Source: Escherichia coli (GTDB taxonomy: Bacteria; Pseudomonadota; Gammaproteobacteria; Enterobacterales; Enterobacteriaceae). From it: a DNA stretch of 19,170 nucleotides. This document shows positions 1 to 19,170 of the stretch, in pieces; positions within the stretch are counted from its first letter, which is position 1, and the number at the start of each line of letters is the position of its first letter. Location of the stretch: assembly GCF_003334255.1 (NCBI RefSeq), contig NZ_QOWU01000071.1; one strand, written 5' to 3'. The notes beneath the pieces are model-generated. The model made no database searches, had not been told where the DNA came from, and saw only the letters and a list, made by a program, of their open reading frames with translations. The position numbers were made by a program, and so were the translations under genes.

Positions 1-265
1 TATTTTCCGAATGCATAATGACCTCCTCTGGAATATCCCACCAATGCTATAGTGAGTATATAAAGGTCATACCATCTACGTGTTCTTCGGTAGCGATCAC
101 GGCGGCGAGCGTGGTGCACTGTTGTACGGGCTGATCGGCACCTGCCGGTTGAATGGTATCGATCCGGAAGCGTATCTGCGCCATATCCTGAGCGTACTGC
201 CGGAATGGCCTTCCAACCGAGTTGACGAACTCCTGCCATGGAACGTAGTACTCACTAATAAATAA
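1..265 (+). CDS. IS66-family transposase, C-terminal fragment (5' end outside window)
   Basis: Translation ...GALLYGLIGTCRLNGIDPEAYLRHILSVLPEWPSNRVDELLPWN... matches the conserved C-terminal region of IS66-family transposases; reading frame is open to the window edge. Confidence 0.8.
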
Positions 266-296
266 GCGTCAATACGGTGCTCCATTGACGCTTACA
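1..296 (+). mobile_element. IS66-family insertion sequence, 3' end only (window begins inside the element)
   Basis: Transposase C-terminal ORF ends at 265. 266-296 holds an 8-bp-stem hairpin (GCGTCAAT...ATTGACGC) and ends ...CGCTTAC, i.e. GTAAGCG on the other strand, which I recall as the IS66-type terminus. Exact boundary is inferred. Confidence 0.6.
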
Positions 297-492
297 AATA
301 TCCGGGATATTGCAGGCAAATGTAGTCCATCTGCACCTTTGATGTGCAGTCCATCACCCGTTTAAACGCCTCCATGTAGTCATAACAGCCCTGCAATAAT
401 TGCGCGTCACCATCCTCAGTCAGAGGAAACCGGCTGGCGTAGTCATGAACTATTTTTGCCAGTTGTTGCTGCTCTGTGGTTAAGTCGATCAT
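292..492 (-). CDS. Hypothetical small protein (66 aa), translationally coupled downstream of tnpR
   Basis: ATGA start/stop overlap with tnpR (ATG at 492-490, tnpR stop at 491-489). Its stop codon lies inside the putative IS66 terminus, so the C-terminus may be altered. No family recognised. Confidence 0.45.
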   Translation of the reverse strand: MIDLTTEQQQLAKIVHDYASRFPLTEDGDAQLLQGCYDYMEAFKRVMDCTSKVQMDYICLQYPGYL

Positions 493-1064
493 TTTTGTCC
501 TCGTGAAAGCGTTCTATAAACTGTTGGCCGCGACACTGCGAACAGATCCGCCAGATCGCTGATCGAGTACTGGCCGGTTTCCCGCATGCGGCACAACTCT
601 TTTTGCTGCTTTTCAGACAGCTTAGGTTGTTTTCCCCGCAGTTTTCCCTTTGCCCGCGCAATCGCCATCCCTTCCCGGGTACGCAGACGTATCAGATCGC
701 CCTCAAACTCAGCAAAAGTGGCCAGCACATTGAAAAACATCTTCCCCACAGGGTCTGCTGGGTCGTAGAGACTGGTTCCCAGCGCCAGCTTCACACCCCT
801 GGCCTGTAGTGCATCCGCTATCTCACGTGCGTCAGGAACTGACCGCGCCAGACGGTCAAGCTTGGGAACAACCAGCGTGTCACCGCTGCGCACAGCGGCC
901 AGCGCCTGATCCAGTCCGGGCCGTTGCCGGTTTGAGCCGGTCAGCCCTTTATCAAGGTAAATCCGGTCCGGGGAGACGCCAAGTCTGACCAGCGTTTCCT
1001 GCTGTGCGGTTAAATCCTGTTTATCAGTAGAGCATCGGGCATACCCGATCCGTATTTCAGGCAT
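489..1064 (-). CDS. tnpR: Tn3-family serine recombinase (resolvase)
   Basis: 191 aa; N-terminal catalytic region IRIGYARCSTDKQDL, DRLARS motif, C-terminal helix-turn-helix (SISDLADLFAVSRPTVYR); divergent from tnpA as in Tn3-family transposons. Confidence 0.9.
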   Translation of the reverse strand: MPEIRIGYARCSTDKQDLTAQQETLVRLGVSPDRIYLDKGLTGSNRQRPGLDQALAAVRSGDTLVVPKLDRLARSVPDAREIADALQARGVKLALGTSLYDPADPVGKMFFNVLATFAEFEGDLIRLRTREGMAIARAKGKLRGKQPKLSEKQQKELCRMRETGQYSISDLADLFAVSRPTVYRTLSRGQK

Positions 1065-1212
1065 AAATGTGTACGTTTAAGGGGCCATGAAAGAGATTGA
1101 TACCGTACCAGTTATATGAGACAACGTCAGCAGTGATTTTCTCTGAAGCGCAAATTTAATTTTTACCGTCCGCAGAGCGATCCTCTTACGGACATGATTA
1201 ATCGGGGTCAGG
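1065..1212. promoter_or_regulatory. res-like region with divergent tnpR/tnpA promoters
   Basis: 148-bp intergenic region between divergent tnpR and tnpA containing inverted half-sites (GTCCG...CGGAC); position fits a resolution site. Subsites not mapped. Confidence 0.45.
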
Positions 1213-4200
1213 ATGACAACGCGTGGCAAAGCTACAGGCAAAAGTGAACGGCTGGCGGTTTTAAATAGCGCCGAGCAGGAGGCACTGTATGGTCTTCCTG
1301 ATTTCGATGATGCACAGCGACTGGAATTCCTGGCGCTGGAGGAATCAGAACTGGCGCTGGCCTGTAGTCGTCAGGGTCTTCACGCTCAAATTTATTGCAT
1401 CCTTCAGATCGCTTACTTTAAAGCCAAACACCTGTTTTTCCGCTTCGGATGGGGTGATGTTAAGGACGACAGTAACTTTGTGCTGAGCCGTTATTTTCAG
1501 GGTGAATCACTTCCGGAGCTGACTCTCACCAGGCACGAGCGCTATGCTCAACGCGAAAAAATCTGCTCACTGTACGGTTACCAACCGTGGTCATCTTCTC
1601 TGTCGCCACAGCTTGAACAGCAGGCAGCCAACATTGTTCACCGGGATGTAACCCCCGGCTTTGTTGCCACGGAGCTGATTATCTGGCTCAACGAACATAA
1701 AATTATCCGCCCCGGTTATACCACGCTTCAGGAGCTGGTAAGCCGGGTCCTTTCTGAAGAAAGGCAGCGTCTGGGACGTATACTGACGGAACAGCTTGAT
1801 GATGCAACTATTGCTGACCTGGGCAGACTGACTGAACGTGATGATACCCTTTCCCGGCTCGCAATCCTCAGGCAGGATGCGCGTGACTTTGGCTGGCGCC
1901 AGATGGTTCACGAACGGGAAAAGCGGGCTATCCTGGAGCCGCTGCACCATAAAGCCTGCGATATTTTGCCAGCACTGAATATTTCGCAGCAAAACCTGCT
2001 GTACTACGCCAGTCTGGCAAATTTCTATACCGTTTACGATCTCCGCAACCTGAAACCGGAGCAGACCCGCCTTTACCTGTTGTGTTATGCCTGGGTTCGC
2101 TATCGCCAGTTCAGTGACAACCTGGTGGATGCGATGTTTTTCCATATGAAACAGCTTGAGGATGAGAGCCGCAGCGTGGCCAGCCAACTCATGGCTGATA
2201 TGCAGGAAAAATACCGGCGCGAAACGTCTAAAATCGGGCGTCTGCTGTCGCTTTATGTTGATGACAGCGTTCCTGACCCCACCACCTTTGGTGAAGTCCG
2301 CCGCCGGGCCTGGAAAATAATGCCCAGGGAGACGCTGAAAACTACAGCACAACGTATGAGCGTGAAGCCCGTCAGCAGACTGGCGCTACAGTGGCAGGCC
2401 GTGGATGGCATGACGGCATTAATACGGCGTCACCTGCGACCATTATATCTTTCACTCGATCTCACCAGCGTGGTCCGGGACAGCCCGTGGGCAGAGGCGC
2501 TTAACTGGCTCAGAACGGTGTTCAGCAAAAAACAGACGCTTTTGCAGCGGCCACTTGAGGAGTGCCCGCAGGTAACGTTACCTGCGCGGCTGCGCCCGTA
2601 CCTGCTGGAATTCGGTGAGGATGGTGAGCCCACAGGCCTGAATGCCGGGCGTTATGAGTTCTGGCTCTATCGTCAGATAAGAAAGCGTTTTCAGGCGGGA
2701 GAATTCCACCTCAATAATAGCCTCCGGCACCGCCATCTTTCTGATGAACTGGTACCGGAAGGGGAACAGGCCACAGTGCTGGCTGAAATGAACATCCCGT
2801 TCCTGCAGAAGCCCATTAAAACACAGCTAAAAAAACTGGCATCCGAGCTGCACCGACAGTGGAAAGTGTTTAACCGTGAGCTGAAACAGGGGAAACTGAA
2901 ACATCTGGAATACGATAAAGAAACGCAGAAGCTGACCTGGCATAAATCGGTGGCCAGCCGTTATAAGTCGCAGAATAAGCGTTTTTATGAGCAACTGCCA
3001 TTCTGCGATGTGACCGACGTCTTCCGCTTTGTTAACGGGCAGTGTCGATTTCTTCCCGCCATGAAGCCGCTGCAACCCCGTTACGCCAAAAAAGAAGCTG
3101 ATGTAGACAGTCTGATGGCGGTCATCGTTGCCCAGGCGATGAACCATGGCAACCATGTGATGGCGCGAACCAGCGATATACCATTCCATGTGCTGGAGAC
3201 CACGTACGAACAGTACCTTCGTCTGGCGTCTCTGCTCACGGCCAATGACTGTATAACCGATGCTATAGAAGCGCTACCGGTTTTTCCGCTCTATTCGTTT
3301 GATCCGGAGACGCTTTATGGAGCTGTTGACGGGCAAAAATTTGGTGTTGAACGTCCGACAGTGAAAGCACGGTATTCACGTAAATATTTTGGTCGTGGTA
3401 AAGGCATGGTGGCCTACACGCTGCTGTGCAACCACATTCCAGTCAACGGATACCTGATTGGCACAAACGACTACGAAGGCCATCATGTATTTGACATCTG
3501 GTACCGCAATACCTCAGCAGTGAAACCCACGGCCATTACCGGTGACATGCACAGCATCAACAAAGCCAACTTTGCGATCCTGCACTGGTTTGGCCTTCGC
3601 TTTGAACCCCATTTTACTGGCCTTAACAAACAACTTCAGGAACTGTACTGCACCAGAGACACGTCAGCATATAAAAAATGCCTGATCCAGCCTGCCGGTC
3701 AGATTGACCTGGACCTTATCACCCGCGAAAAAAGTAATCTTAATCGCATCGTCGCTACGCTGGGGCTAAAAGAAATGACGCAGGGAACGCTGATCCGTAA
3801 GTTATGTACATATACTACGGCCAGCCCGACAAGACAGGCGGTATTTGAATACGATCGGCTGGTTCGCAGCATTTACACGCTGAAGTATCTGCGTGACCCG
3901 CAACTGGAACGCAATATCCGTCGTTCCCAGAACCGCATTGAATCTTATCACCAGCTGCGTGCAGCAGTCGCCAAAGTCGGCGGCAAGAAGGAGTTAACAG
4001 GGAAAAATGACATTGAAACGGACATCAGTAATCAGTGCGGACGGTTGATCTCCAACGCGATCGTTTATTACAACTCCGCGATCCTGTCACGGTTACTGGA
4101 ACGGCTGGAAGCCGAAGGTAACGAAAGGGGCATAGAGACTCTGACCCGGATATCGCCGGTGGCCTGGCAGCACATTTTGCTGAACGGGCATTATACATTT

Positions 4201-4260
4201 CAGAACACTAATGAAATTATTGACCTGGATGCTCTGGTTGTCGGACTAAAACTGGGGTAA
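1213..4260 (+). CDS. tnpA: Tn3-family DDE transposase
   Basis: 1015-aa ORF, the typical size for Tn3-family TnpA; stop codon lies inside the terminal inverted repeat as in Tn3. Confidence 0.92.
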   Translation: MTTRGKATGKSERLAVLNSAEQEALYGLPDFDDAQRLEFLALEESELALACSRQGLHAQIYCILQIAYFKAKHLFFRFGWGDVKDDSNFVLSRYFQGESLPELTLTRHERYAQREKICSLYGYQPWSSSLSPQLEQQAANIVHRDVTPGFVATELIIWLNEHKIIRPGYTTLQELVSRVLSEERQRLGRILTEQLDDATIADLGRLTERDDTLSRLAILRQDARDFGWRQMVHEREKRAILEPLHHKACDILPALNISQQNLLYYASLANFYTVYDLRNLKPEQTRLYLLCYAWVRYRQFSDNLVDAMFFHMKQLEDESRSVASQLMADMQEKYRRETSKIGRLLSLYVDDSVPDPTTFGEVRRRAWKIMPRETLKTTAQRMSVKPVSRLALQWQAVDGMTALIRRHLRPLYLSLDLTSVVRDSPWAEALNWLRTVFSKKQTLLQRPLEECPQVTLPARLRPYLLEFGEDGEPTGLNAGRYEFWLYRQIRKRFQAGEFHLNNSLRHRHLSDELVPEGEQATVLAEMNIPFLQKPIKTQLKKLASELHRQWKVFNRELKQGKLKHLEYDKETQKLTWHKSVASRYKSQNKRFYEQLPFCDVTDVFRFVNGQCRFLPAMKPLQPRYAKKEADVDSLMAVIVAQAMNHGNHVMARTSDIPFHVLETTYEQYLRLASLLTANDCITDAIEALPVFPLYSFDPETLYGAVDGQKFGVERPTVKARYSRKYFGRGKGMVAYTLLCNHIPVNGYLIGTNDYEGHHVFDIWYRNTSAVKPTAITGDMHSINKANFAILHWFGLRFEPHFTGLNKQLQELYCTRDTSAYKKCLIQPAGQIDLDLITREKSNLNRIVATLGLKEMTQGTLIRKLCTYTTASPTRQAVFEYDRLVRSIYTLKYLRDPQLERNIRRSQNRIESYHQLRAAVAKVGGKKELTGKNDIETDISNQCGRLISNAIVYYNSAILSRLLERLEAEGNERGIETLTRISPVAWQHILLNGHYTFQNTNEIIDLDALVVGLKLG

Positions 4261-4292
4261 CGGAAATTTCGGCGGTTCCGGCGTAGAACCCC
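4255..4292. repeat. 38-bp terminal inverted repeat of the Tn3-family transposon (tnpA-proximal end)
   Basis: Reverse complement reads GGGGTTCTACGCCGGAACCGCCGAAATTTCCGTTACCC (outer GGGG, inner end overlapping the tnpA stop). No matching second copy found in 1-500. Confidence 0.7.
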
Positions 4293-4909
4293 ATATCGCT
4301 CTTACTAGGGGAGCAGTAAACCAAAAATGAAAAGTATTATTAAAGAGAACGTTGGCAGGAGCAGAGGTAGTGACAGAATCACCAAATCCCTGTCAATATG
4401 TGATTTTTTGTTCTTAACGTGGTATCTGAAATTCACTCGTTTATCCGTTTTCACATAACACCTGCCATTTGCTTTACCTGGCCTCTTAAGTTGTATGAGG
4501 CATAATTTATTCCAGACAATATTTTATGGCCACTTTTAACCTGTGCCATTTATTACCTCGTCATTATATCGTCACCAGGATATGCCGCGTCAGCGGCATG
4601 GAAGGCGGCACGCTGTGGTTACATGTGATACCGGAGTAAAACCGCCGAAGCCCGGCGTCAGCCGGTACGGATTGATAGATTTCACCTTACCCATCCCCAG
4701 CCCTGCCAGACCATATCCGCTTTCAGCCATGACAGAGCTTCTGTGCGCGGTCGGAGTGGTCCCGACGAGGGTTTACCCGAAGTCGGGGCGTATCTCCGCG
4801 TTAGCGGGCCGTCAGGGCCGCTTACGAGCGTGTACTCGATACGTCCAGCCAGAAGACTGGCAGCGATGACAATGTAGTTACAACATTCATAATTAAAAGC
4901 GATGTTGTT

Positions 4910-4941
4910 CCCGCCCTTCGGGCGGGGGCGGCCTCGCTTTT
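4910..4941. other. GC-rich hairpin (7-bp stem CCCGCCC/GGGCGGG, 3-nt loop) followed by a short T-run
   Basis: Seen directly at 4910-4926, T-run at 4938-4941; function unknown, lies between the transposon end and the origin region. Confidence 0.3.
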
Positions 4942-5079
4942 CAGTTATGAGGGGTGGGCACGGTGCTGCGTTTGTGTGGTGTTTTTATTCCTGATGTCTT
5001 TTTGCTGTGGTTTCAGCGGTGAGGTTCGGGGCCCGCGCGTCAGCGTGGGAGGTGCATATCAGTCTGTCCACAGGACAGG

Positions 5080-5280
5080 CATTGAACAGGTTTTCTTTTT
5101 AAATGGAAGTAATTAAGTAGTTTAAAGGAAATACAGTACTGGAGTTTAAAAGAAACATTGCACCCTGTAACGCCTGCGGCTGGCGCTTTATAGCATTAAC
5201 GGTTGTAACCTTATGGAGAAGTCCCTTGCAGTTAAATGTGGATAAACAGAATTACCCGTCTGTGAGACGTGTTTTGCGTG
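5080..5280. promoter_or_regulatory. IncFII-type replication origin region (oriR) candidate
   Basis: AT-rich stretch at 5090-5160 and a consensus DnaA box TGTGGATAA at 5237-5245, about 175 bp downstream of the repA stop, the position of oriR in R1/R100-type replicons. Confidence 0.45.
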
Positions 5281-5420
5281 AAAAACAGGGGGAGCATGAT
5301 GAGCCGGAAGGCAGATGATGAGGCTGTTTTTTGTGTGCTGTGCTGCTTTTTTGTGCGTCGCCGGGCTTCAGACGTGCGGAAGCCTCCGGCGCAGGCCGGA
5401 TTATTCAGATGAGGTCAAAC

Positions 5421-6293
5421 TCAGGGTGAGGCAGTGGCCAGCCGTGTGTAGTTGTTGTTCCGCGACATTATCATGCGCTCCTTCACGCGACGGTCGATTT
5501 CGCGCTTCACGGCTTCCAGGCTTCCCCGGAAACGCCCTTCCGCAATTTCACGCGTCAACTGCCGTTTCACCAGGGTGACAATGTCCTGACGGGTCCGGCC
5601 CGCATCACGGCGCGCACGGGCACGTTTCATGCCGTGGGCCTTGCGCTCTGCCTGGTAACTGCGGAAACGCTCGCGCACAAAACGCCAGGCTCTCGCTATC
5701 AGTTCATCCATACCCAGCGCATCCAGCCCCTGCTTTTTGCGCAGCTTGTTTTCCCATTCCACGCGGCTGCGGCGTGCGGAAGCCACCGCCTCTTCAGAGA
5801 TATCGAGTGAGGCAAACAGTGCCGGCGTGAACGTGATGTCGGTCGGAATGTTACAGCCAATTGTCGGGTCGTATTCCGTCTGGTAGGTCATCAGCCCCAG
5901 CTCAGCCAGGAACTTCAGGGCACGGGTGGCACGGGTGATGGAGAGTTTCCCGGCCTCAGACTCCGTCGCCAGTCCGCACTCAATGGCCAGCGTGGTGATG
6001 GAGCACTGCACGCGGTTGGCCAGCGGGTCATAGTGGAAACACAGCCCCTGCAGCAGCGCATCAATCGCCCTTCGGCGCAGCACTGGCGGCATACGCCGGC
6101 GCAGGCCGCGCGAACGTGCATACGCCACATGCGCGGCAAAATCAAAACGGGAGGTGAAGCCCACGGCCTTTTCCATCAGTTTTTCGCAGAACTTCAGCGT
6201 TCCGGCATCTTCACGGGGTGTGAAGACCGGATTCGGGTTCTTTACCTGACGGTATGTGCTTTCAGTAAATGAGGTCTGGTTCAGGGCCGCCAC
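5421..6293 (-). CDS. repA: IncFII-type replication initiator RepA (RepA1)
   Basis: 290 aa; [86 protein letters not shown] and the C-terminus RLATASP match R1/R100 RepA1 as I recall it, along the whole length. GTG start. Confidence 0.92.
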
Positions 6294-6370
6294 AAGCTGT
6301 CGCTTATGGCGGGCACAGAATGCCGTGCGTTAATGCACTGCAAGGGGTTGAATCTCTGACACGGTTTCAT
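6281..6370 (-). CDS. Leader-peptide ORF (29 codons) overlapping the repA start (tap/repA6-like)
   Basis: ATG at 6370-6368; stop TGA at 6283-6281 lies 10 nt inside repA, as in IncFII translational coupling. Peptide sequence itself not recognised. Confidence 0.4.
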
Positions 6371-6456
6371 ATATACTTATCCCGTATTCTGTGAGGCCCC
6401 CACTATCTTTCTTGAGCCCGCCAAAGTTCATCGAAAGATAGTGGGGGTTTTCCTTT
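6365..6456 (+). ncRNA. CopA-like antisense RNA (5' end uncertain)
   Basis: Plus-strand hairpin with 15-bp stem CCCCCACTATCTTTC/GAAAGATAGTGGGGG (6396-6447) followed by TTTTCCTTT; antisense to the tap start/RBS region. Possible -35 TTGAAT (6348-6353) and -10 TATACT (6372-6377). Confidence 0.45.
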
Positions 6457-7129
6457 ATGGTCTTCTGAAACTTTTTTCAGCCTTCCGGCCCCGGCAAACA
6501 GCCGTCGTTTCTGCCATACATCCTGAATGCCTTATGGCGCATCCTGCCGTTTTCTGACTTTCCGGATCGCGAGGATCCCAAAAGCCACTGCATAACGATC
6601 CGCAATATACCTCGTTTCCACCGCTTTGAAAAGCCGACATGATTTCTCAGGGTTACAGTTGCCCTCTTTAACTCCCCGAAAAAGCGTCGTTTTTTTGAAC
6701 TCTGTCAAAAAAATGAACAATTCCGCAAACGATCTTTTATGCTGTGTTTTTCATCATTTTTAGTAGAAGAGATCGCGTTATTTTTTTAAACGATCTAATC
6801 GTCCACAAATCGCATTTGACTCAGAACAATATACTGCTTTATTTGATGTAACAATCTATTCAACTGCTTATTTGGACTATTGCCACATATGCAACCTTGT
6901 GTAGCATGTTTATCAGCCATTAATCCTGTTTGGGTAATTGGCAGTTTTCGCCCGCCTCGAAACTGTCAAAAAGGCTTACAAGAGTGCACAACGCATGTGC
7001 CTGTCAGAACTGCAGGCCGGGCTGAACGAGGGTCAGCCGCTGTTTCCGACACATGCTTTATGTATTCGCCGTTCACAACAACATCGAAGCCCCCCTGCGG
7101 GGATCGATTTTCGCGGAGCGTTCCGGATT

Positions 7130-7636
7130 TTGAATATCAGTGAATTACATCAACGCAACTGGTATCTGGCACAGTACATTGCTGCCGGTAAAAATCGCGA
7201 ACATCTCTTTTCCTGGCTTTCCGAACAACACGTCCTTCCCTGGACACCCCTGATACTGAAAAAGGTCCGCCGTACGGATAAAGTCTGTGGTTACCGTCGT
7301 CATATACACGCCGTGTTTCCCGGTTACTTCTTCCTGAAAGCAGACCCCGAACGCCACGCTTTCACTCACCTGCGCCGTCACAGTGCCTTTCTGGACTTCG
7401 TGAAAATGGCCGGTGAAATCAAAACCGTCAGGGAGGATATCGTTCAGTCCCTGATGAAAGTGTACCCGGATCCTGCGCTCAATCCGGCAGCCAGGGAGGA
7501 GCTGGATGCTGCCTCCACCCTCTGGCTGACAAAAGCGCGTTACCAGTACCTCCTCCGGCTTGATGCACAGCCTCTGCCGGAGTCGAGGATCGCCCTGCTC
7601 CTGCACCTGGTATCTGATGACGGAGCGTTGACATGA
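7130..7636 (+). CDS. NusG/RfaH-paralog (NGN domain) transcription antitermination-like protein; start codon uncertain
   Basis: NWYLAQY...HAVFPGYFFLKADPE...SAFLDFVKMAG aligns by eye with the RfaH N-terminal domain (WYLLYC...EPLFPNYLFVEFDPE...VSHFVRFG). The ORF is open from 6938 (TTG); 7130 TTG follows a GGAG at 7115-7118. No clear KOW motif in the C-terminal part. Confidence 0.65.
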   Translation: MNISELHQRNWYLAQYIAAGKNREHLFSWLSEQHVLPWTPLILKKVRRTDKVCGYRRHIHAVFPGYFFLKADPERHAFTHLRRHSAFLDFVKMAGEIKTVREDIVQSLMKVYPDPALNPAAREELDAASTLWLTKARYQYLLRLDAQPLPESRIALLLHLVSDDGALT

Positions 7637-7663
7637 AAATTGCTGTCTTCATTTGACGACTTT

Positions 7664-7690
7664 CCCGGCCTTTATGGCCGGGCTTTTTTT
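7664..7690 (+). terminator. Intrinsic terminator T1
   Basis: CCCGGCC-TTTAT-GGCCGGG followed by CTTTTTTT. Confidence 0.55.
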
Positions 7691-7696
7691 CCCCAA

Positions 7697-7752
7697 TGCC
7701 CGGCACCGGTGACACCTGCGTGTACGGAGAGCGGCTGCCGGGCATTTTTTTT
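7697..7752 (+). terminator. Intrinsic terminator T2 (long hairpin with 9-bp closing stem) immediately upstream of the next RBS
   Basis: TGCCCGGCA ... TGCCGGGCA followed by eight T; ends 1 nt before the AGGA RBS of the gene at 7765. Confidence 0.5.
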
Positions 7753-7764
7753 CAGGACATCGTT

Positions 7765-8280
7765 ATGACCATTCAATCCCCGGAAAACCCTGTCATTCAG
7801 TTACTGGAGAATATGCTTGAAGCGCTCTCCACCTCCCCGGACAGCATCAACAATGAACGACGTCGCCGGCGCTTCCTGCTGAACTGGCTTGATTCCGCCC
7901 GACAGATGAGTGAGTTCAGGGGGATGCCTGAAGAGTTCACCGCCCTGCGCAAACTGCTGGCCACCAATACGGACATACCGGTAGAGAACACGCTGAAATC
8001 ACTGCTGGAAAGTGGCCACAACGCAGCACTGTATGACCTGTACCGCTTCCGAGCAGCGCTTGCCACGTGCAGGAGTCTGGGATGGCAGATTGGCACGTGC
8101 GCATGGAATGACCAGTTACTGAGTGAGACACTTTCCCGCGCACAGACCGGGAAACGTCATATCCTGCAGCTGAACAGCACCGGGGACACCTTTTCCACCA
8201 CGGGCAGAATGATCAGACCGGTGGCATTTTCATTAATCCATCCGGCCACCATCAACACGTCTGAGGTTGAAGAGATATGA
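7765..8280 (+). CDS. Hypothetical soluble protein (171 aa)
   Basis: ATG at 7765 with AGGA 8 nt upstream; longer ORF from 7696 rejected because its start lies inside terminator T2. ATGA overlap with the next gene. Confidence 0.6.
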   Translation: MTIQSPENPVIQLLENMLEALSTSPDSINNERRRRRFLLNWLDSARQMSEFRGMPEEFTALRKLLATNTDIPVENTLKSLLESGHNAALYDLYRFRAALATCRSLGWQIGTCAWNDQLLSETLSRAQTGKRHILQLNSTGDTFSTTGRMIRPVAFSLIHPATINTSEVEEI

Positions 8281-8810
8281 CCGGCATTGGTAACTGGATA
8301 GTCAGCGTGCTGATTGGATATGCTGCTGGCCCCCTGTGGGCTGCCACCCACCTGGGAACAAGCCAGGACCGGGGAAGCCGGGCCGCTTACGGTTACATCT
8401 ACCTGATAGACAGCATGATCAGACCGCTGGTGATGGTATTCGGGTTCTTTTTTGCATCGGTCTCCATCGTGGCCGGCGGCACCATTCTGAATGCGTTGTT
8501 TGGCGCGGCTCTGGTTAATGTGCAGGCGGACTCCCTTACGGGGTTATTCAGCATCGCTGGATTTTTGCTGATTTATGCCCGAGTCTGTACCACGCTGGTT
8601 GCGGCCGTTTTTGCGCTTCAGGCTTATCTGCCTGACCATGTGATTAATTTTCTGGGCGGACGTGACGGCGTTAATATGCTGGGGAATATGGCATCTTCGG
8701 TCAAAGATATTATTGCTGGCGGAAATACCAATATGCGCAGAACACCTGGCGTACGTGAAGAAAAACTGAAAAATATTAAAGGAGATGATAAAGACGGAAT
8801 AAAACAATAA
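8277..8810 (+). CDS. Hypothetical integral membrane protein (177 aa)
   Basis: Several hydrophobic segments (IVSVLIGYAAGPLWAA, LVMVFGFFFASVSIVAGGTILNALFGAAL, LFSIAGFLLIYARVCTTLVAAVFAL), hydrophilic lysine-rich tail; coupled to upstream gene. Confidence 0.6.
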   Translation: MTGIGNWIVSVLIGYAAGPLWAATHLGTSQDRGSRAAYGYIYLIDSMIRPLVMVFGFFFASVSIVAGGTILNALFGAALVNVQADSLTGLFSIAGFLLIYARVCTTLVAAVFALQAYLPDHVINFLGGRDGVNMLGNMASSVKDIIAGGNTNMRRTPGVREEKLKNIKGDDKDGIKQ

Positions 8811-8850
8811 AATGAAAATATCTAAAAACCAATAAAACAGTATTGCCATA

Positions 8851-8884
8851 TTCACCTGAAGAGATTAAAATATACTCAGGTGAA
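8851..8884. promoter_or_regulatory. Perfect 9-bp inverted repeat (TTCACCTGA / TCAGGTGAA) flanking a TATACT element just upstream of the RBS of the 8899 gene
   Basis: Seen directly; candidate operator or leader hairpin. Confidence 0.3.
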
Positions 8885-8898
8885 TATGGAGGTTTATT

Positions 8899-9546
8899 AT
8901 GAGTACAACAAAAAACAGATATCCTTCCTGGTGGGCATATTATTACCTTGTTCGCAATGCGTATTTCATATTTGGCATACCATGCTTATTATTTTATGCT
9001 TTTTTCGGAACACTAATTGTTCATGATTCAGCCTTATCTCAAACAATGGATTTTGTTTTTGCATATGGATGCTGGGCATTAATAATTATCCCATTACTCT
9101 GGCTATATCTGAGAACCAGAGCGAAGAAAAAGAAAGTCCTGCAGGTTGTTCAGCAGATAAAAGAAAGCAGTCTCTTTGCGCCGACCAGCGATTATGAGCA
9201 ACTGTCATTCTCGAAGAGTTGTTATTTCGGGATCGACATTAAAAACGGCACCATGCTGTATGTGCGTATTTATCCAAACAATGTGATGGATGTGATTGGT
9301 CTGGATATTCACAACTTTACCCGCACGGTTGCTGAGGACGGCAAACTGGAAATCCATACCACCTATGTGAGTCTTCCGATGATCCCACTGGAAATCTCCG
9401 GCATCTCATCAAGGACGCTGGCCAACACCATGCACACCATGGCTGCACGTGGATATGAGTACAAGGAACGTTTCCCGCAGATGATCCGGTATCGGGTTAA
9501 AGAGTGGGAAAAAGTTGCCGGTGTACCTGTTGCAGAAGTGTTTTAA
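8899..9546 (+). CDS. Hypothetical membrane-anchored protein (215 aa); AT-rich
   Basis: GGAGG 8 nt upstream of ATG; two N-terminal hydrophobic helices then a soluble domain; last 35 codons duplicated downstream. Confidence 0.6.
   Translation: MSTTKNRYPSWWAYYYLVRNAYFIFGIPCLLFYAFFGTLIVHDSALSQTMDFVFAYGCWALIIIPLLWLYLRTRAKKKKVLQVVQQIKESSLFAPTSDYEQLSFSKSCYFGIDIKNGTMLYVRIYPNNVMDVIGLDIHNFTRTVAEDGKLEIHTTYVSLPMIPLEISGISSRTLANTMHTMAARGYEYKERFPQMIRYRVKEWEKVAGVPVAEVF
9433..9546 (+). repeat. Direct repeat copy 1 (3' end of the 215-aa gene)
   Basis: About 110 bp near-identical to 9938-10051. Confidence 0.8.
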
Positions 9547-9562
9547 GACGGTTATCTCATAC

Positions 9563-9591
9563 ATCCGGTTCATCTGAACCGGATTTTCTTT
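9563..9591 (+). terminator. Intrinsic terminator after the 215-aa gene
   Basis: ATCCGGTTCA-TC-TGAACCGGAT followed by TTTCTTT. Confidence 0.5.
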
Positions 9592-9614
9592 ACTGCAACA
9601 GATAACTTATGTCG

Positions 9615-9824
9615 TTATCGATAAAGTCGCCCAAGAGCCTTGATAGCTGCAACTTTAATTTCCATATCATCACTTTCACTTAATCTACGTAATTCCCTCT
9701 TTATGTTATCTGCCTGGCATCGACCTTCACCTAATGCATAGATCACAGCAAGTGTAACGTCTTTTGATTTATCCTTCATCATTTCAAACAAGAAAGTATT
9801 AGCTATCGCAGGAGACATACTCAT
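9615..9824 (-). CDS. Small hypothetical protein (69 aa), AT-rich, helical-repeat-like
   Basis: Strong RBS (AGAGGA, 8-nt spacer); sequence ...AAIKALGRLYR resembles a single HEAT/PBS-type repeat, tentative. Confidence 0.5.
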   Translation of the reverse strand: MSMSPAIANTFLFEMMKDKSKDVTLAVIYALGEGRCQADNIKRELRRLSESDDMEIKVAAIKALGRLYR

Positions 9825-9937
9825 AATAATTTCCTCTTTATAAAATTAACAAAGATACTCATTTAGATGTATAAACATCTGTATAATAAAATAACTCTTG
9901 CTAAACAAGAAATTAAAATCTTGCATCCACAGTCTCG

Positions 9938-10051
9938 CACACCATGGCGGCACGCGGATATGAGTACAAGGAACGTTTCCCGCAGATGATCCGGTATCGG
10001 GTTAAAGAGTGGGAAAAAGTTGCCGGTGTTCCTGTTGCAGAAGTATTTTGA
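9938..10051 (+). repeat. Direct repeat copy 2 (orphan copy of the gene 3' end)
   Basis: Differs from copy 1 at four positions plus the stop codon (TAA vs TGA); all four fall on third codon positions and are synonymous. Confidence 0.8.
9944..10051 (+). CDS. Orphan 35-codon ORF identical in protein sequence to the C-terminus of the 215-aa protein
   Basis: ATG-initiated MAARGYEYKERFPQMIRYRVKEWEKVAGVPVAEVF; no obvious Shine-Dalgarno, so expression is uncertain. Confidence 0.3.
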   Translation: MAARGYEYKERFPQMIRYRVKEWEKVAGVPVAEVF

Positions 10052-10083
10052 GGTAGCTATCAACTGTTAGACGATAATCCGTC

Positions 10084-10114
10084 AGCCGGTTTTCTCTGAA
10101 CCGGCTTTTTCTTT
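10084..10114 (+). terminator. Intrinsic terminator after the orphan module
   Basis: AGCCGGTT-TTCTCTG-AACCGGCT followed by a T-run. Confidence 0.5.
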
Positions 10115-10166
10115 TCAGGCAGAATGCCTGTCTGCCGTCCCTGTATCAGACTGTAATTTGCACAAT

Positions 10167-10181
10167 ACGGCAATTTGCCGT
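10167..10181. promoter_or_regulatory. Perfect 15-bp palindrome ACGGCAATTTGCCGT; candidate antitoxin operator
   Basis: Located 26 bp upstream of the antitoxin start codon, in the promoter region. Confidence 0.45.
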
Positions 10182-10206
10182 ACAGTGTATTCAGGAGGTA
10201 CAAATC

Positions 10207-10488
10207 ATGCCATCTGCAACACAAACTGCCCGACTGGAAGCAAGAATCAGCACAGAACTGCATGCTATGCTGAAACGCGCTGCAGAAATCCAGGGACGCA
10301 CTATGACCGATTTTATCATTTCTGCCGTTCAGGATGCGGCACAACGCGCTATAGAACAAACCGATATCATCCGACTGTCCCGGACAGATCAGGAAATTTT
10401 TGCTCAGGCATTACTGTCACCAACAGAACCTAATGATGCGCTCAAACGGGCCTTTAAACGCCGTAATAATATTCTATACACAAAATAA
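10207..10488 (+). CDS. DUF1778-type (ribbon-helix-helix) antitoxin of a GNAT toxin
   Basis: 93 aa; AGGAGG RBS; ...LEARISTELHAMLKRAAEIQGRTMTDFIISAV... is typical of TacA/KacA-type antitoxins; immediately upstream of the GNAT gene. Confidence 0.85.
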   Translation: MPSATQTARLEARISTELHAMLKRAAEIQGRTMTDFIISAVQDAAQRAIEQTDIIRLSRTDQEIFAQALLSPTEPNDALKRAFKRRNNILYTK

Positions 10489-10493
10489 ATATA

Positions 10494-10982
10494 ATGTTTC
10501 AGCTGAAACCATTTAACAGCACATATGACAGAACCTCATTTTTATGTGGTTCTGATGCTCTGGACCGTTATATAAAAGAGCATGTCACACAGGATATTCG
10601 ACGACGCATCGCGGCCTGCTTTGTTGCTATAGATAACGATCATCGTATCATCGGATACTATACGTTATCAGCGGCCAGTATATTATTAACTGACTTACCT
10701 GAGCATTTGAGAAAAAAGCTACCACGATATCCTACCATCCCGGCTATTCGTATGGGACGCCTGGCAGTAAGTCTGTCATCAAAAGGAACAGGACTTGGTG
10801 GGACACTTTTAGCTGATGCGCTATATCGTGCATACACATCTGAAATTGCAGCATATGCGCTGATTGTTGATGCAAAAGATGACACGGCAGTCTCATTTTA
10901 CAAACATTATGGATTTATGACGCTCCCGGAGTCAGGGCGAACTTTATTCATGCCACTGGCATCATTATCTGCAATAGAATAA
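10494..10982 (+). CDS. GNAT-family acetyltransferase toxin (TacT/KacT/AtaT-type)
   Basis: 162 aa acetyltransferase fold (…RMGRLAVSLSSKGTGLGGTLLADAL…FYKHYGFM…), 5 bp after the antitoxin stop. Confidence 0.85.
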   Translation: MFQLKPFNSTYDRTSFLCGSDALDRYIKEHVTQDIRRRIAACFVAIDNDHRIIGYYTLSAASILLTDLPEHLRKKLPRYPTIPAIRMGRLAVSLSSKGTGLGGTLLADALYRAYTSEIAAYALIVDAKDDTAVSFYKHYGFMTLPESGRTLFMPLASLSAIE

Positions 10983-11553
10983 CCAGAATAAATCCGGGTA
11001 AAAAAGGGCGCATTGAGGTCAGCCTTCGCAACAATCCGGCGGCAGATTCCCTGCCGCCGTGTTGCCCGTTAACGTTTAACTTCGTAGGCTAACGTTGCCA
11101 CAAGCACCGTATTTCCCTGCTCGATACGAAATCCGCAAAGCGAATCCCTCACCATCCAGACAAAACACAGTATCGTCACACAGAGGACAATTAACATTGT
11201 TAAAAACGTTCGTTGTAGCATCGCAGCCCCTCCATTGCCTTTCGGCCGTTATCGGGCTACTATAATGTTGTCTAGGCATTACAGTAGAGCCCTGGGTTGA
11301 TTGATAAAAAAATCGCCTGGGGCTTCTGCTACATGCCGTCCACAAAACGCTTTCGGCATACAGCCTCAAGCGCCCGCAGCTATTCTAATCGTTTTTCAGT
11401 CTGCCACAATCGTTTTCCATCTAATGACATGTAATGCGCAACGGTATTTTTACGGGAAACAACACGGCAAGGATTCCCGGAACACGTCCATTATTTTATG
11501 GTTACGGACATCATGTTAAATCAGAAAGTAATAATGACCTGAAAGGAAATGGT

Positions 11554-11796
11554 ATGAGTAACGAATACCAAAGCACCAGTATAAACCCGGATGTTTTTGA
11601 ACAATTTCTTACCCTTCTTAATACACACTGCCAGTCCTCAGAAGAGTCGCTCGCCATGCTCAGCACGCTGTGTTTTGACCTTATGATGAAATGTGGTATT
11701 CAGTCAATGGACAGCCTCATGCTCAACGGTATGGGCATATCAATGCAACTTCAGGGTATTGATAATCACAACTGTACAACCTGGAATATTCACTGA
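11554..11796 (+). CDS. Hypothetical small protein (80 aa)
   Basis: ATG at 11554 preceded by AAAGGAAA; the longer ORF from 11434 lacks an RBS. No family recognised. Confidence 0.4.
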   Translation: MSNEYQSTSINPDVFEQFLTLLNTHCQSSEESLAMLSTLCFDLMMKCGIQSMDSLMLNGMGISMQLQGIDNHNCTTWNIH

Positions 11797-11839
11797 CCTT
11801 AGTCTGGACTGAAAACAGTGTCAGCCAGAAATAAACGAT

Positions 11840-11863
11840 CAATGCCTCATACACATGAGGCAT
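11840..11863. terminator. Hairpin between convergent genes (10-bp stem AATGCCTCAT/ATGAGGCATT, 4-nt loop)
   Basis: Seen directly; no strong U-tract on either side. Confidence 0.4.
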
Positions 11864-11888
11864 TGATAACGGTCATAAATAATCTTTA

Positions 11889-13436
11889 TTATTTTTCTGA
11901 TTCAGCATTTCCGGTCAGTACAGGCTCTTCTGGCAAAGACATTACCGGAACGTCACGTTCGCCATTGAATACAGAAACACTTTCGGTGAAACCATTCTGT
12001 AACAAAGAAAAACTTAACGGCAGATTTTTGGTTTGTATCCCTGTGATCCATTGAAAAATCTCGGGAAAACGACGGGCGCTGATATGCACATGATTGAGGC
12101 GGTGCTCAGTAATATCACTTGCCATCATCATGAGAGGCACATCGTATCCCGAACGCAAACCTGGCGCATGATGCACAGGGGTGCTGTCTGAACTGACGGA
12201 TTGCCCATGATCAGAAAAATACAGCATGGCAAAATCATCGCCATGCTCTGTCGTCATGTTATAAATTGCCTGAAGAAACCGATCCAGCTTAAGCAATGTT
12301 GATAAATAACAGGATACTTTATTTCCGAATAATTCCCTGAACGGCTGTGCATCATTAAAAAGTCTGTCACAGGGATTAGGATGGGATCCCAGCATATGAA
12401 TGAAAATCACTTTTGGAGAAGACGAATTAACAGCTTCCCTGACATACTGAAGCATATCTTCATCATCAATGCGACGGGAAGAAGAGTTCCCTTCCTTAAG
12501 AAAATATTTCTTATCCGCACTGGCGGCGATGACAGAAATCAGCGTATCATGTCGCCCTAAAGAGCCCTGATTTGATATCCACCACGTTTCATATCCGGCT
12601 TTTCTGGCAAGCGTAACAATATTATTACCCGGATTACCTGTTTCAGTGTAATCAAGAGTCAGTGTTCTGCTGAGTGAACCTGTCGTATTCGGAGCAGCGG
12701 AGAAATACCCATTAATAAATATACCCGGAGCAGAGTTCAGCCATGGTGTTGTCGGCAAAGGATACCCATAAACAGAAAGATAATCCCGTCTGACACTTTC
12801 ACCAATTACGATAATTATAGTTTTATATTTCTTCTCCACACTCACAATATCCCATGAGTCTTTCTGATTGTTTTTCAGCGATTCATATCGCATCATTTCT
12901 TCTCTGGTTTCAGCTATCCCCGTTATTACATTCGTAACCATACGTTTTGGCCATGCATTTACTGACAATACGATAAAGAACAACAGAAAGATAAATCCCC
13001 GGTGGCTTTTTTCACGCTTACGCCAGAACCAGAATGTAAAAGCAGCAATGACCAGTGAAACAATAAAATAAAAAACAGGTATGCCTGTGATAAATTCACC
13101 TGCCTCATTTATATTTGTCTGCATTACAGACGCAATAAAACTGTTGTTTATTTTTCCGTAAATCATTCCAACCGGAGCATAGAATGCACTTAACAAAAGA
13201 AAGATACAGACACACGTCGCTGAAATAACATTCCGCCGCCCCAACGACATCATCAGGAACAATATAAGTACATTCCCTGTGGCGTTTTTCACTGTATATC
13301 CGCAGCACCATGTAACAAGTACAGAAAACAACAGATAAATCAGTGACTCTTTACACCACAACATAAAATAAAACTGTTTTGCCATCTCAAAAGCACATTT
13401 GGATTTTTCTTTAATACGAGACACGCCAGTCATTTT
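11889..13436 (-). CDS. Phosphoethanolamine-transferase-like membrane enzyme (sulfatase/alkaline-phosphatase superfamily, EptA/MCR/OpgE-like); start uncertain
   Basis: N-terminal hydrophobic helices followed by a catalytic domain with IIIVIGESVRRDYLSVYGYP, KVIFIHMLGSHPNP and AMLYFSDHGQS, resembling the VVGETARADHVSFNGY / MLHQMGNHGP / MLYVSDHGES blocks of MCR/EptA. AT-rich. ORF open to 13445 (TTG); first ATG at 13436. Confidence 0.75.
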   Translation of the reverse strand, partial: KMTGVSRIKEKSKCAFEMAKQFYFMLWCKESLIYLLFSVLVTWCCGYTVKNATGNVLILFLMMSLGRRNVISATCVCIFLLLSAFYAPVGMIYGKINNSFIASVMQTNINEAGEFITGIPVFYFIVSLVIAAFTFWFWRKREKSHRGFIFLLFFIVLSVNAWPKRMVTNVITGIAETREEMMRYESLKNNQKDSWDIVSVEKKYKTIIIVIGESVRRDYLSVYGYPLPTTPWLNSAPGIFINGYFSAAPNTTGSLSRTLTLDYTETGNPGNNIVTLARKAGYETWWISNQGSLGRHDTLISVIAASADKKYFLKEGNSSSRRIDDEDMLQYVREAVNSSSPKVIFIHMLGSHPNPCDRLFNDAQPFRELFGNKVSCYLSTLLKLDRFLQAIYNMTTEHGDDFAMLYFSDHGQSVSSDSTPVHHAPGLRSGYDVPLMMMASDITEHRLNHVHISARRFPEIFQWITGIQTKNLPLSFSLLQNGFTESVSVFNGERDVPVMSLPEEPVLTGNAESEK

Positions 13437-13591
13437 CCTGTACAAAAACAGACAATCATTTCAACGCATGGATATTTATATGAAACAGCTCACAAAAATA
13501 CCCTGCTCTGTCTAGCAAGATTACATATTATCAGGTTTTGTGTTTACAGCAACTGCTCCCCGGACCAGATTATTCGCATAACCCGATGAAT

Positions 13592-13612
13592 GACTCATCA
13601 TTATGATGAGTC
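13592..13612. other. Perfect hairpin GACTCATCA-TTA-TGATGAGTC just downstream of the 151-aa gene
   Basis: Seen directly; possible terminator or regulatory element. Confidence 0.35.
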
Positions 13613-13623
13613 TCAGGATTCAT

Positions 13624-14079
13624 TTAGTTAACAAAAATACTTCTTGCCTTCCCGGAAAGGCAAACATACGAAAGAGAAAGCATGGCTATAATAATATCAA
13701 TCAAAATATGCTCAATCTTTCCTGTTGTCATACATTCAGCACCGACAACATAAAGACAATAAACAAAAGTGACAGCATGGTGTGATATATAAAGAATATA
13801 AATGCACAGAAGTAATTTTCCGACGACTCTTTTCCGTTTAAAGAAAGAATAAATGAAGAACAAGCATAAAGCCGCCAGAAAAAGAAAGGTAGCTATGGAG
13901 ATTATAAAATACTCCATCACCTGTGAATTCTCATCCAGAGATGTGTACAGCGAATAATATGTGGCTGTGAGATTAAGTCCCGTTATCAATATATAAACAA
14001 CTGATAATAGTATAATATAAAGAATCAGACCAAATCTGGTTTTCTGTGCTCTGGTTAATACTTCTGATTTATCTCGCAT
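13624..14079 (-). CDS. Hypothetical integral membrane protein (151 aa), AT-rich
   Basis: About four hydrophobic segments; no family recognised; upstream of the transferase-like gene on the same strand. Confidence 0.5.
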   Translation of the reverse strand: MRDKSEVLTRAQKTRFGLILYIILLSVVYILITGLNLTATYYSLYTSLDENSQVMEYFIISIATFLFLAALCLFFIYSFFKRKRVVGKLLLCIYILYISHHAVTFVYCLYVVGAECMTTGKIEHILIDIIIAMLSLSYVCLSGKARSIFVN

Positions 14080-14166
14080 AAAATATCCTGTCTGTAATCT
14101 GTCCCGGTAAACAATGGTAAACGTCAGAATCAGTGCGAATACGGTAACAAAGATTCCTCCTGTGCT

Positions 14167-14847
14167 TTAAAGTGTGTAGGCAGAAACCAGTCTGGTGGTT
14201 CCGGTCAGGGTGTCTGATACCTCAACTTCCCGGGTGACTATCACCATACCTGACTGACGCAGTCTCTGCACATCAGCTGCAATTCGCTGAGTTCCCGGCC
14301 AGAACAGACCATCCAGCGCGGTGACAATTAACCCGCTTTCCAGCGCCAGTTTCAGCCGTGCTGTCGGGGCTTTAACCTGCCCGGCGATATCAGTGAAACA
14401 ACGCGTCGTCATGCCATAGCTGTCCACCCGCCGTATTCGCGTCGCAAGACTGTAGCTGAAGCAATCCGGCACGCCGGATAAGTCATTCTGCAGACTGTAT
14501 ACACATCCCCGCTGCCGCCCATTGAACAGGACTTTTTTCTGGCTGAGCAGCCATTCCCGCCGCAGGCTGTCAATCATCTGCGGGGTCCGCGTTAACAGCA
14601 GACGAAACGGCAGCTCAAAACTGGTCACATAATCAACATTAAGTAAGGCTGTCCGCAGCCGTTCCCTGGCACCTGCTCCGGTATCACGGCATTCACGCAT
14701 GACATCTTCCCACTGGCGCATCAGTTGCGGAGACTTATGCCTGGCCCTGAACTGATATTTCTCAATCTGATAATCAATATATTCCTGCATACCGTCACCG
14801 GATATCTGTTGCCGTCTCATCACGGATATCAGCGTACTGGAATTCAT
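14167..14847 (-). CDS. Hypothetical protein (226 aa)
   Basis: Long ORF with GC content above its neighbours; divergent from the nuclease gene. No family recognised. Confidence 0.55.
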   Translation of the reverse strand: MNSSTLISVMRRQQISGDGMQEYIDYQIEKYQFRARHKSPQLMRQWEDVMRECRDTGAGARERLRTALLNVDYVTSFELPFRLLLTRTPQMIDSLRREWLLSQKKVLFNGRQRGCVYSLQNDLSGVPDCFSYSLATRIRRVDSYGMTTRCFTDIAGQVKAPTARLKLALESGLIVTALDGLFWPGTQRIAADVQRLRQSGMVIVTREVEVSDTLTGTTRLVSAYTL

Positions 14848-14950
14848 GCCCTGCCTGAAGTATCACACTGCAAATAATAAACACGCCTGAGCATTATTAT
14901 TTCGCAATATTAATTGCACCTGTTTTCATAAATAAAAAGGACAAGATAAA

Positions 14951-15436
14951 ATGATAAAATATATATTCGCACTCACACTTCTGCTTTCCGGTTCTGTCTG
15001 TGCCGATCAAATTCAGGGACACGTTATTCGTGTGCTGGACGGTGATACTCTGGAGATATTACAGGCCCGGCATCCCGTCAGAATTCGTCTTGTTAATATT
15101 GATGCGCCGGAAAAGAAACAGCCTTTTGGACGCTGGTCAATGAATCAACTTAAAAGCCTTGTGGCAAATACACCCGTAACCGTGACATACACACAGACAG
15201 ACCGCTACGGGCGTATTCCGGGACGGGTATATACCGAAAACGGTATGGAAGTTAACCGCTGGCTGGTACAGCATGGTGCAGCCTGGGTATATCCTGATTT
15301 CAATACAGATTACACCCTGCCGGCATACCAGAGAGAAGCCAGAACAATGAAACGGGGTCTGTGGGCAGACAAAAAACCTGTTCCACCATGGCTGTGGCGA
15401 AAAGAAAATAAAAACAACCACAATAATTATAAATAA
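14951..15436 (+). CDS. Secreted thermonuclease (staphylococcal-nuclease-like)
   Basis: Signal peptide MIKYIFALTLLLSGSVCA; SNase motifs RLVNIDAPE and DRYGR; AAGGA RBS 8 nt upstream. Confidence 0.85.
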   Translation: MIKYIFALTLLLSGSVCADQIQGHVIRVLDGDTLEILQARHPVRIRLVNIDAPEKKQPFGRWSMNQLKSLVANTPVTVTYTQTDRYGRIPGRVYTENGMEVNRWLVQHGAAWVYPDFNTDYTLPAYQREARTMKRGLWADKKPVPPWLWRKENKNNHNNYK

Positions 15437-16104
15437 GATATCTCACAGGAATATATTTCCTGCCGTTTTATTTCCCCTGTTAGTCTCCAGCGGGAAATAA
15501 CATCCAGAAGTTACACTGATATGAATAATAAACCTGTTCAATGTGTCCGTCACTAAAGTGAACTCAGCCCCTTATGGAAAATATTGTAAATGATGGATGA
15601 ATGCTGAATACATTTCCCGGGGAGTGGCAGAAACAGATAAGTTGATGTCTGACTCAGAAGAAAATACGCCTGTAGCGCCCTGCATTTCATAACATTTCTG
15701 TTACAGCAACAACGAAAGCCGACAGTAATGCCGGGCTTTTACGTCCACATGCATATTCCACTTATCCGGAATTGTGACACAGCACCTGAATACAGGATTG
15801 ATCACCGGTGCCCACAAATGGCACATTTTCAGTAAGATTCCGAATGTTACATTACCCCGTCATGTGTGACGCAGTTGTCACCGGGAAAGAAACAGAAAGC
15901 ACATGAAAAACATAAAAACTCACACAGGACTCCTTATCCACAAAGAACAAACACGACGCGTTCGTCTTCATGAAACACCGGCCGCCTGGTGCCTCACACA
16001 CCGGGAATGCTACAGCAAAACAACCGGTCGCCGCTGCGGCAGCCCTGACAGTCTCAGCAGGCTGATTCTGAGCAGCATTCAGCCCATAGAATGAGATAAC
16101 CCGT

Positions 16105-16470
16105 ATGAATGATGACAGACAGACGCCTCCGGCACCCGATGCATGGAAAATCCGATTTCTGGCTGACGGTACACCCGGCACATGGTTTTACACCGATGAC
16201 GCAGCCGTCACAAAAGAGTGGCTGCGGGCACATTGTGACGATGTGGAAGTGATCCCCCTGTGCCGTATGCATGACGGTCCCGTTTTCCGGGAACACCATA
16301 TTAATGAACTCAGCGCCGCACTGGCCAGAATGCTCCATATGCACCACATACTGCTGGAACGAACCCGGTACAGAGAAAATATCCATGATGCAGAATGTAT
16401 TCGTGAAATTCACGAAGCTCCCCTGCAGGCTATCGGCATCCTGGAAAAATACAAACGCACAAAATCATAA
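16105..16470 (+). CDS. Hypothetical protein (121 aa)
   Basis: First gene of a compact three-gene plus-strand cluster; no family recognised. Confidence 0.45.
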   Translation: MNDDRQTPPAPDAWKIRFLADGTPGTWFYTDDAAVTKEWLRAHCDDVEVIPLCRMHDGPVFREHHINELSAALARMLHMHHILLERTRYRENIHDAECIREIHEAPLQAIGILEKYKRTKS

Positions 16471-16479
16471 GGCTGTTCT

Positions 16480-16671
16480 ATGTGGATACTGATTTTCTGG
16501 CTCTCATCCCCCTTTAATGTCTCCTCCGGCGATGCCCGGCAACCCACACTGGCCGTTCACAGTCAGGAGTTCCGTACTGAAAAAGCCTGTCGGGATGCCT
16601 TCACCGCGCTGAAAAAAGAAAACGTGGGAGAATTTGCTCTCCGGGGCGTCTGCGTCCCCGGCGGAGAATAA
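16480..16671 (+). CDS. Hypothetical small protein (63 aa) with hydrophobic N-terminus
   Basis: AAGG 9 nt upstream; MWILIFWLSSPF... could be a signal or anchor segment. Confidence 0.4.
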   Translation: MWILIFWLSSPFNVSSGDARQPTLAVHSQEFRTEKACRDAFTALKKENVGEFALRGVCVPGGE

Positions 16672-16704
16672 ACCGGAGATGATGATTATCCACAGGAGTA
16701 TTCA

Positions 16705-17028
16705 ATGGCATACCATCCCCCGGATGTCACACGGCATTATCCTTATCTGCGCCGGATGTCCTGGGCGCAGATAACGGCAGCAGCTGAAGATGCGGAAATA
16801 CATCATGATTATGCCCGGGCATTAATATTGTGGCAGCATGCATATCATGCTGCCACGTTGACCATTAACAAAAACCTGGCAACCGCTAAAATCCACTTCT
16901 GTGCTAAACGCCTTCAGATACGTGAACAAATGAGCAGGATAATCCGGAATACTGGCACAGACGAAATACTCTTCCGTCTGAGTAAACACCATCATTTATA
17001 TGAGAAAAAGAAAACAAAAGAGGGGTGA
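16705..17028 (+). CDS. Small helical protein (107 aa), possibly ANR-like (AraC negative regulator family); tentative
   Basis: AGGAG RBS 8 nt upstream; the ...YARALILWQHAYHAA...FCAKRL... pattern resembles ANR-family proteins as I recall them. Not verified. Confidence 0.45.
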   Translation: MAYHPPDVTRHYPYLRRMSWAQITAAAEDAEIHHDYARALILWQHAYHAATLTINKNLATAKIHFCAKRLQIREQMSRIIRNTGTDEILFRLSKHHHLYEKKKTKEG

Positions 17029-17176
17029 GGGTGAGAAACCCCTTGTATGGGAAAAACTTGCCATGCTCACTGCAGGTGCATTTTTGATACTGGCAATCCT
17101 GGGTGAGTAATCTTAATATCCTGTTTATTAAAGGGCAGAAGGCGGTGCCCCTCTGCCCTTAAGTACGTTTCCGGGA

Positions 17177-17287
17177 TTATCTGTCAACCAGTTCCCGGAT
17201 CAGCTCCAGGATAGCTATCACTGCATTGGCCACAGCAACAACAGCCCTGAGAACGATGATTAACAGGTTAATCATCCGCTTCTCCAT
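17177..17287 (-). CDS. Type I toxin-like small hydrophobic peptide, copy A (36 aa; 32 aa if started at second ATG)
   Basis: MEKRMINLLIIVLRAVVAVANAVIAILELIRELVDR; GGAG lies 7 nt upstream of the second ATG (17275). Copy B differs almost only at synonymous sites. Confidence 0.6.
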   Translation of the reverse strand: MEKRMINLLIIVLRAVVAVANAVIAILELIRELVDR

Positions 17288-17534
17288 CAATGGAGAAAGA
17301 ACGCCGTGGTTTGCCCTTACATTGCCTGTCGCCACGTTTTCTATAGTGTCAGTTATAGACAGTTCTTCTCCGGCCAGAGCACCAAAACCAGCACCACCTG
17401 ATGTTTTGGCCAGGACTTGCAATCTGTTCATCCCTGGAACGATATGCCGGAAAGAACGTACCTCAAGGCTGACACACCGAGTATATACTTATACGATGCT
17501 TGCAGAAATATTATTTCAGCCGTATTATTTCATA

Positions 17535-17621
17535 GTCAGTTATAGACAGTTATCTTCCGGTCAGGGCTACCAAGTTCGATCCGGAATCGTAAAAAAACCG
17601 GCCTCACCAGTCGGTTTTTTT
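17535..17621 (+). ncRNA. Candidate antitoxin small RNA, copy A
   Basis: Sigma70-like promoter TTGCAG-17 nt-TATTAT (17500-17528); intrinsic terminator ACCGGC-CTCACCA-GTCGGT plus seven T (17597-17621). 5' region 17535-17551 is a direct repeat of 17348-17364, hence complementary to the peptide mRNA leader. Confidence 0.4.
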
Positions 17622-17878
17622 ACATCTGTATATATCTGCTCCGGACTGCGCCCTGAGTCTCCCGTTGAAAATTGCCTTTTGAATTTTACGAAATACGGCA
17701 AATGGTGGATGGATGTCGAATATATTTCCAGGGGAGTTCCGGGGAAAAGCCGGCTCATGTTTGACTCACGGGAACAGACGCTGGAAGTGCAGAAAGATTT
17801 TCGATTTTTAACCTGAGCATATTTTGTTAAAGGGCAGAAGACGGTGACCCTCTGCCCTTAAGTACGTTTCCGGGATTA

Positions 17879-17986
17879 TCAGTCAACCAGTTCCCGGATC
17901 AGTTCCAGGAGAGCTATCACTGCGTTAGCCACAGCAACAACCGCCCTGAGAACGATGATTAACAGGTTAATCATCCGTTTCTCCAT
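17879..17986 (-). CDS. Type I toxin-like small hydrophobic peptide, copy B (35 aa)
   Basis: MEKRMINLLIIVLRAVVAVANAVIALLELIRELVD; versus copy A five synonymous changes, one I-to-L change and loss of the terminal Arg. Confidence 0.55.
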   Translation of the reverse strand: MEKRMINLLIIVLRAVVAVANAVIALLELIRELVD

Positions 17987-18279
17987 CAATGGAGGAAATC
18001 ACTGTTGTTTACTCTTACATTGCCTGTCACAACAGCTCTTTCATTGTTAGCTGAAAAGAGACTTCCTCCGGCCAGAGCACCAGACGCAGCACCACCTGTT
18101 TGTCTGGCCAGGTCTTTGAATAGCACAGATCCATAGTCCCGATGGATTGATGCGAAGGTAAGTCTCCAGACAAGGCTAACTTGCTGATTATACTTGTTTC
18201 AGGCGATATCGCTACTCCCGGAACAATAGACTGTAACGAACAGATTGCGATCAGGTGAATATAACGATATTCTGGTAAC

Positions 18280-18366
18280 GTTAGTTGAAAAGAGACTTCC
18301 TCCGGGCCAGAGCCACCAACTCTCCCTGGGATCGCAAAAAAGCCGGCCTCACCAGTCGGCTTTTTT
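18280..18366 (+). ncRNA. Candidate antitoxin small RNA, copy B
   Basis: Promoter-like TTGCGA-17 nt-TATTCT (18245-18273); terminator GCCGGC-CTCACCA-GTCGGC plus T-run (18341-18366). 18286-18305 is a direct repeat of 18052-18071 in the copy-B peptide leader. Confidence 0.35.
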
Positions 18367-18579
18367 GTGCCTGTCTCTCACCACCTTCTGCTGTTCCTGT
18401 GAAAATGCCCTGCTGAATTCATCCCTGCCCGGTCATTACCGGCGATTGTTCGTATTCATTCCACTCAGCCTCATCACGAAATTAATCCATTTATCTATGG
18501 AGGAATCCCCGTGTCTTACCAACAGACGTCTGCCAGTGAAGCACCAACAGAGATTTGGTATATCGTCGGTATCATATGC

Positions 18580-19170
<591 letters not shown>

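Follow-up and report, generated by a model that had tools for sequence, protein, structure and literature searches.

The first part of the analysed stretch, a 19,170-bp piece of Escherichia coli DNA referred to here as the window, raises the question of whether a Tn3-family transposon has lost the end next to its resolvase gene, or whether that end lies elsewhere. A sequence-only reading had described positions 1-4292 as nested mobile elements, namely a transposon lacking its tnpR-side inverted repeat (IR) and abutted by an IS66 element. The nesting was confirmed. Very probably, an E. coli I-complex plasmid carries an 8,113-bp nest of three levels here, of which window 1-4292 forms the right-hand part. 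At the first level would stand a 4,118-bp Tn3-family transposon with the order IR, orf90, tnpR, res, tnpA and IR; at the second, ISEc43 of the IS66 family would have transposed into orf90 and produced the 8-bp duplication AAATATCC; and at the third, ISEc45 of the IS110 family would have inserted at a fixed site within the tnpC gene of ISEc43. Such nesting is ordinary for plasmid mobile elements, and no cargo, resistance or virulence genes are involved in it. The window begins inside ISEc45, and therefore the tnpR-side transposon end falls upstream of base 1. The plasmid NZ_CP060058.1 of E. coli G8 is 100% identical to the window, and the annotated order on the plasmid is IS66 tnpA, tnpB, the interrupted tnpC, ISEc45, the recombinase and the Tn3 transposase. 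The features of this part of the window are listed below.

1..78, minus strand: end of ISEc45, cut by the window edge (RefSeq annotation and alignment to the uninterrupted CFT073 ISEc43)
79..295, plus strand: right end of ISEc43, comprising the tnpC 3' end (stop codon 263-265) and the terminal IR (alignment, RefSeq)
296..303, no strand: AAATATCC, right-hand copy of the 8-bp duplication that ISEc43 made at its target site (read at the junctions)
298..492, minus strand: first 65 codons (5' part) of orf90, a 90-codon ORF that lies downstream of tnpR and is interrupted by ISEc43
489..1064, minus strand: tnpR, intact serine recombinase (resolvase) of 191 aa (open frame, active-site motif)
1065..1212, no strand: tnpR-tnpA intergenic region, presumed res site with divergent promoters (conservation across elements)
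1213..4260, plus strand: tnpA, intact Tn3-family transposase of 1,015 aa (NCBIfam NF033527, transpos_Tn3)
4255..4292, minus strand: tnpA-side terminal IR ('R-type'), a unique exact match whose inner end overlaps the tnpA stop codon
4293..4297, no strand: ATATC, the five bases flanking the tnpA-side IR, against TATGC outside the other IR

The transposition genes are intact

The assignment to a Tn3-family transposon with divergent tnpR and tnpA holds on both the profile match and the open frames. TnpA matches NF033527 with 762 bits (cut-off 500) over profile positions 1-954 of 954 and without internal stops, has the same length as in its relatives, and shares 86-92% amino acid identity with the TnpA of the elements bounded by the R-type IR. 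TnpR carries the resolvase active-site serine motif YARCSTDKQ at its N-terminus and is about 90.5-93% identical to the TnpR of its relatives, while its NCBIfam matches to serine recombinases are weak. Additionally, the 148-bp intergenic region is strongly conserved in a comparison of six elements, with a mean column identity of 90% and long invariant blocks, although the tnpA genes of these elements are only 55-90% identical. It contains the inverted motif GTCCG...CGGAC; as the presumed res, it would form a cointegrate-resolution module together with the intact serine recombinase. Downstream of tnpR, the orf90 start codon (490-492) overlaps the tnpR stop codon (489-491), and no match to orf90 was found in Pfam, NCBIfam, PDB sequences or PADLOC. 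Coupled translationally to tnpR and kept from Shewanella to E. coli, orf90 might encode an accessory factor of this transposon subgroup that has yet to be characterised.

The second inverted repeat lies upstream of the window

Within the 19,170-bp window the 38-mer GGGGTTCTACGCCGGAACCGCCGAAATTTCCGTTACCC has a single occurrence, at 4255-4292 of the minus strand, even when up to three mismatches are allowed; the chance expectation is 0 hits in 200 shuffles. Neither IR type gave a partner in the window by blastn-short (word size 6), an inverted-repeat finder returned none for this IR, and when both types were scanned without gaps against 1-600, the best score was 20/38 matches. The pattern and blastn-short searches thus bear out the earlier observation that this IR is single and has no partner within 1-500. 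The identical IR was found at both ends of an element from an ETEC plasmid and at the tnpA end of a Klebsiella element. Since related Tn3-family elements on other plasmids are bounded by the same IR, 4255-4292 is a real transposon end.

That the transposon lacks its tnpR-side IR, however, did not hold. This outer IR is present at 11180-11217 of locus L001, 3,783-3,820 bp upstream of window base 1 and beyond the IS66 element, where the sequence-only reading had allowed that it might lie. The tnpR-side end is displaced, not deleted, and its absence is an effect of where the window starts. The outer IR sequence, GGGGTTGTAAGCGGGAAGCCGCCAAAATTTTGCGGCC at L001 11180, turns up in 25 plasmid records (in 15 of these with at least 99% identity over the matched part) and bounds a Shewanella element of 4,121 bp on either side ('L-type'). 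Compared with the window IR it matches at 27 of about 34 aligned positions, with five substitutions and two one-base indels, and the outer GGGGTT is shared by both types. The transposon accordingly has the roughly 38-bp terminal IRs starting with GGGG at both ends that mark the Tn3 family, in two sequence types. The suggested check for a 5-bp target duplication was negative on the plasmid and on metagenome contig L012 alike, TATGC and ATATC differing at four of the five positions.

As a separate observation, the missing 5-bp duplication is a property of the present copy and not of the family, the ETEC relative having GATCA on both sides.

ISEc43 is inserted in orf90 and ISEc45 in ISEc43

An IS66-family end does meet the transposon remnant at 295/296, as had been noted, but the relation is not mere abutment, and ISEc43 lies within the transposon. 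The complete ISEc43 occupies L001 11309-15295 (3,987 bp, ISEc45 included). It aligns with the 2,540-bp copy of CFT073 as two blocks, split by ISEc45, at 99.5-99.7% identity; its interrupted tnpC is named 'IS66-like element ISEc43 family transposase' by RefSeq. Both termini start with GTAAGCGT (GTAAGCG), and the terminal IR ends ...GACGCTTAC at 295. The left AAATATCC copy falls outside the window, at L001 11301-11308, and the sequence across the two junctions is AAATATCC/GTAAGCG...GCTTAC/AAATATCC. The element therefore has the tnpA, tnpB and tnpC genes, the GTAAGCG IRs and the 8-bp duplication of the IS66 family, with tnpC interrupted, and the present copy is presumably non-autonomous because tnpC is disrupted by ISEc45.

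With ISEc43 and one AAATATCC copy excised in silico, the transposon measures 4,118 bp and its 90-aa ORF is intact; across the joined flanks this ORF is collinear with its 90-aa counterparts in the relatives from ETEC, Shewanella and Salmonella. Metagenome contig L012 carries the uninterrupted 4,118-bp transposon (1447-5564) in the same flanks with a single AAATATCC, two nucleotides off the reconstruction. These findings bear directly on the reading of the locus as a truncated Tn3-family element, an immobile relic whose tnpR-side end and IR were lost, for example through an IS66-mediated adjacent deletion. Such a loss would fit a window that holds no second IR and an orf90 frame that stops at the IS66 end; it conflicts with the 8-bp direct repeat AAATATCC flanking ISEc43, with the remaining part of orf90 and the GGGG-initiated IR directly beyond the IS, with the RefSeq annotation of both halves of the split gene (as 'arylsulfatase regulator' pseudogenes), and with the uninterrupted copy in the same flanks. 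The repeat, the restored ORF and the empty-site contig refute the relic, whose probability we regard as negligible, and ISEc43 is, with high confidence, a simple insertion into orf90.

A third element, ISEc45 at window 1-78, had been overlooked in the sequence-only reading. Bases 1-16 are its first transposase codons, window base 16 being where the feature that RefSeq calls 'IS110-like element ISEc45 family transposase' ends, and bases 17-78 are its upstream non-coding end. Its boundaries were set by alignment to the intact ISEc43 of E. coli CFT073, which left only a 1-bp ambiguity at the junctions and gave a complete length of 1,446 bp (L001 13633-15078). The target in tnpC is GAAAGAAAAATTC/GTGTTCTTCGG (30-bp). 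The insertion point is shared across IS66-family hosts with 84-90% identity along most of the sequence (94-96% in a short right-end part), and between these hosts ISEc45 itself is 97-98% identical. By the RefSeq name of its transposase, its junctions and its shared insertion point, ISEc45 fits the IS110 family, which is marked by an IS110-type transposase, the absence of long terminal IRs, little or no target duplication and a sequence-specific target.

The neighbouring replicon belongs to the I-complex

The tnpA-side end had been placed about 800 bp from an IncFII origin region. The distance is roughly right, with the IR ending at 4292, the sole DnaA box at 5237-5245 and the repA stop codon at 5421. 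As for the replicon type, RepA does fall within the IncFII RepA family models, but the replicon is of the I-complex and not a classical IncFII, which would have RepA1 with CopA/CopB-type control. The plasmid was typed IncK2/Z, the leader region matches the PK-repZ pseudoknot of Rfam with 162 bits, and IncI-type excA and traY come next in the replicon neighbourhood.

The transposon is a chimera of two lineages

By its sequence relationships, the transposon is a chimera of two Tn3-family lineages. The tnpR, res, tnpA and tnpA-side IR belong with the R-type lineage, represented most closely by elements on plasmids of Klebsiella and ETEC, while the outer IR and the adjoining 282 bp, which hold nearly all of orf90, belong with the L-type lineage seen in Salmonella and Shewanella, the crossover being near the orf90/tnpR boundary. 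The left 282 bp differ from the Salmonella element by three mismatches, and beyond them the Salmonella match falls to about 84%, against 88-95% for the Klebsiella element. At the protein level, the window TnpA shares 62% identity with the TnpA of Shewanella and 60.5% with the N-terminal fragment from Salmonella, these two being 94% identical to each other, and the IR type matches the TnpA lineage in all informative relatives.

A junction made by the IS itself could in principle produce such a mosaic: the two sides of ISEc43 would come from two Tn3-family elements joined by recombination between two ISEc43 copies, with the IS as the breakpoint, which would suit IR types that differ across the IS and the absent 5-bp duplication. 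The near-identity to Salmonella, however, crosses the IS target site at reconstructed position 129/130 and ends at about 283, the 8-bp repeat is intact, and the chimera is present without any IS in contig L012. This lineage switch away from the IS and the IS-free chimera refute IS-mediated joining, and we accord it hardly any likelihood.

Based on the mosaic and the missing duplication, we propose that the chimera may have formed by homologous recombination between two related transposons at different sites, which would explain flanks without a 5-bp duplication. The chimera is confined to two near-identical plasmids (strains G8 and G6/7) and two metagenome contigs, all with the same flanks. 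Searches of E. coli complete genomes and PLSDB for second-site copies, interrupted or not, returned just the source plasmid and its twin. Two scans of genome contigs yielded either no match or just an unrelated locus from Erwinia in which R-type and L-type IRs are nested, and a metagenome scan gave the empty-site contig L012, an IS-bearing contig (L013) and a short fragment (L014). No second-site copy was found in these searches, so there is no direct sign of transposition as a unit. No parental arrangement turned up, and the left flank, which carries an approximately 255-bp block common to many plasmids, was contiguous with the right (ori-side) flank in no other record. Separately, a Klebsiella plasmid with a related transposon beside repA was considered as the same insertion site and rejected, as the junction differs.

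Mobility of the mixed-end element

Whether the transposon can still move is uncertain from its sequence. The tnpA, tnpR, res region and both ends look intact, so the presence of the IS is not by itself expected to prevent transposition. The sequence-only reading had called the transposon probably immobile unless its second IR lay beyond the IS66. With no 5-bp duplication and an outer IR of the other type, this verdict is neither borne out nor dismissed, and any ground for doubt would differ from the missing IR named there. Because the outer IR does not match, the present TnpA may recognise it less well or not at all.

In a competing account, the mixed-IR element is a functional transposon whose TnpA accepts both IR types and that moved here as a unit, with its 5-bp duplication never made or lost afterwards by mutation or by a rearrangement next to it. 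Coding parts and a res region that are all intact would suit this account, as would two IR types that have the outer GGGGTT in common and agree at 27 of about 34 aligned positions; the nearly identical res and about 92% identical TnpR of the two lineages further suggest that module exchange is common in the group. It is opposed by the failure to find a second insertion site in the searches made, by the fit of IR type to TnpA lineage in each informative relative, and by flanks that differ at four of five positions, too many for simple decay. We rate this account as unlikely, though it keeps some weight, and consider a little more doubtful still that the mixed-end element is fully active with a TnpA working on two IR types. 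If that were true, TnpA would tolerate substitutions and one-base indels in the presumed transposase-binding region, and such relaxed end recognition would let lineages freely swap ends.

Beyond correct annotation, the relevance of the locus is slight. A window edge and an IS insertion can make an intact transposon appear truncated, and the locus illustrates cleanly how elements nest at three levels, with an empty site as the control. As a small data point on Tn3-family module shuffling, the chimeric end is relevant to the diversification of plasmid transposons.

Comparison with known elements

The 4,116-bp Tn3-family element of ETEC plasmids (for example NZ_CP024227.1 89002-93117; L002 3882-7997) has the gene order of the window element and nearly equal size, an IR that agrees fully with window 4255-4292 along 32 bp or more, and 86% and 90.5% amino acid identity in TnpA and TnpR. 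Unlike the window element, it has R-type IRs at both ends, a 5-bp duplication and no IS, and the DNA identity is about 83%. The closest relative of the tnpR-res-tnpA-IR module is the Klebsiella pneumoniae element (NZ_CP099749.1; L007), with 88.6% DNA identity, 91.7% TnpA identity and the identical 38-bp IR; in contrast to the window element, passengers (GNAT acetyltransferases and an MFS transporter) replace orf90 downstream of tnpR, and its other end was not located within the stretch examined.

The source lineage of the outer IR and orf90 is represented by the L-type elements on the plasmid of Shewanella sp. FDAARGOS_354 (L005 6001-10121), which has the same gene order as the window element, and by a remnant on Salmonella Javiana pCFSAN006269 (L003 from 5001). 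Their TnpA, however, is just about 60-62% identical to that of the window, and in the Shewanella element both IRs are of the L-type. These elements may correspond to ISSba14-like elements, a name that serves as a literature lead, and the 4,118-bp transposon may already have a name. Hybrid or mosaic Tn3-family elements, with exchange of ends and recombination modules, have been established previously (Szuplewska et al., 2014; PMC4133298). The mosaics of that work are miniature and non-autonomous, whereas the element described here is a full, autonomous-looking transposon with one foreign end.

Both ends of the transposon are present

The whole window has a single copy of the 38-mer GGGGTTCTACGCCGGAACCGCCGAAATTTCCGTTACCC, on the minus strand at 4255-4292, and this repeat is a genuine transposon end, because related elements elsewhere are bounded by identical copies. 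No second site within 3 mismatches was found elsewhere in the window (0 expected, 200 shuffles), more permissive searches of positions 1-600 with both repeat variants yielded no partner (best ungapped score, 20/38), and an inverted-repeat finder run on the window likewise returned none. The sequence-only reading was thus correct in describing a single repeat without a partner in 1-500, but its claim that the tnpR-side repeat is lacking does not hold. Plasmid NZ_CP060058.1 of E. coli strain G8 (99,817 bp; isolated from healthy human faeces, Germany) and its twin in strain G6/7 are both 100% identical to window 1-5400, and in L001, the locus of the source plasmid comprising 15 kb upstream of the window (L001 15001 is window base 1), the outer repeat is present. 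The apparent loss is an artefact that comes from the position of the window edge.

Transposon and insertion features (ISEc boundaries from the CFT073 alignment)
L001 11180-11217, 3,783-3,820 bp upstream of window base 1: outer inverted repeat, GGGGTTGTAAGCGGGAAGCCGCCAAAATTTTGCGGCC
L001 11309-15295, right end at window 79-295: ISEc43
L001 13633-15078, 1,446 bp (junction ambiguous by 1 bp), reaching window 1-78: ISEc45
Window 298-492 (in full, L012 about 1492-1764), minus strand: 5' part of orf90, the 90-codon ORF downstream of tnpR, with its ATG overlapping the stop codon of tnpR

RefSeq annotation, read in the orientation of the window
IS66-family genes tnpA and tnpB, followed by an interrupted 'IS66-like element ISEc43 family transposase'
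'IS110-like element ISEc45 family transposase', after the interrupted ISEc43 transposase
IS66 transposase C-terminal remnant, after the ISEc45 transposase
'Arylsulfatase regulator' pseudogene, split into two halves that flank the IS66 element
Recombinase and Tn3-family transposase

A block of roughly 255 bp (L001 10872-11126), 53 bp outside the outer repeat, recurs in over 1,700 plasmid records, among them small plasmids in which it adjoins rop, and may be a cer-like multimer-resolution site.

Over the repeated part, the outer repeat and the window repeat share 27 matches, with 5 substitutions and 2 one-base indels. This divergence does not represent decay, because the outer (L-type) sequence recurs in plasmids (25 records, 15 of them with at least 99% identity over the matched part) and bounds a 4,121-bp Shewanella element at both ends. 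The window (R-type) sequence bounds both ends of a 4,116-bp ETEC element, which has the 5-bp duplication GATCA. Judged from the proteins, repeat type tracks transposase lineage.

Amino acid identity of the window TnpA to relatives
ETEC and Klebsiella TnpA, R-type repeat: 86-92%
Shewanella TnpA, L-type repeat: 62%
Salmonella N-terminal fragment, L-type repeat: 60.5%

The Shewanella and Salmonella TnpA are 94% identical to each other, and TnpR is 90.5-93% identical across the ETEC, Klebsiella, Shewanella and Salmonella elements. A candidate name for the L-type lineage, from a lead in the literature, may be 'ISSba14-like'. At a separate locus (L011, Erwinia sp. OLFS4, reverse-complement 3497-3681), an L-type repeat interrupts an R-type repeat and about 150 bp of orf90-like sequence, where one element of this group appears to have inserted in another.

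ISEc43 lies within the transposon

The IS boundaries were set by aligning the locus with the ISEc43 copy of E. coli CFT073, which is uninterrupted, 2,540 bp long and 99.5-99.7% identical. The left junction reads ...GAAAATATCC|GTAAGCGTAAAG... and the right one ...TTGACGCTTAC|AAATATCCGGG..., and the 8-bp direct repeat AAATATCC flanks the IS, as expected for the IS66 family. Once ISEc43 and one copy of the repeat are removed, the element measures 4,118 bp and the 90-codon ORF is whole again, collinear with its 90-aa counterparts in related elements. When metagenomes were scanned with a 35-mer specific to the chimeric transposon, they yielded both an IS-bearing version (contig L013) and an uninterrupted one (contig L012, 1447-5564), the latter also 4,118 bp, 2 nt different from the reconstruction, with AAATATCC once only and the same outside flanks as in the plasmid. 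Therefore, this uninterrupted copy refutes both a truncated transposon and two unrelated fragments joined by the IS. ISEc43 inserted inside the transposon, not abutting it as first described; the nesting was rightly recognized for this IS66 element, while ISEc45 at window 1-78 had been overlooked.

ISEc45 occupies the identical tnpC point, GAAAGAAAAATTC|GTGTTCTTCGG, in different IS66-family hosts (L001, and loci L015 2834-4280 and L016 2834-4279). These hosts share 84-90% identity along most of their length, with 94-96% in a short right-end part, and the ISEc45 copies in divergent hosts are 97-98% identical. With ISEc45 and the tnpC stretches on both sides of it as the query, at least 80% was covered at a single place in at least 151 plasmid records, two of which were checked for the exact junction. 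It looks like this IS110-family element targets IS66 transposase genes sequence-specifically.

A chimeric element and its probable origin

Over its first 282 bp, which take in the outer repeat and almost the whole of orf90, the reconstructed element has only 3 differences from the element of Salmonella pCFSAN006269, and this near-identity continues past the ISEc43 target (position 129/130). Beyond about 283, identity to Salmonella drops to roughly 84% for tnpR and to roughly 55-65% for tnpA; a Klebsiella element matches the chimera there at 88-95%. This switch shows that the transposon is a recombinant whose crossover lies near the orf90/tnpR boundary.

The 5-bp target duplication was looked for and is absent, as TATGC and ATATC lie outside the two repeats in both the plasmid and L012, and the left flank was seen next to the right flank in no other plasmid. 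For hybrid Tn3-family elements without matching flanks, homologous recombination is the usual route, and we propose that two related transposons at different sites may have recombined homologously to form the chimera. Alternatively, a functional mixed-end transposon could have inserted here and lost its duplication later, which we consider unlikely. The tnpR-tnpA intergenic region has 90% mean column identity across window 1065-1212 and five related loci (L002, ETEC; L003, Salmonella; L005, Shewanella; L007 and L010, Klebsiella), with about 80 bp nearly invariant versus 55-90% in the flanking tnpA genes, consistent with a putative shared res site serving as a hot spot for module exchange.

Replicon and neighbouring features

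Replicon features
5421-6293, minus strand: RepA, fitting IncFII RepA family models
6306-6455, minus strand: PK-repZ pseudoknot (Rfam, 162 bits), in the leader upstream of repA

An IncFII origin had been proposed. RepA does belong to the IncFII family, but the replicon is of the I-complex (IncK2/Z), not classical IncFII, because of the PK-repZ match upstream of repA; the source plasmid is also typed IncK2/Z, and IncI-type excA and traY follow. With the DnaA box at 5237-5245 the only one between the 4255-4292 repeat and repA, the transposon end lies about 0.8-0.95 kb from the presumed origin, whose limits are set by analogy, in agreement with the earlier estimate of about 800 bp. Related Tn3-family elements lie no more than about 1-1.4 kb from IncFII-family repA in Klebsiella and Salmonella plasmids (L010 8704-9935 and L003 2802-5040), with junctions different from the window's, which suggests recurrent insertion near IncFII-family origins.

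Other window features
11219-11375, minus strand: sok antitoxin RNA match (Rfam, 116 bits)
11889-13445, minus strand: 518-aa ORF, weak, sub-threshold likeness to phosphoethanolamine transferases (CptA, EptA and MCR models, 25-101 bits; cut-offs at least 400)
17536-17623 and 18281-18368, plus strand: AgrB-family antisense RNA matches (43.5 and 41 bits, just above threshold)

The two AgrB matches, about 745 bp apart, lie near a 22-bp repeat (17255-17276/17954-17975) spaced about 700 bp, suggesting that a module of the plasmid's leading region is duplicated. Salmonella pCFSAN006269 also holds a roughly 940-bp unit (L003 8561-9499) between inverted R-type repeats with one mismatch each, containing just a RelE/ParE toxin gene with the partner gene upstream of it; it looks like a miniature Tn3-derived element with a toxin-antitoxin pair.

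Capacity to move and relation to known elements

In the chimeric transposon both ends exist, tnpA is full length (NF033527, 762 bits over the whole profile), and the tnpR frame is open with its active-site motif. The 4-kb IS insert alone should not block movement, because Tn3-family elements tolerate kilobases of passenger DNA. E. coli complete genomes, PLSDB, genome contigs and the metagenome scan gave no second site at which the chimera is inserted, and we consider it possible, if rather doubtful, that the R-lineage transposase could mobilize the element with an L-type end. The orf90 inactivated by ISEc43 is conserved (90 aa) across this subgroup of transposons, whose hosts range from Shewanella and Xenorhabdus to E. 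coli and Salmonella. It is annotated as 'arylsulfatase regulator' or hypothetical, and searches of Pfam, NCBIfam, PDB sequences and PADLOC returned no match for it. Small, free of cargo and with divergent tnpR and tnpA, the transposon is ordinary for the Tn3 family, ISEc43 and ISEc45 are already known, named elements, and hybrid Tn3-family elements have been documented (PMC4133298).

Follow-up and report, generated by a model that had tools for sequence, protein, structure and literature searches.

The replicon carried by the window, the whole 19,170-nt stretch of E. coli DNA analysed here, raises the question of why a locus that resembles those of R1 and R100 has no CopB upstream of its initiator gene. 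A sequence-only reading had described an IncFII-type replicon in which repA, an overlapping leader ORF, a DnaA box and a CopA-like antisense hairpin with a U-tract are arranged as in R1/R100, with two short minus-strand ORFs and no CopB at the expected position. The ORF list, the motif scan and folding located each of these elements where it had been reported, and a third short ORF lies beside the other two. The features of the locus are listed below.

4582-5070, minus strand: segment downstream of oriR, conserved in both IncFII and I-complex plasmids
5070-5420, minus strand: CIS/oriR of IncFII type, downstream of repA; 77-93% identical to R100, with I-complex plasmids at random level
5237-5245, minus strand: DnaA box TTATCCACA, 176 nt past the repA stop
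5421-6293, minus strand: repA, 290-aa IncFII-family initiator with a GTG start
6281-6370, minus strand: leader ORF of 29 codons, repB/repY type, overlapping the repA start
6287-6312, minus strand: SLIII, predicted 11-bp hairpin CCGCCAUAAGC/GCUUGUGGCGG masking the repA GTG (6291-6293)
6307-6314, minus strand: distal pseudoknot partner GCCCGCCA in the 5' arm of SLIII, 8 bp complementary to the SLI loop
6348-6377, plus strand: candidate RNAI promoter TTGAAT-18 nt-TATACT from the consensus scan, at the expected position upstream of the hairpin
6384-6456, plus strand: RNAI (Inc RNA), antisense transcript of ~70 nt ending in a U-tract, its 5' end placed from the promoter
6397-6447, minus strand: SLI of the repA mRNA, the RNAI target, with a 15-bp lower stem
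6455-6640, 6532-6720 and 6477-6605, minus strand: short ORFs, judged to be non-coding promoter or 5' leader DNA
6604-6632, minus strand: candidate repA mRNA promoter TTTTCA-17 nt-TATATT from the consensus scan

CopB is truly absent, as the sequence-only reading had suspected. When R100 CopB was searched against the whole window by tblastn, the best hit (E = 0.55) fell at 2378-2428; within 6450-6950, which includes the interval proposed earlier for an alignment with R100 (6450-6750), no hit had an E below 14. NCBIfam returned nothing at E<=10 for all ORFs of at least 35 aa on either strand of 6441-6920, while R100 CopB, the positive control, scored 144.6 bits to NF010256. Likewise, three-frame translations of either strand of 6371-7130 had no Pfam match, while the equivalent R100 interval returned PF10723 at E = 1.9e-31. 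Neither tblastn nor three-frame Pfam revealed a copB remnant in any frame.

We mapped the locus in 60-nt sliding windows against R100 and I-complex plasmids. From 6270 down to 5070, identity to R100 was 80-98% and the I-complex loci stayed at random level. From 6960 to 6270, two B/O/K plasmids with an unrelated 343-aa I-complex RepA, pO26_1 and UPEC132, were 88-98% identical to the window, and R100 was ~35-45% identical, a random level. BLAST homology with R100 begins exactly at 6254, which is repA codon 14, and runs at 80-98% identity to the end of oriR (~5070). The part upstream (6255-6960) could not be aligned with R100, and the control region upstream of repA codon 14 had no nucleotide homology with the R100 copB-copA-tap region. 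Codons 1-13 of repA (6255-6293) are I-complex-like and those from codon 14 on are R100-like. The module junction at 6254/6255 is abrupt, but it leaves both the reading frame and the signals for translational coupling intact. An IncFII RepA-oriR cassette that starts at repA codon 14 and ends with oriR is very probably driven by an I-complex copy-control module, and the layout, judged from this map, very probably arose by module exchange and not by gene loss.

The IncFII label given by the sequence-only reading holds for the initiator and the origin, but the whole of the control region before repA codon 14 is of the I-complex (IncI1/B/O/K/Z) family. RepA scored 564.5 bits against TIGR03474 (incFII_RepA) in NCBIfam, where the cutoff is 446.9, and its amino acid identity is 85.5% to R100 RepA and ~20% to the 343-aa I-complex RepA. 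Among relatives, repA has 22 synonymous versus 8 non-synonymous substitutions. The window, R100, pO26-CRL125 and pDV45 all have the DnaA box at the same distance beyond the repA stop, 176 nt, and the box sequence occurs three times in the window against 0.21 expected. In the segment beyond oriR, the I-complex loci climb to 85-100% identity and R100 shows 57-100%; this segment is likely to be the right-hand crossover patch, and we presume that it may be the primase G-site/ssi region.

The neighbouring genes are of the I-complex, comprising a NusG-like gene, a traC remnant and excA. In sequence, the window all but matches E. coli plasmids that are typed IncK2/Z. From 6294 to 19170, it differs from NZ_CP145705.1 by 1 nt, and repA is identical; MOB-suite types this record as IncK2/Z and MOBP, and the replicon typing that the earlier reading had proposed gives IncK2/Z for the near-identical plasmid records. 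The 3669 mismatches to NZ_CP145705.1 over 1-6293 arise because the two sequences diverge below ~4582, and do not reflect a difference in the replicon. We sought the terminal inverted repeats of the Tn3-family element within 1-4700 and found none that were convincing; the left end of the element is probably outside the window. We are highly confident that the locus is a natural chimera inside an I-complex plasmid backbone with IncI1-like transfer and MOBP.

The arrangement is already known as the IncZ/IncK2 replicon, whose IncZ form was reportedly first described by Praszkier et al. in 1991 (J Bacteriol 173:2393). The window has the same layout: in an I-complex backbone, an I-complex control module is joined to an IncFII-family RepA of 290 aa and oriR. 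The reference plasmids pO26-CRL125 (IncZ) and pDV45 (IncK2) likewise have this 290-aa incFII-family RepA downstream of that control region. IncFII and IncB/K/Z replicons have been noted to form mosaics, with Praszkier et al. 1991 cited for this (PMC5466382), and IncZ Rep proteins are reported to resemble those of FII-like pCD-type plasmids (PMC4379921). The I-complex replicon is defined as repA, the repB leader and RNAI only, and the IncK2 and IncZ repA genes form one clade (PMC10286972). Since the family consists of these three elements, it has no CopB slot, and since the control module never includes CopB, the missing CopB is ordinary. There is little doubt, then, that the replicon is of the described IncK2/IncZ type, with an IncFII-type initiator and origin joined to an I-complex antisense-RNA control module.

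The RNA elements agree with this assignment. While the topology is arranged as in R1/R100, neither the leader nor the antisense RNA is of the R1/R100 sequence type. The leader is colinear with I-complex leaders (79-100% nucleotide identity), whereas R100 Tap, at 24 aa, is unrelated to it. It ends with a UGA 10 nt beyond the repA GTG, as in relatives, and a 29-codon leader whose stop overlaps the initiator start would correspond to the translational-coupling arrangement of the I-complex module. The Rfam model PK-repZ, which describes the ColIb-P9 repZ pseudoknot and Inc-RNA target, matched 6306-6455 at full length with 162.5 bits. The description of the antisense hairpin as CopA-like applies only in a loose sense: the major stem-loop of CopA can be aligned with RNAI, and the CGCCAA loop is common to both, but the match to Rfam CopA (RF00042) was 40.5 bits, below the gathering score of 60, where R100 CopA scored 106.3 bits. 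RNAI is one major stem-loop, and the two-stem-loop structure of CopA is not present. Its hairpin (6397-6447, plus strand) is followed by the U-tract UUUUCCUUU at 6448-6456, folds at -36.5 kcal/mol (z = -7.0), and was as stable in none of 200 shuffles. The terminator scan did not report it because its loop limit was 3-8 nt, and the hairpin was assessed by folding.

In the repA mRNA, the leader fold contains SLI and SLIII (z = -5.6), and SLIII is present in both the MFE and the centroid folds of 6270-6470, with columns that are invariant among the related plasmids covering them. The SLI loop presents UUGGCG at 6419-6424, and its pseudoknot bases UGGCGGGC at 6416-6423 pair with GCCCGCCA with all 8 bp intact. 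Across relatives, four pairs of the SLI stem and two of the eight pseudoknot pairs are changed on both sides. One of the latter separates the window from its closest relative, pDV45: the eighth pair is A-U in pDV45 and C-G in the window. The compensatory difference from pO26_1 is of the GGAA/UUCC type. Taking SLI and the pseudoknot together in the seven distinct sequences, a small sample whose members are related to one another, 95.7% of cells are paired versus 47-57% with the partners slid, and six pairs are changed on both sides.

Based on what was obtained directly, namely the chimeric homology map, the family assignments, the predicted hairpins, the pseudoknot complementarity with its covariation and the CopB absence, we propose how the replicon may work. 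Homology to ColIb-P9 and pMU720 is the basis for the promoters used and for the sequence of events, and these two plasmids also supply, by extrapolation, the transcription start sites, the translation of the leader and the function of the pseudoknot. The repA mRNA would be made from one constitutive promoter (candidate 6632-6604), and its leader would fold into SLI (6447-6397) and SLIII (6312-6287), the latter hiding the repA GTG. Ribosomes translating the 29-codon leader (6370-6281) would open SLIII, and the freed GCCCGCCA (6314-6307) could then pair with the SLI loop UGGCGGGC (6423-6416), forming a pseudoknot that would permit coupled initiation at the repA GTG. The antisense RNAI, synthesised in proportion to copy number, is expected to kiss the SLI loop, which would block the pseudoknot and then leader translation. 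The IncFII-type RepA would act at the adjacent oriR with its DnaA box. In such a circuit, which would operate without a CopB-like transcriptional repressor, copy number should be set by RNAI alone, via leader translation and the SLI-SLIII pseudoknot.

One alternative is that a novel small protein, encoded by any of the three upstream ORFs, has taken over the function of CopB as a second regulator. The 61-codon frame (6455-6640) is open in seven of the seven B/O/K/Z-type relatives examined, and the 42-aa frame (6477-6605) shows a weak third-position excess (8 of 14 variable sites, P = 0.058). In one S. sonnei plasmid, the third frame carries a RefSeq annotation for a hypothetical protein of 110 aa. 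However, the short ORFs had no family match in NCBIfam or Pfam, and the variable sites of the 61-aa frame fall 4/10/5 by codon position, peaking at position 2, with more non-synonymous than synonymous changes, unlike repA. In p14EC033g, a plasmid with identical RNAI and a RepA of 99% identity, a stop codon interrupts the 42-aa frame. The ORFs differ in length and start from plasmid to plasmid, and they do not occur in the IncI1-like plasmids, which share this control module. Furthermore, the 61-aa ORF starts upstream of the conserved candidate repA promoter, both hexamers of which are invariant across B/O/K/Z plasmids and an otherwise diverged IncI1-like sequence. We rejected the ORFs as a replacement regulator on the substitution pattern, the relative's in-frame stop, the variable lengths and the absence from IncI1-like plasmids, and a small-protein substitute for CopB seems highly unlikely.

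Implicit in the sequence-only reading is a true IncFII (RepFIIA) replicon in which copB was deleted or decayed, leaving CopA/Tap control alone. The IncFII-type RepA and oriR, the R1/R100-like order of antisense hairpin, overlapping leader, repA and DnaA box, and the weak match of RNAI to CopA are what such a replicon would show. Against this stand the ~700 bp upstream of repA codon 14, which lack detectable R100 homology and are 88-98% identical to I-complex plasmids, the leader of 29-codon repB/repY type in place of a 24-codon Tap, the high PK-repZ score beside a CopA score below threshold, the I-complex neighbours and MOBP typing, and the lack of any copB remnant. Loss of copB from a RepFIIA replicon is scarcely credible on this evidence. 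An assembly or scaffolding artefact joining an IncFII contig to an I-complex contig, to which the abrupt junction might point, is refuted because the same junction recurs in no fewer than 165 independent plasmid records, all complete and covering at least 80% of 5000-6950, reference IncZ and IncK2 plasmids included. The intact frame and coupling signals also speak against such an artefact, and its probability is next to nil.

The IncK2/IncZ assignment, which we prefer, can be compared with the known systems one by one. The IncK2 plasmids pDV45 (KR905384) and pT1.09 have an identical architecture, with RepA at 97.2% amino acid identity and the same RNAI lower stem, leader ORF, SLIII and DnaA-box offset. 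The mutagenesis primers Phu-T1.09-R1 and -R2 (PMC10724649) match the window exactly, and the difference lies in RNAI, at five positions. The IncZ plasmid pO26-CRL125 (NC_022996) has the same chimeric layout, with RepA at 98.3% amino acid identity, the upstream region at 91.5% and the same DnaA-box offset, but identity is only 78.7% in the SLI/RNAI stem-loop, and the GGAA/UUCC type stands in place of the window's GGGC/GCCC in the loop and the pseudoknot partner. In the pO26-CRL125 record, repA sits at the record start. The repY-repZ-Inc RNA system of ColIb-P9 (IncI1) and the repB-repA-RNAI system of IncB pMU720 share with the window the UUGGCG SLI loop, the 29-codon overlapping leader, the start-hiding SLIII, the loop-to-distal pseudoknot, a single-hairpin antisense RNA and the lack of CopB. 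They differ in their unrelated 343-aa RepA/RepZ and their own origin, and their homology with the window ends at repA codon 13. With the RepFIIA replicons of R1/R100 (copB-copA-tap-repA-oriR), the window shares RepA, the repA-oriR DNA (80-98% identity), the DnaA-box offset and the general logic of an antisense RNA that blocks a leader peptide translationally coupled to repA. Unlike these, it has neither CopB nor a CopB-repressed promoter, its leader is not Tap, its antisense RNA lacks CopA stem-loop I, and it has a predicted pseudoknot activator. The R1 model is not known to include such an activator.

The main value of these results is for annotation and typing. Gene-based tools assign the RepA to the IncFII family, whereas RNAI-based typing gives IncK2/Z; the module boundary at repA codon 14 explains the discordance. 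When the anatomy of R1/R100 is expected, CopB is sought in vain. The boundary also predicts that incompatibility follows the RNAI module and not the FII initiator.

The sole new point, a small one, is the RNAI allele, which is rare. It differs by 5 nt from the IncK2 RNAI, and the exact allele was found in nine PLSDB records. All five differences (UUGAG...CAUC here versus ACGAU...CGAC in IncK2) lie in the upper stem, the interior loop or the top-loop base, the parts of RNAI reported to set IncK1/IncK2 compatibility (PMC10724649). The allele could, rather tentatively, mark one more incompatibility subgroup within the K2/Z clade, one that would be compatible with IncK1, IncK2, IncZ and IncB/O. 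If so, the subgroup would be a fresh case of specificity switching in which antisense RNA, target and pseudoknot co-evolve, and the allele is a minor lead on how I-complex incompatibility groups diversify. Compared with IncK2, the change at the top-loop base goes with a compensating one in the distal pseudoknot partner.

The sequence-only reading had described an IncFII-type replicon at 5080-6720 with a CopA-like antisense element and no recognisable CopB. The elements that it listed (repA, overlapping leader ORF, DnaA box, antisense hairpin with U-tract and two short minus-strand ORFs) are all present and are placed here with the other signals of the locus.

Features of the replicon
5237-5245: perfect DnaA box, TTATCCACA
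5421-6293, minus: repA, 290 codons, GTG start
6281-6370, minus: leader ORF, 29 codons, overlapping the repA start
6312-6287, minus: SLIII, a predicted 11-bp hairpin over the repA start that buries the GTG
6423-6416 (UGGCGGGC, SLI loop) with 6314-6307 (GCCCGCCA, SLIII 5' arm): pseudoknot partners, complementary over 8 bp
6447-6397, minus: SLI, the RNAI target hairpin in the repA mRNA leader, with a 15-bp lower stem and UUGGCG in the loop (6424-6419)
6348-6377, plus: candidate RNAI promoter, TTGAAT-18-TATACT
6397-6447, plus: long RNAI hairpin, then UUUUCCUUU (U-tract)
6632-6604, minus: candidate repA mRNA promoter, TTTTCA-17-TATATT
6455-6640, minus: short ORF, 61 codons
6532-6720, minus: short ORF, 62 codons
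6477-6605, minus: short ORF, 42 codons, additional to the two already listed

R100 (NC_002134.1; copB, tap and repA annotated), the RepFIIA reference with the layout copB-copA-tap-repA-oriR, was the control in all CopB tests. When R100 CopB was compared with the whole window by tblastn, the best match had E = 0.55 (2378-2428); nothing better than E = 14 appeared within 6450-6950, which covers the interval 6450-6750 in which a significant match would have refuted the earlier reading, and the query found its own gene in R100 at E = 7e-55. All ORFs of at least 35 aa on both strands of 6441-6920 hit zero NCBIfam families at E<=10; R100 CopB, by comparison, matched NF010256 ('replication regulatory protein RepA') at 144.6 bits. 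Frameshifted CopB remnants were sought by translating 6371-7130 in three frames per strand for a Pfam scan; no match was found there, and the equivalent R100 interval under the same treatment gave PF10723 (RepB-RCR_reg, CopB family) at E = 1.9e-31. CopB is truly absent upstream of repA. R100 CopB also matches the IncL/M RepC model (NF040976, 26.3 bits), so IncL/M, a pseudoknot-using replicon, retains a CopB-like protein, whereas the I-complex (IncI1/B/O/K/Z family) and K2/Z replicons, which also use a pseudoknot, do not.

The short ORFs in this position are unlikely to be genes. Although seven B/O/K/Z relatives keep the 61-codon frame open, its variable sites are distributed 4/10/5 over codon positions 1/2/3, with more non-synonymous than synonymous codon changes (e.g. 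8 to 3 against pDV45, the reference IncK2 plasmid); the corresponding counts for repA are 22 synonymous and 8 non-synonymous. In p14EC033g, which has the same RNAI as the window, a stop codon interrupts the 42-codon frame; the 62-codon ORF differs in length and start among plasmids, and none of these ORFs was found in the IncI1-like plasmids examined. Furthermore, the 61-codon ORF starts upstream of the candidate repA promoter, which is unchanged even in otherwise diverged IncI1-like sequence. The substitution pattern, the stop, the variable ends, the absence from IncI1-like plasmids and the position of this start led us to reject these ORFs as genes.

RepA is an IncFII-family initiator (TIGR03474, 564.5 bits against a cutoff of 446.9; NF010313, 592 bits), and the DnaA box lies 176 nt past the repA stop, as it does in R100. 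The window holds three perfect DnaA boxes against 0.21 expected; the other two (15934-15942 and 16686-16694, plus) are far from the replicon. Identity to five references was computed in sliding windows of 60 nt. From 6960 to about 6270 the window is 88-98% identical to the IncB/O/K plasmids pO26_1 and UPEC132, which encode an unrelated 343-aa I-complex RepA (about 20% aa identity), and is at random level against R100 (0.32-0.45) except over the hairpin, where identity rises to 0.58-0.62. From about 6270 to about 5070 it is 80-98% identical to R100 and at random level against I-complex loci, and from about 5070 to 4582 it resembles both families. R100 BLAST homology starts at 6254 because repA, in the multiple alignment, tracks I-complex sequence over codons 1-13 (MAGLKNTSYNAVH...) and is R100-like from codon 14 on. 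The junction leaves the leader ORF with its stop codon, SLIII and the repA start codon together on the I-complex side, so the translational-coupling signals arrive as one intact module. The segment 4582-5070, downstream of oriR and kept in both IncFII (R100) and I-complex plasmids, holds a GC-rich hairpin at about 4915-4935 (GGCCGCCCCCGCCCGAAGGGCGGG). This segment may well be the right-hand recombination patch for module exchange, and plausibly also a primase G-site/ssi signal.

The antisense element points the same way. Its hairpin folds at -36.5 kcal/mol (z = -7.0; 0/200 shuffles fold as well). CopA (RF00042) reaches 40.5 bits in the window, below the gathering score of 60 and with the major hairpin alone aligned, in comparison with 106.3 bits in R100. 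The Rfam family PK-repZ (RF01087), which in the IncI1 plasmid ColIb-P9 is the regulatory pseudoknot and the target of Inc RNA, aligns over its full length at 6306-6455 (minus; 162.5 bits, E = 5.5e-37). In nine related sequences, seven of them distinct, 95.7% of SLI and pseudoknot cells were paired, compared with 47-57% when the partners were slid; both members of six pairs were altered, and none of 500 shuffles reached the covariation score. With so few sequences, all of them related, the result supports the pairing without proving it. The comparison with pDV45, the closest relative, is the most telling: its loop is UGGCGGGA and its distal partner UCCCGCCA, against ...GGGC and GCCC... in the window, a compensated replacement of A-U by C-G. 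A block GCGCCAUAAGGC (6529-6540, minus), inside a 38-nt island (about 6505-6545) invariant even in IncI1-like plasmids, resembles the distal partner CCGCCAUAAGCG and could serve the SLI loop as another pairing partner, or act as a site of processing or binding.

The plasmids that match 5000-6950 best are not F plasmids but ones typed IncK2/Z, MOBP and MPF_I, and at least 165 complete plasmids carry at least 80% of this interval. E. coli plasmid p2-S1-CAM-02-A (NZ_CP145705.1, typed IncK2/Z) has the same repA and, over 6294-19170 of the window, a single base difference. The layout and DnaA-box offset are shared with the reference plasmids pO26-CRL125 (IncZ) and pDV45 (IncK2) (PMC10286972), whose 290-aa 'incFII family' RepA proteins are 98.3% and 97.2% identical to that of the window, respectively. 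Among five defining features of R1/R100 RepFIIA, RepA1 and oriR are found here and CopB, CopA and Tap are not. The locus belongs to the IncK2/IncZ subgroup of I-complex replicons and most likely works as they do; it is an already known IncK2/Z chimera with an I-complex control module (RNAI, repB/repY leader and pseudoknot). Mosaicism between IncFII and IncB/K/Z replicons is credited to Praszkier et al. 1991 (PMC5466382), and IncZ Rep proteins are similar to those of FII-like pCD-type plasmids (PMC4379921). I-complex replicons consist of repA, the repB leader and RNAI only (PMC10286972), so no second, protein regulator is expected. The reading of an IncFII-type replicon without CopB thus stands for RepA, the origin and the absence of CopB, but nothing is missing from the replicon, since it is controlled by a module of the I-complex kind.

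In its anatomy the locus matches the I-complex control circuit in every point. This circuit was reportedly worked out in ColIb-P9 and pMU720 by Asano and Mizobuchi in 1998 and by Praszkier, Wilson, Siemering and Pittard in 1989-1997, in studies that PMC10724649 and PMC10286972 cite. By homology with these two plasmids, we infer that translation of the leader would open SLIII, after which the pseudoknot could form and permit repA initiation. RNAI, presumably transcribed from TTGAAT-18-TATACT and ending at the U-tract, would bind the SLI loop and block first the pseudoknot and then leader translation, giving copy-number feedback. The FII-type RepA would then act at the adjoining FII-type oriR.

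RNAI of the window differs from that of IncK2 at five positions (UUGAG...CAUC and ACGAU...CGAC, respectively), and its stem-loop is further from the IncZ reference (78.7% identity). The differences from IncK2 sit in the upper stem, interior loop and base of the top loop, the parts that set IncK1/IncK2 compatibility (PMC10724649). In PLSDB, 9 records have exactly this allele and 12 an intermediate one (96.5%); many more carry the IncK2 allele (94.1%). The allele of the window is slightly unusual and might define a separate incompatibility specificity.

Neighbouring genes and elements
489-1064, minus: serine resolvase
1213-4260, plus: Tn3-family transposase (NF033527, 762 bits)
7130-7636, plus: NusG/RfaH-like paralogue, divergent from repA
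7696-8280: traC remnant ORF, no family match
about 10207-10982, plus: DUF1778/GNAT toxin-antitoxin pair, named from the identical RefSeq record
11219-11375 and about 11069-11221, minus: hok/sok type I toxin-antitoxin (Rfam sok, 116.2 bits)
about 11889-13424, minus: phosphoethanolamine transferase, named from the identical RefSeq record and common to many I-complex relatives
about 17177-17275 and 17879-17974, minus: annotated DinQ-like dqlB type I toxin genes
17536-17623 and 18281-18368, plus: AgrB-like antisense RNAs (43.5 and 41 bits, just over the Rfam threshold of 40)

The window and p2-S1-CAM-02-A part only below about 4582, where the window has the Tn3-family transposase and resolvase and p2-S1-CAM-02-A has Phd/RelE and other genes, so the window plasmid has a different insertion beside the replicon. 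Near 4292 lies the end of a possible terminal repeat that reads GGGGTTCTACGCC... inward; a second copy was not found within the window. On the other side, the NusG/RfaH-like paralogue has weak RfaH matches (39 bits, cutoff 124) and occupies the same position in all I-complex relatives examined; it may be an R64 TraB-type transfer activator. Homology to the IncK2/Z plasmids p14EC033g and an S. sonnei plasmid ends inside traC at about 8277-8278, beyond which the window continues close to excA (about 8899-9546). It appears to have lost the pil/tra (MPF_I) block that lies between traC and traY/excA, which fits the MOB-suite call of 'mobilizable', without MPF, for the near-identical record. The annotation of the identical record includes a Hok/Gef CDS. 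Each AgrB-like RNA lies opposite and upstream of a dqlB gene, an arrangement that suggests tandem duplication of a type I toxin-antitoxin pair.

Follow-up and report, generated by a model that had tools for sequence, protein, structure and literature searches.

A gene for a NusG/RfaH paralog that is followed by two terminator-like hairpins and then by further genes raises the question of what those genes are, and of whether the paralog carries RNA polymerase through to them. In the window analyzed here, a 19,170 nt stretch of Escherichia coli contig NZ_QOWU01000071.1 (assembly GCF_003334255.1), the initial annotation had placed three genes of unknown function behind such hairpins and had likened the arrangement to processive antitermination systems. 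The gene identities and the deletion reported below we hold to be practically certain.

Results

The traB-traC module and its replicon

The gene for the NGN-domain protein is traB, the RfaH-like NusG paralog of I-complex plasmids that has long been known (R64 prototype, 1993), and it belongs to a traB-traC module for transfer control, likewise already known, on an E. coli plasmid of IncI type (IncK2/Z). By megablast, positions 6300-8278 matched repA-traB-traC of IncK2/Z plasmids and 8277-9547 matched the traY 3' end and excA; the relatives of the window are typed IncK2/Z. The repA gene lies divergent from traB as annotated (5421-6293, minus strand) and matched the IncFII-family/I-complex replication initiator models PRK13750 (592 bits) and TIGR03474 (564 bits; NCBIfam, above cutoff). 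The PK-repZ pseudoknot RF01087 was found on the same strand at 6306-6455 (Rfam, 162 bits), and the traB-traC module adjoins this I-complex replicon (repA/repZ with its regulatory pseudoknot) in divergent orientation.

Between rep and traB lies an A+T-rich and GATC-rich control region (6540-6935; 64% A+T), in which six GATC sites within 290 nt are the maximum for the window. It contains a sigma-70-like promoter site, TTGCCA-16-TAGCAT (6880-6907), which reads TTGCCA-16-TAATAT in a relative and near which transcription probably begins. By position this region is the analogue of the Hft region of the IncI1 plasmid pESBL, which controls transfer (PMC4288162). The long AT-rich leader that had been described in front of the gene holds for 6650-6935 (64% A+T, GATC-rich) but not for 6936-7130, which has 46% A+T and contains a conserved structured element.

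Genes joined by a deletion

Homology to traB-traC stopped at 8278 and homology to traY-excA started at 8277, and a three-way alignment placed the deletion junction at 8277-8278, where traC (...GAGATAT) runs into traY (ATGACCGG...) with a 2-nt microhomology, AT. The intact relative CP088704.1 shows the pil and tra genes that have been deleted here, up to the end of traY, and by comparison with it approximately 44.3 kb of pil/tra genes are missing. The pil and tra (MPF_I) genes are thus absent after traB-traC, and the junction leads into the 3' end of traY; the deletion joined traC codon 171 to the final 177 traY codons. The same junction is common to five plasmid records.

The open reading frames themselves lie where they had been annotated (7765-8280, 171 aa; 8277-8810, 177 aa; 8899-9546, 215 aa; all plus strand), and of their products, which had been called unrecognised, the second and third gave NCBIfam matches above cutoff to DotA_TraY (C-terminal part only) and to ExcA, respectively. 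The first gene, traC', encodes TraC cut after residue 171 of 220, with 100% identity to TraC of CP088704.1 over 171 aa, and a full-length TraC ortholog was thus not found downstream of traB. The conserved motifs EGFQVV and RTLHIG.P.LP..W are missing from the truncated product, as are the last two long beta-strands (178-202) of a confident AF2 model of TraC (pLDDT 91). The second, 'traY, is a remnant made up of the last 177 DotA/TraY codons, which opens at an internal Met codon and whose DNA is approximately 96% identical to the traY 3' end of IncK2/Z plasmids; its match to TIGR04346 (135.5 bits) was confined to profile positions 526-656 of 656. The third, excA, encodes an intact IncI1-type surface exclusion protein that is full-length on NF033891 (267.8 bits against a cutoff of 100), residues 3-211 corresponding to profile positions 2-210 of 210. 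It has its own promoter-like site at 8843-8871 (10/12 positions match), and it is followed, as had been noted, by an intrinsic-terminator-like hairpin (9563-9584 within 9563-9590, plus strand; -14.0 kcal/mol).

A working operon of unknown function, switched on by the NGN protein, is suggested by the common strand of the three genes, by the stop/start overlap at 8277-8280 and by the terminator after the third gene. Against this, the overlap was made by the deletion junction itself, the reading frames are truncated TraC, a C-terminal fragment of TraY and ExcA, and approximately 1,700 plasmids have traB-traC followed by pil genes whereas the junction occurs in 5. We regard such an operon as extremely improbable, and it was rejected on the megablast break, the family profile matches and the three-way junction alignment. 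As judged by sequence comparison, the three genes behind the terminators are a deletion scar consisting of truncated traC, a traY 3' remnant and excA, because the approximately 44.3-kb deletion joined them. Plasmid H1, the one junction carrier whose typing was consulted, is typed mobilizable, not conjugative. Of the features of an intact I-complex module, adjacency to the replicon and a TraB ortholog are found here. We read the region as the regulatory end, next to rep, of the transfer region of an I-complex (IncK2/Z) plasmid whose conjugation machinery has been lost. The regulator traB survives in this plasmid without its regulon, its natural targets, the pil and tra genes, being gone. For the window, the result is a correction: the unknown operon is a deletion scar, carried by a plasmid that derives from a common family of resistance plasmids and is not conjugative.

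The TraB protein

The traB gene (7130-7636, plus strand) encodes 168 aa, as assigned by homology, PF02357, PDB profile matches and start comparison. The start originally given, TTG 6938, did not hold up: a relative of 94% identity has a stop that closes the frame 46 codons ahead of the conserved start, and in other lineages the closing stop lies 2 to 17 codons ahead of it. All lineages share the start at TTG 7130, their own GTG/ATG starts falling at this place in the alignment; ATG 6995 is a possible alternative in the IncK clade only.

That the product is a real RfaH-like NusG paralog was borne out by Pfam NusG (PF02357, residues 10-108, E 9.6e-5), by a PDB profile search, in which the best solved relative was IncX3 PrfaH (9ik0, E 2e-12) and the next E. 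coli RfaH, and by Foldseek, for which the top matches were RfaH (5ond, 8pen; E 3e-8). TraB is orthologous to IncI1 TraB (64% identity over 163-168 aa) and shares 48-54% identity with homologs from Yersinia, Erwinia and Citrobacter; more than 500 plasmid records carry it at 95-99% identity. It fell below the cutoffs of the RfaH equivalog models (NF006534, 39 bits against 124; TIGR01955, 36.7 bits against 144.5) and of the LoaP model (NF033641, 23.2 bits against 125). The NGN domain (residues 10-108; AF2 pLDDT 70-83) is followed by a C-terminal region of approximately 60 aa with no recognisable KOW domain, which AF2 models as helical with pLDDT below 50. Within it PESRIALLLHLV aligns weakly, in a profile alignment, with GEARSMLLLNLI of RfaH, whose C-terminal KOW domain is fold-switching. 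With no KOW domain to be recognised in this part of TraB and a model of low confidence, ribosome coupling of the RfaH type is unsupported for TraB.

The TraB orthologs of R64 and pESI are positive regulators of transfer genes (PMC5013300, PMC10286972, PMC5801416), and traBC is needed for conjugation in R64, pESBL and pMS7163B (PMC10286972, PMC4288162, PMC5801416). TraB of pESI raised pil transcripts 4-fold and was required for transfer (PMC5013300).

Hairpins between traB and traC

The two tandem hairpin/U-tract terminators that had been annotated between traB and traC were supported by folding energies and by a shuffle test, in which the folding of 7630-7770 beat 200 of 200 shuffles (z = -2.86). 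T1 (7664-7690, plus strand) is an intrinsic-terminator-like hairpin with a 7-bp all-GC stem, CCCGGCC/GGCCGGG (7664-7682; -15.9 kcal/mol), followed by U7. A GC hairpin and U run were present at its position in 10/10 lineages, with stems that differ (CCCGGCC, CCCCGGT, CCCCCGG, CCCCC). T2 (7696-7752, plus strand; -27.8 kcal/mol) is a long hairpin with a 10-bp basal stem, ATGCCCGGCA/TGCCGGGCAT (7696-7705 with 7736-7745), inner pairs and a U run to 7752. It ends, as described, 1 nt before the ribosome-binding site of the next gene, with an AGGA Shine-Dalgarno sequence at 7754-7757 and ATG at 7765 directly after it. The spacing between T1 and T2 is only 13 nt in this lineage, and IncI1 carries approximately 150 nt of extra sequence between them. 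A further plus-strand terminator-like site is found just before pilI in the intact relative.

Compared by eye, the basal stem of T2 is similar to the lowest part of a 16-bp stem that is conserved in Yersinia-like lineages, where it encloses a three-way junction and shows compensatory changes and no U run; the IncI1 and IncK versions of T2 carry a U run of 6-8 U. T2 thus looks to be derived from this conserved long stem. The second terminator is not universal among lineages, because the Yersinia-like ones lack the U run and lineage L008 has T1 only, with no T2 and no detectable leader.

A conserved leader in front of traB

Covarying helices and covariance model R1 define a conserved structured leader element of approximately 149 nt (6978-7126, plus strand) consisting of a long irregular hairpin P1/P2 with an invariant internal loop UCWGAAYU (7004-7011), a small hairpin CCCC-UGC-GGGG and a box GCGGGGATCGATTTTCGCGGAGCGTT (7097-7122). 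R1, which was built from other lineages only, with no IncI or IncK sequences, gave a single match on the window, the leader (53.5 bits, E about 1e-11). On 48.8 kb of R64 it found exactly three copies, before traA, traB and traH and all on the tra strand; those before traA and traH have a terminator-like hairpin at their end. The IncK2/Z, Yersinia, Erwinia and Citrobacter relatives have one copy each, and the element is found upstream of traB in every lineage but L008.

In a covariation alignment that was fitted to the model and that holds approximately 7-8 independent lineages only, 92% of cells were paired and 16 of 30 pairs showed double changes, a score reached by 0 of 500 shuffles, and slid controls were 34-48% paired. 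The conserved blocks are common to lineages whose TraB proteins are only approximately 50% identical. Since G-U pairs are frequent in the helices, the pairing points to RNA rather than DNA. No Rfam family matched the leader, and it is possibly the one new thing at this locus.

The box (-33 to -8 of traB) bears a partial resemblance to the mapped IncX3 PrfaH site TCGGGGTCATCCGAGTCGAGAGAGCG, and the two are placed alike with respect to the start codon; with GGAG/GAAG in it, the box may be no more than the ribosome-binding region. The canonical ops element GGCGGTAG was not found on the plus strand of the window, in agreement with the initial annotation, nor in the tra-strand leaders of the relative. 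Our tentative proposal, to which we give somewhat less than even weight, is that the leader is an undescribed cis-acting element, functionally equivalent to ops, and that in I-complex plasmids and related ones it marks every transcription unit that depends on TraB/TraC. Its role as the TraB loading site is put forward just as tentatively. TraB, possibly together with TraC, would possibly be loaded there on non-template DNA or nascent RNA, and the loading site possibly sits just ahead of an attenuating terminator.

Discussion

TraB-dependent processive antitermination is plausible at this locus, and we lean slightly towards its acting at T1 and T2; the explanation as a whole, from gene identities to mechanism, we consider reasonably likely. 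The order leader, traB, T1 and T2, traC fits the general anatomy of such systems. A transcript would pass the leader and traB and would then have to cross T1 and T2 to reach traC. TraB would board RNA polymerase at the leader element and render the elongation complex termination-resistant, giving read-through of both hairpins, and in intact plasmids this read-through would carry transcription on to traC and to the pil/tra genes that lie beyond it. As traB is placed after the site where its product would load and ahead of the terminators, a positive feedback loop via TraB could arise, as in IncX PrfaH. Plasmid NusG paralogs have been proposed to act on tra operons by antitermination, which was said to await experimental assessment (PMC7593976), and no published test of TraB read-through for IncI plasmids was found in the searchable literature. 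One loading event may not serve all transfer genes, because the intact IncK2/Z relative has a single leader copy and has minus-strand genes within the pil/tra region.

T1 and T2 might instead merely end and insulate the traB transcript, with traC and the transfer genes using their own promoters and TraB (with TraC) activating them otherwise, for instance at the initiation step or through relief of H-NS/Rho silencing at other sites. The extra IncI1 sequence between T1 and T2 could hold a promoter, promoter-like sites lie before pilI in the intact relative, L008 has T1 only, and in pESBL the expression of traB is controlled at the level of initiation by TraA and a 54-bp upstream region (PMC5801416). 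In the present lineage, however, the short gap between the hairpins, the end of T2 at the traC ribosome-binding site and the lack of any promoter-like site between 7600 and 7765 leave traC with no visible route of transcription except read-through. In addition, related plasmids require traC for transfer (PMC10286972), and the closest characterised paralog, PrfaH, helps polymerase to cross a termination signal (PMC11880322), so that we consider simple insulation unlikely.

Only a little more probable, in our judgement, is that T2 acts chiefly at the RNA level, for example as an RNase III/stability site or a translational gate for traC, more than as a terminator, and that the leader is targeted by TraC, TraA, an sRNA or Hfq and not by TraB. 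The covariation of the homologous U-less stem in Yersinia, Erwinia and Citrobacter, the constant position of the hairpin directly ahead of the traC ribosome-binding site, the G-U-rich leader helices and preliminary hfq effects on traA and traBC in pESBL (PMC5801416) all speak for it. The U run that follows the stem in IncK and IncI1 is nevertheless the hallmark of an intrinsic terminator, and the 3' box of the leader resembles the mapped PrfaH single-strand DNA site in position and partial sequence. Such an RNA-level role would also be compatible with TraB-dependent antitermination, the two not being exclusive.

I-complex plasmids (IncI1, IncK, IncB/O, IncZ) are major ESBL/AmpC carriers whose spread needs traBC. 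The leader, its three R64 copies and the terminators that follow provide a testable candidate loading site and candidate terminators overcome by TraB. If these candidates hold, the IncX PrfaH mechanism would extend to the largest plasmid NusG-paralog group in one survey, in which I-complex plasmids accounted for 45% of those that carry an annotated gene of the nusG family (PMC11880322), and a target for blocking plasmid transfer would be offered.

Comparison with known systems

The closest counterpart is the traABCD regulatory region of R64 (IncI1) attributed to Kim, Funayama and Komano (1993, J Bacteriol 175:5035) as cited in PMC11880322 and PMC5801416. It lies in the same place between replicon and pil/tra genes, with the same leader before traB and the same T1 and T2 between traB and traC; TraB is 64% and TraC of this lineage 38-39% identical to the IncI1 proteins. 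In contrast to R64, the IncK2/Z lineage lacks traA, traD and the 150-nt insert between T1 and T2 and has a single leader copy where R64 has three, and in this plasmid traC is truncated and pil/tra are deleted to the end of traY.

PrfaH (ActX) of IncX plasmids, the best solved relative of TraB, is also encoded at the head of a transfer region. It acts via an ops-like site in its own 5' UTR, with antitermination shown, and in IncX3 the site maps to -42 to -25 of its own gene (PMC11880322). The candidate TraB site would likewise be in the 5' UTR of the regulator, within approximately 45 nt of the start codon, and is in part similar in sequence, GGGG(A)TC...CG(A/G)GAGCG. The identity is, however, only approximately 28% over the NGN domain, model R1 has no match at the IncX3 locus, and IncX has no TraC partner.

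RfaH of Enterobacteriaceae, which acts through ops, governs long operons gained by horizontal transfer, among them the tra operon of F (PMC7593976). It has the NGN fold in common with TraB, and the two align weakly by profile over the full length, the last part of the C-terminal domain included. TraB differs from it in being plasmid-borne and encoded beside its target, in the absence of GGCGGTAG from the sense strand, in its score (39 against 124 bits) and in a C-terminal region with no KOW domain that can be recognised.

The LoaP/UpxY systems of Firmicutes and Bacteroides share a regulator gene that heads the operon served and terminators that lie inside the unit. LoaP reportedly depends on a structured leader RNA, and TraB scores 23 bits on the LoaP model against a cutoff of 125. 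A partner protein of UpxY is encoded by the next gene (PMC11213015); this partner, UpxZ, inhibits, whereas TraC is required for transfer.

Replicon and plasmid backbone

A megablast search against plasmids returned approximately 1,700 records matching the window, the nearest of which were E. coli plasmids typed IncK2/Z, belonging to the I-complex. The minus strand carries repA (5421-6293), which scored far above the IncFII/I-complex RepA cutoffs, and the PK-repZ pseudoknot (RF01087; 6306-6455, 162 bits), a translational control element of the I-complex replicon. In ordinary IncK2/Z plasmids repA is followed, in this order, by a NusG-family gene, traC, a pair of accessory genes and the pil genes. 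To the left of the replicon are a serine resolvase gene (489-1064, minus strand) and a Tn3-family transposase gene (1213-4260, plus strand, 762 bits).

GATC (Dam) sites at 6565, 6574, 6597, 6731, 6771 and 6792 cluster in an A+T-rich stretch (6540-6830) between the replicon and the leader. This cluster, which often takes the form of AACGATCT repeats, is the densest in the window; comparable clusters were seen in IncI1, IncK1-like, L008 and metagenomic lineages (L003, 100-160; L005, 2960-3010), and the region corresponds in position to Hft of pESBL.

Identity and start of traB

The NGN-domain gene had been given a start at 6938 in the initial annotation, which was ruled out by in-frame stops in relatives. 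A stop 46 codons upstream of 7130 closes the frame in a 94% identical relative, and in other lineages it is closed 17, 11 or 2 codons upstream of the conserved start; the frame from ATG 6995 is open in the IncK clade only. The gene is traB, and its start is TTG 7130, which aligned with GTG or ATG starts across all relatives. The 168 aa product contains a NusG NGN domain at residues 10-108 (Pfam E 9.6e-5) and scored well short of the equivalog cutoffs for RfaH and LoaP. Among solved structures its best relative was PrfaH of IncX3 (crystal structure 9ik0, E 2e-12); E. coli RfaH came next, with a full-length match at E about 1e-4. In an AlphaFold model from an eight-sequence input, the NGN domain had pLDDT 70-83 and the C-terminal region was helical and of low confidence; a Foldseek search ranked RfaH structures first and PrfaH ninth.

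A deletion scar downstream of traB

Open reading frames of 171, 177 and 215 aa followed by a terminator-like hairpin lie where the initial annotation placed them, but its three-gene operon of unknown function did not survive comparison with intact plasmids. The 171 aa product is 100% identical to residues 1-171 of the 220 aa TraC of the intact IncK2/Z relative CP088704.1. Profile searches, which had been recommended for these proteins, matched the 177 aa product to positions 526-656 only of the 656-position DotA/TraY model, its ORF beginning at a Met codon internal to traY, and identified the 215 aa product as full-length IncI1-type ExcA (267.8 bits against a cutoff of 100). The excA gene has a promoter-like site of its own at 8843-8871 (10 of 12 positions matching).

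Homology from the repA-traB-traC side ends at 8278 in all plasmid records except five, and matches to the 3' end of DotA/TraY and to excA begin at 8277 (about 460 records). A three-way alignment located the crossover, with traC reading ...GAGATAT and traY ATGACCGG..., and the AT at 8277-8278 common to both. Relative to CP088704.1 the absent segment, about 44.3 kb, begins at traC codon 172, takes in the pil genes, rci, sog and traE-traX, and ends within traY. By these alignments the apparent operon is a deletion scar which joins a truncated traC to the 3' part of traY and excA. The identical junction was present in five plasmid records; the one with typing consulted (H1) is classed as mobilizable and not conjugative. 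ENA assemblies also contained the 171 aa form of TraC (P0006, 98% identical).

No Pfam or NCBIfam match was obtained for IncK2/Z TraC, while remote homologs carry a DUF2913 annotation. A word-index search returned close relatives only, and by exhaustive search the family is small (93 representatives). The truncated protein is without two C-terminal-domain strands present in a confident predicted model (pLDDT 91).

To the right of excA, two similar plus-strand terminator-like hairpins, at 9563-9584 (ATCCGGTTCATCTGAACCGGAT) and 10084-10106 (AGCCGGTTTTCTCTGAACCGGCT), bracket a small minus-strand ORF (9615-9824) annotated with HEAT repeats in relatives. A DUF1778 antitoxin-like gene (10207-10488) is paired with a GNAT acetyltransferase-like gene (10494-10982) between excA and hok, both on the plus strand; this position is without annotation for the pair in CP088704.1. 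The minus strand encodes the sok antisense RNA of a hok/sok system (11219-11375) and a 518 aa phosphoethanolamine transferase-like protein (11889-13445), which scored far below all NCBIfam cutoffs including those of the MCR families and whose gene also belongs to the backbone of intact IncK2/Z plasmids. Two plus-strand AgrB-type antisense RNAs (17536-17623 and 18281-18368) adjoin DinQ-like dqlB toxin genes.

Terminator-like hairpins between traB and traC

Both hairpins reported between traB and the next gene were confirmed on the plus strand by their stems, U runs and folding energies. T1 (7664-7682, followed by seven U) has a seven-pair all-GC stem (-15.9 kcal/mol). In T2 (-27.8 kcal/mol) ten pairs form the basal stem (7696-7705 with 7736-7745), further pairs lie inside it, and the U run extends to 7752. 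Folding of 7630-7770 was more stable than 200 of 200 dinucleotide shuffles (z = -2.86). T2 is directly followed by an AGGA (7754-7757) and the traC start codon, ATG 7765, and no promoter-like site was found in the traB-traC spacer (7600-7765).

The hairpins were compared in ten lineages with TraB 48-98% identical (IncK2/Z, an IncK1-like hybrid, two IncI1, Yersinia ruckeri pYR4, Pluralibacter, Erwinia, an Enterobacterales isolate, Citrobacter and a small IncI1-typed plasmid), T1 by per-sequence folds because the MAFFT alignment was out of structural register. A GC hairpin with a U run was present directly 3' of traB in all ten, indicating that T1 is a stable feature of the family, with stems that vary by lineage (CCCGGCC, CCCCGGT, CCCCCGG, CCCCC). 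Beyond T1 the spacer differs: one lineage has T1 alone, IncK has T1 and T2 and nothing more, and IncI1 has an additional large hairpin together with a T2 with U run. Five of the ten have a 16-bp stem around a three-way junction, with compensatory changes and without a U run. The non-IncI structure of about 125 nt (L007, 3084-3212; L015, 3095-3222; L017, 3082-3200; L019, 3106-3232), in which a conserved TGGCGGA motif lies immediately 5' of the 3' arm of this stem, is present in the window solely as the shortened T2. By eye, the T2 basal stem (ATGCCCGGCA/TGCCGGGCAT) is similar to the lowest part of the stem in Y. ruckeri (GATGCCGGCA/TGCCGGCATTC). From this comparison T2 is assigned as a lineage-specific terminator form of a conserved stem which in every case lies right against the ribosome-binding site of traC. 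A further plus-strand terminator-like site stands directly ahead of pilI in the intact relative.

A conserved leader upstream of traB

Several non-coding blocks upstream of traB are common to lineages whose proteins are only about 50% identical: ACAAGAGT, CTGTCWGAAYTGCAG, CTGYTTCMG, TATTCG and GGATC, the last of which is invariant and has GCG(G/A)AGCG after it. The leader also includes a UCWGAAYU loop and a GCGGAGCG box. RNAalifold predicted a long irregular hairpin (P1, P2a, P2b) enclosing a variable hairpin, followed by a small hairpin and then the box. Further lineages were obtained by a DNA-pattern scan of metagenome contigs, and a covariance model (R1) was built solely on eleven sequences, Yersinia-like and metagenomic. 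Because the spacing of the box varies, a pattern with fixed spacing did not work for it. R1 matched the window once (6978-7126, 53.5 bits) and the intact IncK2/Z relative once, no second copy being found by blastn or the model in the 66 kb of the latter that were covered, and it found no copy in the IncX3 locus or L008. In a 25-sequence alignment fitted to the model, with only seven or eight independent lineages, 92% of cells were paired, both sides had changed in 16 of 30 pairs, and 76 cells carried double changes versus 30 in shuffles (0 of 500 shuffles reached 76); pairing fell to 34-48% with slid partners. Rfam contained no family for the leader or T2 (gathering thresholds, and E up to 5), returning only sub-threshold matches triggered by the T1 hairpin.

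A MCLSELQ-like peptide can be read from the leader in some lineages. A coding function was rejected: the lineages do not share start codons and differ in frame through 1-2 nt indels, a stop comes early in IncI1, and the helices covary.

In 48.8 kb of R64 there were exactly three R1 copies, all on the tra strand (minus): before traH (26907-27053), directly before traB (47404-47547) and before traA (48467-48612). The traH copy, which is the most abundant variant in gut metagenomes, is preceded by an extended -10 (TGATATACT) and therefore sits at an mRNA 5' end. Both the traA and traH copies run into terminator-like hairpins with the GCGGAGCGTT box as 5' arm. In the window, the box at 7097-7120 contains GGAG and so may serve as a ribosome-binding region, instead of or in addition to any other role.

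The initial annotation had found no ops-like element, and our pattern search agreed: neither ops GGCGGTAG nor GGCGG.AG occurred on the sense strand near the locus, and GGCGGTAG was absent from the plus strand of the window. Upstream of the leader is a conserved CCGCC box (window 6946-6963, TTCGCCCGCCTCGAAAC; L007 about 2325-2345; R64 48620-48649). Its sequence in Yersinia-like lineages, CTACCGCCAAGAG, is ops in reverse complement and thus on the wrong strand; the R64 box makes up the loop of a hairpin of 13 bp.

Proposed mechanism and comparison with known systems

By sequence, the locus consists of a promoter-like site, leader, traB, T1, T2 and the truncated traC. We infer that TraB would load at the leader and, once loaded, would suppress T1 and T2, the two steps together giving an autocatalytic switch. 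In intact plasmids this switch would reach traC and pil, and in R64 it would reach traA and traH-traY through separate leader copies. Here the proposed switch is left with truncated TraC as its sole control target, and may give extra read-through into the traY remnant and excA.

We found no published work in which an IncI-type TraB was tested for termination or read-through. Processive antitermination, as proposed in the initial annotation, fits current thinking on the protein family, but the idea is not new and neither is the locus; what may be new is confined to the conserved leader and where it occurs. Conjugation requires traB and traC in R64, pESBL and the I-complex plasmid pMS7163B (PMC10286972, PMC4288162, PMC5801416), and deletion of traB from pESI lowered pil transcripts 4-fold and abolished transfer (PMC5013300). 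R64 TraB has been named as a homolog of IncX3 PrfaH, which is essential and acts in the 5' UTR of its own gene, binding the non-template strand at -42 to -25 (PMC11880322). In part, the leader box of the window (GCGGGGATCGATTTTCGCGGAGCG, 7097-7120) is like the mapped IncX3 site (TCGGGGTCATCCGAGTCGAGAGAGCG), and its distance from the start codon is similar.

What the first reader, a model, noticed from the sequence alone, without database searches (positions are those of the whole stretch)
7130..7636. NGN-domain protein lacks a recognisable KOW domain
The N-terminal roughly 100 residues align by eye with the RfaH/NusG NGN domain, but the C-terminal 60 residues (…VYPDPALNPAAREELDAASTLWLTKARYQYLLRLDAQPLPESRIALLLHLVSDDGALT) show none of the glycine-rich beta-barrel KOW signature. 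The ORF is also open for another 64 codons upstream with no obvious start signal, so gene boundaries are unclear. This may be a truncated or unusual NusG paralog.
Basis: partly seen in the sequence, partly recalled or inferred. Interest (0 to 1): 0.45.

Follow-up and report, generated by a model that had tools for sequence, protein, structure and literature searches.

The report
TraB, plasmid RfaH-like transfer activator
The gene is traB, the already known NusG/RfaH-family activator of conjugation genes on IncI-type plasmids; its odd C-terminal end is most likely a diverged, all-helical version of RfaH's KOW domain, not a missing or broken one.

Summary
Window 7130-7636 (+) encodes a 168-aa protein with a significant NGN domain and no KOW profile hit. 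The frame is open for 64 codons upstream.

The gene is traB of an IncK2/Z (I-complex) E. coli plasmid. It is 66% identical to TraB of R64 and is annotated "NusG family" in hundreds of records.

The start is the TTG at 7130. Relatives have GTG or ATG at that codon, and the upstream extension is broken by indels and stops.

The C-terminal 60 residues are conserved across the family, so the protein is not truncated. AlphaFold2 predicts helices packed on the NGN. The best structural matches are autoinhibited RfaH and the IncX3 PrfaH crystal structure. A profile-profile comparison aligns TraB 129-165 with RfaH 114-150, the KOW region (P about 1e-3). The glycines and the last beta-strand are lost.

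Three context features fit an RfaH-like, operon-specific antiterminator:
- a conserved leader motif, GGGGATCG-N6-GCGGAGCGTT, resembling ops minus one T;
- a position-conserved intrinsic terminator between traB and traC;
- about 44 kb of co-directional pil/tra genes downstream in intact relatives.

In this plasmid about 42 kb of that regulon is deleted. The gene is known and ordinary. Whether the C-terminal domain still switches fold is open.

The parts
7130..7636 (+). traB coding sequence: TTG start, TGA stop, 168 aa. A NusG/RfaH-family regulator of I-complex plasmids.
   Evidence: ORF. PGAP CDS WP_024192912.1 at the same coordinates in the identical record. 66% identity over 163 aa without gaps to R64 TraB. 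Family alignment A1.
7157..7453 (+). NGN domain (residues 10-108), including the invariant FPGYFF motif (residues 63-68) that aligns with RfaH FPNYLF.
   Evidence: Pfam PF02357 at E 9.6e-5, with 23/25 relatives matching. PDB 9ik0 and RfaH alignments. AF2 strands and helices 10-100.
7484..7615 (+). All-helical C-terminal domain: predicted helices 119-129, 135-146 and 150-162. Residues 129-165 (nt 7514-7624) align with RfaH 114-150, the KOW region. Invariant R153 aligns with RfaH R138.
   Evidence: AF2 model, pLDDT 82.6. Foldseek best hits are autoinhibited RfaH 5ond_A, 8pfg, 8pib and PrfaH 9ik0 over about 154-160 columns. hhalign P 9e-4, with 1 of 200 column shuffles reaching the score. NCBIfam RfaH models align residues 9-162 to positions 2-147.
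6938..7129 (+). In-frame open stretch upstream of traB (64 codons). It is not coding; it is part of the traB leader.
   Evidence: Open codons upstream: 64 in the window, 46 in L002, 17 in L003/L004, 6, 19, 2 and 14 in L005-L008. Indels of 1 and 6 nt between IncK and IncI1.
7099..7122 (+). Conserved leader motif GGGGATCG (7099-7106) followed by (C)GCGGAGCGTT (7112-7122), 8-31 nt before the start codon. This is the candidate ops-like loading/pause site. It contains the Shine-Dalgarno GGAG (7115-7118).
   Evidence: Conserved in 7 diverged loci where the flanks are not. The combined motif occurs once in the sampled 104 kb of the intact relative pSH273-2, in the traB leader. Mini-hairpin CGC-GGA-GCG is predicted, like ops GC-GGTA-GC, but the energies are not above shuffles. 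This is an inference, not shown.
7001..7015 (+). Conserved block CTGTCAGAACTGCAG in the traB leader/promoter region. Function unknown.
   Evidence: Invariant between IncK2/Z and IncI1 and largely kept in L005, L007 and L009. Unique in pSH273-2.
7664..7690 (+). Intrinsic terminator between traB and traC: 7-bp all-GC stem CCCGGCC/GGCCGGG, loop TTTAT, then C and T7.
   Evidence: Terminator scan. RNA fold -18.8 kcal/mol, z -3.4, 0 of 200 shuffles as stable. A GC hairpin plus T-run lies at the same place in 8 of 9 loci, with five different stem sequences.
7765..8277 (+). traC, 3'-truncated. It matches residues 9-205 of the 254-aa PGAP TraC model of an intact IncK2/Z plasmid.
   Evidence: tblastn 100% over TraC_K residues 9-205 at 7687-8277. 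blastn joint. No Pfam or NCBIfam family.
8277..8810 (+). 3' fragment of traY (DotA/TraY C-terminus) fused at the deletion joint 8277/8278.
   Evidence: NCBIfam TIGR04346 DotA_TraY, E 2.4e-39, profile positions 526-656 of 656. blastn: window 8277-9547 equals pSH273-2 65929-64660.

Best explanation
Window 7130-7636 is traB, the plasmid-borne RfaH-like (specialised NusG) regulator of I-complex conjugative plasmids.

It has a normal NGN domain. Its C-terminal domain descends from the RfaH-type KOW domain but has lost the KOW glycines and the last beta-strand. That domain is predicted to sit as a helical hairpin, plus one extra helix, on the NGN, as in autoinhibited RfaH and in the crystal structure of IncX3 PrfaH.

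Proposed mechanism (inferred):
1. RNA polymerase transcribing the traB leader exposes a conserved non-template-strand element (GGGGATCG...GCGGAGCGTT, an ops-like mini-hairpin).
2. TraB is recruited there and its C-terminal lid is displaced.
3. The NGN then stays on the elongation complex.
4. This lets the complex read through the intrinsic terminator just after traB.
5. It also suppresses termination across the roughly 44-kb co-directional traC-pil-tra array. This gives positive autoregulation of transfer.

Shown here: identity, domain content, start codon, family conservation, the predicted fold, the conserved leader motif and terminator, and the gene order. Taken from the literature: homologues in R64 and pESI are required for transfer and pil transcription, and PrfaH works through an ops-like site in its own 5'UTR. 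Not shown: recruitment, antitermination, and the fate of the C-terminal domain.

In this particular plasmid the target genes are deleted, so TraB is an intact regulator without its regulon.
For: Identity:
- 100% DNA match to IncK2/Z plasmids with PGAP 'NusG family protein' at the same coordinates.
- 66% identity to R64 TraB.

NGN domain.

C-terminal domain (CTD):
- Conserved in 25 relatives; invariant L133, Y138, L141, P150, S152, R153, L157, L160.
- NCBIfam RfaH models align residues 9-162 to profile positions 2-147 at E 7e-10. E. coli RfaH 2oug aligns 10-163 to 3-148.
- CTD-only hhalign to an alignment of 19 glycine-motif RfaH C-terminal domains: P 9e-4, score 19.2 against 8.3+-2.1 for column shuffles.
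- CTD-only HMM scores an RfaH-type representative at 10.7 bits against 3.9 for the best reversed decoy.
- AF2 model pLDDT 82.6 with helices 119-129, 135-146, 150-162.
- Foldseek top hits are autoinhibited RfaH (5ond_A, E 7e-9, 154 columns, TM 0.78 on target), 8pfg/8pib, and PrfaH 9ik0.

Context:
- traB heads traC-pil... in L002-L009 and R64.
- traB to excA are co-directional over about 44 kb in pSH273-2.
- Terminator after traB in 8 of 9 loci with different stems.
- Conserved leader motif, unique in the plasmid.

Literature:
- PrfaH crystal structure has an NGN plus a two-helix CTD. Its ops-like site lies at -42..-25 of its own 5'UTR. A form lacking the last 14 residues is still active. R64 TraB is named as a homologue (PMC11880322).
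- pESI TraB activates pil genes and is needed for conjugation (PMC5013300).
Against: - TraB is far below the curated RfaH cut-offs (39 against 124 bits).
- CTD homology is weak when taken alone. The CTD profile finds no RfaH in the PDB by HMMER, only chance hits at E>=0.09. The hhalign probability is only 22%.
- AlphaFold2 has seen RfaH structures, so a helical CTD docked on the NGN may be partly learned.
- The isolated CTD is predicted helical only at low confidence (pLDDT 64.5, pTM 0.34).
- The ops-like motif overlaps the Shine-Dalgarno sequence, which alone would explain part of its conservation. Its hairpin energy is not better than shuffles.
- No canonical ops is present.
- L009 lacks a clear terminator.
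- RfaH is mainly an anti-Rho, anti-pausing factor. Strong read-through of an intrinsic terminator is assumed here, not demonstrated.
- traC is also required in R64, by my recollection of the abstract of Kim et al. 1993 (the paper could not be retrieved). Its role is unexplained.
Confidence: 0.75

Rival explanations
1. The C-terminal 60 residues are not KOW-derived. They would be an unrelated helical module that replaced the KOW domain, for example to bind TraC or another plasmid partner. TraB would then be an 'NGN-only plus new domain' factor.
For: No Pfam KOW hit in 25 of 25 family members. The CTD-only profile finds no RfaH or NusG in the PDB. There are no glycines at the KOW motif positions, and an extra helix 119-129 is absent from RfaH. 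traC is also required in R64 (my recollection of the Kim et al. 1993 abstract; the paper could not be retrieved), and TraC has no known domain.
Against: Both RfaH HMMs and the RfaH PDB sequences give a collinear alignment through the tail. The profile-profile P is 9e-4 and only 1 of 200 shuffles reaches the score. The E-x-R-S/I-x-L-L-L-x-L segment is shared with RfaH, including R153 aligned to RfaH R138. The full-length model superposes on autoinhibited RfaH and PrfaH.
Confidence: 0.13
2. TraB is a conventional transcription initiation activator. It would bind double-stranded DNA at the traB/traC/pil promoters, and the NGN fold would be incidental.
For: The literature calls it only a 'positive regulator' of pil/tra. 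Conserved blocks such as CTGTCAGAACTGCAG upstream could be operator sites.
Against: The NGN RNAP-binding motif FPGYFF is invariant. There is no helix-turn-helix or other DNA-binding domain. The closest solved relative, PrfaH, binds single-stranded non-template DNA in its own 5'UTR. A conserved terminator sits right after the gene.
Confidence: 0.08
3. The ORF is a decayed or truncated NusG/RfaH pseudogene, or an annotation artefact.
For: TTG start codon. Its regulon is deleted in this plasmid. A 153-aa antisense ORF overlaps it.
Against: The protein has the same length and ends as 25 relatives down to 42% identity. It is 98% identical to clusters with hundreds of members. Homologues are genetically required for transfer.
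Confidence: 0.02

Closest known systems
TraB of IncI1 plasmid R64 and of pESI (I-complex traB)
   Same: Orthologous gene. It is 66% identical over 163 aa without gaps and occupies the same position between repA and traC/pil. It has the same conserved C-terminal sequence. R64 and pESI TraB are required for transfer and pil transcription.
   Different: IncK2/Z lacks traA upstream. This copy uses TTG and ends 9 residues earlier than R64 TraB. Its downstream regulon is deleted here.
PrfaH (ActX) of IncX3 plasmids, PDB 9ik0
   Same: Both are plasmid-encoded RfaH-like activators placed at the head of the T4SS operon. Both have an NGN plus a glycine-less helical-hairpin CTD. PrfaH is the best PDB sequence hit (E 1.4e-7) and a top structural hit. 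A conserved G-rich motif lies in the gene's own 5'UTR in both.
   Different: Only the NGN aligns at sequence level (residues 10-109). The leader motif differs in sequence. TraB has an extra helix 119-129, and traC is a co-required gene. The TraB mechanism is untested.
E. coli RfaH (PDB 2oug, 5ond; TIGR01955/NF006534)
   Same: NGN with the FPxYxF RNAP-binding motif. Collinear alignment over residues 10-163 against 3-148. Predicted closed state with the CTD hairpin on the NGN. Shared E-x-R-x-x-LLL-x-L segment.
   Different: - 39 bits against a cut-off of 124.
- KOW glycines G121/G124 are replaced, and the region equivalent to RfaH 154-162 (last beta-strand) is absent.
- The ops-contacting HTTT/RGV region is replaced by the family-specific RRHSAF.
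- Encoded in cis at its target operon rather than as a stand-alone chromosomal gene.
- No canonical ops.
Housekeeping NusG
   Same: NGN fold.
   Different: No beta-barrel KOW. The NusG model scores only 13 bits. Plasmid-borne and operon-specific.

Membership tests
NusG/Spt5 superfamily | NGN domain (Pfam PF02357) | tested here: met
   E 9.6e-5 for residues 10-108, with 23 of 25 relatives at E<=1e-3. Structural hits to NusG NGN domains.
NusG/Spt5 superfamily | C-terminal KOW beta-barrel with glycine motif (Pfam PF00467) | tested here: not met
   No hit in TraB or in 25 of 25 relatives, even at E<=0.1. No strands are predicted in the CTD. Control: E. coli RfaH itself reaches only E 0.034.
RfaH (NCBIfam NF006534 / TIGR01955 equivalogs) | Score above the curated cut-off | tested here: not met
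   39.0 and 36.7 bits against cut-offs of 124 and 144.5. TraB is not an RfaH orthologue.
RfaH-like specialised NusG paralogs | C-terminal domain folded as a helical hairpin that covers the RNAP-binding face of the NGN (autoinhibited state) | tested here: inconclusive
   This fold is predicted by AF2 (pLDDT 82.6), and the model superposes on 5ond, 8pfg, 8pib and 9ik0. It is a prediction only, and AF2 may have learned the RfaH state.
RfaH-like specialised NusG paralogs | Refolding of the CTD to a beta-barrel that binds ribosomal protein S10 | not testable with these tools
   Glycines and the last strand are missing. The isolated CTD is predicted helical at low confidence. Needs NMR or CD.
RfaH-like specialised NusG paralogs | Recruitment by an ops-like non-template-strand element in the target operon leader | tested here: inconclusive
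   No canonical ops is present. A conserved and unique GGGGATCG-N6-GCGGAGCGTT lies in the traB leader. It overlaps the Shine-Dalgarno sequence, and its hairpin is not significant.
Plasmid TraB/PrfaH group of conjugation activators | Gene located at the head of the pilus/T4SS operon of a conjugative plasmid | tested here: met
   traB-traC-pilI/L/M/N order in L002-L009 and R64. In the window only traC' remains.
Plasmid TraB/PrfaH group of conjugation activators | Required for conjugative transfer and for pil/tra transcription | not testable with these tools
   Reported for the R64 and pESI homologues (PMC11880322, PMC5013300). It cannot apply to this plasmid, whose T4SS genes are deleted.

The most novel reading that the evidence does not exclude
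The TraB-type C-terminal domain, and perhaps those of most plasmid RfaH-like proteins, may be a former fold-switching KOW domain that has become fixed in the helical state. Among 119 full-length representatives found with the TraB profile, 101 lack the KOW glycine motif. Such a domain would keep the autoinhibitory 'lid' role and ops-type gating. It would have lost the beta-barrel state, and with it ribosome (S10) coupling. That would make it an 'alpha-monomorphic' counterpart of the recently proposed beta-monomorphic RfaH homologues.
Probability: 0.3. Interest if true: 0.6.

Novelty: already known. Interest (0 to 1): 0.25.

Why it matters
TraB-type regulators sit at the top of the transfer cascade of IncI/K/B/O/Z plasmids, which are major carriers of ESBL genes. 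Understanding how they work is relevant to blocking conjugation.

For annotation, the result is simple. The gene is correctly bounded at 7130-7636 and is a known family member. The missing KOW signature is a family trait, not damage.

The only open scientific point is whether this glycine-less tail, which also lacks the last strand, can still refold. That question bears on how metamorphic domains evolve.

Tried and rejected
- Canonical ops (GGCGGTAGNNTG) search in the window, up to 2 mismatches: 16 hits against 13 expected, none in the traB leader. The exact core GGCGGTAG in 13 fetched loci gave none on the tra strand near traB.
- Pfam KOW on the protein and on all family members: nothing.
- CTD-only profile against PDB sequences: only chance hits to flavivirus M protein, E>=0.09.
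- Isolated-CTD AlphaFold2 run, to see whether a beta-barrel appears: helical, but low confidence, so uninformative about fold switching.
- Search for traA (a LuxR-type gene upstream of traB in IncI1, L005 and L009) in the window: absent.
- TraC against Pfam and NCBIfam: no family.
- The R64 traABCD paper (PMC204969) is not held.
- One literature search with prefix matching returned only unrelated 'trabecular' papers.
- P0017 has no contig on record.
- DNA mini-hairpin energies for the leader motif are no better than shuffles, as for ops itself.
- The pseudogene or truncation reading was rejected on family conservation.

Full report
**Observation.** The ORF listing shows one long + strand frame, 6938..7636 (232 aa), whose last 57 residues are the quoted peptide. 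The frame from the TTG at 7130 gives 168 aa, so 64 codons are open upstream. [quoted passage not shown]

**Identity and source.** Window 6300-8300 is 100% identical to E. coli plasmids typed IncK2/Z. About 1,700 I-complex plasmids match at lower identity. PGAP annotates 7130-7636 as 'transcription termination/antitermination NusG family protein'. The product is 66% identical, without gaps over 163 residues, to the protein encoded just upstream of traC-traD-pilI in R64, which is TraB. The literature states that R64 TraB is required for transfer and is a homologue of the IncX activator PrfaH (PMC11880322). The pESI homologue activates pil transcription and is needed for conjugation (PMC5013300). 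A protein search found 50 relatives; the full-length ones are 165-181 aa.

**Start codon.** In a DNA alignment of IncK2/Z and IncI1-type loci, the codon at 7130 is TTG or GTG. The sequence upstream differs by 1-nt and 6-nt indels that change the frame. Five more distant loci have ATG at the homologous codon. The in-frame open stretch upstream is 64 codons here but only 17, 17, 6, 19, 2 and 14 codons in L003-L008. All family proteins begin M-N/D-I-E/S. The upstream extension is therefore a chance open frame in a leader, and the gene starts at 7130. Some gene callers do use an ATG at 6995, giving the 213-aa entries.

**The C-terminal 60 residues.**
- *Conservation.* The tail is not a truncation. 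The family consensus is LMKxYPDPxLNPxAxxELxAASxxWLTKxQYQYLLxLExxxxPxSRISLLLxLV....GF. Residues L133, Y138, L141, P150, S152, R153, L157 and L160 are invariant, and most members end within two residues of this one.
- *KOW test.* No member matches Pfam KOW (0 of 25). Its KOW match is only E 0.034 over residues 112-128.
- *Full-length sequence alignment.* The NCBIfam RfaH models align TraB residues 9-162 to profile positions 2-147 of 162 (E 7e-10, far below the curated cut-off). E. coli RfaH chains in the PDB align 10-163 to 3-148.
- *CTD-only profile comparison.* I compared the TraB family tail with the C-terminal domains of 19 glycine-motif RfaH sequences. TraB 129-165 (STLWLTKARYQYLLRLDAQPLPESRIALLLHLVSDDG) aligned to RfaH 114-150 ([37 protein letters not shown]). 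P was 9e-4 and the score 19.2, against 8.3+-2.1 for 200 column shuffles, one of which reached the score. The KOW glycines are replaced. The family ends about where RfaH residue 153 lies, so the last strand of the barrel is absent. The invariant R153 falls on RfaH R138.
- *CTD-only HMM.* It scores a true RfaH-type representative at 10.7 bits against 3.9 for the best reversed decoy.
- *Counter-evidence.* The same tail profile finds no RfaH in the PDB by plain HMMER. Sequence evidence for common descent is moderate, not strong.

**Structure.** AlphaFold2 with the 25-sequence family alignment gives pLDDT 82.6 and pTM 0.80. It predicts an NGN domain at residues 10-100 and helices at 102-111, 119-129, 135-146 and 150-162. 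Foldseek against the PDB ranks autoinhibited E. coli RfaH first (5ond_A: E 7e-9, 154 aligned columns, TM 0.78 on the target, rmsd 2.8). Next come autoinhibited RfaH on the ops-paused complex (8pfg, 8pib) and the IncX3 PrfaH crystal structure (9ik0). NusG chains and active RfaH chains align only over about 100 NGN columns. PrfaH is described as an NGN plus 'two longer antiparallel alpha-helices'. The isolated tail is again predicted helical with no strands, but at low confidence (pLDDT 64.5). That says little about whether a beta state exists. Among 119 full-length representatives recovered by a TraB profile search of 1.8 billion proteins, only 18 carry a KOW glycine motif. A glycine-less tail therefore looks usual for this plasmid-associated group.

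**How it probably works.**
- *Gene order.* In intact relatives traB is followed by traC and the pil genes. In the IncK2/Z plasmid pSH273-2, every gene from traB to excA lies on one strand over about 44 kb.
- *Terminator.* An intrinsic terminator sits 28 nt after the traB stop, at 7664-7690. It has a 7-bp GC stem and T7, dG -18.8 kcal/mol, with 0 of 200 shuffles as stable. A GC hairpin plus T-run occupies the same intergenic position in 8 of 9 loci, with five different stem sequences. This argues for selection on the structure.
- *Leader motif.* In the leader, seven diverged loci share GGGGATCG and, 6 nt later, GCGCGGAGCGTT, ending 8-10 nt before the start codon. The second block equals the E. 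coli ops core GGCGGTAGCGTG with the T removed. It can form a GC-stem mini-hairpin as ops does. Variants GCGAAGC and GCGAGAGC in two loci keep the stem.
- *Uniqueness.* The combined motif occurs once in the sampled 104 kb of pSH273-2, in the traB leader.
- *Precedent.* PrfaH is recruited by an ops-like non-template-strand hairpin at -42..-25 of its own 5'UTR, and a form lacking the last 14 residues is still active.
- *Inference.* TraB loads on RNA polymerase in its own leader. It then carries the polymerase through the terminator and down the long transfer operon.
- *Caveats.* The motif contains the Shine-Dalgarno GGAG. The hairpin energies are not above shuffles. No biochemical data exist for TraB.

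**State in this plasmid.** blastn shows a joint at 8277/8278. To the left is traC up to codon about 205 of 254. To the right are the last 177 codons of traY, followed by excA. About 41.9 kb of pil, shufflon and traE-traX present in pSH273-2 are missing. This fits the MOB-suite call 'mobilizable' with no mating-pair formation type. TraB here is intact but has lost its targets.

**Comparison and verdict.** This is a member of the I-complex TraB group. It works most like PrfaH and RfaH, but it is not an RfaH orthologue, since the curated cut-off is not met. It does not have a canonical KOW domain. Reviews already note that plasmids carry resident RfaH-like factors in tra operons (PMC7593976, PMC7819879). 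The 2025 PrfaH paper counts 45% of plasmid nusG-family genes in I-complex plasmids. The finding is therefore real but already explained, and I score interest low.

What I did not find in the papers I read is a description of three things: the TraB tail as a KOW remnant without glycines and without the last strand, the position-conserved terminator, and the leader motif. These are modest additions.

The one open, interesting reading is that the tail is locked in the helical fold. A 2026 preprint describes the opposite, beta-monomorphic RfaH homologues (PMC13015549). I give the alpha-locked reading about 0.3.

Noticed in passing
window 8277-8278 (joint); 7765-8277 traC', 8277-8810 'traY, 8899-9546 excA: A deletion of about 41.9 kb, relative to the intact IncK2/Z plasmid pSH273-2, fuses truncated traC to the last 177 codons of traY. 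It removes pil, the shufflon and traE-traX. The plasmid is typed mobilizable, not conjugative.
   Followed up: yes
window 7001-7015 and about 7040-7075: Blocks CTGTCAGAACTGCAG, CTG(C/T)TTC(A/C)G and TATTCGCC in the traB leader are conserved between IncK2/Z, IncI1 and more distant loci. No sigma-70 consensus scan hit falls on them. They may be a promoter or an operator; their function is unexplained.
   Followed up: partly
window 7145-7606 (-): A 153-aa antisense ORF lies entirely inside traB. It is most likely a by-product of the codon pattern of traB and was not examined.
   Followed up: no
window 9432-9556 and 9937-10061: A 125-nt direct repeat (93% identity) duplicates the 3' end of excA. 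The copies flank a segment of about 380 nt that carries a small ORF, annotated 'HEAT repeat domain-containing protein', on the minus strand.
   Followed up: partly
window 11889-13445 (-): A plasmid-borne phosphoethanolamine transferase. It is only distantly related to CptA/EptA (101 bits against a cut-off of 404) and very far from the MCR families (<=27 bits). A DUF2569 protein lies next to it. Its role is unknown.
   Followed up: partly
window 489-4260 and 5421-6293: A Tn3-family transposase (1213-4260, +) and a resolvase (489-1064, -) are inserted next to the IncFII-type repA (5421-6293, -). The window spans the origin of the deposited circular record.
   Followed up: no
window 10207-10982 and about 11076-11228 (-): A DUF1778/GNAT type II toxin-antitoxin pair and a Hok/Gef toxin gene lie downstream of excA, according to the annotation of the identical record.
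   Followed up: no
L005 3453-3737, L009 2885-3634, L003 1109-1396: Upstream of traB, other I-complex-like plasmids carry a LuxR/GerE-type gene (traA; PAS-GerE in L009). The IncK2/Z backbone lacks it.
   Followed up: partly

Follow-up and report, generated by a model that had tools for sequence, protein, structure and literature searches.

An AT-rich block within the variable cargo region between traY/excA and trbA on an IncK2/Z-type Escherichia coli plasmid

Plasmid context and gene content

The window, that is the whole stretch of 19,170 nucleotides analyzed here, is 100% identical to NZ_CP145705.1 and NZ_CP060058.1, both typed IncK2/Z, and contains an IncFII-family RepA and a PK-repZ element, identifying it at the sequence level as an IncK2/Z (I-complex) E. 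coli plasmid. The low-GC block that is the subject of this study contains, in order, excA, a HEAT ORF, an AtaT/TacT-like toxin-antitoxin (TA) pair, hok/sok, an OpgE/EptC-like phosphoethanolamine transferase gene and a DUF2569 gene. Upstream of it, positions 7640-8276 match a gene annotated traC, and homology to other I-complex plasmids begins at 8277, which places a traC'-'traY deletion junction at about 8277; pil/tra genes are missing from the plasmid. What is left of traY is a 3' remnant of the DotA/TraY family (8277..8810, plus strand; TIGR04346 DotA_TraY, 135.5 bits, profile positions 526-656) with a hypervariable patch at 8437-8596 and an AT-rich final ~140 bp (the GC of 8671-8898 is 0.329).

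The gene excA (8899..9546, plus strand) encodes IncI1-type surface/entry exclusion (NF033891, 267.8 bits, cut-off 100) and has a homologue in about 2,200 plasmids. Its GC is 0.427 and its GC3 0.463, with a GC of 0.326 in the transmembrane-like segments (amino acids 21-42 and 49-72). Its alleles fall into discrete classes, and a hypervariable patch at 8997-9076 is only 44-52% identical in three relatives, between flanks that are 95-100% identical. The next ORF (9615..9824, minus strand; 69 amino acids, a HEAT-repeat protein by RefSeq annotation) lies in a segment of GC 0.342 (9548-9936) and matches 1,207 plasmids, IncI1-type copies having ~84% nucleotide identity. It follows excA in plasmids typed IncI-gamma/K1 and in part of the K2/Z plasmids, but is missing from others: the segment is present in the related loci L006, L007 and L018 and absent from L002, L005 and L019 (K2/Z-type). 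The one backbone function in the block is excA, with the HEAT ORF as its companion. Even though the resident plasmid is unable to assemble a transfer apparatus of its own, exclusion of incoming plasmids by ExcA may persist.

A repeat search and alignment revealed two direct copies of a 125-nt sequence on the plus strand (93% identity, spacing 505). Copy 1 (9432..9556) closes the intact excA gene at its 3' end, and copy 2 (9937..10061) is an orphan excA 3' tail, which runs on into 78 bp common to K2/Z relatives, up to 10139. This 203-bp remnant (GC 0.498) is 98% identical to L002 and L005, and it resembles a scar left when an excA cassette was replaced. The HEAT-less L002 and L005 carry single hybrid excA tails with differing crossover points, a pattern that would fit repeat-mediated deletion.

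The TA module (10140-11000) comprises a DUF1778 (RHH) type II antitoxin of 93 amino acids (10207..10488, plus strand; GC 0.461, GC3 0.362) and a GNAT toxin of 162 amino acids (10494..10982, plus strand; GC 0.425, GC3 0.325). The antitoxin, so named by RefSeq, matches KacA (5zgn_A) and the DUF1778 chains 6ajm_C and 7zg5_C (E 3e-9 to 2e-6), and the toxin matches PDB entries 6ajn, 6gts, 6g96 and 5zgn (E 3e-22 to 7e-21). KacT is the depositor's name in the matched entry; the toxins of the remaining entries are AtaT and TacT. Neither TA protein reached a curated NCBIfam equivalog. The complete module occurs in only 9 PLSDB plasmids, while 136 keep just a 155-bp stub, joined to hok. The pair is a cargo module, not backbone, and it appears to be undergoing loss, not gain.

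A conserved anchor (11001-11416) holds a hok/gef-family type I toxin gene (11069..11221, minus strand), named by RefSeq and matching the HokA model at E 8.6e-16, under the curated cut-off, together with the sok region (11219..11375, minus strand; Rfam RF01794, 116.2 bits, gathering score 59). The identity of hok is 81-90% in every relative compared. An annotated hypothetical gene of 80 amino acids (11554..11796, plus strand), which accompanies hok in K2/Z-type plasmids, is 81-82% identical to L005 and L018.

The remainder is a two-gene envelope module (11823-14168). Catalytic motifs and homology assign the first product, of 511 amino acids (11889..13424, minus strand; GC 0.409), to the phosphoethanolamine-transferase superfamily of membrane enzymes, with OpgE (31.5% identity) and EptC/CptA as nearest named relatives and EptC as best solved match (E 1e-22). 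It is not an MCR, EptA, EptB or CptA equivalog, as scores lie far under the curated cut-offs (CptA 101 against 404, MCR-1 19 against 1100). The second is a DUF2569 membrane protein of 151 amino acids with four hydrophobic segments (13624..14079, minus strand; GC 0.338). At least 80% of the module is covered in 108 of the 117 matching plasmids, and the genes are also adjacent in a divergent allele of pJKHS006_1; they are inherited together. The GC-rich right flank is an ECs1377-family gene annotated HTH/DNA-binding (14167..14790, minus strand; NF052300, 288.6 bits, cut-off 190).

Extent and base composition of the block

Likelihood-ratio segmentation, judged against first-order Markov nulls (n=200), delimits a 5.5-kb block (8671-14178) with a GC of 0.41, compared with 0.52 to the left and 0.49 to the right. 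The left change point, 8670, has a log-likelihood ratio (LLR) of 56.1, compared with 8.4 for the highest of the 200 nulls, and the right one, 14178, has 31.3 compared with a null maximum of 7.2. The latter lies at the 3' end of the 14167..14790 gene and coincides with the right edge of the transferase module (comparative breakpoint 14168/14169). No integrase, transposase or tRNA was found at the borders. NZ_CP145705.1 is the closest complete plasmid (GC 0.472), and 9.7% of its 5.5-kb windows match or exceed the block in AT content; for this replicon the block, though real, is nothing out of the ordinary. Further short low-GC dips occur elsewhere in the window, at 4201-4600, 6601-7000 and 15401-15800.

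A preliminary description had placed two AT-rich islands, at about 8800-10100 and 11400-14100, in a GC-richer surrounding. Low GC is indeed present in both (0.399 for 8811-10100, 0.394 for 11401-14100, against 0.481 for the whole window), with 0.520 for 1-8810, 0.456 for 10101-11400 and 0.529 for 14101-14850, and the replicon, the transposon and the 14167 gene are GC-richer as described (repA 0.604, Tn3-family tnpA 0.517, resolvase 0.564, 14167-14790 0.538). The outer shifts thus stand; the inner ones are not confirmed in the form described. Boundaries at 10100 and 11400 have an LLR of 7.6, which 0 of 300 nulls reach if the boundaries are fixed in advance, but P = 0.12 when null sequences, too, are split at their best two boundaries. 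Segmentation inside the block yields one marginal split (12767, LLR 8.4 against a null maximum of 7.5), and the best pair of internal breaks is 9095 and 12795 (LLR 16.7, matched by 0 of 300 nulls). Both are near transmembrane-coding DNA, 9095 just past the excA transmembrane segments and 12795 toward the transmembrane-encoding 5' end of the transferase gene and DUF2569.

Splitting the GC deficits into amino-acid and codon-choice terms, with the K2/Z tra backbone (GC 0.571) as reference, gave -0.076 and -0.067, respectively, for excA, -0.015 and -0.095 for the antitoxin gene, -0.025 and -0.120 for the toxin gene, -0.069 and -0.093 for the transferase gene, and -0.109 and -0.124 for the DUF2569 gene. 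Codon choice contributes -0.07 to -0.14 in all block genes, those of the soluble TA proteins included. GC3 is 0.29-0.46, compared with 0.54-0.70 in backbone genes; equality of block genes and tra genes in GC3 or synonymous codon use was tested and is not the case. Transmembrane-like codons are the AT-richest (GC 0.33-0.38), and the AT-richest stretches mostly overlap transmembrane-coding segments. Membrane-protein amino acids account for about half of the extra AT-richness in excA, transferase and DUF2569.

The TA pair had been taken for a GC-richer separator of the islands. It is nothing of the kind: the module has a GC of 0.434, below its flanking segments, the GC3 of both genes is below that of excA, and their codons are as AT-biased as those of the islands. 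The GC bump comes from the excA-tail remnant and, chiefly, the hok/sok segment (GC 0.493). The dinucleotide signatures of the islands are indistinguishable from the tra backbone (P = 0.75, 0.61) and from each other (delta* 40) in a test that is underpowered at 0.9-2.3 kb, where halves of one module already differ by delta* 97. The TA module is the sole one with a deviant signature.

Turnover among relatives and comparison with known systems

About seven related loci were examined in detail. Between conserved anchors, each module proved to vary independently of the others, being kept in some relatives and missing or replaced in others. Mapped breakpoints are 9547/9937, 10139/11001 and 11822/14169. 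In pSH275-2, excA is 96% identical, and hok and HTH-nuc just 81-85%; in NZ_CP027324, excA is 90% identical and the rest 98%. Identities per segment are thus incongruent between relatives. In L002, hok is duplicated around VapBC, and in L007 hok-region sequence is duplicated around finQ. The transferase/DUF2569 module is found in 117 plasmids, whereas an excA homologue occurs in about 2,200; pSH275-2 and pDV10 lack the module, with sharply defined breakpoints. These comparisons support a mosaic history and show that modules are swapped, duplicated and deleted independently. With the direction of gain and loss read from these loci and the scars rather than from a rooted phylogeny, loss probably makes up much of the region's history.

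This independent variation upholds part of the earlier proposal of stepwise acquisition, but AT-richness is no evidence for recent arrival. Both excA and the HEAT ORF are low in GC relative to tra genes in the K2/Z as well as the IncI-gamma/K1 lineage, and since they are AT-rich in each I-complex lineage examined, AT-richness does not date their arrival. The same holds for the transferase module, because in comparison with pJKHS006_1 it has diverged as much as the GC-rich HTH-nuc genes (78-79%); this equal divergence could reflect replacement of a larger block (11897-15414) as one unit.

The IncI1 trbA-traY interval has been called "a very variable region", with six variants of excA, nine of traY, R64 and R621a as ExcA/TraY exclusion alleles, and a finQ insertion flanked by duplicated intergenic sequence (PMC8004404). 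The block resembles this region of the R64/ColIb-P9 group in its position between traY/excA and trbA, its hok/gef (pnd) and dqlB-type small toxins and its discrete excA/traY alleles (PMC8004404). Unlike it, the K2/Z-type version is longer, includes HTH-nuc, the AtaT/TacT-like TA pair and the transferase/DUF2569 genes, none of which were in the IncI-gamma/K1-typed loci inspected, and sits on a plasmid whose pil/tra genes were lost through the traC'-'traY deletion. The paired hypervariable patches in traY and excA, both set between sequence that is 95-100% identical, are like those of I-complex specificity alleles, but traY is just a 3' remnant here. According to Sakuma et al., ExcA reportedly recognises TraY segments.

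Like the GNAT/DUF1778 type II systems KacT-KacA, AtaT-AtaR and TacT-TacA, the TA pair is an operon of two genes in which the antitoxin precedes the toxin, and it resembles solved structures (E about 1e-22 for the toxin, about 1e-9 for the antitoxin). It differs in having decayed to the stub in most related plasmids, and its activity on a target tRNA is predicted. The transferase shares with OpgE, EptC/CptA, EptA and MCR an N-terminal membrane domain, a sulfatase-type catalytic domain (23-29% identity to CptA/MCR over the latter) and the metal-binding/nucleophile motifs IGES, NTT, GSH and SDHG, but unlike these enzymes it has a DUF2569 membrane protein as its partner. In enterobacteria, low-GC islands gained by horizontal transfer are xenogeneic DNA, typically bound by H-NS. 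The block is like them in its GC and GC3 below the backbone, its accessory genes and its patchy presence in relatives. It is unlike them in its borders, in the backbone-like dinucleotides of its main AT-rich parts, and in that excA, HEAT and hok are ancestral backbone.

Origin of the AT bias

That the block is a chance fluctuation of base composition without biological meaning has a negligible probability. The other dips, and the tenth or so of equally AT-rich windows in the closest complete plasmid, would fit it, but the outer change points are refuted as chance by the segmentation nulls, and the right edge is also a comparative breakpoint. A pure coding artefact, in which low GC came only from the amino acids of ExcA, transferase and DUF2569 and had no historical meaning, is very improbable. 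It draws on the amino-acid effect in these genes (-0.07 to -0.11), on the AT-rich transmembrane-like codons and on the location of breaks 9095 and 12795, but leaves unaccounted the low GC3, the codon term in all block genes, including TA genes with a near-zero amino-acid effect, and the real modular turnover among relatives.

It is unlikely, and already partly refuted, that two AT-rich islands came from distinct low-GC donors and flank a GC-richer backbone TA pair. The interval GC values, the boundaries that beat all 300 nulls when fixed beforehand, and the sharply bounded, rare transferase module speak for this scenario. Yet 10100 and 11400 are not the best boundaries once their choice is allowed for, the bump between them stems from hok/sok and the excA tail, and the TA pair is rare cargo with a GC3 below that of excA. 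Moreover, excA and HEAT count among the ancestral genes of the I-complex and are AT-rich in each lineage examined, and the common, backbone-like dinucleotide signature argues against the different sources proposed earlier, as does a donor search that found none.

Our data speak, with good probability, for a variable cargo region shaped by recombination, with an AT bias in two layers that does not mark recent arrival. The interval corresponds to the proximal part of the traY/excA-to-trbA cargo region of I-complex conjugative plasmids, holding as accessory modules the predicted GNAT toxin/DUF1778 antitoxin, hok/sok for post-segregational killing and the envelope module. Their exchange would proceed by homologous recombination, with the 3' end of traY, the conserved 3' tail of excA, hok/sok and HTH-nuc as anchors. 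One layer of the low GC is the AT-biased synonymous codons of each block gene, the TA pair too; the other, a further dip where the encoded transmembrane segments abound in Phe, Ile, Leu, Tyr, Asn and Lys, creates the look of two islands. A donor genome turned up for none of the modules, so we can at most infer a foreign origin of the AT-biased codons, and low expression or AT-biased plasmid mutation could lead to the same bias. The bias probably reflects the general AT-richness of enterobacterial mobile accessory genes, long-lasting on the plasmid; because it persists there, it would mark an accessory or membrane gene, not a recent arrival from a particular donor. AT-richness as a sign of recent arrival or separate donors is unreliable and not supported here. 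The excA-trbA variable cargo region is ordinary, previously described plasmid biology.

Plasmid context and extent of the low-GC block

The DNA belongs to an I-complex plasmid. The closest complete plasmid, E. coli NZ_CP145705.1 (GC 0.472), is 100% identical to window positions 6294-19170, NZ_CP060058.1 is 100% identical to positions 1-19104, and both are typed IncK2/Z (NZ_CP145705.1 by MOB-suite/PLSDB). The replicon is that of an IncK2/Z plasmid: RepA scores 564.5 bits against the IncFII-family model TIGR03474 (cut-off 446.9), and the PK-repZ pseudoknot control region scores 162.5 bits in Rfam (versus 44). A Tn3-family transposase and resolvase occupy the left end of the window, followed by repA (5421-6293, minus strand), PK-repZ (6306-6455), a NusG/RfaH-like gene (7130-7636) and traC (7640-8276), with a junction near 8277 beyond which only the final 534 bp of traY remain. 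Then come excA, a 69-aa HEAT ORF (9615-9824, minus strand), a DUF1778/GNAT toxin-antitoxin (TA) pair, hok/sok, an 80-aa hypothetical gene, a phosphoethanolamine (PEtN) transferase gene (11889-13424, minus strand), a DUF2569 membrane protein gene (13624-14079), an ECs1377-family HTH gene and nuc; three small hypothetical genes and two dqlB/AgrB-type loci complete the right end. The traC'-'traY junction marks the deletion of all of the pil/tra region, leaving no complete IncI-type transfer apparatus. NZ_CP145705.1 is typed in PLSDB as mobilizable only, and pil/tra genes are absent from its annotation. Despite this loss, excA and the downstream cargo have been kept intact in the non-conjugative derivative seen here.

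Two details of the right-hand part may be added. The ORF originally delimited as 14167-14847 is the longest possible one (226 aa); RefSeq places the ECs1377-family gene at 14167-14790 (207 aa), and the family model spans residues 18-205 of that product. The DinQ-like type I toxin locus dqlB is present in two tandem copies (17177-17275 and 17879-17974; relatives have one or two), and the AgrB-type antisense RNA matches at 17536-17623 and 18281-18368 lie marginally above the Rfam gathering score.

The preliminary description had proposed two AT-rich islands, at about 8800-10100 and 11400-14100, split by a GC-richer TA pair. Low GC is indeed found there: GC is 0.399 at 8811-10100 and 0.394 at 11401-14100, against 0.520 at 1-8810, with 0.456 at 10101-11400 in between and 0.529 at 14101-14850 to the right. 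Segmentation by likelihood-ratio change points, judged against Markov-chain nulls, puts highly significant shifts at 8670 (LLR 56.1; null maximum 8.4) and 14178 (LLR 31.3; null maximum 7.2), and returns a single 5.5-kb block (8671-14178) with a GC of 0.41 between flanks of 0.52 and 0.49. The low-GC stretch and its outer edges are real, but its division into two islands is not borne out, since the proposed internal boundaries reach an LLR of 7.6, which is significant only if they are taken as fixed beforehand (P = 0.12 against the best two-boundary splits of the nulls). The sole internal split to pass, at 12767, is marginal (LLR 8.4 versus 7.5); the best pair of internal breaks, 9095 and 12795, has an LLR of 16.7, which was reached in 0 of 300 nulls. 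Nor does the TA pair act as the GC-richer separator. Its genes have GC values of 0.461 and 0.425 and GC3 values of 0.362 and 0.325 (excA: GC 0.427, GC3 0.463), and GC for the entire TA module is 0.434. The bump between the supposed islands is due to the hok/sok segment (11001-11416, GC 0.493) and a 203-bp remnant of the excA tail (GC 0.498).

The block is thus statistically real, yet it is unexceptional for its replicon, because 9.7% of the 5.5-kb windows in NZ_CP145705.1 are equally or more AT-rich, and we rejected the idea that it stands out from the rest of the plasmid. It has the atypical base composition of a genomic island (GC 0.41 versus 0.52 and 0.49; LLRs of 56 and 31). Integrase and transposase genes are absent from 8671-14178, and the sole long repeat at the block is a duplication of the excA tail around the HEAT segment, with neither mobility genes nor target repeats at the borders. 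Additional short dips to a GC of 0.39-0.44 occur outside the interval, at 4201-4600, 6401-7000 and 15401-15800, one of them immediately upstream of the repA control region. The mosaic extends beyond 8811-14100.

Modules between traY and nuc

ExcA matches NF033891 with 267.8 bits (cut-off 100) over profile positions 2-210 of 210, as expected of an IncI1-type surface exclusion protein, and its gene lies directly 3' of traY in all relatives. A sok RNA (Rfam RF01794, 116.2 bits versus a gathering score of 59) at 11219-11375 abuts the 5' end of a 50-aa ORF (11069-11221) that RefSeq names a Hok/Gef family protein, which is the arrangement of a hok/sok locus. The ORF falls below the NCBIfam curated cut-offs for HokA (57.7 bits versus 89) and for the Hok subfamily (35.6 versus 73), and is a divergent Hok. 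The DUF1778 gene (10207-10488) and the GNAT gene (10494-10982) are on the same strand, 5 bp apart. The GNAT protein matches PDB entries 6ajn, 6gts, 6g96 and 5zgn (E 3e-22), KacT among them, the remaining ones presumably being AtaT and TacT; the DUF1778 protein matches 7zg5_C and 5zgn_A (E 3e-9), KacA among them. Judging by these matches, the pair resembles a type II TA system of the GNAT/DUF1778 (AtaT/TacT/KacT) type.

When the window was compared by pairwise BLAST with seven plasmids, five of them K2/Z-type relatives and two typed IncI-gamma/K1, the modules proved to be present, absent or replaced separately, as expected for a stepwise mosaic. The traY tail with excA (8277-9547) occurs in all relatives; identity is 96% for pSH275-2 and 88-93% for the others, and drops to about 70% for the IncI-gamma/K1-typed plasmids. 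The HEAT segment (9548-9936) is missing in three K2/Z-type relatives and present in pDV10, and lies directly 3' of excA in the IncI-gamma/K1-typed loci; the orphan excA tail and the 78 bp that follow it (9937-10139) are 98% identical in the K2/Z relatives. The TA module (10140-11000) is found in NZ_CP027324 and pJKHS006_1, with a TnsA-N-domain gene instead in pSH275-2. The hok/sok segment is present in every relative (81-90% identity), the transferase/DUF2569 module (11823-14168) is missing in pSH275-2 and pDV10, and HTH-nuc (14169-15414) is K2/Z type-specific. The right breakpoint of the transferase module (14168/14169) coincides with the GC change point (14178). Presence varies for HEAT, TA and transferase/DUF2569; excA and hok occur in all relatives examined. 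Moreover, segment identities disagree from relative to relative, an incongruence characteristic of recombination.

Counts in PLSDB range widely: about 2,200 plasmids have excA homologues, 1,207 the HEAT segment and 117 the transferase/DUF2569 module (near-complete in 108), whereas only nine have a complete TA module and another 136 a 155-bp stub of it alone. The view of the TA pair as backbone between two inserts was rejected, as no other module is rarer and none of the larger genes has a lower GC3; the pair is cargo. Of the original suggestion of stepwise acquisition from different sources, the stepwise mosaic survives, although modules were also lost and alleles swapped along the way, and GC identifies no separate sources.

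Some of these steps have left scars. The 3' end of excA is present twice, on either side of the HEAT segment, as a direct repeat of 125 nt (copies at 9432-9556 and 9937-10061, 93% identical and spaced 505 bp). HEAT-less plasmids have a single hybrid tail, whose upstream context is that of copy 1 and whose downstream context is that of copy 2, and the crossover differs between them (before alignment column 25 in NZ_CP027324, after column 31 in pSH275-2). This pattern fits independent, recurrent 505-bp deletions mediated by the repeat. The TA stub consists of the promoter/upstream region and 88 nt from the start of the DUF1778 gene, joined straight to hok. It corresponds to window 10140-10294 and to positions 5001-5155 in both pDV10 (locus L018) and locus L019, and is annotated in pDV10 as a 53-aa hypothetical protein. 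Divergence in traY'-excA is concentrated in two patches, in traY (8437-8596; 72-89% identity) and in excA (8997-9076; 44-52%), between flanks of 95-100%, a pattern to be expected of exclusion-specificity allele cassettes. Of the relatives, pSH275-2 has the same patch as the window, and pDV10, NZ_CP027324 and pJKHS006_1 have the alternative one. In NZ_CP027324, hok is duplicated around a VapBC pair (L002 3291-4702), and in pTW11681_74 sequence from the hok region (window 11249-11416) is duplicated around finQ (L007 10419-10836 and 12089-12258). The latter agrees with the published IncI1 case, in which finQ was inserted with duplication of intergenic sequence (PMC8004404). The hok/sok locus seems to provide portable homology for cargo insertion. 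The same study calls trbA-traY “a very variable region” with six excA and nine traY variants (PMC8004404); a TraDIS study of I-complex plasmids (PMC10286972) makes no mention of excA, exclusion, GC content or the excA-trbA region.

Two further features deserve a remark. A near-perfect palindrome (8846-8889; 21-nt arms, 86% complementary, 2-nt gap) lies between traY and excA, in very AT-rich intergenic DNA, with its right end 10 nt 5' of the excA start codon; its role could be that of a terminator, operator or translational hairpin. The small hypothetical genes at 15903-16670, 3' of nuc, have counterparts of about 72% identity in pSH275-2 (L005 11458-12222), pDV10 (L018 6045-6809) and pJKHS006_1 (L020 genes), which sit between the 80-aa gene and the HTH/transferase genes. 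Either these genes are paralogues or the block has moved.

Origin and age of the AT-richness

Expected GC was recomputed for each gene from its amino-acid sequence, taking the tra/trb genes of K2/Z as the standard for synonymous codon choice (reference GC 0.571), which splits the deficit into an amino-acid term and a codon-choice term. These are, respectively, -0.076 and -0.067 for excA, -0.069 and -0.093 for the transferase, -0.109 and -0.124 for DUF2569, -0.015 and -0.095 for DUF1778, and -0.025 and -0.120 for GNAT. AT-biased codon use is therefore common to the entire block, with an extra amino-acid effect in the membrane proteins. The codon-usage check thus upholds the AT bias of the block, but the TA pair shares it, and TA third positions are the most AT-biased among the larger genes. 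The TA proteins appear “GC-richer” because they are soluble and lack the membrane effect. Hydrophobic, transmembrane-like codons have a GC of 0.326 in excA, against 0.458 for its other codons; the values for DUF2569 and the transferase are 0.327 and 0.382. This explains why the most AT-rich parts of the block, 8671-9095 and 12796-14178, lie mostly over transmembrane-coding segments.

AT-richness neither dates acquisitions nor identifies separate sources, for several reasons. Both lineages have low GC at excA (0.43 versus 0.53-0.60 for tra in K2/Z; 0.39 versus 0.50-0.53 in IncI-gamma/K1), and the HEAT ORF has a GC of 0.38-0.39 in either. In pJKHS006_1, a divergent transferase/DUF2569 allele occupies the same site beside HTH-nuc; identity to the window is 77.7% for the transferase and 79.2% for DUF2569+HTH+nuc, so AT-rich and GC-rich neighbours have diverged together and kept their contrast. 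GC-normalised dinucleotides do not set excA+HEAT (P = 0.75) or the transferase module (P = 0.61) apart from the tra backbone, the two signatures are close to each other, and the TA module alone deviates (P = 0.003), all on short, noisy sequences for which the test is underpowered (within a single module the two halves are already delta* 97 apart), making this weak evidence only.

Finally, a donor of the transferase was not found in the 100,044 species genomes scanned with transferase peptide patterns. Apart from two remote matches, the scan returned only very short, near-identical contigs (L008, L009, L010; 266-514 bp; transferase fragments 94-99% identical) in assemblies labelled Acinetobacter idrijaensis and Terrisporobacter mayombei, most likely contamination of those assemblies. 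In a large protein database, homologues form a graded identity series: a 73% relative in the same plasmid hotspot, a 53% relative on a metagenome contig (GC 0.48) adjoining malate synthase (glcB-like) and lactate-permease genes, and a 38% relative on the [Enterobacter] lignolyticus chromosome (GC 0.48). None of the three is close enough to be the source.

The HEAT ORF, on the strand opposite to excA and 3' of it, is small and unstudied, and it is better conserved than its neighbour excA. IncI1-type and K2/Z plasmids share about 84% nucleotide identity in the HEAT ORF (window 9558-9865 versus L006 and L007) and only about 69% in excA.

The transferase/DUF2569 pair and its meaning

The transferase has the hallmarks of the PEtN transferase superfamily, namely a membrane N-terminus (three hydrophobic segments, aa 27-135) and a sulfatase-fold domain with the Glu/Thr/His/Asp-His catalytic motifs (IGES, NTT, GSH, SDHG kept). 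It aligns to EptC, its nearest solved structure, and to the YhbX/YhjW/YijP/YjdB-family chain 4kav; Pfam PF08019 and PF00884 were found on a 95% relative (P0001), and the nearest annotated match in the plasmid collection is OpgE (31.5%). We assign it at superfamily level only, because it remains far below every curated cut-off: 18-27 bits against the MCR-1 to MCR-8 models (cut-offs 1100-1250), 81 (versus 561) and 49 (versus 660) against EptA, 101 (versus 404) and 96 (versus 900) against CptA, and 37.5 (versus 493) against EptB. From its sequence, it is apparently an intact enzyme and not an equivalog of MCR, EptA, EptB or CptA.

The transferase/DUF2569 pairing is conserved. About 110 I-complex plasmids of E. 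coli carry it, in one of two allele classes that share about 73% identity, and its place is invariably the cargo region, a few genes 3' of excA. It is conceivable, though we consider it improbable, that the divergent transferase and DUF2569 form an envelope-remodelling module that alters the host LPS core or periplasmic glucans. If so, the module might mask receptors for IncI-type thin-pilus adhesins, phages or colicins, and thus add a second layer of “surface exclusion”; alternatively, it might give cryptic low-level polymyxin tolerance.

Together, the whole region is ordinary, already-described plasmid biology. The IncK2/Z excA-trbA interval behaves as the known IncI1 variable region, which matters little past annotation. 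It does serve as a worked example that low GC alone does not mean recent acquisition from another source, since membrane-protein coding and long-lived AT-biased accessory genes give the same appearance as such an acquisition. Only the plasmid-borne pairing of DUF2569 with a non-MCR phosphoethanolamine transferase, carried by about 110 E. coli plasmids, has some practical interest.

Follow-up and report, generated by a model that had tools for sequence, protein, structure and literature searches.

A probable 5'-truncated excA remnant behind excA and a HEAT-repeat gene on Escherichia coli I-complex plasmids

Analysis of a 19,170-nt stretch of Escherichia coli DNA (contig NZ_QOWU01000071.1; the whole stretch is called the window in the following) revealed a 215-aa gene whose 3' end is found a second time shortly downstream. 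The gene is excA, the IncI1-type surface or entry exclusion gene of an I-complex (IncK2/Z) plasmid, and in all probability its second end (copy 2) is a non-functional, 5'-truncated remnant of another excA allele, that is, a scar of recombination and not a gene. The evidence for this reading comes from the base-by-base comparison of both copies, from the layouts of the locus in public plasmid sequences, and from the changes that copy 2 has taken up in related plasmids.

The duplicated excA end and its surroundings

A repeat search across the 19-kb window resulted in a single long direct-repeat family, namely a repeat of 125 nt with 93% identity at 9432-9556 and 9937-10061 and a start-to-start spacing of 505 nt. 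For a repeat of this length and identity in 19 kb we consider a chance origin impossible. The following features were assigned to the region, with coordinates given as positions of the window:

8899-9546, + strand: excA, intact, 215 aa (NCBIfam NF033891; RefSeq excA, WP_016232752.1)
9432-9556, + strand: repeat copy 1, the last 37 excA codons, the stop codon and about 10 nt more (from repeat search and base comparison)
9563-9594, + strand: terminator 1, hairpin 9563-9584 with T tail; counterpart of the IncI1-type excA terminator (alignment with loci L012 and L013)
9615-9824, - strand: gene for a 69-aa HEAT-repeat protein (WP_000062945.1), convergent with excA; Pfam HEAT_2, E=2.7e-6
9825-9936, - strand: upstream region of the HEAT gene with its presumed promoter, up to the junction with the putative excA remnant
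9937-10061, + strand: repeat copy 2, probable 5'-truncated excA remnant; orphan ORF at 9944-10051, RefSeq pseudogene span 9920-10051
10084-10115, + strand: terminator 2, hairpin 10084-10106 with T tail; excA terminator of HEAT-less K/Z-type plasmids

The initial annotation had described the last 35 codons of the 215-aa gene as recurring about 500 bp downstream in an ATG-initiated ORF, with four differences that are all synonymous third-position changes, with similar terminator hairpins behind both copies, and with a 69-aa gene with a strong ribosome-binding site on the opposite strand between them, and the coordinates and comparisons given here agree with each of these statements. The 5' edge of the repeat lies 8-9 nt ahead of the ATG at 9944 (GCACACC/ATG), its 3' edge about 10 nt beyond the stop codon. 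Base-by-base comparison of the 35 sense codons revealed 101 of 105 identical nucleotides, and the four differences (GCT/GCG, CGT/CGC, GTA/GTT, and GTG/GTA, copy 1 named first) correspond to 4 changes per about 23 synonymous sites and 0 per about 82 non-synonymous sites. Two further differences had escaped the initial annotation: the stop codons are unlike (TAA in copy 1, TGA in copy 2), and the 3' flanks of the two copies are identical in 40 of 73 aligned columns (55%, with several gaps), compared with 96% in the coding part. Each hairpin has a 9-bp GC-rich stem with a T run behind it, and the fold energy is -15.2 kcal/mol for terminator 1 and -21.0 kcal/mol for terminator 2. An Rfam search of the whole window at the gathering thresholds gave no match between 8800 and 10200.

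The 215-aa protein matched NF033891 with 267.8 bits (cutoff 100) over profile positions 2-210 of 210, and the window region is 100% identical to E. coli IncK2/Z plasmids, e.g., NZ_CP116070.1 and NZ_CP060062.1. The ORF of copy 2 reached 31.4 bits against the same cutoff and covered profile positions 180-210 only; it is a fragment and no member of the ExcA family. This is also how RefSeq treats it, namely as a partial pseudogene, "ExcA, incomplete, missing N-terminus" (H4P50_RS26710 in NZ_CP060062.1 and MF261_RS26065 in NZ_CP092236.1). The RefSeq start at 9920 would make copy 2 somewhat longer than the repeat. Local alignment of 9866-9936 with eight excA alleles gave scores no better than those of shuffled controls, so that the longer version was ruled out and the boundary of copy 2 was set at 9937, where the partial excA homology begins abruptly.

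The 69-aa ORF carries an AAGAGGA motif about 7 nt ahead of its ATG. By tblastn, its product was found in 1,215 PLSDB records with 85-100% amino-acid identity, all of them from Enterobacteriaceae and nearly all typed as conjugative. The gene is annotated at every locus carrying it and follows directly after excA at every locus read; it is a real conserved gene of the I-complex. Searches with the protein gave no match in NCBIfam and, with PADLOC, a marginal HEAT-ARM match only (E=0.007). Upstream of the gene we noted a palindrome (AGATGT-N4-ACATCT) at 9865-9880.

Layouts of the locus in public plasmids

Based on megablast and blastn searches against PLSDB and on the alignment of representative loci, three layouts were distinguished. 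In class A (92 PLSDB records), excA is followed by terminator 1, the HEAT gene, copy 2, and terminator 2, and all records share one identical junction, ...CAGTCTC/GCACACCATG, from which we infer a single event. In class B (59 PLSDB records), a K/Z-type excA is followed directly by terminator 2; there is no HEAT gene, and the locus is shorter by exactly one repeat unit (500/505 bp). Class C comprises about 1,120 records with an IncI1-type excA, terminator 1, and the HEAT gene; these are 76-82% homologous to the window, and the similarity ends at 9865. When the excA end of each class B or class C locus was compared by blastn with the whole fetched locus, no second excA end was found. In complete genomes of E. 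coli, 55 plasmid records showed the junction, compared with 321 that had the K/Z form with a single copy.

Comparison of classes A and B revealed the difference as a clean insertion or deletion. Locus L006 (class A) and locus L009 (class B) share the same ExcA protein sequence and are set apart by a clean indel of 500 bp; no mismatch was seen from position 1993 to position 2682, nor in about 200 nt upstream and about 40 nt downstream of the indel. Between the window and L008 (class B), a clean 505-bp indel was found. Related plasmids thus have the 69-aa gene plus one repeat copy either together or not at all, the pattern that the initial annotation had proposed to look for, and its further suggestion that repeats of this length could mediate precise deletion of the intervening gene fits these natural variants.

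An insert between a gene end and its duplicate, with the unit gained or lost as a whole, is also the layout expected if a small mobile cassette with the HEAT gene had inserted site-specifically into excA and brought a replacement gene end along, as integrative islands do at tRNA genes. We regard this origin as extremely unlikely. The 380-nt spacer at 9557-9936 holds the HEAT gene only and contains no integrase or other recombinase, no transposase, no terminal inverted repeats, and no defined ends, and a repeat of 125 nt far exceeds the target duplication of a transposition event. In addition, all HEAT genes found were on I-complex-type plasmids of Enterobacteriaceae, and the position of the gene directly after excA extends to the IncI1-type loci without the repeat. 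Since about 1,120 class C plasmids have the HEAT gene without copy 2, it is a long-standing convergent neighbor of excA and not a cassette that landed in it. From the proposal that a gene 3' end was reconstituted after insertion of a small cassette, the geometry can therefore be kept, i.e., an incoming end with the old end left behind, but not the cassette.

Divergence of the two ends and constraint on copy 2

The states of copy 2 recur in complete genes. The intact excA of the class B loci L008 and L010 has the same GTT at codon 29, GTA at codon 34, and TGA stop codon, followed by an identical 3' flank over its whole length, terminator 2 included; behind the intact excA of L008-L011 and of the 321 E. 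coli plasmid records, terminator 2 recurs in identical or near-identical form, and the end and flank of copy 2 are 97.8% identical to hundreds of other intact excA records. The flank of copy 1 aligns instead with the IncI1-type excA terminator and the HEAT gene. Judged from these alignments, the copies seem to derive from two distinct excA alleles, whose ends would each have diverged within a complete and constrained gene, and the high identity of the coding part next to the low identity of the flanks would then be explained because the alleles diverged while they were part of an intact excA. The other two synonymous states of copy 2 (GCG and CGC) were absent from the 14 functional alleles sampled. 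Moreover, the single-copy class B plasmids could all be deletion derivatives, in which case the argument from copy 2 states in intact excA genes is partly circular.

The absence of non-synonymous differences also speaks for ends that diverged within intact genes. At a dS of about 0.2, an orphan that had evolved neutrally during half of the divergence would have kept all 82 non-synonymous sites unchanged, as observed, with a probability of about 0.0003. Therefore, most of the divergence appears to predate the truncation, and copy 2 would look selected because it was cut recently from an intact excA variant.

These results also bear on a simpler origin, in which the plasmid copied its own excA 3' end with its terminator beyond the HEAT gene by unequal or illegitimate sister exchange and the similarity of the copies was kept by conversion or by chance. 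The sharp 5' boundary and the high identity of the repeat speak for it, as do the two terminators, which are clearly related and share the common core TCTGAACCGG. Likewise, a donor plasmid without copy 2 was not found: the 70-nt stretch 9866-9936 is present only in plasmids that also have copy 2, and all PLSDB records with this class-specific segment upstream of the HEAT gene are of this kind. Nevertheless, we consider such a duplication in situ improbable. A tandem event over 9432-9936 would have doubled the HEAT gene, of which there is one copy only; neutral divergence after duplication would have hit non-synonymous sites too and is difficult to reconcile with flanks that differ by indels and almost half of their columns beside a nearly unchanged coding part; and hundreds of intact excA genes have terminator 2 as their regular terminator. 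The paralogue-specific states at the third positions of codons 2, 4, and 34 are fixed in all 10 remnant-bearing lineages sampled, which argues against ongoing conversion; gene conversion as the cause of the similarity between the copies was ruled out by these sites.

Having left its gene, the presumed remnant seems to have begun to change. In 87 of 92 class A records, copy 2 encodes M-K-T-L-G instead of M-A-A-R-G, due to a 4-nt cluster (AAG ACA CTC) with all substitutions within 9 nt. The clean version was found in five of the 92 records only, which form the clone group of the window. Copy 2 of L007 and L015 additionally carries E10A, that of L014 an additional silent change. Neither AAGACACTC nor its reverse complement, sought in the fetched loci as a template for the KTL cluster, occurred elsewhere. 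In total, the functional excA ends (n=14, copy 1 and class B) revealed eight synonymous and no non-synonymous changes, and copy 2 (n=10) three synonymous and five non-synonymous ones (Fisher p=0.026, or p=0.13 if the KTL cluster is taken as a single event, on which the non-synonymous evidence largely rests). These counts indicate a relaxed constraint on copy 2 relative to intact excA, less clearly so with KTL as one event. No frameshift or internal stop was detected in the 10 copy 2 sequences read.

Codon 2 ends in G and codon 4 in C in both types of copy 2, so the version in the window is most simply regarded as ancestral and least decayed. The window lineage has also kept an intact DUF1778/GNAT toxin-antitoxin pair, which most relatives have deleted; an ancestral state of its copy 2 fits with the retention of this pair.

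A retained C-terminal module, the other possibility raised by the initial annotation, was not supported. According to this idea, selection maintains expression of the 35-codon ORF or its RNA as a free ExcA C-terminal module, which may modulate exclusion or TraY recognition, for example. It draws on the synonymous-only difference in the window lineage, on an ORF that starts with ATG, has its own terminator, and is open in 10 of 10 sequences read, on an extended -10-like sequence (TGTATAAT) read by eye on the + strand at 9880-9887, and on some GenBank records that list a 35-aa protein (P0002). We nevertheless judge it very unlikely. The 20 nt ahead of the ATG at 9944 lack a purine-rich Shine-Dalgarno motif, a promoter scan of the + strand from 9600 to 9944 gave no sigma-70-like hit, and terminator 1, upstream of copy 2, would block read-through from excA. 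With three residues replaced in most relatives and a fourth in some, three protein versions (MAARG.., MKTLG.., and MKTLGYEYKA..) exist among 10 sequences, which is not the conservation of an independent small protein gene, and outside the KTL cluster conservation is no higher than in the adjacent non-coding DNA. Non-synonymous changes in the second copy of relatives were just what the initial annotation had named as a sign of a decaying remnant rather than a selected element. Finally, copy 2 is dispensable: the same excA type occurs with a single end in 59 PLSDB and 321 E. coli plasmid records, and the roughly 1,120 IncI1-type plasmids lack a second end as well.

Proposed origin and relation to known systems

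In our preferred reading, copy 2 goes back to recombination between two plasmids. An I-complex plasmid of K/B/O/Z type would have had excA followed directly by terminator 2, a layout that is still common, and would have recombined with a relative bearing the older arrangement of excA, terminator 1, and HEAT gene. The left crossover would have been homologous and located inside or upstream of excA, and at the right end an illegitimate junction would have formed with the resident excA around codon 179. The incoming segment would have supplied a full excA 3' end together with terminator 1 and the HEAT gene including its upstream region, leaving the last 37 codons of the resident excA and terminator 2 stranded downstream. 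The synonymous differences would be inherited allelic differences, built up under purifying selection on intact excA, and the remnant would be too young in the window lineage to display decay. Later on, the repeats of 115-125 nt and the conserved 3' two-thirds of excA would have offered homology for recombination by which the 500/505-bp unit (HEAT gene with one repeat) is removed or reinstated and the hypervariable 5' part of excA is exchanged. The order of these events and the nature of the right-hand junction are inferred from the present-day layouts. In line with such exchanges, at least eight ExcA N-terminal alleles were found before the same block of HEAT gene and remnant, on near-invariant C-terminal two-thirds; the C-terminus is identical at the protein level in all 14 functional alleles, and the variability of ExcA is N-terminal.

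Allelic variants of excA and traY of IncI1 plasmids and recombination between them have been documented (PMC8004404). The mosaicism of the I-complex excA/traY region (R64, ColIb-P9, and R621a types), with divergent excA variants exchanged between near-identical plasmids (PMC8004404), resembles the situation described here. The papers found on excA/traY describe clean replacements, though, and mention neither a leftover excA end nor a linked gain or loss of a HEAT gene. In our literature search, no paper on this excA remnant was found. The feature as such is already known as the partial excA pseudogene of RefSeq, with the same place between the HEAT gene and the downstream genes, no structural difference from copy 2, and 100% identity in NZ_CP060062.1; the RefSeq annotation gives no origin. 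It is well explained as an ordinary recombination scar and of little importance for new biology.

Orphan modules are known from contact-dependent inhibition (cdiA-CT/cdiI) and Rhs systems, in which the orphan consists of a variable functional tip and an immunity gene and acts as a reservoir of diversity. Like these, copy 2 is a gene-end fragment that follows closely on the full gene, was presumably stranded when the end was replaced, and has homology that permits further recombination. In contrast to them, it corresponds to the part of ExcA that does not vary, adds no new coding content, and lacks a partner gene. Integrative elements, on the other hand, rebuild the 3' end of a tRNA, tmRNA, or protein gene and thereby produce the attL/attR duplication. 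The excA locus shares with them a duplicated gene end that brackets an insert next to an intact gene, but it has no integrase, its 380-nt "insert" holds a long-standing neighbor gene, and its repeats are diverged alleles with no identical att core.

The remnant shows how a synonymous-only pattern can mislead, since the traces of past selection persist in a piece of a constrained gene that was truncated not long ago. It records recombination at the exclusion locus of I-complex resistance plasmids and marks a lineage of apparently single origin (92 PLSDB records), so that it could serve as a typing marker. The 500/505-bp polymorphism indicates that recombination actively uses the conserved 3' part of excA as a substrate, which is relevant to changes of exclusion specificity in these plasmids. 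A role beyond this is highly doubtful, be it a 35-aa peptide or short transcript from 9944-10051 that tunes exclusion, e.g., as a decoy for the TraY-ExcA contact, or a repeat pair that acts as a recA-dependent on/off toggle of the HEAT gene in plasmid populations.

As a minor observation, the same fragment is elsewhere named "ethanolamine utilization protein EutE/EutG". A homologous-protein search for a full-length ExcA with the in-frame upstream residues (LASTVSHTM...) returned only short fragments of this name and one ExcA fragment; since full-length ExcA proteins of any kind were missing from its results, it has little bearing on the existence of a parent allele. EutE/EutG is a misnomer for an ExcA C-terminal fragment, and this annotation error has been propagated in the databases.

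Deletion of the transfer region and the mosaic structure of ExcA

The transfer region of the window plasmid has been lost by deletion, and two fragments that directly adjoin each other lie at 7696-8810:

7696-8280, N-terminal fragment of traC (RefSeq partial pseudogene)
8277-8810, last 177 codons of traY (RefSeq partial pseudogene)

The plasmid type call was mobilizable, not conjugative. With the transfer region deleted and both traC and traY partial, the intact entry-exclusion gene excA is therefore retained without its cognate TraY and the mating apparatus. Among 14 K/Z-type plasmids, the N-terminal c. 75 residues of ExcA, i.e., its membrane-spanning part (window 8899-9130, residues 1 to c. 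77), were hypervariable with at least eight alleles, and the other c. 140 residues were nearly invariant, all DNA changes there being synonymous. This mosaic pattern of the aligned sequences suggests that the 5' part of excA has been exchanged repeatedly.

Public databases carry C-terminal fragments of ExcA under the name "ethanolamine utilization protein EutE/EutG" (window 9920-10051; protein ids P0001-P0009), which is an annotation error. Among these entries, even the 35-aa orphan ORF of copy 2, the 5'-truncated excA remnant, was deposited as a protein (P0002).

Copy 2 and its flanking sequences

In nine related loci (L003-L007 and L014-L017), codons 2-4 of copy 2 (window 9947-9955) were changed from GCG GCA CGC to AAG ACA CTC, resulting in four substitutions within 9 nt immediately 3' of the orphan ATG, with the other 96 nt almost unchanged. 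A search of the fetched loci for a local template for templated mutation at these codons revealed none.

Upstream of the gene for the 69-aa HEAT-repeat protein, the region specific to plasmids with the excA-HEAT-copy 2 layout harbors two overlapping elements:

9865-9880, perfect palindrome AGATGT-ATAA-ACATCT
9880-9887 (+), extended -10-like sequence TGTATAAT

The palindrome could be an operator, and locus L007 carried a 7-nt insertion at this site (window 9865-9887). Downstream of copy 2, the window displays an intact toxin-antitoxin pair:

10207-10982, DUF1778 antitoxin and GNAT acetyltransferase toxin

About 695 bp of this pair were missing in L003, L006, L007, L009, and L015 (deletion endpoints 10295-10989), leaving only the first c. 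30 codons of the antitoxin gene.

RNA elements, mobile genes, and a sibling plasmid

Further features of the window comprised Rfam matches, Tn3-family genes beside the replicon, and an uninterrupted transferase ORF:

489-4260, Tn3-family resolvase and transposase
6306-6455, PK-repZ pseudoknot (Rfam), adjoining the RepA/RepZ gene (5421-6293)
11219-11375, sok antisense RNA (Rfam), belonging to a hok/sok module
11889-13445, phosphoethanolamine transferase ORF, 518 aa
17536-17623, AgrB-like antisense RNA (Rfam)
18281-18368, AgrB-like antisense RNA (Rfam)

The two AgrB-like matches lie in the part corresponding, matched by region only, to a stretch of the closely related plasmid pDETEC45 with two annotated DinQ-like dqlB toxin genes. 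In pDETEC45, which is elsewhere identical to the window, the phosphoethanolamine transferase ORF is broken by IS1; since this split is absent from the window, the latter derives from a sibling plasmid.

Follow-up and report, generated by a model that had tools for sequence, protein, structure and literature searches.

Among the toxin-antitoxin modules that pair a DUF1778 antitoxin with a GNAT acetyltransferase toxin, the operator has been defined for kacAT of Klebsiella pneumoniae by the crystal structure of a KacA4KacT2-DNA complex (5ZGN), which Qian et al. 2019 (PMC6698736) solved with the 27-bp duplex AAATGTACGGTTATTAACCGTACATGA. KacA makes its base contacts around GTACGG, with R12 reading G5, D10 reading C8, R8 reading G9 and G20, and D10' reading C18, and replacement of either arginine (R8A or R12A) abolishes DNA binding (PMC6698736). 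In one KacAT heterohexamer the two antitoxin dimers occupy both arms of the palindrome, which is reported to span the transcription start (PMC6698736). For ataRT, an AtaT-AtaR4-AtaT heterohexamer on a palindromic operator is described in the accounts of Jurenas et al. 2019 given in PMC6698736 and PMC8138530, and derepression that depends on the ratio of toxin to antitoxin has been described for both KacAT and AtaRT (PMC6698736, PMC8138530). For tacAT of Salmonella enterica, the stretch from -81 to -6 was inferred to hold two binding sites, and the antitoxin did not bind by itself (VanDrisse et al. 2017, PMC5449658).

The kind of element considered here, and the mechanism of autoregulation that goes with it, are already established; what is new is a member, well supported by computation, from an uncharacterised branch of the family, carried on a plasmid of Escherichia coli. 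Among the papers searched, none gave its operator sequence or an account of the plasmid module.

The plasmid module and its palindrome

The window (the whole stretch of E. coli DNA that was analysed, 19,170 nucleotides) includes a region that matches I-complex conjugative plasmids of E. coli, typed as IncK2/Z, with 100% identity. There the module has the surface-exclusion gene excA on one side and, on the other, a convergent Hok/Gef (pnd-like) killer gene (Table 1). An earlier note, made from the letters alone, had taken the module for a DUF1778/GNAT toxin-antitoxin operon of a well-known family, and both statements are borne out by the Pfam matches of the two proteins and by their relationship to TacAT, AtaRT and KacAT. 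The closest solved relatives of the toxin are AtaT (E 3.4e-22), TacT (E 1.6e-21) and KacT (E 7e-21), and those of the antitoxin in the PDB are KacA, AtaR and TacA (E 3e-9 to 2e-3), KacA being matched only distantly at E 4.7e-9. Identity to the ataRT proteins is low, at 29% for the antitoxin against AtaR and 32% for the toxin against AtaT. A search of NCBIfam returned sub-threshold matches only.

The antitoxin has an N-terminal ribbon-helix-helix domain, with the β-strand T7-ARLEARIS-15, and a C-terminal toxin-binding part. Within the FY..GF motif of the toxin, Y136 aligns with Y144 of AtaT, a tyrosine that we take to be the catalytic residue. Toxins of the TacAT, AtaRT and KacAT kind acetylate aminoacyl-tRNA and halt growth, an effect that their antitoxins counteract. 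The antitoxin gene precedes the toxin gene, as it does in kacAT and ataRT, and a 5-nt gap separates the two in the window. This junction (10486-10496) reads TAA-ATATA-ATG, so that the toxin start stands separate from the antitoxin stop, and the toxin is about five codons shorter at its N-terminus; in nearly all of the related loci (L004-L044) the antitoxin stop overlaps the toxin start as ATGA, which suggests translational coupling in those loci.

Table 1. Positions of the module, its putative control elements and neighbouring features in the window
Feature	Position	Strand	Basis or remark
69-aa ORF	9615-9824	-	annotated as HEAT-repeat protein in identical plasmids; within the segment bracketed by the excA repeat
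-35-like hexamer TTGCAC	10158-10163	+	inferred from family TTGAnn: T 71/79, T 57/79, G 68/79
Extended imperfect 27-bp inverted repeat	10161-10187		11/13 pairs; same length as the duplex crystallised with KacA4KacT2
Candidate operator core, containing the reported 15-bp palindrome	10166-10182		family conservation; match to the kacAT and ataRT core
-10-like hexamer TACAGT	10181-10186	+	family TA(T/C)nAT: A 78/79, final T 76/79
Shine-Dalgarno AGGAGG of the antitoxin gene	10193-10198	+	conserved in family, 6 nt after the -10-like hexamer
Antitoxin gene, 93 aa	10207-10488	+	Pfam TacA1/DUF1778 PF08681, E 2.2e-27, residues 9-86
GNAT acetyltransferase toxin gene, 162 aa	10494-10982	+	Pfam GNAT domains; AtaT/TacT/KacT relatives
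Hok/Gef-family (pndA-like) killer gene	11069-11221	-	convergent to the toxin gene
sok-type antisense RNA	11219-11375	-	Rfam match, 116 bits

Read directly, positions 10167-10181 are ACGGCAATTTGCCGT, with 7-nt arms around a central T. The perfect 15-bp palindrome that had been claimed here is therefore confirmed, perfect meaning, at an odd length, that the arms match around that T, and the claimed distance of 26 bp to the antitoxin ATG is also correct (an offset of 26 from the palindrome end, with 25 nt in between). One further pair on each side extends the palindrome to TACGGCAATTTGCCGTA, that is, TACGGCAA-T-TTGCCGTA with 8-nt arms, and around this lies an imperfect inverted repeat of 27 bp. 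The window holds four palindromes with 8-nt arms separated by 0-1 nt, where a first-order Markov simulation of its 19 kb predicts 0.65; one such palindrome somewhere in the window is unremarkable, and is weak evidence by itself. The prior for finding one in the 60 nt or so ahead of a ribbon-helix-helix gene is about 0.002.

Other repeats and partial matches were also considered. The direct repeat formed by ACTGTAATTTGC (10150-10161) and ACGGCAATTTGC (10167-10178), 17 nt apart, was rejected as a second operator, its upstream copy being without the CGG/CCG bases and unconserved in the family; that copy could be a weak auxiliary site or a product of chance. Within it, ACTGTA (10150-10155) is the reverse complement of the -10-like hexamer. 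Positions 1573-1589, within a 1015-aa ORF, read TACGGTTACCAACCGTG and match TACGG-N7-CCGTA with one mismatch; this near-match was set aside, since 0.28 such matches are expected per window, which is the level of chance. A perfect 14-bp palindrome, GTTTCAGCTGAAAC at 10496-10509, starts with the last base (the third) of the toxin ATG; this palindrome is unconserved in related loci and probably has no meaning.

Conservation of the motif and layout of the predicted promoter

Homologues of the antitoxin number more than 2,700, most of them in Betaproteobacteria, and are rare on E. coli I-complex plasmids. One large branch is made up of 93-aa antitoxins that are 70-80% identical, and in 33 aligned homologues the β-strand TARLEARIS is invariant. 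From this branch, 80 loci were taken from different species belonging to many genera, mostly Betaproteobacteria with some Pseudomonas. All 80 have a GNAT homologue (55-66% identity) directly downstream of the antitoxin gene, in genomic contexts that are otherwise unrelated. The upstream regions of 78 of them, together with the window, were aligned on the palindrome (n = 79). In this alignment TACGGC-N5-GCCGTA is exact in 70 of the 79 loci and is found with at most two mismatches in every one, while CGGC and GCC are invariant throughout. Information content is 1.5-2.0 bits per position in the arms and about 0.1 bit in the flank upstream of them, the five central bases occur in 28 variants, and the motif stands at a nearly constant distance from the start codon. 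The 242,512 bases of related loci hold 71 exact matches to the motif, a single one per locus and each at the promoter; the window has one. The outer pairs of the 27-bp repeat are variable among the 79 loci, so only the core is under constraint.

No TACGG palindrome was found within 120 nt upstream at L086, a KacA-like locus on an E. coli IncFIB plasmid, or at L087 from Pandoraea, where the promoters may have been rearranged. The β-strands at both loci keep the same arginines; L087, a more distant relative, has the R-x-E-x-R strand of the window antitoxin.

Counting from the first base of TACGGC, the same alignment shows conserved TTGA at -8 to -5 and conserved TA(T/C)nAT at +15 to +20, and the two hexamers are 17 nt apart. 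The -10-like hexamer matches TATAAT at four or more of its six positions in 73 loci. From this family consensus we infer a promoter for the window module, in which the palindrome fills the 17-nt spacer and its right arm overlaps the first two bases of the -10-like hexamer; transcription would start at about 10193. A generic promoter scan of the window did not call a promoter upstream of the antitoxin gene, because TTGCAC matches TTGACA at only three of six positions; taken together, the two hexamers agree with the sigma-70 consensus at 7 of 12. The base to the left of the palindrome is G in 63 of the 79 loci, whereas the mirror position on the right, which is the third base of the -10-like hexamer, is T in 53 and C in only 21. 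This asymmetry suggests that operator and promoter constraints overlap at that base.

The operator reading and competing explanations

The palindrome is very probably the operator of the antitoxin-toxin promoter. The autoregulatory role that the earlier note had proposed is supported by comparison along three independent lines: the conserved footprint, the position in the spacer of a putative sigma-70-like promoter, and the identity of the core to both the KacA-KacT operator and the palindrome upstream of ataR. When the kacAT duplex and the 27-mer of the window, CACAATACGGCAATTTGCCGTACAGTG, are aligned position for position, both show TACGG-N7-CCGTA at identical spacing with an A/T-rich centre. 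Both loci have a 27-bp inverted repeat ahead of an antitoxin gene followed by a GNAT toxin gene; the kacAT site overlaps the core promoter, and that of the window would overlap the predicted one. Like KacA, the window antitoxin is a ribbon-helix-helix protein with arginines at both guanine-contacting positions: R9, E11 and R13 align without gaps with R8, D10 and R12 of KacA (R9-L-E11-A-R13 against R8-I-D10-L-R12). The two systems also differ. The window strand has E11 where KacA has D10 (R-x-E-x-R against R-x-D-x-R), the base after GG is C/G in the window (TACGGC...GCCGTA) and T/A in kacAT, and the kacAT palindrome is reported to span the transcription start, whereas that of the window would lie between the -35 and the -10.

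In the native ataRT promoter, taken from the chromosome of E. coli O157:H7, the palindrome ATGTACGGTGACATACCGTACAT lies 27 nt before the ATG of ataR. It shares the core TACGG-N7-CCGTA and its spacing with the window, and the two modules also agree in gene order and protein folds; they differ in the central seven bases of the palindrome and in their setting, ataRT being chromosomal and the window module borne on an I-complex conjugative plasmid. The core TACGG-N7-CCGTA, and with it the putative recognition code, is kept between antitoxins that are only about 30% identical. TacAT belongs to the DUF1778/GNAT modules as well, and its toxin-antitoxin complex binds the tacAT promoter, with two inferred sites where the window has a single conserved palindrome.

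A further point of comparison is provided by GmvA-like DUF1778 antitoxins. On a Klebsiella plasmid (L085), such an operon has the same layout as the window module, with palindromes of similar size directly upstream: GTATAGCA-TT-TGCTATAC and GTATATCA-AT-TGCTATAC, at 356-373 and 393-410 of that locus. An upstream scan of a GmvA-like locus on a Shigella plasmid (L084) found no such pair of palindromes. The GmvA-like β-strand is Q-x-N-x-R, as against R-x-E-x-R in the window, and this difference and that between the palindromes suggest a half-site specificity other than that of the window branch. Different palindromes at GmvA-like loci are what would be expected if the strand residues set the half-site, and in this family a simple code may link strand to half-site.

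If the module behaves like KacAT and AtaRT, the antitoxin would dimerise through its ribbon-helix-helix domain, and the paired β-strands, with R9, E11 and R13, would enter the major groove at one TACGG half-site. A toxin-antitoxin2-antitoxin2-toxin heterohexamer would then set its two dimers on TACGG and CCGTA, half-sites that lie 12 bp apart from start to start with the A/T-rich centre between them. With the operator filling the spacer between the -35 and the -10 and overlapping the latter, the bound complex would be expected to exclude RNA polymerase and so repress the operon; loss of antitoxin, or an excess of toxin, would release the complex and allow the antitoxin to be expressed again. 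For the window module, binding, stoichiometry and ratio-dependent derepression are carried over from the described relatives, and stoichiometry and site number may differ between branches of the family, because TacAT has two sites and an antitoxin that does not bind alone. The established picture of how such modules regulate themselves is unchanged. What the comparison adds is a predicted promoter architecture for a large uncharacterised branch of the DUF1778/GNAT family, and a palindrome that is now a well-supported candidate operator.

Three other explanations of the palindrome were weighed. Sigma-70 spacers are normally unconserved in sequence, TACGGC and GCCGTA resemble no promoter element, and the motif accompanies the antitoxin gene in many genera and contexts and matches operators bound by homologous antitoxins. 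These observations make it very unlikely that the palindrome is bound by a different protein (a host or plasmid regulator, for instance) or is a promoter-spacer element unrelated to the antitoxin, even though the site overlaps the putative core promoter, so that promoter function could explain part of the conservation.

Action at the RNA level, through a stem-loop that would affect stability or translation and would lie in the antitoxin mRNA's 5' leader or in a transcript reading through from excA, is very unlikely. A fold of 10155-10215 does form a hairpin over the palindrome (-18.9 kcal/mol, z = -3.5 against shuffles), but any perfect palindrome folds well, so the energy is uninformative. 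The hairpin explanation was rejected on the lack of covariation and on the position of the site: the arms are invariant and show no compensatory changes, which fits base read-out by a protein and not pairing, and the palindrome lies between the conserved -35-like and -10-like hexamers, upstream of the predicted transcription start. It is also separated from excA by a terminator-like hairpin with a T-run (10084-10106), and the same core is the crystallographically defined DNA operator in KacAT. The probability that the palindrome arose by chance or is a leftover excA terminator is close to nil, despite the count of four such palindromes where 0.65 were expected, because all 79 of the 79 loci conserve the motif at the same position, with its distance to the start codon fixed, which refutes a chance origin, and because no T-run follows the palindrome and excA already has the terminator-like site just described.

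Plasmid remnants and the chromosomal relative

With the palindrome read as the operator, the plasmid module can be set beside its chromosomal relative, an ataRT-like locus carried by roughly 30% of complete E. coli genomes. Cross-regulation, in which the plasmid module and chromosomal ataRT would act on each other's promoters, is conceivable because the contacted core TACGG-N7-CCGTA and the arginines are common to AtaR, though the proteins are only about 30% identical; it seems unlikely. If it did occur, entry or loss of the plasmid would alter the expression of a chromosomal toxin linked to persistence, and vice versa, and specificity would have to come from the C or T that adjoins GG and from the centre of the palindrome. 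The shared code raises the question of how, in a cell with paralogous modules, transcriptional cross-talk is avoided or put to use.

The promoter region of the window module is found in 145 plasmid records. The whole module is present in only nine of these, and about 136 have a deletion remnant. The deletion removes 704 bp (10293-10996), which takes away the entire toxin gene and the larger part of the antitoxin gene, and has the microhomology AAATCC at its edges; the promoter and 29 codons are left, giving a remnant ORF of 53 aa directly next to the convergent Hok/Gef gene. Five remnants were sampled, and window positions 10159, 10182, 10187 and 10197 were compared with loci L002, L003, L089-L091 and L093. 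All five have a T-to-A change at 10159, which turns TTG of the -35-like hexamer into TAG (TTGCAC to TAGCAC), and an A-to-T change at 10182, which turns the -10-like TACAGT into TTCAGT. Some remnants have in addition a G-to-A change at 10197 in the Shine-Dalgarno sequence (AGGAGG to AGGAAG), a C-to-A change in the putative operator, or an IS66-family insertion through the left arm. In an intact copy that is 98% identical (L092), the -35-like hexamer, the putative operator, the -10-like hexamer and the Shine-Dalgarno sequence are unchanged. The pattern of mutation in the remnants fits the promoter assignment, with the reservation that the shared changes are probably single ancestral events and the statistics are weak, and it suggests silencing of a promoter that had been orphaned and left without repression while facing the pnd locus.

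Where the module is intact, the toxin-antitoxin genes and the Hok/Gef gene place two post-segregational killing systems tail to tail. On the other side of the module, a 125-nt direct repeat of the 3' end of excA, 93% identical between its copies (9432-9556 and 9937-10061), brackets a segment of about 500 bp, and looks like the scar of an excA allele replacement.

Follow-up and report, generated by a model that had tools for sequence, protein, structure and literature searches.

A predicted OpgE/YjgX-branch phosphoethanolamine transferase gene paired with a DUF2569-family gene in an accessory cassette of Escherichia coli I-complex plasmids

A two-gene cassette in the plasmid backbone

The window, that is, the whole stretch of 19,170 nucleotides analysed here, is 100% identical to the E. 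coli IncK2/Z plasmid NZ_CP060058.1, which bears out the plasmid location proposed in a preliminary description of this DNA. Two neighbouring genes on the minus strand are already labelled "phosphoethanolamine transferase" and "DUF2569 family protein" in the RefSeq record of NZ_CP060058.1. In a comparison with an IncI1 plasmid without these genes (L005), the homology ends at 11822 and restarts at 14169, which sets the limits of the cassette. Its main features are listed below; residue numbers refer to the 511-aa form of the transferase throughout, while Pfam ranges refer to the 518-aa ORF.

11823..14168, no strand: AT-rich accessory cassette of 2.35 kb with two genes, for a phosphoethanolamine (PEtN) transferase and a DUF2569 protein (homology break, GC content)
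11838..11867, minus strand: hairpin with a perfect 13-bp stem and a T-rich tail, 22 nt past the transferase stop codon (inverted repeat I1)
11889..13433, minus strand: PEtN transferase CDS (ORF list, Pfam, RefSeq, start conservation, dN/dS)
12024..12824, minus strand: predicted periplasmic catalytic domain with a sulfatase fold, residues ~201-467 (Pfam Sulfatase; PDB matches to EptC, EptA, and MCR-1)
12870..13376, minus strand: predicted N-terminal membrane domain, residues ~17-185 (AF2 secondary structure, Foldseek, EptA_B_N)
13624..14079, minus strand: four-helix inner-membrane protein of the DUF2569 family, 151 aa (Pfam DUF2569, 7.8e-07; four hydrophobic segments)
14107..14121, plus strand: exact direct repeat GTAAA-N5-GTAAA resembling the CpxR consensus (motif scan)

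The GC content of the cassette (11823-14168) is 39.1%, against 49.3% for the remaining window, and no other 2.3-kb stretch of the window is lower. The AT-richness pointed out before is thus real, and the suggested foreign origin is supported, as the segment does not look native to the backbone. The cassette takes the place of other DNA at one fixed site in I-complex (IncI1/K/B/O/Z) backbones, between a small ORF on the pnd side and a gene of the ECs1377 family. The site is on the transfer-region side of the backbone, with excA, pnd, and nuc as neighbours. Neither direct nor inverted repeats of the kind left by mobile elements were found at the cassette ends, and there is no integrase beside the transferase gene. 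A phage origin was rejected; in a tblastn search of 50,697 phage records, the only matches were distant ones of the CptA or EptA type (<30% identity, <75% coverage). Four proteins compared with the PADLOC catalogue of anti-phage defence systems gave no match.

Is the cassette common in E. coli? It was found in 111 of the 5426 complete genomes (approximately 2%), almost always on a plasmid, and only about a quarter of the plasmids with the same backbone segment have it. The plasmid of the window has lost most of its transfer genes and keeps the cassette intact. A second, divergent allele pair (L020; 74% and 53% amino acid identity) occupies the same backbone site with the two genes adjacent in the same way, and both allele pairs are intact. 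The dN/dS ratio is 0.2-0.3 for the transferase gene, across alleles 3-5% apart in nucleotide sequence, and 0.15-0.38 for the DUF2569 gene. Both cassette genes are under purifying selection. In several plasmids, the transferase gene is split by IS1 or IS3 insertions.

The preliminary description had placed a four-helix membrane protein of 151 aa directly upstream of the transferase gene on the same strand, and this holds. The protein was labelled as unknown there, while it is in fact a member of the DUF2569 family. Its gene is co-inherited with the transferase gene. At 50% clustering, this DUF2569 protein has only 10 representatives. A general role of DUF2569 proteins as partners of PEtN transferases was rejected, since the pairing was found in the contig of one of four representatives (L020). 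An unrelated ORF follows the gene in L021, the colicin plasmid L023 has no transferase gene downstream, and the L022 contig is too short for a neighbour call.

The hairpin past the transferase stop codon is likely the terminator of the cassette. The GTAAA-N5-GTAAA repeat, which resembles the CpxR consensus, lies 28-42 nt upstream of the DUF2569 start codon and matches once in the window, against 0.01 matches expected. It is conserved in the allele-1 plasmids L018 and L019. However, this possible regulatory site is a weak lead, because it is absent from allele 2 and too near the start codon for a classical activator. In the upstream region, no RcsB box was found at up to two mismatches, and the PmrA and PhoP box searches gave only two-mismatch matches inside or across coding sequence.

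Active site and family placement of the transferase

The transferase ORF reported before is real. It is a minus-strand ORF of 518 aa that runs from a TTG at 13445 to 11889 and has the Pfam domains EptA_B_N (residues 60-159, E=7.4e-07) and Sulfatase (residues 208-467, E=3.5e-39). RefSeq starts the protein at the GTG at 13424 (511 aa, WP_016232748.1), while the start that the divergent allele 2 shares is the ATG at 13433 (514 aa). The AF2 model of the transferase has a pLDDT of 87 and a pTM of 0.81. It was used for the transmembrane helices because Kyte-Doolittle counts (3-5) were inconsistent across paralogues. In the model, the membrane domain comprises transmembrane helices, two short periplasmic helices with T103 and E107, and a long bridging helix. 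Full-length Foldseek comparisons gave TM scores of 0.60 with NmEptA (5FGN) and 0.62 with the cryo-EM structure of MCR-1 (9nww_B), and the best match of the catalytic domain was EcEptC (1.2e-18).

On sequence and model grounds, the enzyme is a member of the EptA-like PEtN transferase superfamily (COG2194; YhjW/YjdB/YijP/YbiP family). It has the architecture of the superfamily, namely, several membrane helices in an N-terminal domain and, after it, a periplasmic domain with a sulfatase/alkaline-phosphatase fold. It also has the zinc-ligand Glu, the Thr nucleophile, the Asp-His pair, and the second-site His. The active-site features, all on the minus strand, are as follows.

12795..12803, minus strand: G208-E209-S210 motif; E209 is the predicted zinc-ligand Glu, and S210 is the Ser of the preliminary description (alignments, codons checked)
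12684..12686, minus strand: Thr247, predicted catalytic nucleophile, equivalent to NmEptA T280 and MCR-1 T285 (invariant column; HMMER; codon ACG)
12381..12383, minus strand: His348 of G-S-H, equivalent to NmEptA H383 and MCR-1 H395 (invariant in alignments; codon checked)
12207..12212, minus strand: Asp405-His406 of S-D-H-G, predicted zinc ligands, equivalent to NmEptA D452/H453 (invariant; codons checked)

It had been claimed that this enzyme has Ser in place of the catalytic Thr, in the sequence GESVR. The misreading arose because the Thr of GETAR in MCR-1 was assumed to be catalytic; GETAR carries Glu246, while the nucleophile Thr285 lies 39 residues downstream in CGTST. The roles of the catalytic and metal-binding residues have been described for NmEptA, MCR-1, and EcEptC (PMC10525099). 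In the pairwise HMMER alignments and in two multiple alignments, the Glu of GESVR is aligned with the zinc-ligand Glu of these enzymes (NmEptA E240, MCR-1 E246, and EcEptC E245), and the nucleophile column is occupied by Thr247, approximately 38 residues downstream of the G-E-S motif. All 47 aligned sequences have Thr in this column. G208, E209, S210, H348, D405, H406, and G407 are likewise invariant in the 47 homologues (27-95% identity to the query). The motif usually reads G-E-S in OpgE, YhbX, EptC, and YjgX, and G-E-T occurs only in EptA, EptB, and MCR. NmEptA H465 probably corresponds to H418 or H419, in a region where the alignment is poor. T103 and E107 are conserved in at least 90% of the homologues; their equivalents, NmEptA T110 and E114, are substrate-pocket residues (PMC10525099), and their conservation is consistent with PEtN transfer from phosphatidylethanolamine. 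As judged from the alignments, the unusual feature behind the original finding does not exist. The enzyme looks ordinary and apparently active, with the usual Thr nucleophile, and offers nothing surprising for the field.

The enzyme is most similar to an intact YjgX (52% identity over 477 aa, E=3.5e-176), followed by OpgE (32% over 481 aa, E=3.6e-74). The identity is 23% to EptC and 21-23% to EptA (E=7e-12); the E-value is 5e-10 for EptB and approximately 1e-7 for MCR-1, of which the catalytic domain alone was aligned. In a neighbor-joining tree with YjgX, OpgE, YhbX, EptC, EptB, and EptA, the query falls in a YjgX subclade beside OpgE, and the other four lie outside. The scores with the NCBIfam models are all far below the curated cut-offs: 81 and 49 bits for the EptA models (561 and 660), 18-27 bits for the MCR models (1100-1250), and 101 bits for the best match, the EptC/CptA model (404). 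The match to EptA/MCR-type enzymes proposed before is thus right as to the PEtN transferase family and wrong as to a particular likeness to EptA or MCR. The accompanying warning against naming a substrate, or assuming lipid A, was sound, the nearest characterised relative being OpgE.

Likely acceptor and possible roles

The reading that I favour, and hold to be reasonably probable, is that the cassette enzyme belongs to the OpgE/YjgX branch of the inner-membrane PEtN transferases, is competent in catalysis, and acts most likely on an envelope glycan and not on lipid A. The N-terminal helical membrane domain would bind phosphatidylethanolamine, the presumed lipid donor. In the periplasmic domain, the zinc site (E209, D405, and H406, with H348 nearby) would activate Thr247, which would become covalently loaded with PEtN from the lipid and hand it on to the acceptor, in a ping-pong mechanism by analogy with EptA and MCR-1. 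The acceptor would most likely be a sugar hydroxyl of periplasmic glucan, the LPS core, O-antigen, or another surface polysaccharide. Lipid A phosphates are an unlikely acceptor, and hence an mcr-type role in colistin resistance is not expected.

OpgE adds PEtN to osmoregulated periplasmic glucans (PMC3818809). Enzymes like OpgE are also present in Pasteurellaceae, where such glucans are not made (PMC4406763), and thus the OpgE clade must have further targets. The acceptor class proposed here is drawn by analogy from a single characterised enzyme, 32% identical, and PEtN transferases are known to change their acceptor specificity between close branches. Further points count against the favoured reading. 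The chromosomal opgE gene is part of the E. coli core genome, so that a glucan role of the plasmid gene would be redundant, and the IS1 and IS3 interruptions in several plasmids indicate that the gene is dispensable. In the literature searched, no experiments on the plasmid enzyme or YjgX and no functional studies of the plasmid gene, YjgX, or the accessory genes of I-complex/IncK2 plasmids were found.

Could the gene encode a mobile lipid A PEtN transferase, like mcr or eptA, that lowers polymyxin binding? The two-domain fold and the catalytic residues are common to EptA and MCR-1, and some GenBank records name the gene 'lipid A phosphoethanolamine transferase' (by automatic naming). The gene is also plasmid-borne with a small membrane-protein gene adjacent, an arrangement that superficially recalls mcr-1/pap2 and mcr-3/dgkA. 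However, the low identity to EptA, the restriction of the MCR-1 match to the catalytic domain, the NCBIfam MCR/EptA scores (18-81 bits against cut-offs of 500-1250), and a tree position near OpgE and YjgX and apart from EptA and EptB make this improbable. Moreover, the transferase is not flagged in the AMRFinderPlus resistance calls of PLSDB, where ireA and espP are flagged in the same records, and the searched literature gave no link between the common I-complex plasmids and colistin resistance.

A more speculative possibility, to which I give little credence, is that the DUF2569 and PEtN transferase genes form a self-contained cassette for surface remodelling, as a layer of exclusion or immunity beside excA. 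PEtN on the host LPS core, O-antigen, or another glycan might alter how the cell surface is bound by phages, by host defences, or by PilV, the adhesin on the thin pili of incoming I-complex plasmids. The DUF2569 protein might then be a new specificity or regulatory subunit, and the presence of two divergent allele pairs at a single site might reflect diversifying pressure on a surface interaction.

A protein acceptor, such as the pilin or adhesin of the plasmid's own type IV thin pilus, seems very unlikely. PEtN transferases with protein acceptors do exist (PMC10525099, PMC4406763); the models are Neisseria PptA, which modifies PilE, and Campylobacter EptC, which modifies FlgG. Furthermore, I-complex plasmids carry the genes for a type IV thin pilus (PMC10286972), and the cassette lies on the transfer-region side beside excA, pnd, and nuc. 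Yet the plasmid of the window keeps an intact cassette despite the loss of most transfer genes, most plasmids with the backbone segment lack the cassette, and the closest relatives, of the YjgX type, reside in chromosomal islands without pilus genes. It is just as unlikely that the gene is a decaying passenger without function. The insertion-split copies, the pseudogene state of the chromosomal relative yjgX in K-12, and the many truncated clusters in the protein database would fit such decay, but the frame in the window is full-length with every catalytic residue intact, the dN/dS values are low, and both divergent allele pairs are intact. Finally, a Ser-nucleophile variant like BcsG, suggested by the Ser after the conserved Gly-Glu where MCR-1 reads GETAR and by the Ser nucleophile of BcsG itself (PMC10525099), has next to no chance, since three pairwise HMMER alignments and two multiple alignments rule it out: the G-E-S/T motif holds the metal-binding Glu, G-E-S is standard in OpgE, YhbX, EptC, and YjgX, and the Thr247 column is invariant.

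For the favoured reading, a glycan-directed transferase, the practical gain is a correct label. Approximately 110 sequenced plasmids carry the gene, and on the present evidence it is not to be taken for a colistin-resistance gene of the mcr kind. It belongs to the OpgE/YjgX branch, of which the one characterised member is glycan-modifying. In a genome-wide association study of bloodstream E. coli isolates, the portal of entry was linked to unitigs that map to 'putative opgE' genes next to the pap island (PMC8946752). The cassette is a compact, easily cloned two-gene version of the YjgX branch and would be convenient for finding the acceptor, and the constant pairing of its two genes offers a first testable partner for the DUF2569 domain.

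Comparison with known systems

The YjgX-type enzymes of E. coli and Salmonella are the closest to the plasmid enzyme. They are equal in length, have the same domain order and all of the catalytic residues, and form the sister group in the tree, and the genes of both types are horizontally mobile accessory genes. YjgX-type genes, called 'putative opgE', lie next to integrases at tRNA islands (PMC8946752, PMC6174562). The integrase is of the tyrosine type, the islands are at tRNA-Leu or another tRNA gene, and the partner gene encodes an outer-membrane beta-barrel protein, whereas the plasmid gene is on an I-complex plasmid with a DUF2569 inner-membrane partner and without an integrase.

OpgE (YbiP) is the closest characterised enzyme, and shares with the plasmid enzyme the membrane and sulfatase plan, G-E-S, the Thr nucleophile, GSH, and DHG. 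It is a paralogue rather than an orthologue, given the 32% identity, the separate subclade, and the presence of opgE itself in the core genome. Moreover, opgE is a single-gene operon (PMC3818809), and in K-12 its annotated neighbours include no DUF2569 gene, unlike in the plasmid cassette.

EptC/CptA, the PEtN transferase for the heptose-phosphate of the LPS core, is the best PDB match by both sequence and structure and also has G-E-S, but it is 23% identical, scores 101 bits against a cut-off of 404, and lies outside the OpgE/YjgX clade. EptA/PmrC, NmEptA, and MCR-1 to MCR-10 are alike in fold (full-length TM score of approximately 0.6). The zinc ligands, the Thr nucleophile, the His, and the T/E pair of the periplasmic helices are common to EptA/MCR-1 and the plasmid enzyme. 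They differ in the identity of 21-23%, in G-E-T instead of G-E-S, in the clade, and in scores below the curated cut-offs. The BcsG type differs at the nucleophile, which is Ser in BcsG and predicted to be Thr247 in the plasmid enzyme.

Lpt-O (Opt), the O-antigen PEtN transferase of Shigella flexneri pSFxv_2, is plasmid-borne and similar in length (PMC3458804). Kinship with Lpt-O was rejected; there was no BLASTP match from the query, and the reverse search gave 18 bits at best. Unlike the plasmid enzyme, it is annotated in the LTA-synthase family, and its 6.85-kb plasmid is typed as non-mobilizable. As a plasmid-borne gene, however, Lpt-O sets a precedent for a plasmid that alters a surface glycan.

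Annotation and active site of the transferase

The RefSeq annotation already covers three neighbouring minus-strand genes, so the ORFs of the preliminary description are real, and its coordinates agree with the ORF list:

11889-13424, minus strand, 'phosphoethanolamine transferase', RefSeq WP_016232748.1, 511 aa
13624-14079, minus strand, 'DUF2569 family protein', 151 aa
third gene of the three, minus strand, hypothetical protein (ECs1377 family, helix-turn-helix)

Pfam assigns the transferase a Sulfatase domain (E=3.5e-39) as well as an EptA_B_N membrane domain (7.4e-07); the 151-aa protein, with its four hydrophobic segments, gives a DUF2569 match (7.8e-07). There are three possible transferase starts (TTG 13445, ATG 13433, and GTG 13424). 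Since ATG 13433 is kept in a divergent allele, the protein is probably 514 aa in length; the residue numbers used here are those of the 511-aa form.

It had been proposed that a Ser in the GESVR motif occupies the nucleophile position. This was a mis-assignment revealed by HMMER and MAFFT alignments: GESVR had been paired with the MCR-1 GETAR, whose Thr is not catalytic. In the HMMER alignment with full-length NmEptA (5FGN), the G-E of the query motif corresponds to G239-E240, while the nucleophile T280, in CGTSTAHS, lies 40 residues further and pairs with the query's first PNTTGS Thr. The MCR-1 alignment is concordant, with E246 inside GETAR and T285, 39 residues on, opposite the same query Thr. 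The E. coli EptC motif is itself GES, and its metal ligand is E245. The residues with assigned roles are E240, T280, D452, H453, H383, and H465 in NmEptA, E246, T285, H395, and H466 in MCR-1, and E245 and D461 in EcEptC (2023 review, PMC10525099). Two multiple alignments, one by MAFFT with 24 sequences and another with 47, agree that G208, E209, S210, T247, G346, S347, H348, D405, H406, and G407 are among the invariant residues. G-E-S is the form in OpgE, YhbX, EptC, YjgX, and all query homologues, while G-E-T is that of EptA, EptB, and MCR. T103 and E107 are conserved to 90% or more and correspond to T110 and E114 of NmEptA, in the periplasmic helices lining the substrate pocket. The active-site codons were verified directly in the DNA. 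The alignments and the invariant residues indicate that the nucleophile of the query enzyme is the usual Thr and that its active site is complete.

An AlphaFold2 model made from the 47-sequence alignment (mean pLDDT 87.3, pTM 0.81) begins with a helical bundle at the N-terminus, which is followed by two short helices and one long bridging helix that leads into an alpha/beta domain. In the PDB, Foldseek matched the model to the periplasmic domain of EcEptC (E=1.2e-18), to full-length NmEptA (5FGN; 547 aligned columns, TM 0.60), and to the full-length MCR-1 cryo-EM structure (9nww_B; TM 0.62). By homology with MCR-1 and EptA, for which a ping-pong scheme has been described (PMC10525099), the transferase would bind phosphatidylethanolamine at the membrane/periplasm interface, a phosphoethanolamine (PEtN)-Thr247 intermediate would form at the zinc site, and PEtN would then be handed from Thr247 to the acceptor.

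A two-gene cassette on I-complex plasmids

The transferase and DUF2569 genes together form a small accessory cassette carried by I-complex plasmids. Homology to a cassette-less IncI1 plasmid (L005) ends at window position 11822 and restarts at 14169; thus, the variable segment spans 2346 bp, and these two genes are the only ones in it. At 39.1% GC (DUF2569 gene 33.8%, transferase 40.9%) versus 49.3% elsewhere, it is the window's lowest-GC 2.3-kb stretch. A tested 3.6 kb of the window is 100% identical to the E. coli plasmid NZ_CP060058.1 (typed IncK2/Z) and to four further plasmids, with about 100 more at roughly 92%. The gene calls, plasmid location, AT-richness, and neighbouring membrane protein of the preliminary description held up, and the Ser nucleophile fell to the alignments. 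The counterpart site in L005 has two small hypothetical genes, whose homologues lie at window 15903-16670. These small ORFs, 72% identical to the L005 genes at 4985-5749, are beyond the nuclease gene, on its other side. No flanking repeats marking a transposon or integration site were found at the cassette ends. Just beyond the stop codon of the transferase lies a hairpin whose 13-bp stem is perfect and whose tail is T-rich.

In a search of 5426 complete E. coli genomes, the three-gene region was matched at least partly in 402 and to 80% or more in 111; 477 of the 478 matching places were plasmid-borne. Among the plasmids with the cassette are pECOED, of the IncK2/Z type, and pO104_H7, one of the IncI1/IncFIB hybrids from Shiga-toxin strains. 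Because the cassette genes are more alike between the compared plasmids (94.5-96.7% nucleotide identity) than the flanks (77-93%), their sequences suggest spread by recombination. The dN/dS values (0.20-0.29 for the transferase, 0.15-0.38 for the DUF2569 gene) point to purifying selection on both genes. In a few plasmids, the transferase is interrupted by IS1 or IS3.

The DUF2569 protein family is very small, with 10 representatives at 50% clustering among 1.84 billion proteins. A metagenome contig that encodes one of these representatives (L020, SRR25011136_80978) has the gene order of the window: nuclease, ECs1377-family gene (93% identical), DUF2569 (53%), and a 514-aa transferase (74%). 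Thus, two divergent allele pairs occupy one backbone site, the second at L020 1751-3929, in what looks like an allelic replacement of the cassette. The repeated pairing is good evidence for a joint function of the two genes. It is not universal: the ORF that follows one 45%-identical DUF2569 homologue is unrelated, and a further homologue, on a colicin plasmid, has no transferase downstream.

Positions 14107-14121 hold an exact, CpxR-consensus-like GTAAA-N5-GTAAA repeat (GTAAACAATGGTAAA). It precedes the DUF2569 start by 28-42 nt, a very short distance from the start codon. The repeat has a single match in the window (0.01 expected), is kept in plasmids with the window-type allele (about 5% divergent), and is absent from the second allele in L020. 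It may serve as a weak regulatory lead for the cassette.

Other features of the plasmid

489-1064, serine recombinase/resolvase, divergent to the adjoining Tn3-family transposase
1213-4260, Tn3-family transposase (762 bits), beside the replicon
5421-6293, RepA replication initiator of the IncFII/I-complex type (592 bits)
6938-7636, RfaH/NusG-like protein (RefSeq: NusG family), after RepA
8277-8810, DotA/TraY, C-terminal part only (177 aa), directly before excA
10207-10982, DUF1778/GNAT toxin-antitoxin pair
about 11069-11221, minus strand, Hok/Gef (pnd-like) toxin
16705-17028, ORF named 'flagellar biosynthesis protein FlgM' (RefSeq)
about 17177-17275 and 17879-17974, two DinQ-like dqlB type I toxin genes

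The typing of the plasmid is 'mobilizable' rather than conjugative. Given this typing and the DotA/TraY remnant, at least the stretch of the transfer region that would lie upstream of the 3′ end of traY appears to be deleted. The cassette is surrounded by a cluster of addiction-type genes (10207-11221 and 17177-17974). The FlgM name may be wrong, as the sole NCBIfam match of that ORF is ANR (AraC negative regulator) at 28 bits, just below the cut-off of 32.

The OpgE/YjgX branch and the acceptor

Of the NCBIfam models, CptA gives the transferase its highest score, 101 bits where 404 are required, and the models for EptA and MCR reach 18-81 bits where 500-1250 are required; thus, no curated family claims the protein. 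BLASTP was performed against a set including the K-12 paralogues and an intact YjgX.

BLASTP matches of the transferase (identity, E value)
Intact YjgX: 52% over 477 aa, 3.5e-176
OpgE: 32% over 481 aa, 3.6e-74
PEtN transferase of a 5-kb ColE1-like plasmid: 31%, 1.9e-68
EptC: 23%, 5.6e-27
YhbX: 27%, catalytic domain only, 7.8e-23
EptA: 23%, 7e-12
EptB: 23%, 5e-10

The Shigella plasmid enzyme Lpt-O was ruled out as a relative, as BLASTP found no similarity to the query. In a neighbour-joining tree, the query and a 73%-identical plasmid allele adjoin the YjgX group within a wide OpgE-like clade, with YhbX, EptC, EptB, and EptA outside. Judged by its sequence, the transferase belongs to the OpgE/YjgX branch of a familiar enzyme family, as a member that is annotated but uncharacterised. 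The Ser nucleophile was the trait that had made the gene look special, and what remains without it is of modest interest.

OpgE, the sole characterised E. coli member of this clade, adds PEtN to osmoregulated periplasmic glucans (PMC3818809). Pasteurellaceae, which lack these glucans, also have OpgE-like enzymes (PMC4406763), so the clade has further acceptors. On the clade placement, with one characterised relative at 32% identity, it is reasonably probable that the enzyme is, by homology, a PEtN transferase whose acceptor is a sugar hydroxyl of an envelope glycan rather than the lipid A phosphates. The lipid A phosphates themselves are a quite improbable acceptor. Three observations fit with the gene not conferring colistin resistance, although no single one is proof: the protein scores under the curated cut-off of each EptA and MCR model, it is left unflagged among the resistance genes called on PLSDB records, and no link between these plasmids and colistin resistance was found in the literature.

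The best BLASTP match, yjgX, is a pseudogene in K-12 and intact in about 490 of the 5426 complete E. coli genomes. Two papers mention 'putative opgE/YjgX' genes, without characterisation, from tRNA islands and from the vicinity of the pap island (PMC6174562, PMC8946752). The neighbours of intact YjgX are a tyrosine integrase, at tRNA-Leu, and a partner gene for an outer-membrane beta-barrel protein; a Salmonella relative shows this pairing too. At two chromosomal or island loci of YjgX-type transferases (L006 6034-8447 and L015 4054-6503), such a gene consistently precedes the transferase. The pairing may hint at a functional link; it resembles the adjacent ompX and opgE of K-12 (L007), but these two are convergently transcribed.

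Follow-up and report, generated by a model that had tools for sequence, protein, structure and literature searches.

The locus analysed here lies within a 19,170-nt stretch of Escherichia coli DNA (the window; contig NZ_QOWU01000071.1) and consists of two accessory genes that point away from each other, starting at 14790 on the minus strand and at 14951 on the plus strand, which confirms the divergent arrangement proposed earlier. Between them lies an AT-rich spacer that carries candidate promoters for both genes and two inverted repeats, one of 9 bp and one of 5 bp (Table 1). The window belongs to an I-complex plasmid of E. coli of the IncK2/Z type: its 1.4 kb surrounding the 9-bp repeat are 100% identical to IncK2/Z E. 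coli plasmids, e.g., pDETEC45 (NZ_CP116070.1) and pRHB13-C14_3 (CP055726.1), and 504 plasmid records match the same query, with 482 covering at least 80% of both genes. Rfam matches in the window comprise a repZ pseudoknot, sok, and two AgrB RNAs; the window also encodes a transposase and a resolvase of the Tn3 family, a RepA family initiator of the IncFII type, a NusG/RfaH-like protein, a C-terminal remnant of traY, and excA. The annotated order runs from excA through DUF1778/GNAT, Hok/Gef, phosphoethanolamine transferase and DUF2569 genes to the divergent pair (a 'DNA-binding protein' on the minus and a thermonuclease on the plus strand), followed by hypothetical genes and dqlB. The conjugative relative pDV10 carries the same divergent pair between pnd and trbA.

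Table 1 Features of the divergent gene pair and its spacer (positions within the window).
Feature	Position	Strand	Description
ECs1377-family gene, 207 aa	14167-14790	-	C-terminal winged helix-turn-helix (wHTH); NF052300
Intergenic spacer	14791-14950	.	160 bp, GC 0.39
GGTGA Shine-Dalgarno	14795-14799	-	spaced 4 nt from the ATG at 14790; part of the AACAGATATC(C/T)GGTG block
Candidate leftward promoter of the wHTH gene	14831-14859	-	TTCA(C/G)G-17-TA(C/G)GCT, weak sigma-70-like
9-bp repeat, left arm	14872-14880	+	AAATAATAA; repeat finder
9-bp repeat, right arm	14894-14902	+	TTATTATTT; repeat finder
GCAAT-ATTA-ATTGC	14904-14908 (GCAAT), 14913-14917 (ATTGC)	.	4-nt gap
Candidate nuclease -10	14905-14910	+	CAATAT, or TAATAT in types B and C; ATG ~40 nt further 3′
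Minus-strand -10 candidate	14912-14907	-	TAATAT; position-weight-matrix scan
AGGA Shine-Dalgarno	14938-14941	+	9 nt 5′ of the nuclease ATG; invariant in relatives
SNase (thermonuclease) family gene, 161 aa	14951-15436	+	PF00565 and signal-peptide-like N-terminus

At 6938-8810, a 177-aa ORF with a match to DotA/TraY in the C-terminal end alone lies between the NusG/RfaH-like gene and excA; deletion seems to have removed most of the I-type transfer region, consistent with the typing of identical plasmids as 'mobilizable', not conjugative. The phosphoethanolamine-transferase-like gene within 11889-14079 scored below all NCBIfam cut-offs, with CptA as its best match. Together with the DUF2569 gene it is AT-rich (GC 0.33-0.39 over 13000-14199), and since pDV10 has the divergent pair without them, these two genes look like cargo acquired separately. 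The left-hand gene of the pair has a GC content of ~0.56, unlike its AT-rich neighbours. On the far side of the pair, the two copies of the AgrB antisense RNA (17536-17623 and 18281-18368; RF02891; 43.5 and 41 bits) fall in a stretch for which an identical plasmid record has two DinQ-like dqlB type I toxin genes annotated. Published primers and recombination arms found no match to the window or the compared loci (pCT sequence was not among them) within five mismatches, and the candidate to which they belong was rejected on this ground.

The right-hand gene encodes an SNase-family protein, with PF00565 matched at E 8.8e-23 over model positions 1-107 of 107, i.e., the full domain. Its N-terminus (MIKYIFALTLLLSGSVCA|DQ) is signal-peptide-like by eye, in keeping with the secreted nuclease named in the initial annotation. 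Against the EcnA/NucI nuclease equivalogs the protein scored below the cut-offs (NF047969, 47.3 vs 180 bits; NF047694, 44.0 vs 250 bits). In the matching records no gene is annotated in the ~670 bp 3′ of the nuclease gene (15437-16104), where CAGGAA-N5-TTCCTG hairpins followed by a T-rich run (~15447-15475) resemble the terminator of that gene.

Nuclease genes on other plasmids sit in different surroundings. The nuc gene of the IncI1 plasmids R64 and pESBL, which codes for an EDTA-resistant nuclease, is part of the tra operon, with traK and sogL on either side, and neither plasmid needs it for transfer (PMC4288162). Compared by position, the present gene is likewise borne on an I-complex plasmid, but it belongs to a separate divergent pair between pnd and trbA. 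With an SNase gene of IncF plasmids (pO157, pHUSEC41-2), annotated as a thermonuclease family protein, it shares ~72-74% nucleotide identity over ~140 nt; unlike the window's gene, it is located behind finO and an ANR-family gene, all in one orientation, on the IncF plasmids, with no ECs1377-family partner. The DNA 5′ of the IncF gene bears no relation to the window's spacer and carries a different, perfect TGTGA-N6-TCACA palindrome. In pO157 this is TTTTGTGA-TTAATT-TCACAAAA (positions 1650-1671 of the fetched locus L018), which lies 5′ of the SNase gene, has no counterpart in the window's spacer, and fits the CRP-site consensus, TGTGA-N6-TCACA. The ANR-family gene (ANR, AraC negative regulator) is annotated directly 5′ of the IncF SNase gene (L018/L019:1293-1505), and in the window a 107-aa ORF located 1.3 kb 3′ of the nuclease gene (16705-17028) gave a sub-threshold ANR match (28.2 vs 32 bits); an ANR-like ORF near an SNase gene is a neighbourhood that recurs in the window and on IncF plasmids.

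The left-hand gene matched the ECs1377 family of NCBIfam (NF052300) with 288.6 bits against a cut-off of 190 and over profile positions 3-190 of 190. PF14090 (HTH_39) matched weakly at residues 155-207 (E 0.034), and the AF2 model of the 207-aa protein was confident only for a C-terminal helix/strand domain at residues ~120-207. The protein had no sequence match in the PDB at E ≤ 10, a Foldseek search against the PDB returned as its best hit a generic TFIIE/TFE winged helix that was not significant (E 0.36), the PHROGs match was to a family of unknown function, and PADLOC gave no match.

The initial annotation had described this gene as 226 aa long and the intergenic region as 103 bp, figures that we revise. 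The PGAP start at 14790 gives 624 bp, or 207 aa, and homologues from Kosakonia, Enterobacter, Rahnella, Kluyvera, Serratia, Citrobacter, and E. coli measure 207-213 aa and all start with M-x-x-x-IDYQIEKY. Between the two alternative starts (14847 and 14790), related plasmids differ by a 1-nt indel and do not contain the upstream ATG, and in-frame stops precede the 14790 start in relatives ('...PVG(stop)SLCLGKQQISGGDMQER' and 'MNSSRLIFMMI(stop)(stop)QISGDSMQEH'). The ORF to 14847 is hence an over-extension, the first 57 nt of which (14791-14847) are non-coding. With the true start at 14790, the spacer extends over 160 bp; its GC content is 0.34-0.39, vs 0.48 for the window. The reassigned 57 nt hold the best-conserved leftward promoter candidate of the locus. 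Two CGGATATC direct repeats (14799-14806 and 14823-14830) flank the predicted transcription start and leader of the left-hand gene and could represent an autoregulatory site. Within the 5′ end of that gene, CAATCTGATAATCAATATA (14771-14789) agrees at ~13 of 19 positions with the Fur-box consensus; the stretch is coding, and the resemblance is probably coincidental.

We aligned the spacers of nine plasmids, which represent three haplotypes: A (that of the window), B, and C. The invariant or nearly invariant blocks were AACAGATATC(C/T)GGTG (minus strand), which directly precedes the start at 14790, AATAT(T/A)AA, AGC(G/C)TAC and CGTGAAG with no indel between them, and AATAA..AGGA before the nuclease ATG; the ribosome-binding sites of both genes (GGTGA and AGGA) were conserved. 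Divergent genes with ribosome-binding sites around an AT-rich spacer are the arrangement of a sigma-70 divergent promoter region, and since the spacer must hold the promoters of both genes, the earlier term 'divergent promoter region' is right in the generic sense, while its left boundary moves to 14791.

For the left-hand gene, the candidate promoter pairs TTCAGG (14859-14854; TTCACG in seven other aligned plasmids from all three haplotypes) as -35 box with TACGCT (14836-14831; TAGGCT in types B and C) as -10 box. A position-weight-matrix scan with manually entered hexamer frequencies recovered this pair from each of the three haplotypes (scores 5.9-6.5). The candidate falls within what had been taken for the N-terminal coding part of the 226-aa ORF and would imply a start at ~14824 and a leader of ~34 nt. 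For the nuclease gene, the rightward YAATAT is the only conserved -10-like box, with no recognisable -35; a consensus promoter scan returned only sites that overlap the nuclease ATG, and which for this reason cannot be its promoter. The invariant AATAT(T/A)AA block holds two -10 candidates, CAATAT on the plus and TAATAT on the minus strand. The conserved promoter candidates agree with the consensus at only 7-8 of 12 positions. The leftward promoter candidate, the YAATAT box, and the ribosome-binding sites make up the conserved part of the spacer and are probably functional. Inspection of the spacer by eye for CRP- or Fur-type sites revealed only a TCACA half-site at 14863-14867 and, in relatives, a GTGA-N4-TCAC symmetry with the wrong spacing.

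The inverted repeats that had drawn attention to the locus are present as claimed. The interval 14848-14950, which opens with GCCCTGCCTGAAGTATCACACTGCAAATAATAAACACGCCTGAGCATTATTATTTCGCAATATTAATTGCACC, contains a 9-bp repeat whose arms are complementary at nine of nine positions (100%; repeat finder) across a gap of 13 nt, thereby forming dyad-symmetric half-sites such as occur in palindromic operators, as well as the GCAAT...ATTGC element. Further out, G14870-C14905 and C14871-G14904 can pair as well, provided that C14903 bulges out. We compared the repeat with 2000 dinucleotide-preserving shuffles, scoring perfect inverted repeats of at least 9 bp with a loop of 3-40 nt. Such repeats arose in 1.65% of the shuffles of the 103-bp interval and in 2.0% of those of the 160-bp spacer, and were found in 29 of 382 overlapping 103-bp tiles of the window; the 9-bp repeat is therefore marginally unusual for one region and unremarkable over a 19-kb scan. 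The GCAAT/ATTGC repeat is trivial, given that a 5-bp inverted repeat is present in ~98% of dinucleotide shuffles. Exact copies of AAATAATAA also occur at 8986 and 11886, neither with a partner arm, and with up to one mismatch the motif has 20 matches in the window vs 6.2. We considered a regulon of AAATAATAA motifs and rejected it: the apparent enrichment reflects AT-rich patches of the window and no organised motif.

Conservation of the repeat was assessed with a 61-nt probe across it, which matched 319 type-A records: five at 99% identity or more, one at 95-99%, 140 at ~90%, and 173 at ~88%. The perfect 9-bp repeat occurs in six of these 319 plasmids (~2%); among the fetched loci, it was seen in the window group and plasmid 2013C-3033 only. 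In sampled members of the ~90% and ~88% classes, which together make up 313 of the 319, GCC-A8/9-CAC replaces GCAAATAATAAACAC (that is, GCC-A8/9 stands for GCAAATAATAA), and the resulting poly-A left arm pairs with the right arm at six to seven of nine positions; pDV10 and p5312.29 exemplify this common allele. The right arm (TTATTATTT) is kept within type A, partly in type C, and absent from type B. In type B (115 records) an A5...T5 symmetry is all that is found, and in type C seven of 11 pairs of the repeat. GCAAT/ATTGC fares similarly: type B has GTAAT...ACGTC in its place, and type C has ATAAT...ACGCC. Its AATAT(T/A)AA core (14906-14913) is invariant in nine of nine aligned plasmids, and the outer GC/GC is not kept. 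All changes to the repeat in the aligned spacers are one-sided, with no compensatory covariation, and across the orthologous loci we found neither conservation of the half-sites nor their covariation with the putative regulator.

Between the window's sub-lineage and the common type-A allele, the differences cluster within ~25 nt. Outgroup comparison marks G14885 and G14891 as derived; each of them adds a G-C pair within the loop. The left arm owes its full complementarity to two T's, the direction of this change being ambiguous. With two such sequences among the fetched loci, the changes of the sub-lineage could stem from drift, a template-switch event, or weak local selection. That G14885 and G14891 both add complementarity to the hairpin could speak for local selection for symmetry rather than drift. 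At the position equivalent to 14872-14881, the poly-A left arm of most related plasmids is A8 in some and A9 in others, next to a C indel, although the spacers are nearly identical in other respects, which suggests slippage upstream of the nuclease promoter.

One way to read the repeat is as an operator, with a dimer of the winged-helix protein binding both 9-bp arms, repressing the nuclease promoter, and autoregulating its own gene—a reading that we consider quite improbable. In it, the arm centres, 22 bp (~two helical turns) apart, would have the predicted nuclease -35 between them. One of the two divergent genes does encode a DNA-binding-type domain (the weak PF14090 match and the confidently modelled C-terminal domain), the repeat would flank or straddle the -35 position inferred from the predicted promoters, the gene pair is inherited together in ~480 plasmids, and the two derived changes of the window's sub-lineage raise the symmetry. 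However, a winged helix that has remained nearly unchanged ought to have retained its operator, which is what disfavours this reading: the C-terminal winged-helix regions of the window and of the commonest variant (P0003) differ at two positions, and yet the arms are not kept in 98% of type A nor in types B and C, and have changed on one side without compensation. The arms are, moreover, composed of A/T only and would offer little specificity, and searches of the PDB, PHROGs, Foldseek, and the literature under the name 'ECs1377', which led to a single genome-hybridisation paper, returned no characterised relative of the winged-helix protein.

Homologues outside the plasmid module add to this argument. 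In an E. coli island, a chromosomal ECs1377-family gene is found among AlpA, Hha, and DUF7828 genes, and in Kosakonia the family member lies between hut and gtr genes, in both cases without a nuclease neighbour; judging by these contexts, the pairing of the wHTH gene with the nuclease gene is specific to the present plasmid module. The DNA upstream of the E. coli island and Kosakonia homologues showed no obvious similarity to the spacer by eye. The classical arrangement for comparison is tetR-tetA of Tn10, in which regulator and target are transcribed from divergent promoters with palindromic operators. The present locus resembles this type in having divergent genes, one of them of the helix-turn-helix type, around a short AT-rich spacer with dyad symmetry. 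Unlike there, where half-sites are conserved and overlap defined -35 and -10 boxes, the candidate site here is perfect in six of 319 plasmids, missing from other haplotypes, of A/T only, and split by a 13-nt gap. The suggestion that the repeats mark shared regulation of the pair is therefore not supported, in view of the rarity of the perfect repeat, the lack of conservation of GCAAT/ATTGC, the near-unchanged winged helix, and the missing chromosomal nuclease neighbour, though the repeat might have a lineage-specific role.

We also asked what the repeat might do in RNA. It is no intrinsic terminator: no terminator-like site was detected in 14500-15300, the stem is all A-T, and both genes point away from it. 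Rfam 15 families gave no match in 14600-15200 at E ≤ 1, the window-wide hits lying elsewhere. The whole spacer folded no better than its shuffles (plus strand, z +0.58; minus strand, z -0.48), and the plus-strand hairpin is weak (-7 kcal/mol). On the minus strand, however, the segment 14864-14910 would form a hairpin of -15.1 kcal/mol (z -4.6, mononucleotide shuffles), with weaker versions in other type-A (z -1.75 to -2.2) and type-C spacers (z -1.8). Such a stem-loop could be imagined at the 5′ end of a long leftward leader of the wHTH mRNA, where it would affect stability or translation, and TAATAT (14912-14907) offers a minus-strand -10 candidate from which that leader might start. We give this scenario very little credence. 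Since the hairpin base already lies partly within this box, transcription initiated there would begin near 14900 and leave out the 5′ arm; there is no promoter candidate further right than this box, and the better-conserved leftward candidate lies downstream of the hairpin. Type B, besides, is devoid of the hairpin (z ~0).

From these comparisons, we take the repeat to be a lineage-specific quasi-palindrome that does not qualify as a conserved operator, a terminator, or a known RNA element, and we find it fairly likely that the locus is an ordinary AT-rich divergent promoter region which happens to contain it. The spacer would accommodate the back-to-back promoters of two accessory genes placed between pnd and trbA of I-complex plasmids. 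Leftward, the weak sigma-70-like promoter would drive the wHTH gene via a short leader with its GGTGA site; rightward, the YAATAT box, with a start predicted at ~14917 and followed by the AGGA site, would serve the nuclease gene. The quasi-palindrome would then be composed of an A-rich tract 5′ of the nuclease -35 position and of the T-rich -35/-10 spacer, and it would have taken a few point changes to perfect it in a small sub-lineage.

Two kinds of known element can be compared with this composition. A-tract or UP-element-like sequences lie 5′ of weak sigma-70 promoters, and the AAATAATAAA of the window (A8-A9 in most relatives) is positioned in the same manner, directly 5′ of the would-be nuclease -35, where it may act as a UP-like element for the nuclease promoter. 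In contrast to UP-element A-tracts, this one differs between plasmids in both length and sequence, and the start to which it is referred is a predicted one. Quasi-palindromes, in turn, are known in E. coli as sites of template-switch mutation. The present repeat, imperfect in most relatives and perfected in one sub-lineage by clustered substitutions that raise complementarity, resembles them; it departs from them in that its loop is still imperfect and has also changed, and only the two G changes are polarised. A template-switch mechanism for the repeat is accordingly offered as conjecture.

Another reading would deny the repeat any role, seeing in it a product of chance or of template switching ('quasi-palindrome correction') within an AT-rich spacer that serves mainly as an H-NS-type silencing patch over acquired genes. 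The marginal repeat statistics, the abundance of AAATAATAA-like motifs in the AT-rich patches of the window (the 20 matches mentioned above), the clustering of differences from the common allele within ~25 nt of the hairpin, and the low GC content of the spacer agree with it, and TCGCAATATT may resemble the H-NS motif. We nevertheless hold it to be unlikely as a separate account: template switching alone would not explain the loop changes, and the proposal largely overlaps the divergent promoter region described above, from which it differs only in denying the UP-like contribution.

For the annotation of these plasmids, the gain is a left-hand gene of 207 instead of 226 aa and a spacer of 160 bp, and the sequence by itself gives no ground for treating the repeat as a regulatory site. 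What would be at stake can nonetheless be stated for the boldest reading, which we regard as very improbable, namely that the winged-helix protein of the ECs1377 family binds the A/T-rich dyad as a repressor dedicated to the secreted nuclease and that the window's sub-lineage has evolved a perfected operator. Were it true, control of the nuclease would be tighter or otherwise altered in this sub-lineage, and the ECs1377 family—widespread on chromosomes and plasmids of the Enterobacterales—would gain its first function and its first DNA target. It would also provide a handle on the control of a nuclease gene that is common on enterobacterial plasmids, a matter of modest, specialist interest.

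Follow-up and report, generated by a model that had tools for sequence, protein, structure and literature searches.

The 19,170-nt stretch of Escherichia coli DNA analyzed here, hereafter the window, represents part of an I-complex (IncK2/Z) plasmid. Our preferred reading, to which we give a probability of about 0.55, is that positions 15903 to 17028 hold a conserved four-gene accessory operon of the I-complex plasmids of E. coli and Shigella (here IncK, IncK2/Z, and IncI-gamma), and that the last of the four genes, ORF4, encodes a divergent member of the ANR superfamily that likely acts on host regulators.

The replication gene of the window encodes an IncFII-type RepA and is accompanied by a PK-repZ pseudoknot. 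The transfer genes encode an RfaH/NusG-like TraB, TraC, and a C-terminal fragment of TraY/DotA. ExcA, a DUF1778-GNAT toxin-antitoxin pair, and hok/sok are also present, as are genes for a phosphoethanolamine transferase, a DUF2569 protein, an ECs1377-family protein, and a thermonuclease. The ORF1-ORF4 cluster follows, and beyond it lie two dqlB toxin genes and an IS3 element. In three intact relatives (L002, L017, and L018), the cluster is found directly upstream of a minus-strand dqlB gene, after which come trbA-trbB-trbC on the plus strand; in the window, the IS3 element stands in place of the trb genes. On intact plasmids, the exclusion/cargo region lies on one side of the cluster and, on the other, the dqlB-agrB type I toxin module with trbABC after it. 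Judged by gene order and by the direction of IncI transfer, the cluster lies outside the leading region. A 1.3-kb region around the cluster matched 548 plasmid records, 474 from Escherichia and 59 from Shigella. Four hundred sixty-two of the 548 plasmids are predicted to be conjugative, and five records matched the region at 99.7% identity.

The cluster is composed of the following reading frames, all taken from the ORF list:

15903-16094, plus strand: ORF1, 63 aa, pI 9.9; annotated as WP_000789656.1 in a relative
16105-16470, plus strand: ORF2, 121 aa
16480-16671, plus strand: ORF3, 63 aa
16705-17028, plus strand: ORF4, 107 aa, 12.7 kDa (12,659 Da), pI 9.8

Gaps of 10, 9, and 33 nt separate ORF1 from ORF2, ORF2 from ORF3, and ORF3 from ORF4, respectively. 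An earlier note on this DNA had described a compact operon of three genes, ORF2 to ORF4. The ORF list and the sequence agree exactly with its three frames and its 9- and 33-nt gaps, and the three genes are indeed real and compact, but a fourth conserved frame (15903-16094), only 10 nt upstream, had been missed. ORF4 is preceded by a strong Shine-Dalgarno sequence, AGGAG (CAGGAG), 7 nt upstream, and ORF3 by AAGG. The IncK plasmid pCT carries ORF1 to ORF4 in identical order. In pCT, the stop codon of ORF1 overlaps a possible start of ORF2 (ATGA), ORF2 and ORF3 are spaced by 3 nt, and the stop codon of ORF3 overlaps the start of ORF4 (ATGA), with a GGAGGAGG Shine-Dalgarno sequence ahead of it. 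In this arrangement, ORF3 and ORF4 of pCT are translationally coupled.

To gauge selection on the four genes, their copies in five relatives were each compared with the window by the Nei-Gojobori method. All four frames were intact in all five relatives, including pCT, where synonymous divergence is saturated (dS > 1). The dN/dS ratios were 0.06 to 0.12 for ORF1, 0.15 to 0.17 for ORF2, 0 to 0.15 for ORF3, and 0.13 to 0.53 for ORF4. Thus, ORF1 to ORF4 are real protein-coding genes under purifying selection.

The four genes lie on one strand, with short or overlapping junctions and a preserved order, and a consensus scan revealed no terminator-like site on the plus strand between them. From this spacing and synteny we infer, on good grounds, that ORF1 to ORF4 are cotranscribed. 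A consensus scan for a sigma-70-like promoter upstream of ORF1 found none. There was no LexA box near the operon, the sole nearby match being located at the second dqlB copy. Only I-complex plasmids and their derivative elements show the four-gene arrangement. The linkage of ORF2, ORF3, and ORF4 is kept across I-complex plasmids and derived chromosomal islands, in one of which ORF3 appears to be truncated.

None of the four products had a match in Pfam or PADLOC. The products of ORF2 and ORF3, which the earlier note had left unrecognized, had no match in NCBIfam either. ORF1 matched phrog_7520 (E 6e-19), phrog_5148, and phrog_1226, PHROGs whose function is unknown, and tblastn located its relatives in 104 phage records, typically as one of the small genes in the early or "ea" region of lambdoid phages. 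ORF1 belongs to a family of small proteins common in the early and accessory regions of these phages; a sequence search of PDB with ORF1 returned only a weak match to endonuclease I (E 0.028). The relatives of ORF2 that were found all came from E. coli, most of them from I-complex plasmids and the islands derived from these, and tblastn against phages gave no match. The AlphaFold model of ORF2 is unreliable (pLDDT 47). ORF3 has a hydrophobic and strongly conserved N-terminus (MWILIFWLSSPF) and two conserved cysteines, and it belongs to phrog_3766 (E 8e-13). A 56-aa homologue of ORF3 is encoded in the accessory region of a Klebsiella phage, and both the hydrophobic N-terminus and the two cysteines are common to the two proteins. 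The families of ORF1 and ORF3 are both shared with the accessory regions of lambdoid phages.

The top, and only meaningful, NCBIfam match of ORF4 was the ANR model ANR_neg_reg (NF033650; E 1.2e-6, 28.2 bits), with residues 24 to 70 aligned to positions 6 to 52 of the 54 positions of the model. The profile match sought for the ANR-like last gene of the earlier note was therefore obtained, although its 28.2 bits are short of the curated cutoff, 32 bits. The same model was the top NCBIfam match of 10 out of 10 diverse members of the ORF4 subfamily and the sole match of nine. Two of these members, P0067 (41.1 bits) and P0075 (34.9 bits), passed the cutoff, and the remaining eight scored between 23.7 and 30.5 bits. 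Among the 11 proteins, additional NCBIfam matches were found only for ORF4 and P0060, and these were far below the cutoffs of the respective models. The subfamily has few members: only 30 proteins were collected at E <= 1e-3 in an exhaustive profile search across 1.84 billion representative sequences. Word-index homology searches with ORF4 found only E. coli-type relatives and no protein named ANR, and a tblastn search of plasmids with P0067 as the query recovered no canonical ANR gene.

For a direct comparison, the sequences of Aar (plasmid pAA of EAEC 042) and of Cnr-1 and Cnr-2 (p948 of ETEC H10407) were extracted by the coordinates given in PMC4038620. When the ORF4 subfamily alignment (A3) was aligned by hhalign to these three proteins, a probability of 88% and an E-value of 3.1e-6 were obtained over 54 gapless columns, which span residues 8 to 61 of the 63 residues of Aar. 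The gapless register places Aar F7-C53 against ORF4 W20-C66. BLASTP of ORF4 against Aar gave 12 identities over 44 residues (27%; E 0.009). Pfam returned nothing for ORF4 even at E <= 10, tblastn against phages gave no match, and a PDB sequence search with ORF4 as a single sequence or as a profile yielded nothing significant, the best of its weak matches being the TPR protein NrfG (E 0.012) and the MIT domain of VPS4.

The residues that define ANR proteins were then located in ORF4. We took as the signature the PROMALS3D consensus A10, E14, A22, W26, A29, W43, and R47 (PMC4983702) together with the highly conserved cysteine described in PMC4983702 and PMC4038620. The positions correspond as follows:

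Consensus aromatic residue at position 3: ORF4 W20
Consensus A10: ORF4 A27
Consensus E14: ORF4 E31
Consensus A22: ORF4 A39
Consensus W26: ORF4 W43
Consensus A29: ORF4 A46
Consensus W43 (Aar W45): ORF4 L58
Consensus R47 (Aar R49): ORF4 K62
Conserved Cys: ORF4 C66

Five of the seven signature residues (A27, E31, A39, W43, and A46) are identical in ORF4, as is the cysteine, C66. Across 26 subfamily members, A27, A39, W43, A46, and C66 are invariant; with N55 and A59, they make up the invariant subfamily residues of the ORF4 core. The position of L58 is taken by Leu, Phe, or Tyr across the subfamily.

The ANR family is predominantly alpha-helical, with three conserved helices (PMC4983702). Three helices were also predicted for ORF4 by AlphaFold2, at residues 20 to 32, 36 to 49, and 53 to 83, with pLDDT > 90 for residues 11 to 70. 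Together with the subfamily alignments, the model divides the protein into two parts:

16756-16914, plus strand: ANR-like three-helix core of ORF4, approximately residues 18 to 70 (about 50 aa)
16915-17028, plus strand: basic C-terminal extension of ORF4, approximately residues 71 to 107 (about 40 aa), modeled as a helix with low confidence

The tail is conserved among IncK2/Z-type plasmids, and unrelated sequence is found instead in pCT. In a Foldseek search of AFDB50 with the ORF4 model, its own relatives, named "FlgM" or "Neurotensin receptor R8," came first. Ranks 11 to 49 were almost all annotated as "ANR family transcriptional regulator," and about 35 of the 40 matches outside the ORF4 family carried an ANR annotation; these superimposed with a core rmsd of 0.6 to 1.6 Å over 51 to 68 columns. 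The corresponding E-values were weak (0.06 to 0.4), as expected for a domain of only 50 residues. The modeled fold is a small TPR/MIT-like helical unit, and structural similarity alone is weak evidence for such a unit. Taken together, the NCBIfam, hhalign, and fold results identify ORF4 as a divergent ANR-superfamily protein. Since it scores below the curated cutoff and is larger than the <10 kDa of the family definition, ORF4 is no textbook member of the family but a divergent relative.

Public databases label ORF4 either as "flagellar biosynthesis protein FlgM" (NCBI and UniProt) or as "hypothetical," and the RefSeq record of pCT leaves it unannotated. A separate gene of pCT, pCT_066, annotated as "putative sigma factor," was considered a possible source of the FlgM label or a candidate partner and was rejected: it is located about 1 kb upstream of the pCT cluster, beyond hok, its current annotation is TnsA-like, and the window lacks it. 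Also rejected was the SOS-induced protein "140" of pTF2, which occupies the equivalent position next to dqlB in IncI1 and is unrelated to ORF1 to ORF4.

Three accounts would deny ORF4 its kinship with ANR proteins. That it is a FlgM-type anti-sigma-28 factor is effectively refuted: only the propagated public name speaks for it, whereas no FlgM model was matched in Pfam (E <= 10) or NCBIfam (E <= 1), the ORF4 model is a compact three-helix bundle, flagellar genes are absent from the window and from the first 50 kb of the closest plasmid, CP055726.1, and the sister clusters bear the name "Neurotensin receptor R8," another plainly spurious label. It is very improbable, too, that ORF1 to ORF4 are decaying or chance frames in a junk spacer between toxin modules. 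The degenerate dqlB-module gene copies on either side of the region and the failure to find a promoter would fit such a spacer, but frames that stay intact in all of the relatives examined, with dS reaching > 1 and dN/dS well below 1, and residues that stay invariant across a subfamily would not. More serious, and in our view still quite improbable, is the proposal that the ANR resemblance is convergent and that ORF4, a generic TPR-like helical hairpin, is tied to Aar neither by evolution nor by function. Such a hairpin might produce the weak profile matches to NrfG and to the MIT domain of VPS4, E-values of just 0.06 to 0.4 against ANR models in Foldseek, and a score under the curated ANR cutoff. 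Convergence accounts less readily for ANR being the top NCBIfam family in 11 of 11 proteins and the sole match in nine of them, with two relatives above the cutoff, or for a gapless, full-length register with Aar that includes the conserved Ala, Trp, Ala, and Cys. It also has to contend with the preponderance of ANR annotations, about 35 of 40, among the Foldseek matches outside the ORF4 family.

ORF4 shares several properties with the classical ANR proteins Aar, Cnr, and Rnr (NF033650). Its three-helix core is homologous to theirs and is predicted to adopt the same fold, it keeps the ANR Ala/Glu/Ala/Trp/Ala positions and the C-terminal Cys, and, like aar and cnr, it is carried by a mobile element of enteric bacteria. 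The identity between ORF4 and Aar (about 27%) is similar to the divergence of functional Rnr from Aar: Rnr of EPEC and C. rodentium is 25% identical to Aar, yet the two are interchangeable (PMC10148876). The differences are equally clear. ORF4 has 107 aa and a mass of 12.7 kDa, whereas classical ANRs have 63 to 65 aa (PMC4038620, PMC10148876), and it exceeds both limits of the published definition (<10 kDa, 39 to 80 aa). The excess mass is accounted for by the basic tail of about 40 aa, which is absent from Aar and Cnr. Aar W45 is replaced by Leu and Aar Arg49 by Lys in ORF4; in Aar, mutation of the E44-W45 pair abolished oligomerization, and modification of W45 abolished activity (PMC4983702). 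Classical ANR genes are solitary and have their own promoters, whereas ORF4 is the last gene of a multigene operon. Finally, aar and cnr are found near aggR and cfaD/rns, whereas no AraC/XylS gene accompanies ORF4, either beside it, elsewhere in the window, or within the first 50 kb of CP055726.1.

Two further systems were compared with ORF4. EcCIMP1_025, a PerC-like or putative ANR-like repressor of an E. coli phage-inducible chromosomal island, was compared by description only (PMC11773190). Like ORF4, it is small, ANR-like, borne by a mobile element, and without a cognate AraC activator; it was proposed to act on host virulence regulation, and its repression of LEE has experimental support (PMC11773190). 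ORF4 has no PerC match in Pfam. Conjugative plasmids also encode small H-NS modulators of the Hha/YmoA type. The likeness of ORF4 to these is a possible functional analogy only, that of a small helical plasmid protein that binds a nucleoid-associated regulator and not DNA, and neither Pfam nor NCBIfam gave a match between ORF4 and an Hha model. No study of ANR-like genes carried by I-complex plasmids turned up in our literature searches.

The earlier observation that the window contains no AraC-family gene holds for the ORF translations, NCBIfam, and the annotation, and it extends to the annotated first 50 kb of the 56-kb plasmid CP055726.1. Nor was an AraC gene present in the flanks of the six ORF4-subfamily relatives examined. 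A chromosomal AraC partner of ORF4 is nevertheless conceivable. The contexts of other subfamily members are varied: P0067 is encoded in an F-type T4SS region, P0094 at a chromosomal site near fimbrial genes, P0064 next to IS66 and hlyCA, P0075 on a plasmid with an ArdC-type protein, and P0004 in chromosomal islands behind a SPATE autotransporter. Thus, the ANR-like domain is not obligatorily tied to ORF1 to ORF3.

Published work on Aar and Rnr indicates how a protein of this kind could act. Aar blocks DNA binding by AggR and other AraC members, whose central region it binds (PMC4983702). H-NS is a further target of Aar (PMC4983702, PMC5570504), and silencing is modulated by Aar and Rnr, both of which bind H-NS and Ler (PMC5570504, PMC10148876). 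By analogy, ORF4 most likely has no DNA-binding activity of its own and would act by protein-protein contact with transcription regulators. Its targets would be AraC/XylS activators and/or H-NS-family silencers, and we propose that these are encoded by the host because no AraC-family gene was found in the window or among the first 50 kb of CP055726.1. In this way, the plasmid would acquire a means to influence the expression of host or plasmid genes, and the tail of ORF4 might add specificity.

The main rival to a role on host regulators is a plasmid-specific partner, in the operon or in the transfer system. ORF4 would then be an ANR-fold adaptor for one of the products of ORF1 to ORF3, for the transfer activators TraB or TraC, or for a component of the dqlB module, with a plasmid-specific function, such as transfer control, establishment, or anti-defense, that has no connection with AraC or H-NS. 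The persistent linkage of ORF2, ORF3, and ORF4 across I-complex plasmids and derived islands would be expected of such an adaptor, as would the translational coupling of ORF3 and ORF4 in pCT and the fixed place of the cluster upstream of dqlB and trbABC. The absence of an AraC gene nearby fits as well, and the families of ORF1 and ORF3 occur in phage early and accessory regions, which are often home to host takeover genes. We nonetheless consider this possibility unlikely: other members of the ANR-like subfamily are single genes whose domain is independent of ORF1 to ORF3, no PADLOC match was found, and the cluster lies outside the leading region. Also doubtful, in our estimate, is a stronger form of the host-directed role, in which ORF4 would be an orphan ANR-like antiregulator, housed in a dedicated four- or five-gene operon of I-complex plasmids and of SPATE-carrying derived islands, that reprograms host transcription without an AraC partner. 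Such an orphan might titrate H-NS-family silencers and so derepress the adjacent trbABC genes or plasmid cargo; alternatively, it might damp chromosomal AraC-type regulators (for example, GadX, VirF, or PerA) in E. coli and Shigella hosts. The basic tail and ORF1 to ORF3 would in that case provide new partner specificity.

In enteric pathogens, ANR proteins are known to restrain AraC-type virulence activators and to modulate H-NS. Our results suggest that the ORF4 group is a divergent, misannotated, and previously unrecognized ANR-like subfamily, fixed in the backbone-adjacent accessory region of hundreds of IncK, IncK2/Z, and IncI-gamma plasmids. Many of the carrier plasmids are from STEC and Shigella, and the gene travels with SPATE autotransporter cargo. 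If ORF4 is functional, widespread resistance and virulence plasmids could alter regulatory networks of the host, among them those for virulence, for acid resistance, and for silencing by H-NS. In practical terms, the gain is modest but concrete: the labels "FlgM" and "Neurotensin receptor R8" should be replaced, and the operon should be described as having four genes.

Downstream of ORF4, the following features were mapped:

17000-17110, plus strand: candidate fifth small ORF, 36 aa, beginning MRKRKQKR and continuing into a hydrophobic stretch (LAMLTAGAFLILAILG); ORF list
17131-17160, no strand assigned: strong GC-rich hairpin between the convergent ORF4 and dqlB; sequence and fold
17177-17275, minus strand: dqlB copy 1 (DinQ-like toxin), convergent with ORF4 and 148 nt past its stop codon; RefSeq
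17879-17974, minus strand: dqlB copy 2 (DinQ-like toxin); RefSeq coordinates
17536-17623 and 18281-18368: AgrB-like antisense RNAs, one per dqlB; Rfam
17124-17298 and 17823-17997: repeat D1

The tandem toxin modules that the earlier note had placed downstream are therefore borne out as two dqlB genes, each with an AgrB antisense RNA, within a direct repeat of about 700 bp; the DinQ-like dqlB product scored 62.5 bits against the NCBIfam model DinQ_rel. Degenerate copies of a dqlB-module gene flank the cluster region. The 36-aa ORF shares the final 29 nt of ORF4, read in a different frame, and had no match in NCBIfam. It is open and similar, with few substitutions, in three IncK2/Z-type relatives and absent from pCT, and its status as a fifth small gene is uncertain. 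The hairpin at 17131-17160 is located inside the repeated dqlB module and has no U-run on the plus strand; it may serve as a shared transcript end of the two convergent genes.

[quoted passage not shown] The elements of this region, and a further fragment on the other side of the cluster, are as follows.

15597-15692, plus strand, degenerate fragment similar to the C-terminus of HTE32_RS00140
17177-17275, minus strand, dqlB toxin gene, copy 1
17536-17623, plus strand, AgrB antisense RNA, copy 1 (Rfam)
~17650-17816, plus strand, fragment similar to the C-terminus of HTE32_RS00140 (...GKWWIDVEYISWGVPGKTRLMFESKEQALEV...)
17879-17974, minus strand, dqlB toxin gene, copy 2
18096-18111, LexA-box-like CTGT-N9-CAG, close to the second dqlB copy
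18281-18368, plus strand, AgrB antisense RNA, copy 2 (Rfam)

The LexA-box-like site resembles the SOS box reported for dqlB of the IncI1 plasmid pTF2. HTE32_RS00140, a pTF2 protein reported to be SOS-induced, adjoins dqlB in IncI1. One fragment resembling it lies between the two dqlB copies and the degenerate one upstream of ORF1, so that the fragments flank the cluster, which suggests that the four genes are placed inside an array of decayed dqlB-type modules.

The end of ORF4 overlaps a further reading frame.

17000-17110, plus strand, 36-aa ORF, sequence MRKRKQKRGEGEKPLVWEKLAMLTAGAFLILAILGE

The last 29 nt of ORF4 are shared with this ORF in a different frame, and its product is basic at the N-terminus and hydrophobic at the C-terminus. 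In three IncK2/Z-type relatives, the frame is likewise open, with an almost identical sequence, and the IncK plasmid pCT lacks it; thus, the ORF co-occurs with the C-terminal tail of ORF4. It may encode a small membrane peptide and represent a fifth gene of the cluster, or it may be a by-product of conserved DNA.

pCT, an epidemic plasmid carrying blaCTX-M-14, contains an ANR-like gene that is unannotated in its RefSeq record. Elsewhere, members of the family are labeled "flagellar biosynthesis protein FlgM" or "Neurotensin receptor R8," both of which are spurious names. Immediately downstream of the pCT gene, and convergent with it, is a gene for an ECs1377-family protein, a candidate regulator annotated as "helix-turn-helix domain-containing" or "DNA-binding protein." In the window, a nuclease gene stands between the ECs1377-family gene and the cluster.

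pCT (NC_014477.1) 4998-5249, ANR-like gene, 83 aa
pCT 5199-5822, minus strand, ECs1377-family gene
Window 14167-14847, minus strand, ECs1377-family gene

In several plasmids and chromosomal islands (L017, L018, and L027 to L029), an EpeA-like SPATE serine-protease autotransporter is found directly upstream of ORF2 to ORF4; ORF3 is apparently truncated (43 aa) in one chromosomal island.

The remainder of the window contains the following elements.

6306-6455, minus strand, repZ regulatory pseudoknot PK-repZ, upstream of repA (Rfam, 162 bits)
7696-8280, TraC-like ORF
8277-8810, ORF matching the C-terminal ~130 residues of DotA/TraY and no other part of it
11219-11375, minus strand, sok antitoxin RNA of a hok/sok module (Rfam, 116 bits)
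11889-13445, minus strand, plasmid-borne phosphoethanolamine transferase gene, 518 aa

The transferase gene adjoins that of a DUF2569 membrane protein. In the annotation of CP055726.1, the enzyme is named as a lipid A PEA transferase, and it carries no resistance-gene flag in the plasmid records examined. Between 7696 and 8810, the TraC-like ORF runs directly into the DotA/TraY-matching ORF, followed by ExcA. The entire pil/tra block between traC and the end of traY appears to be deleted, consistent with the typing of the closest plasmids as "mobilizable" rather than conjugative.
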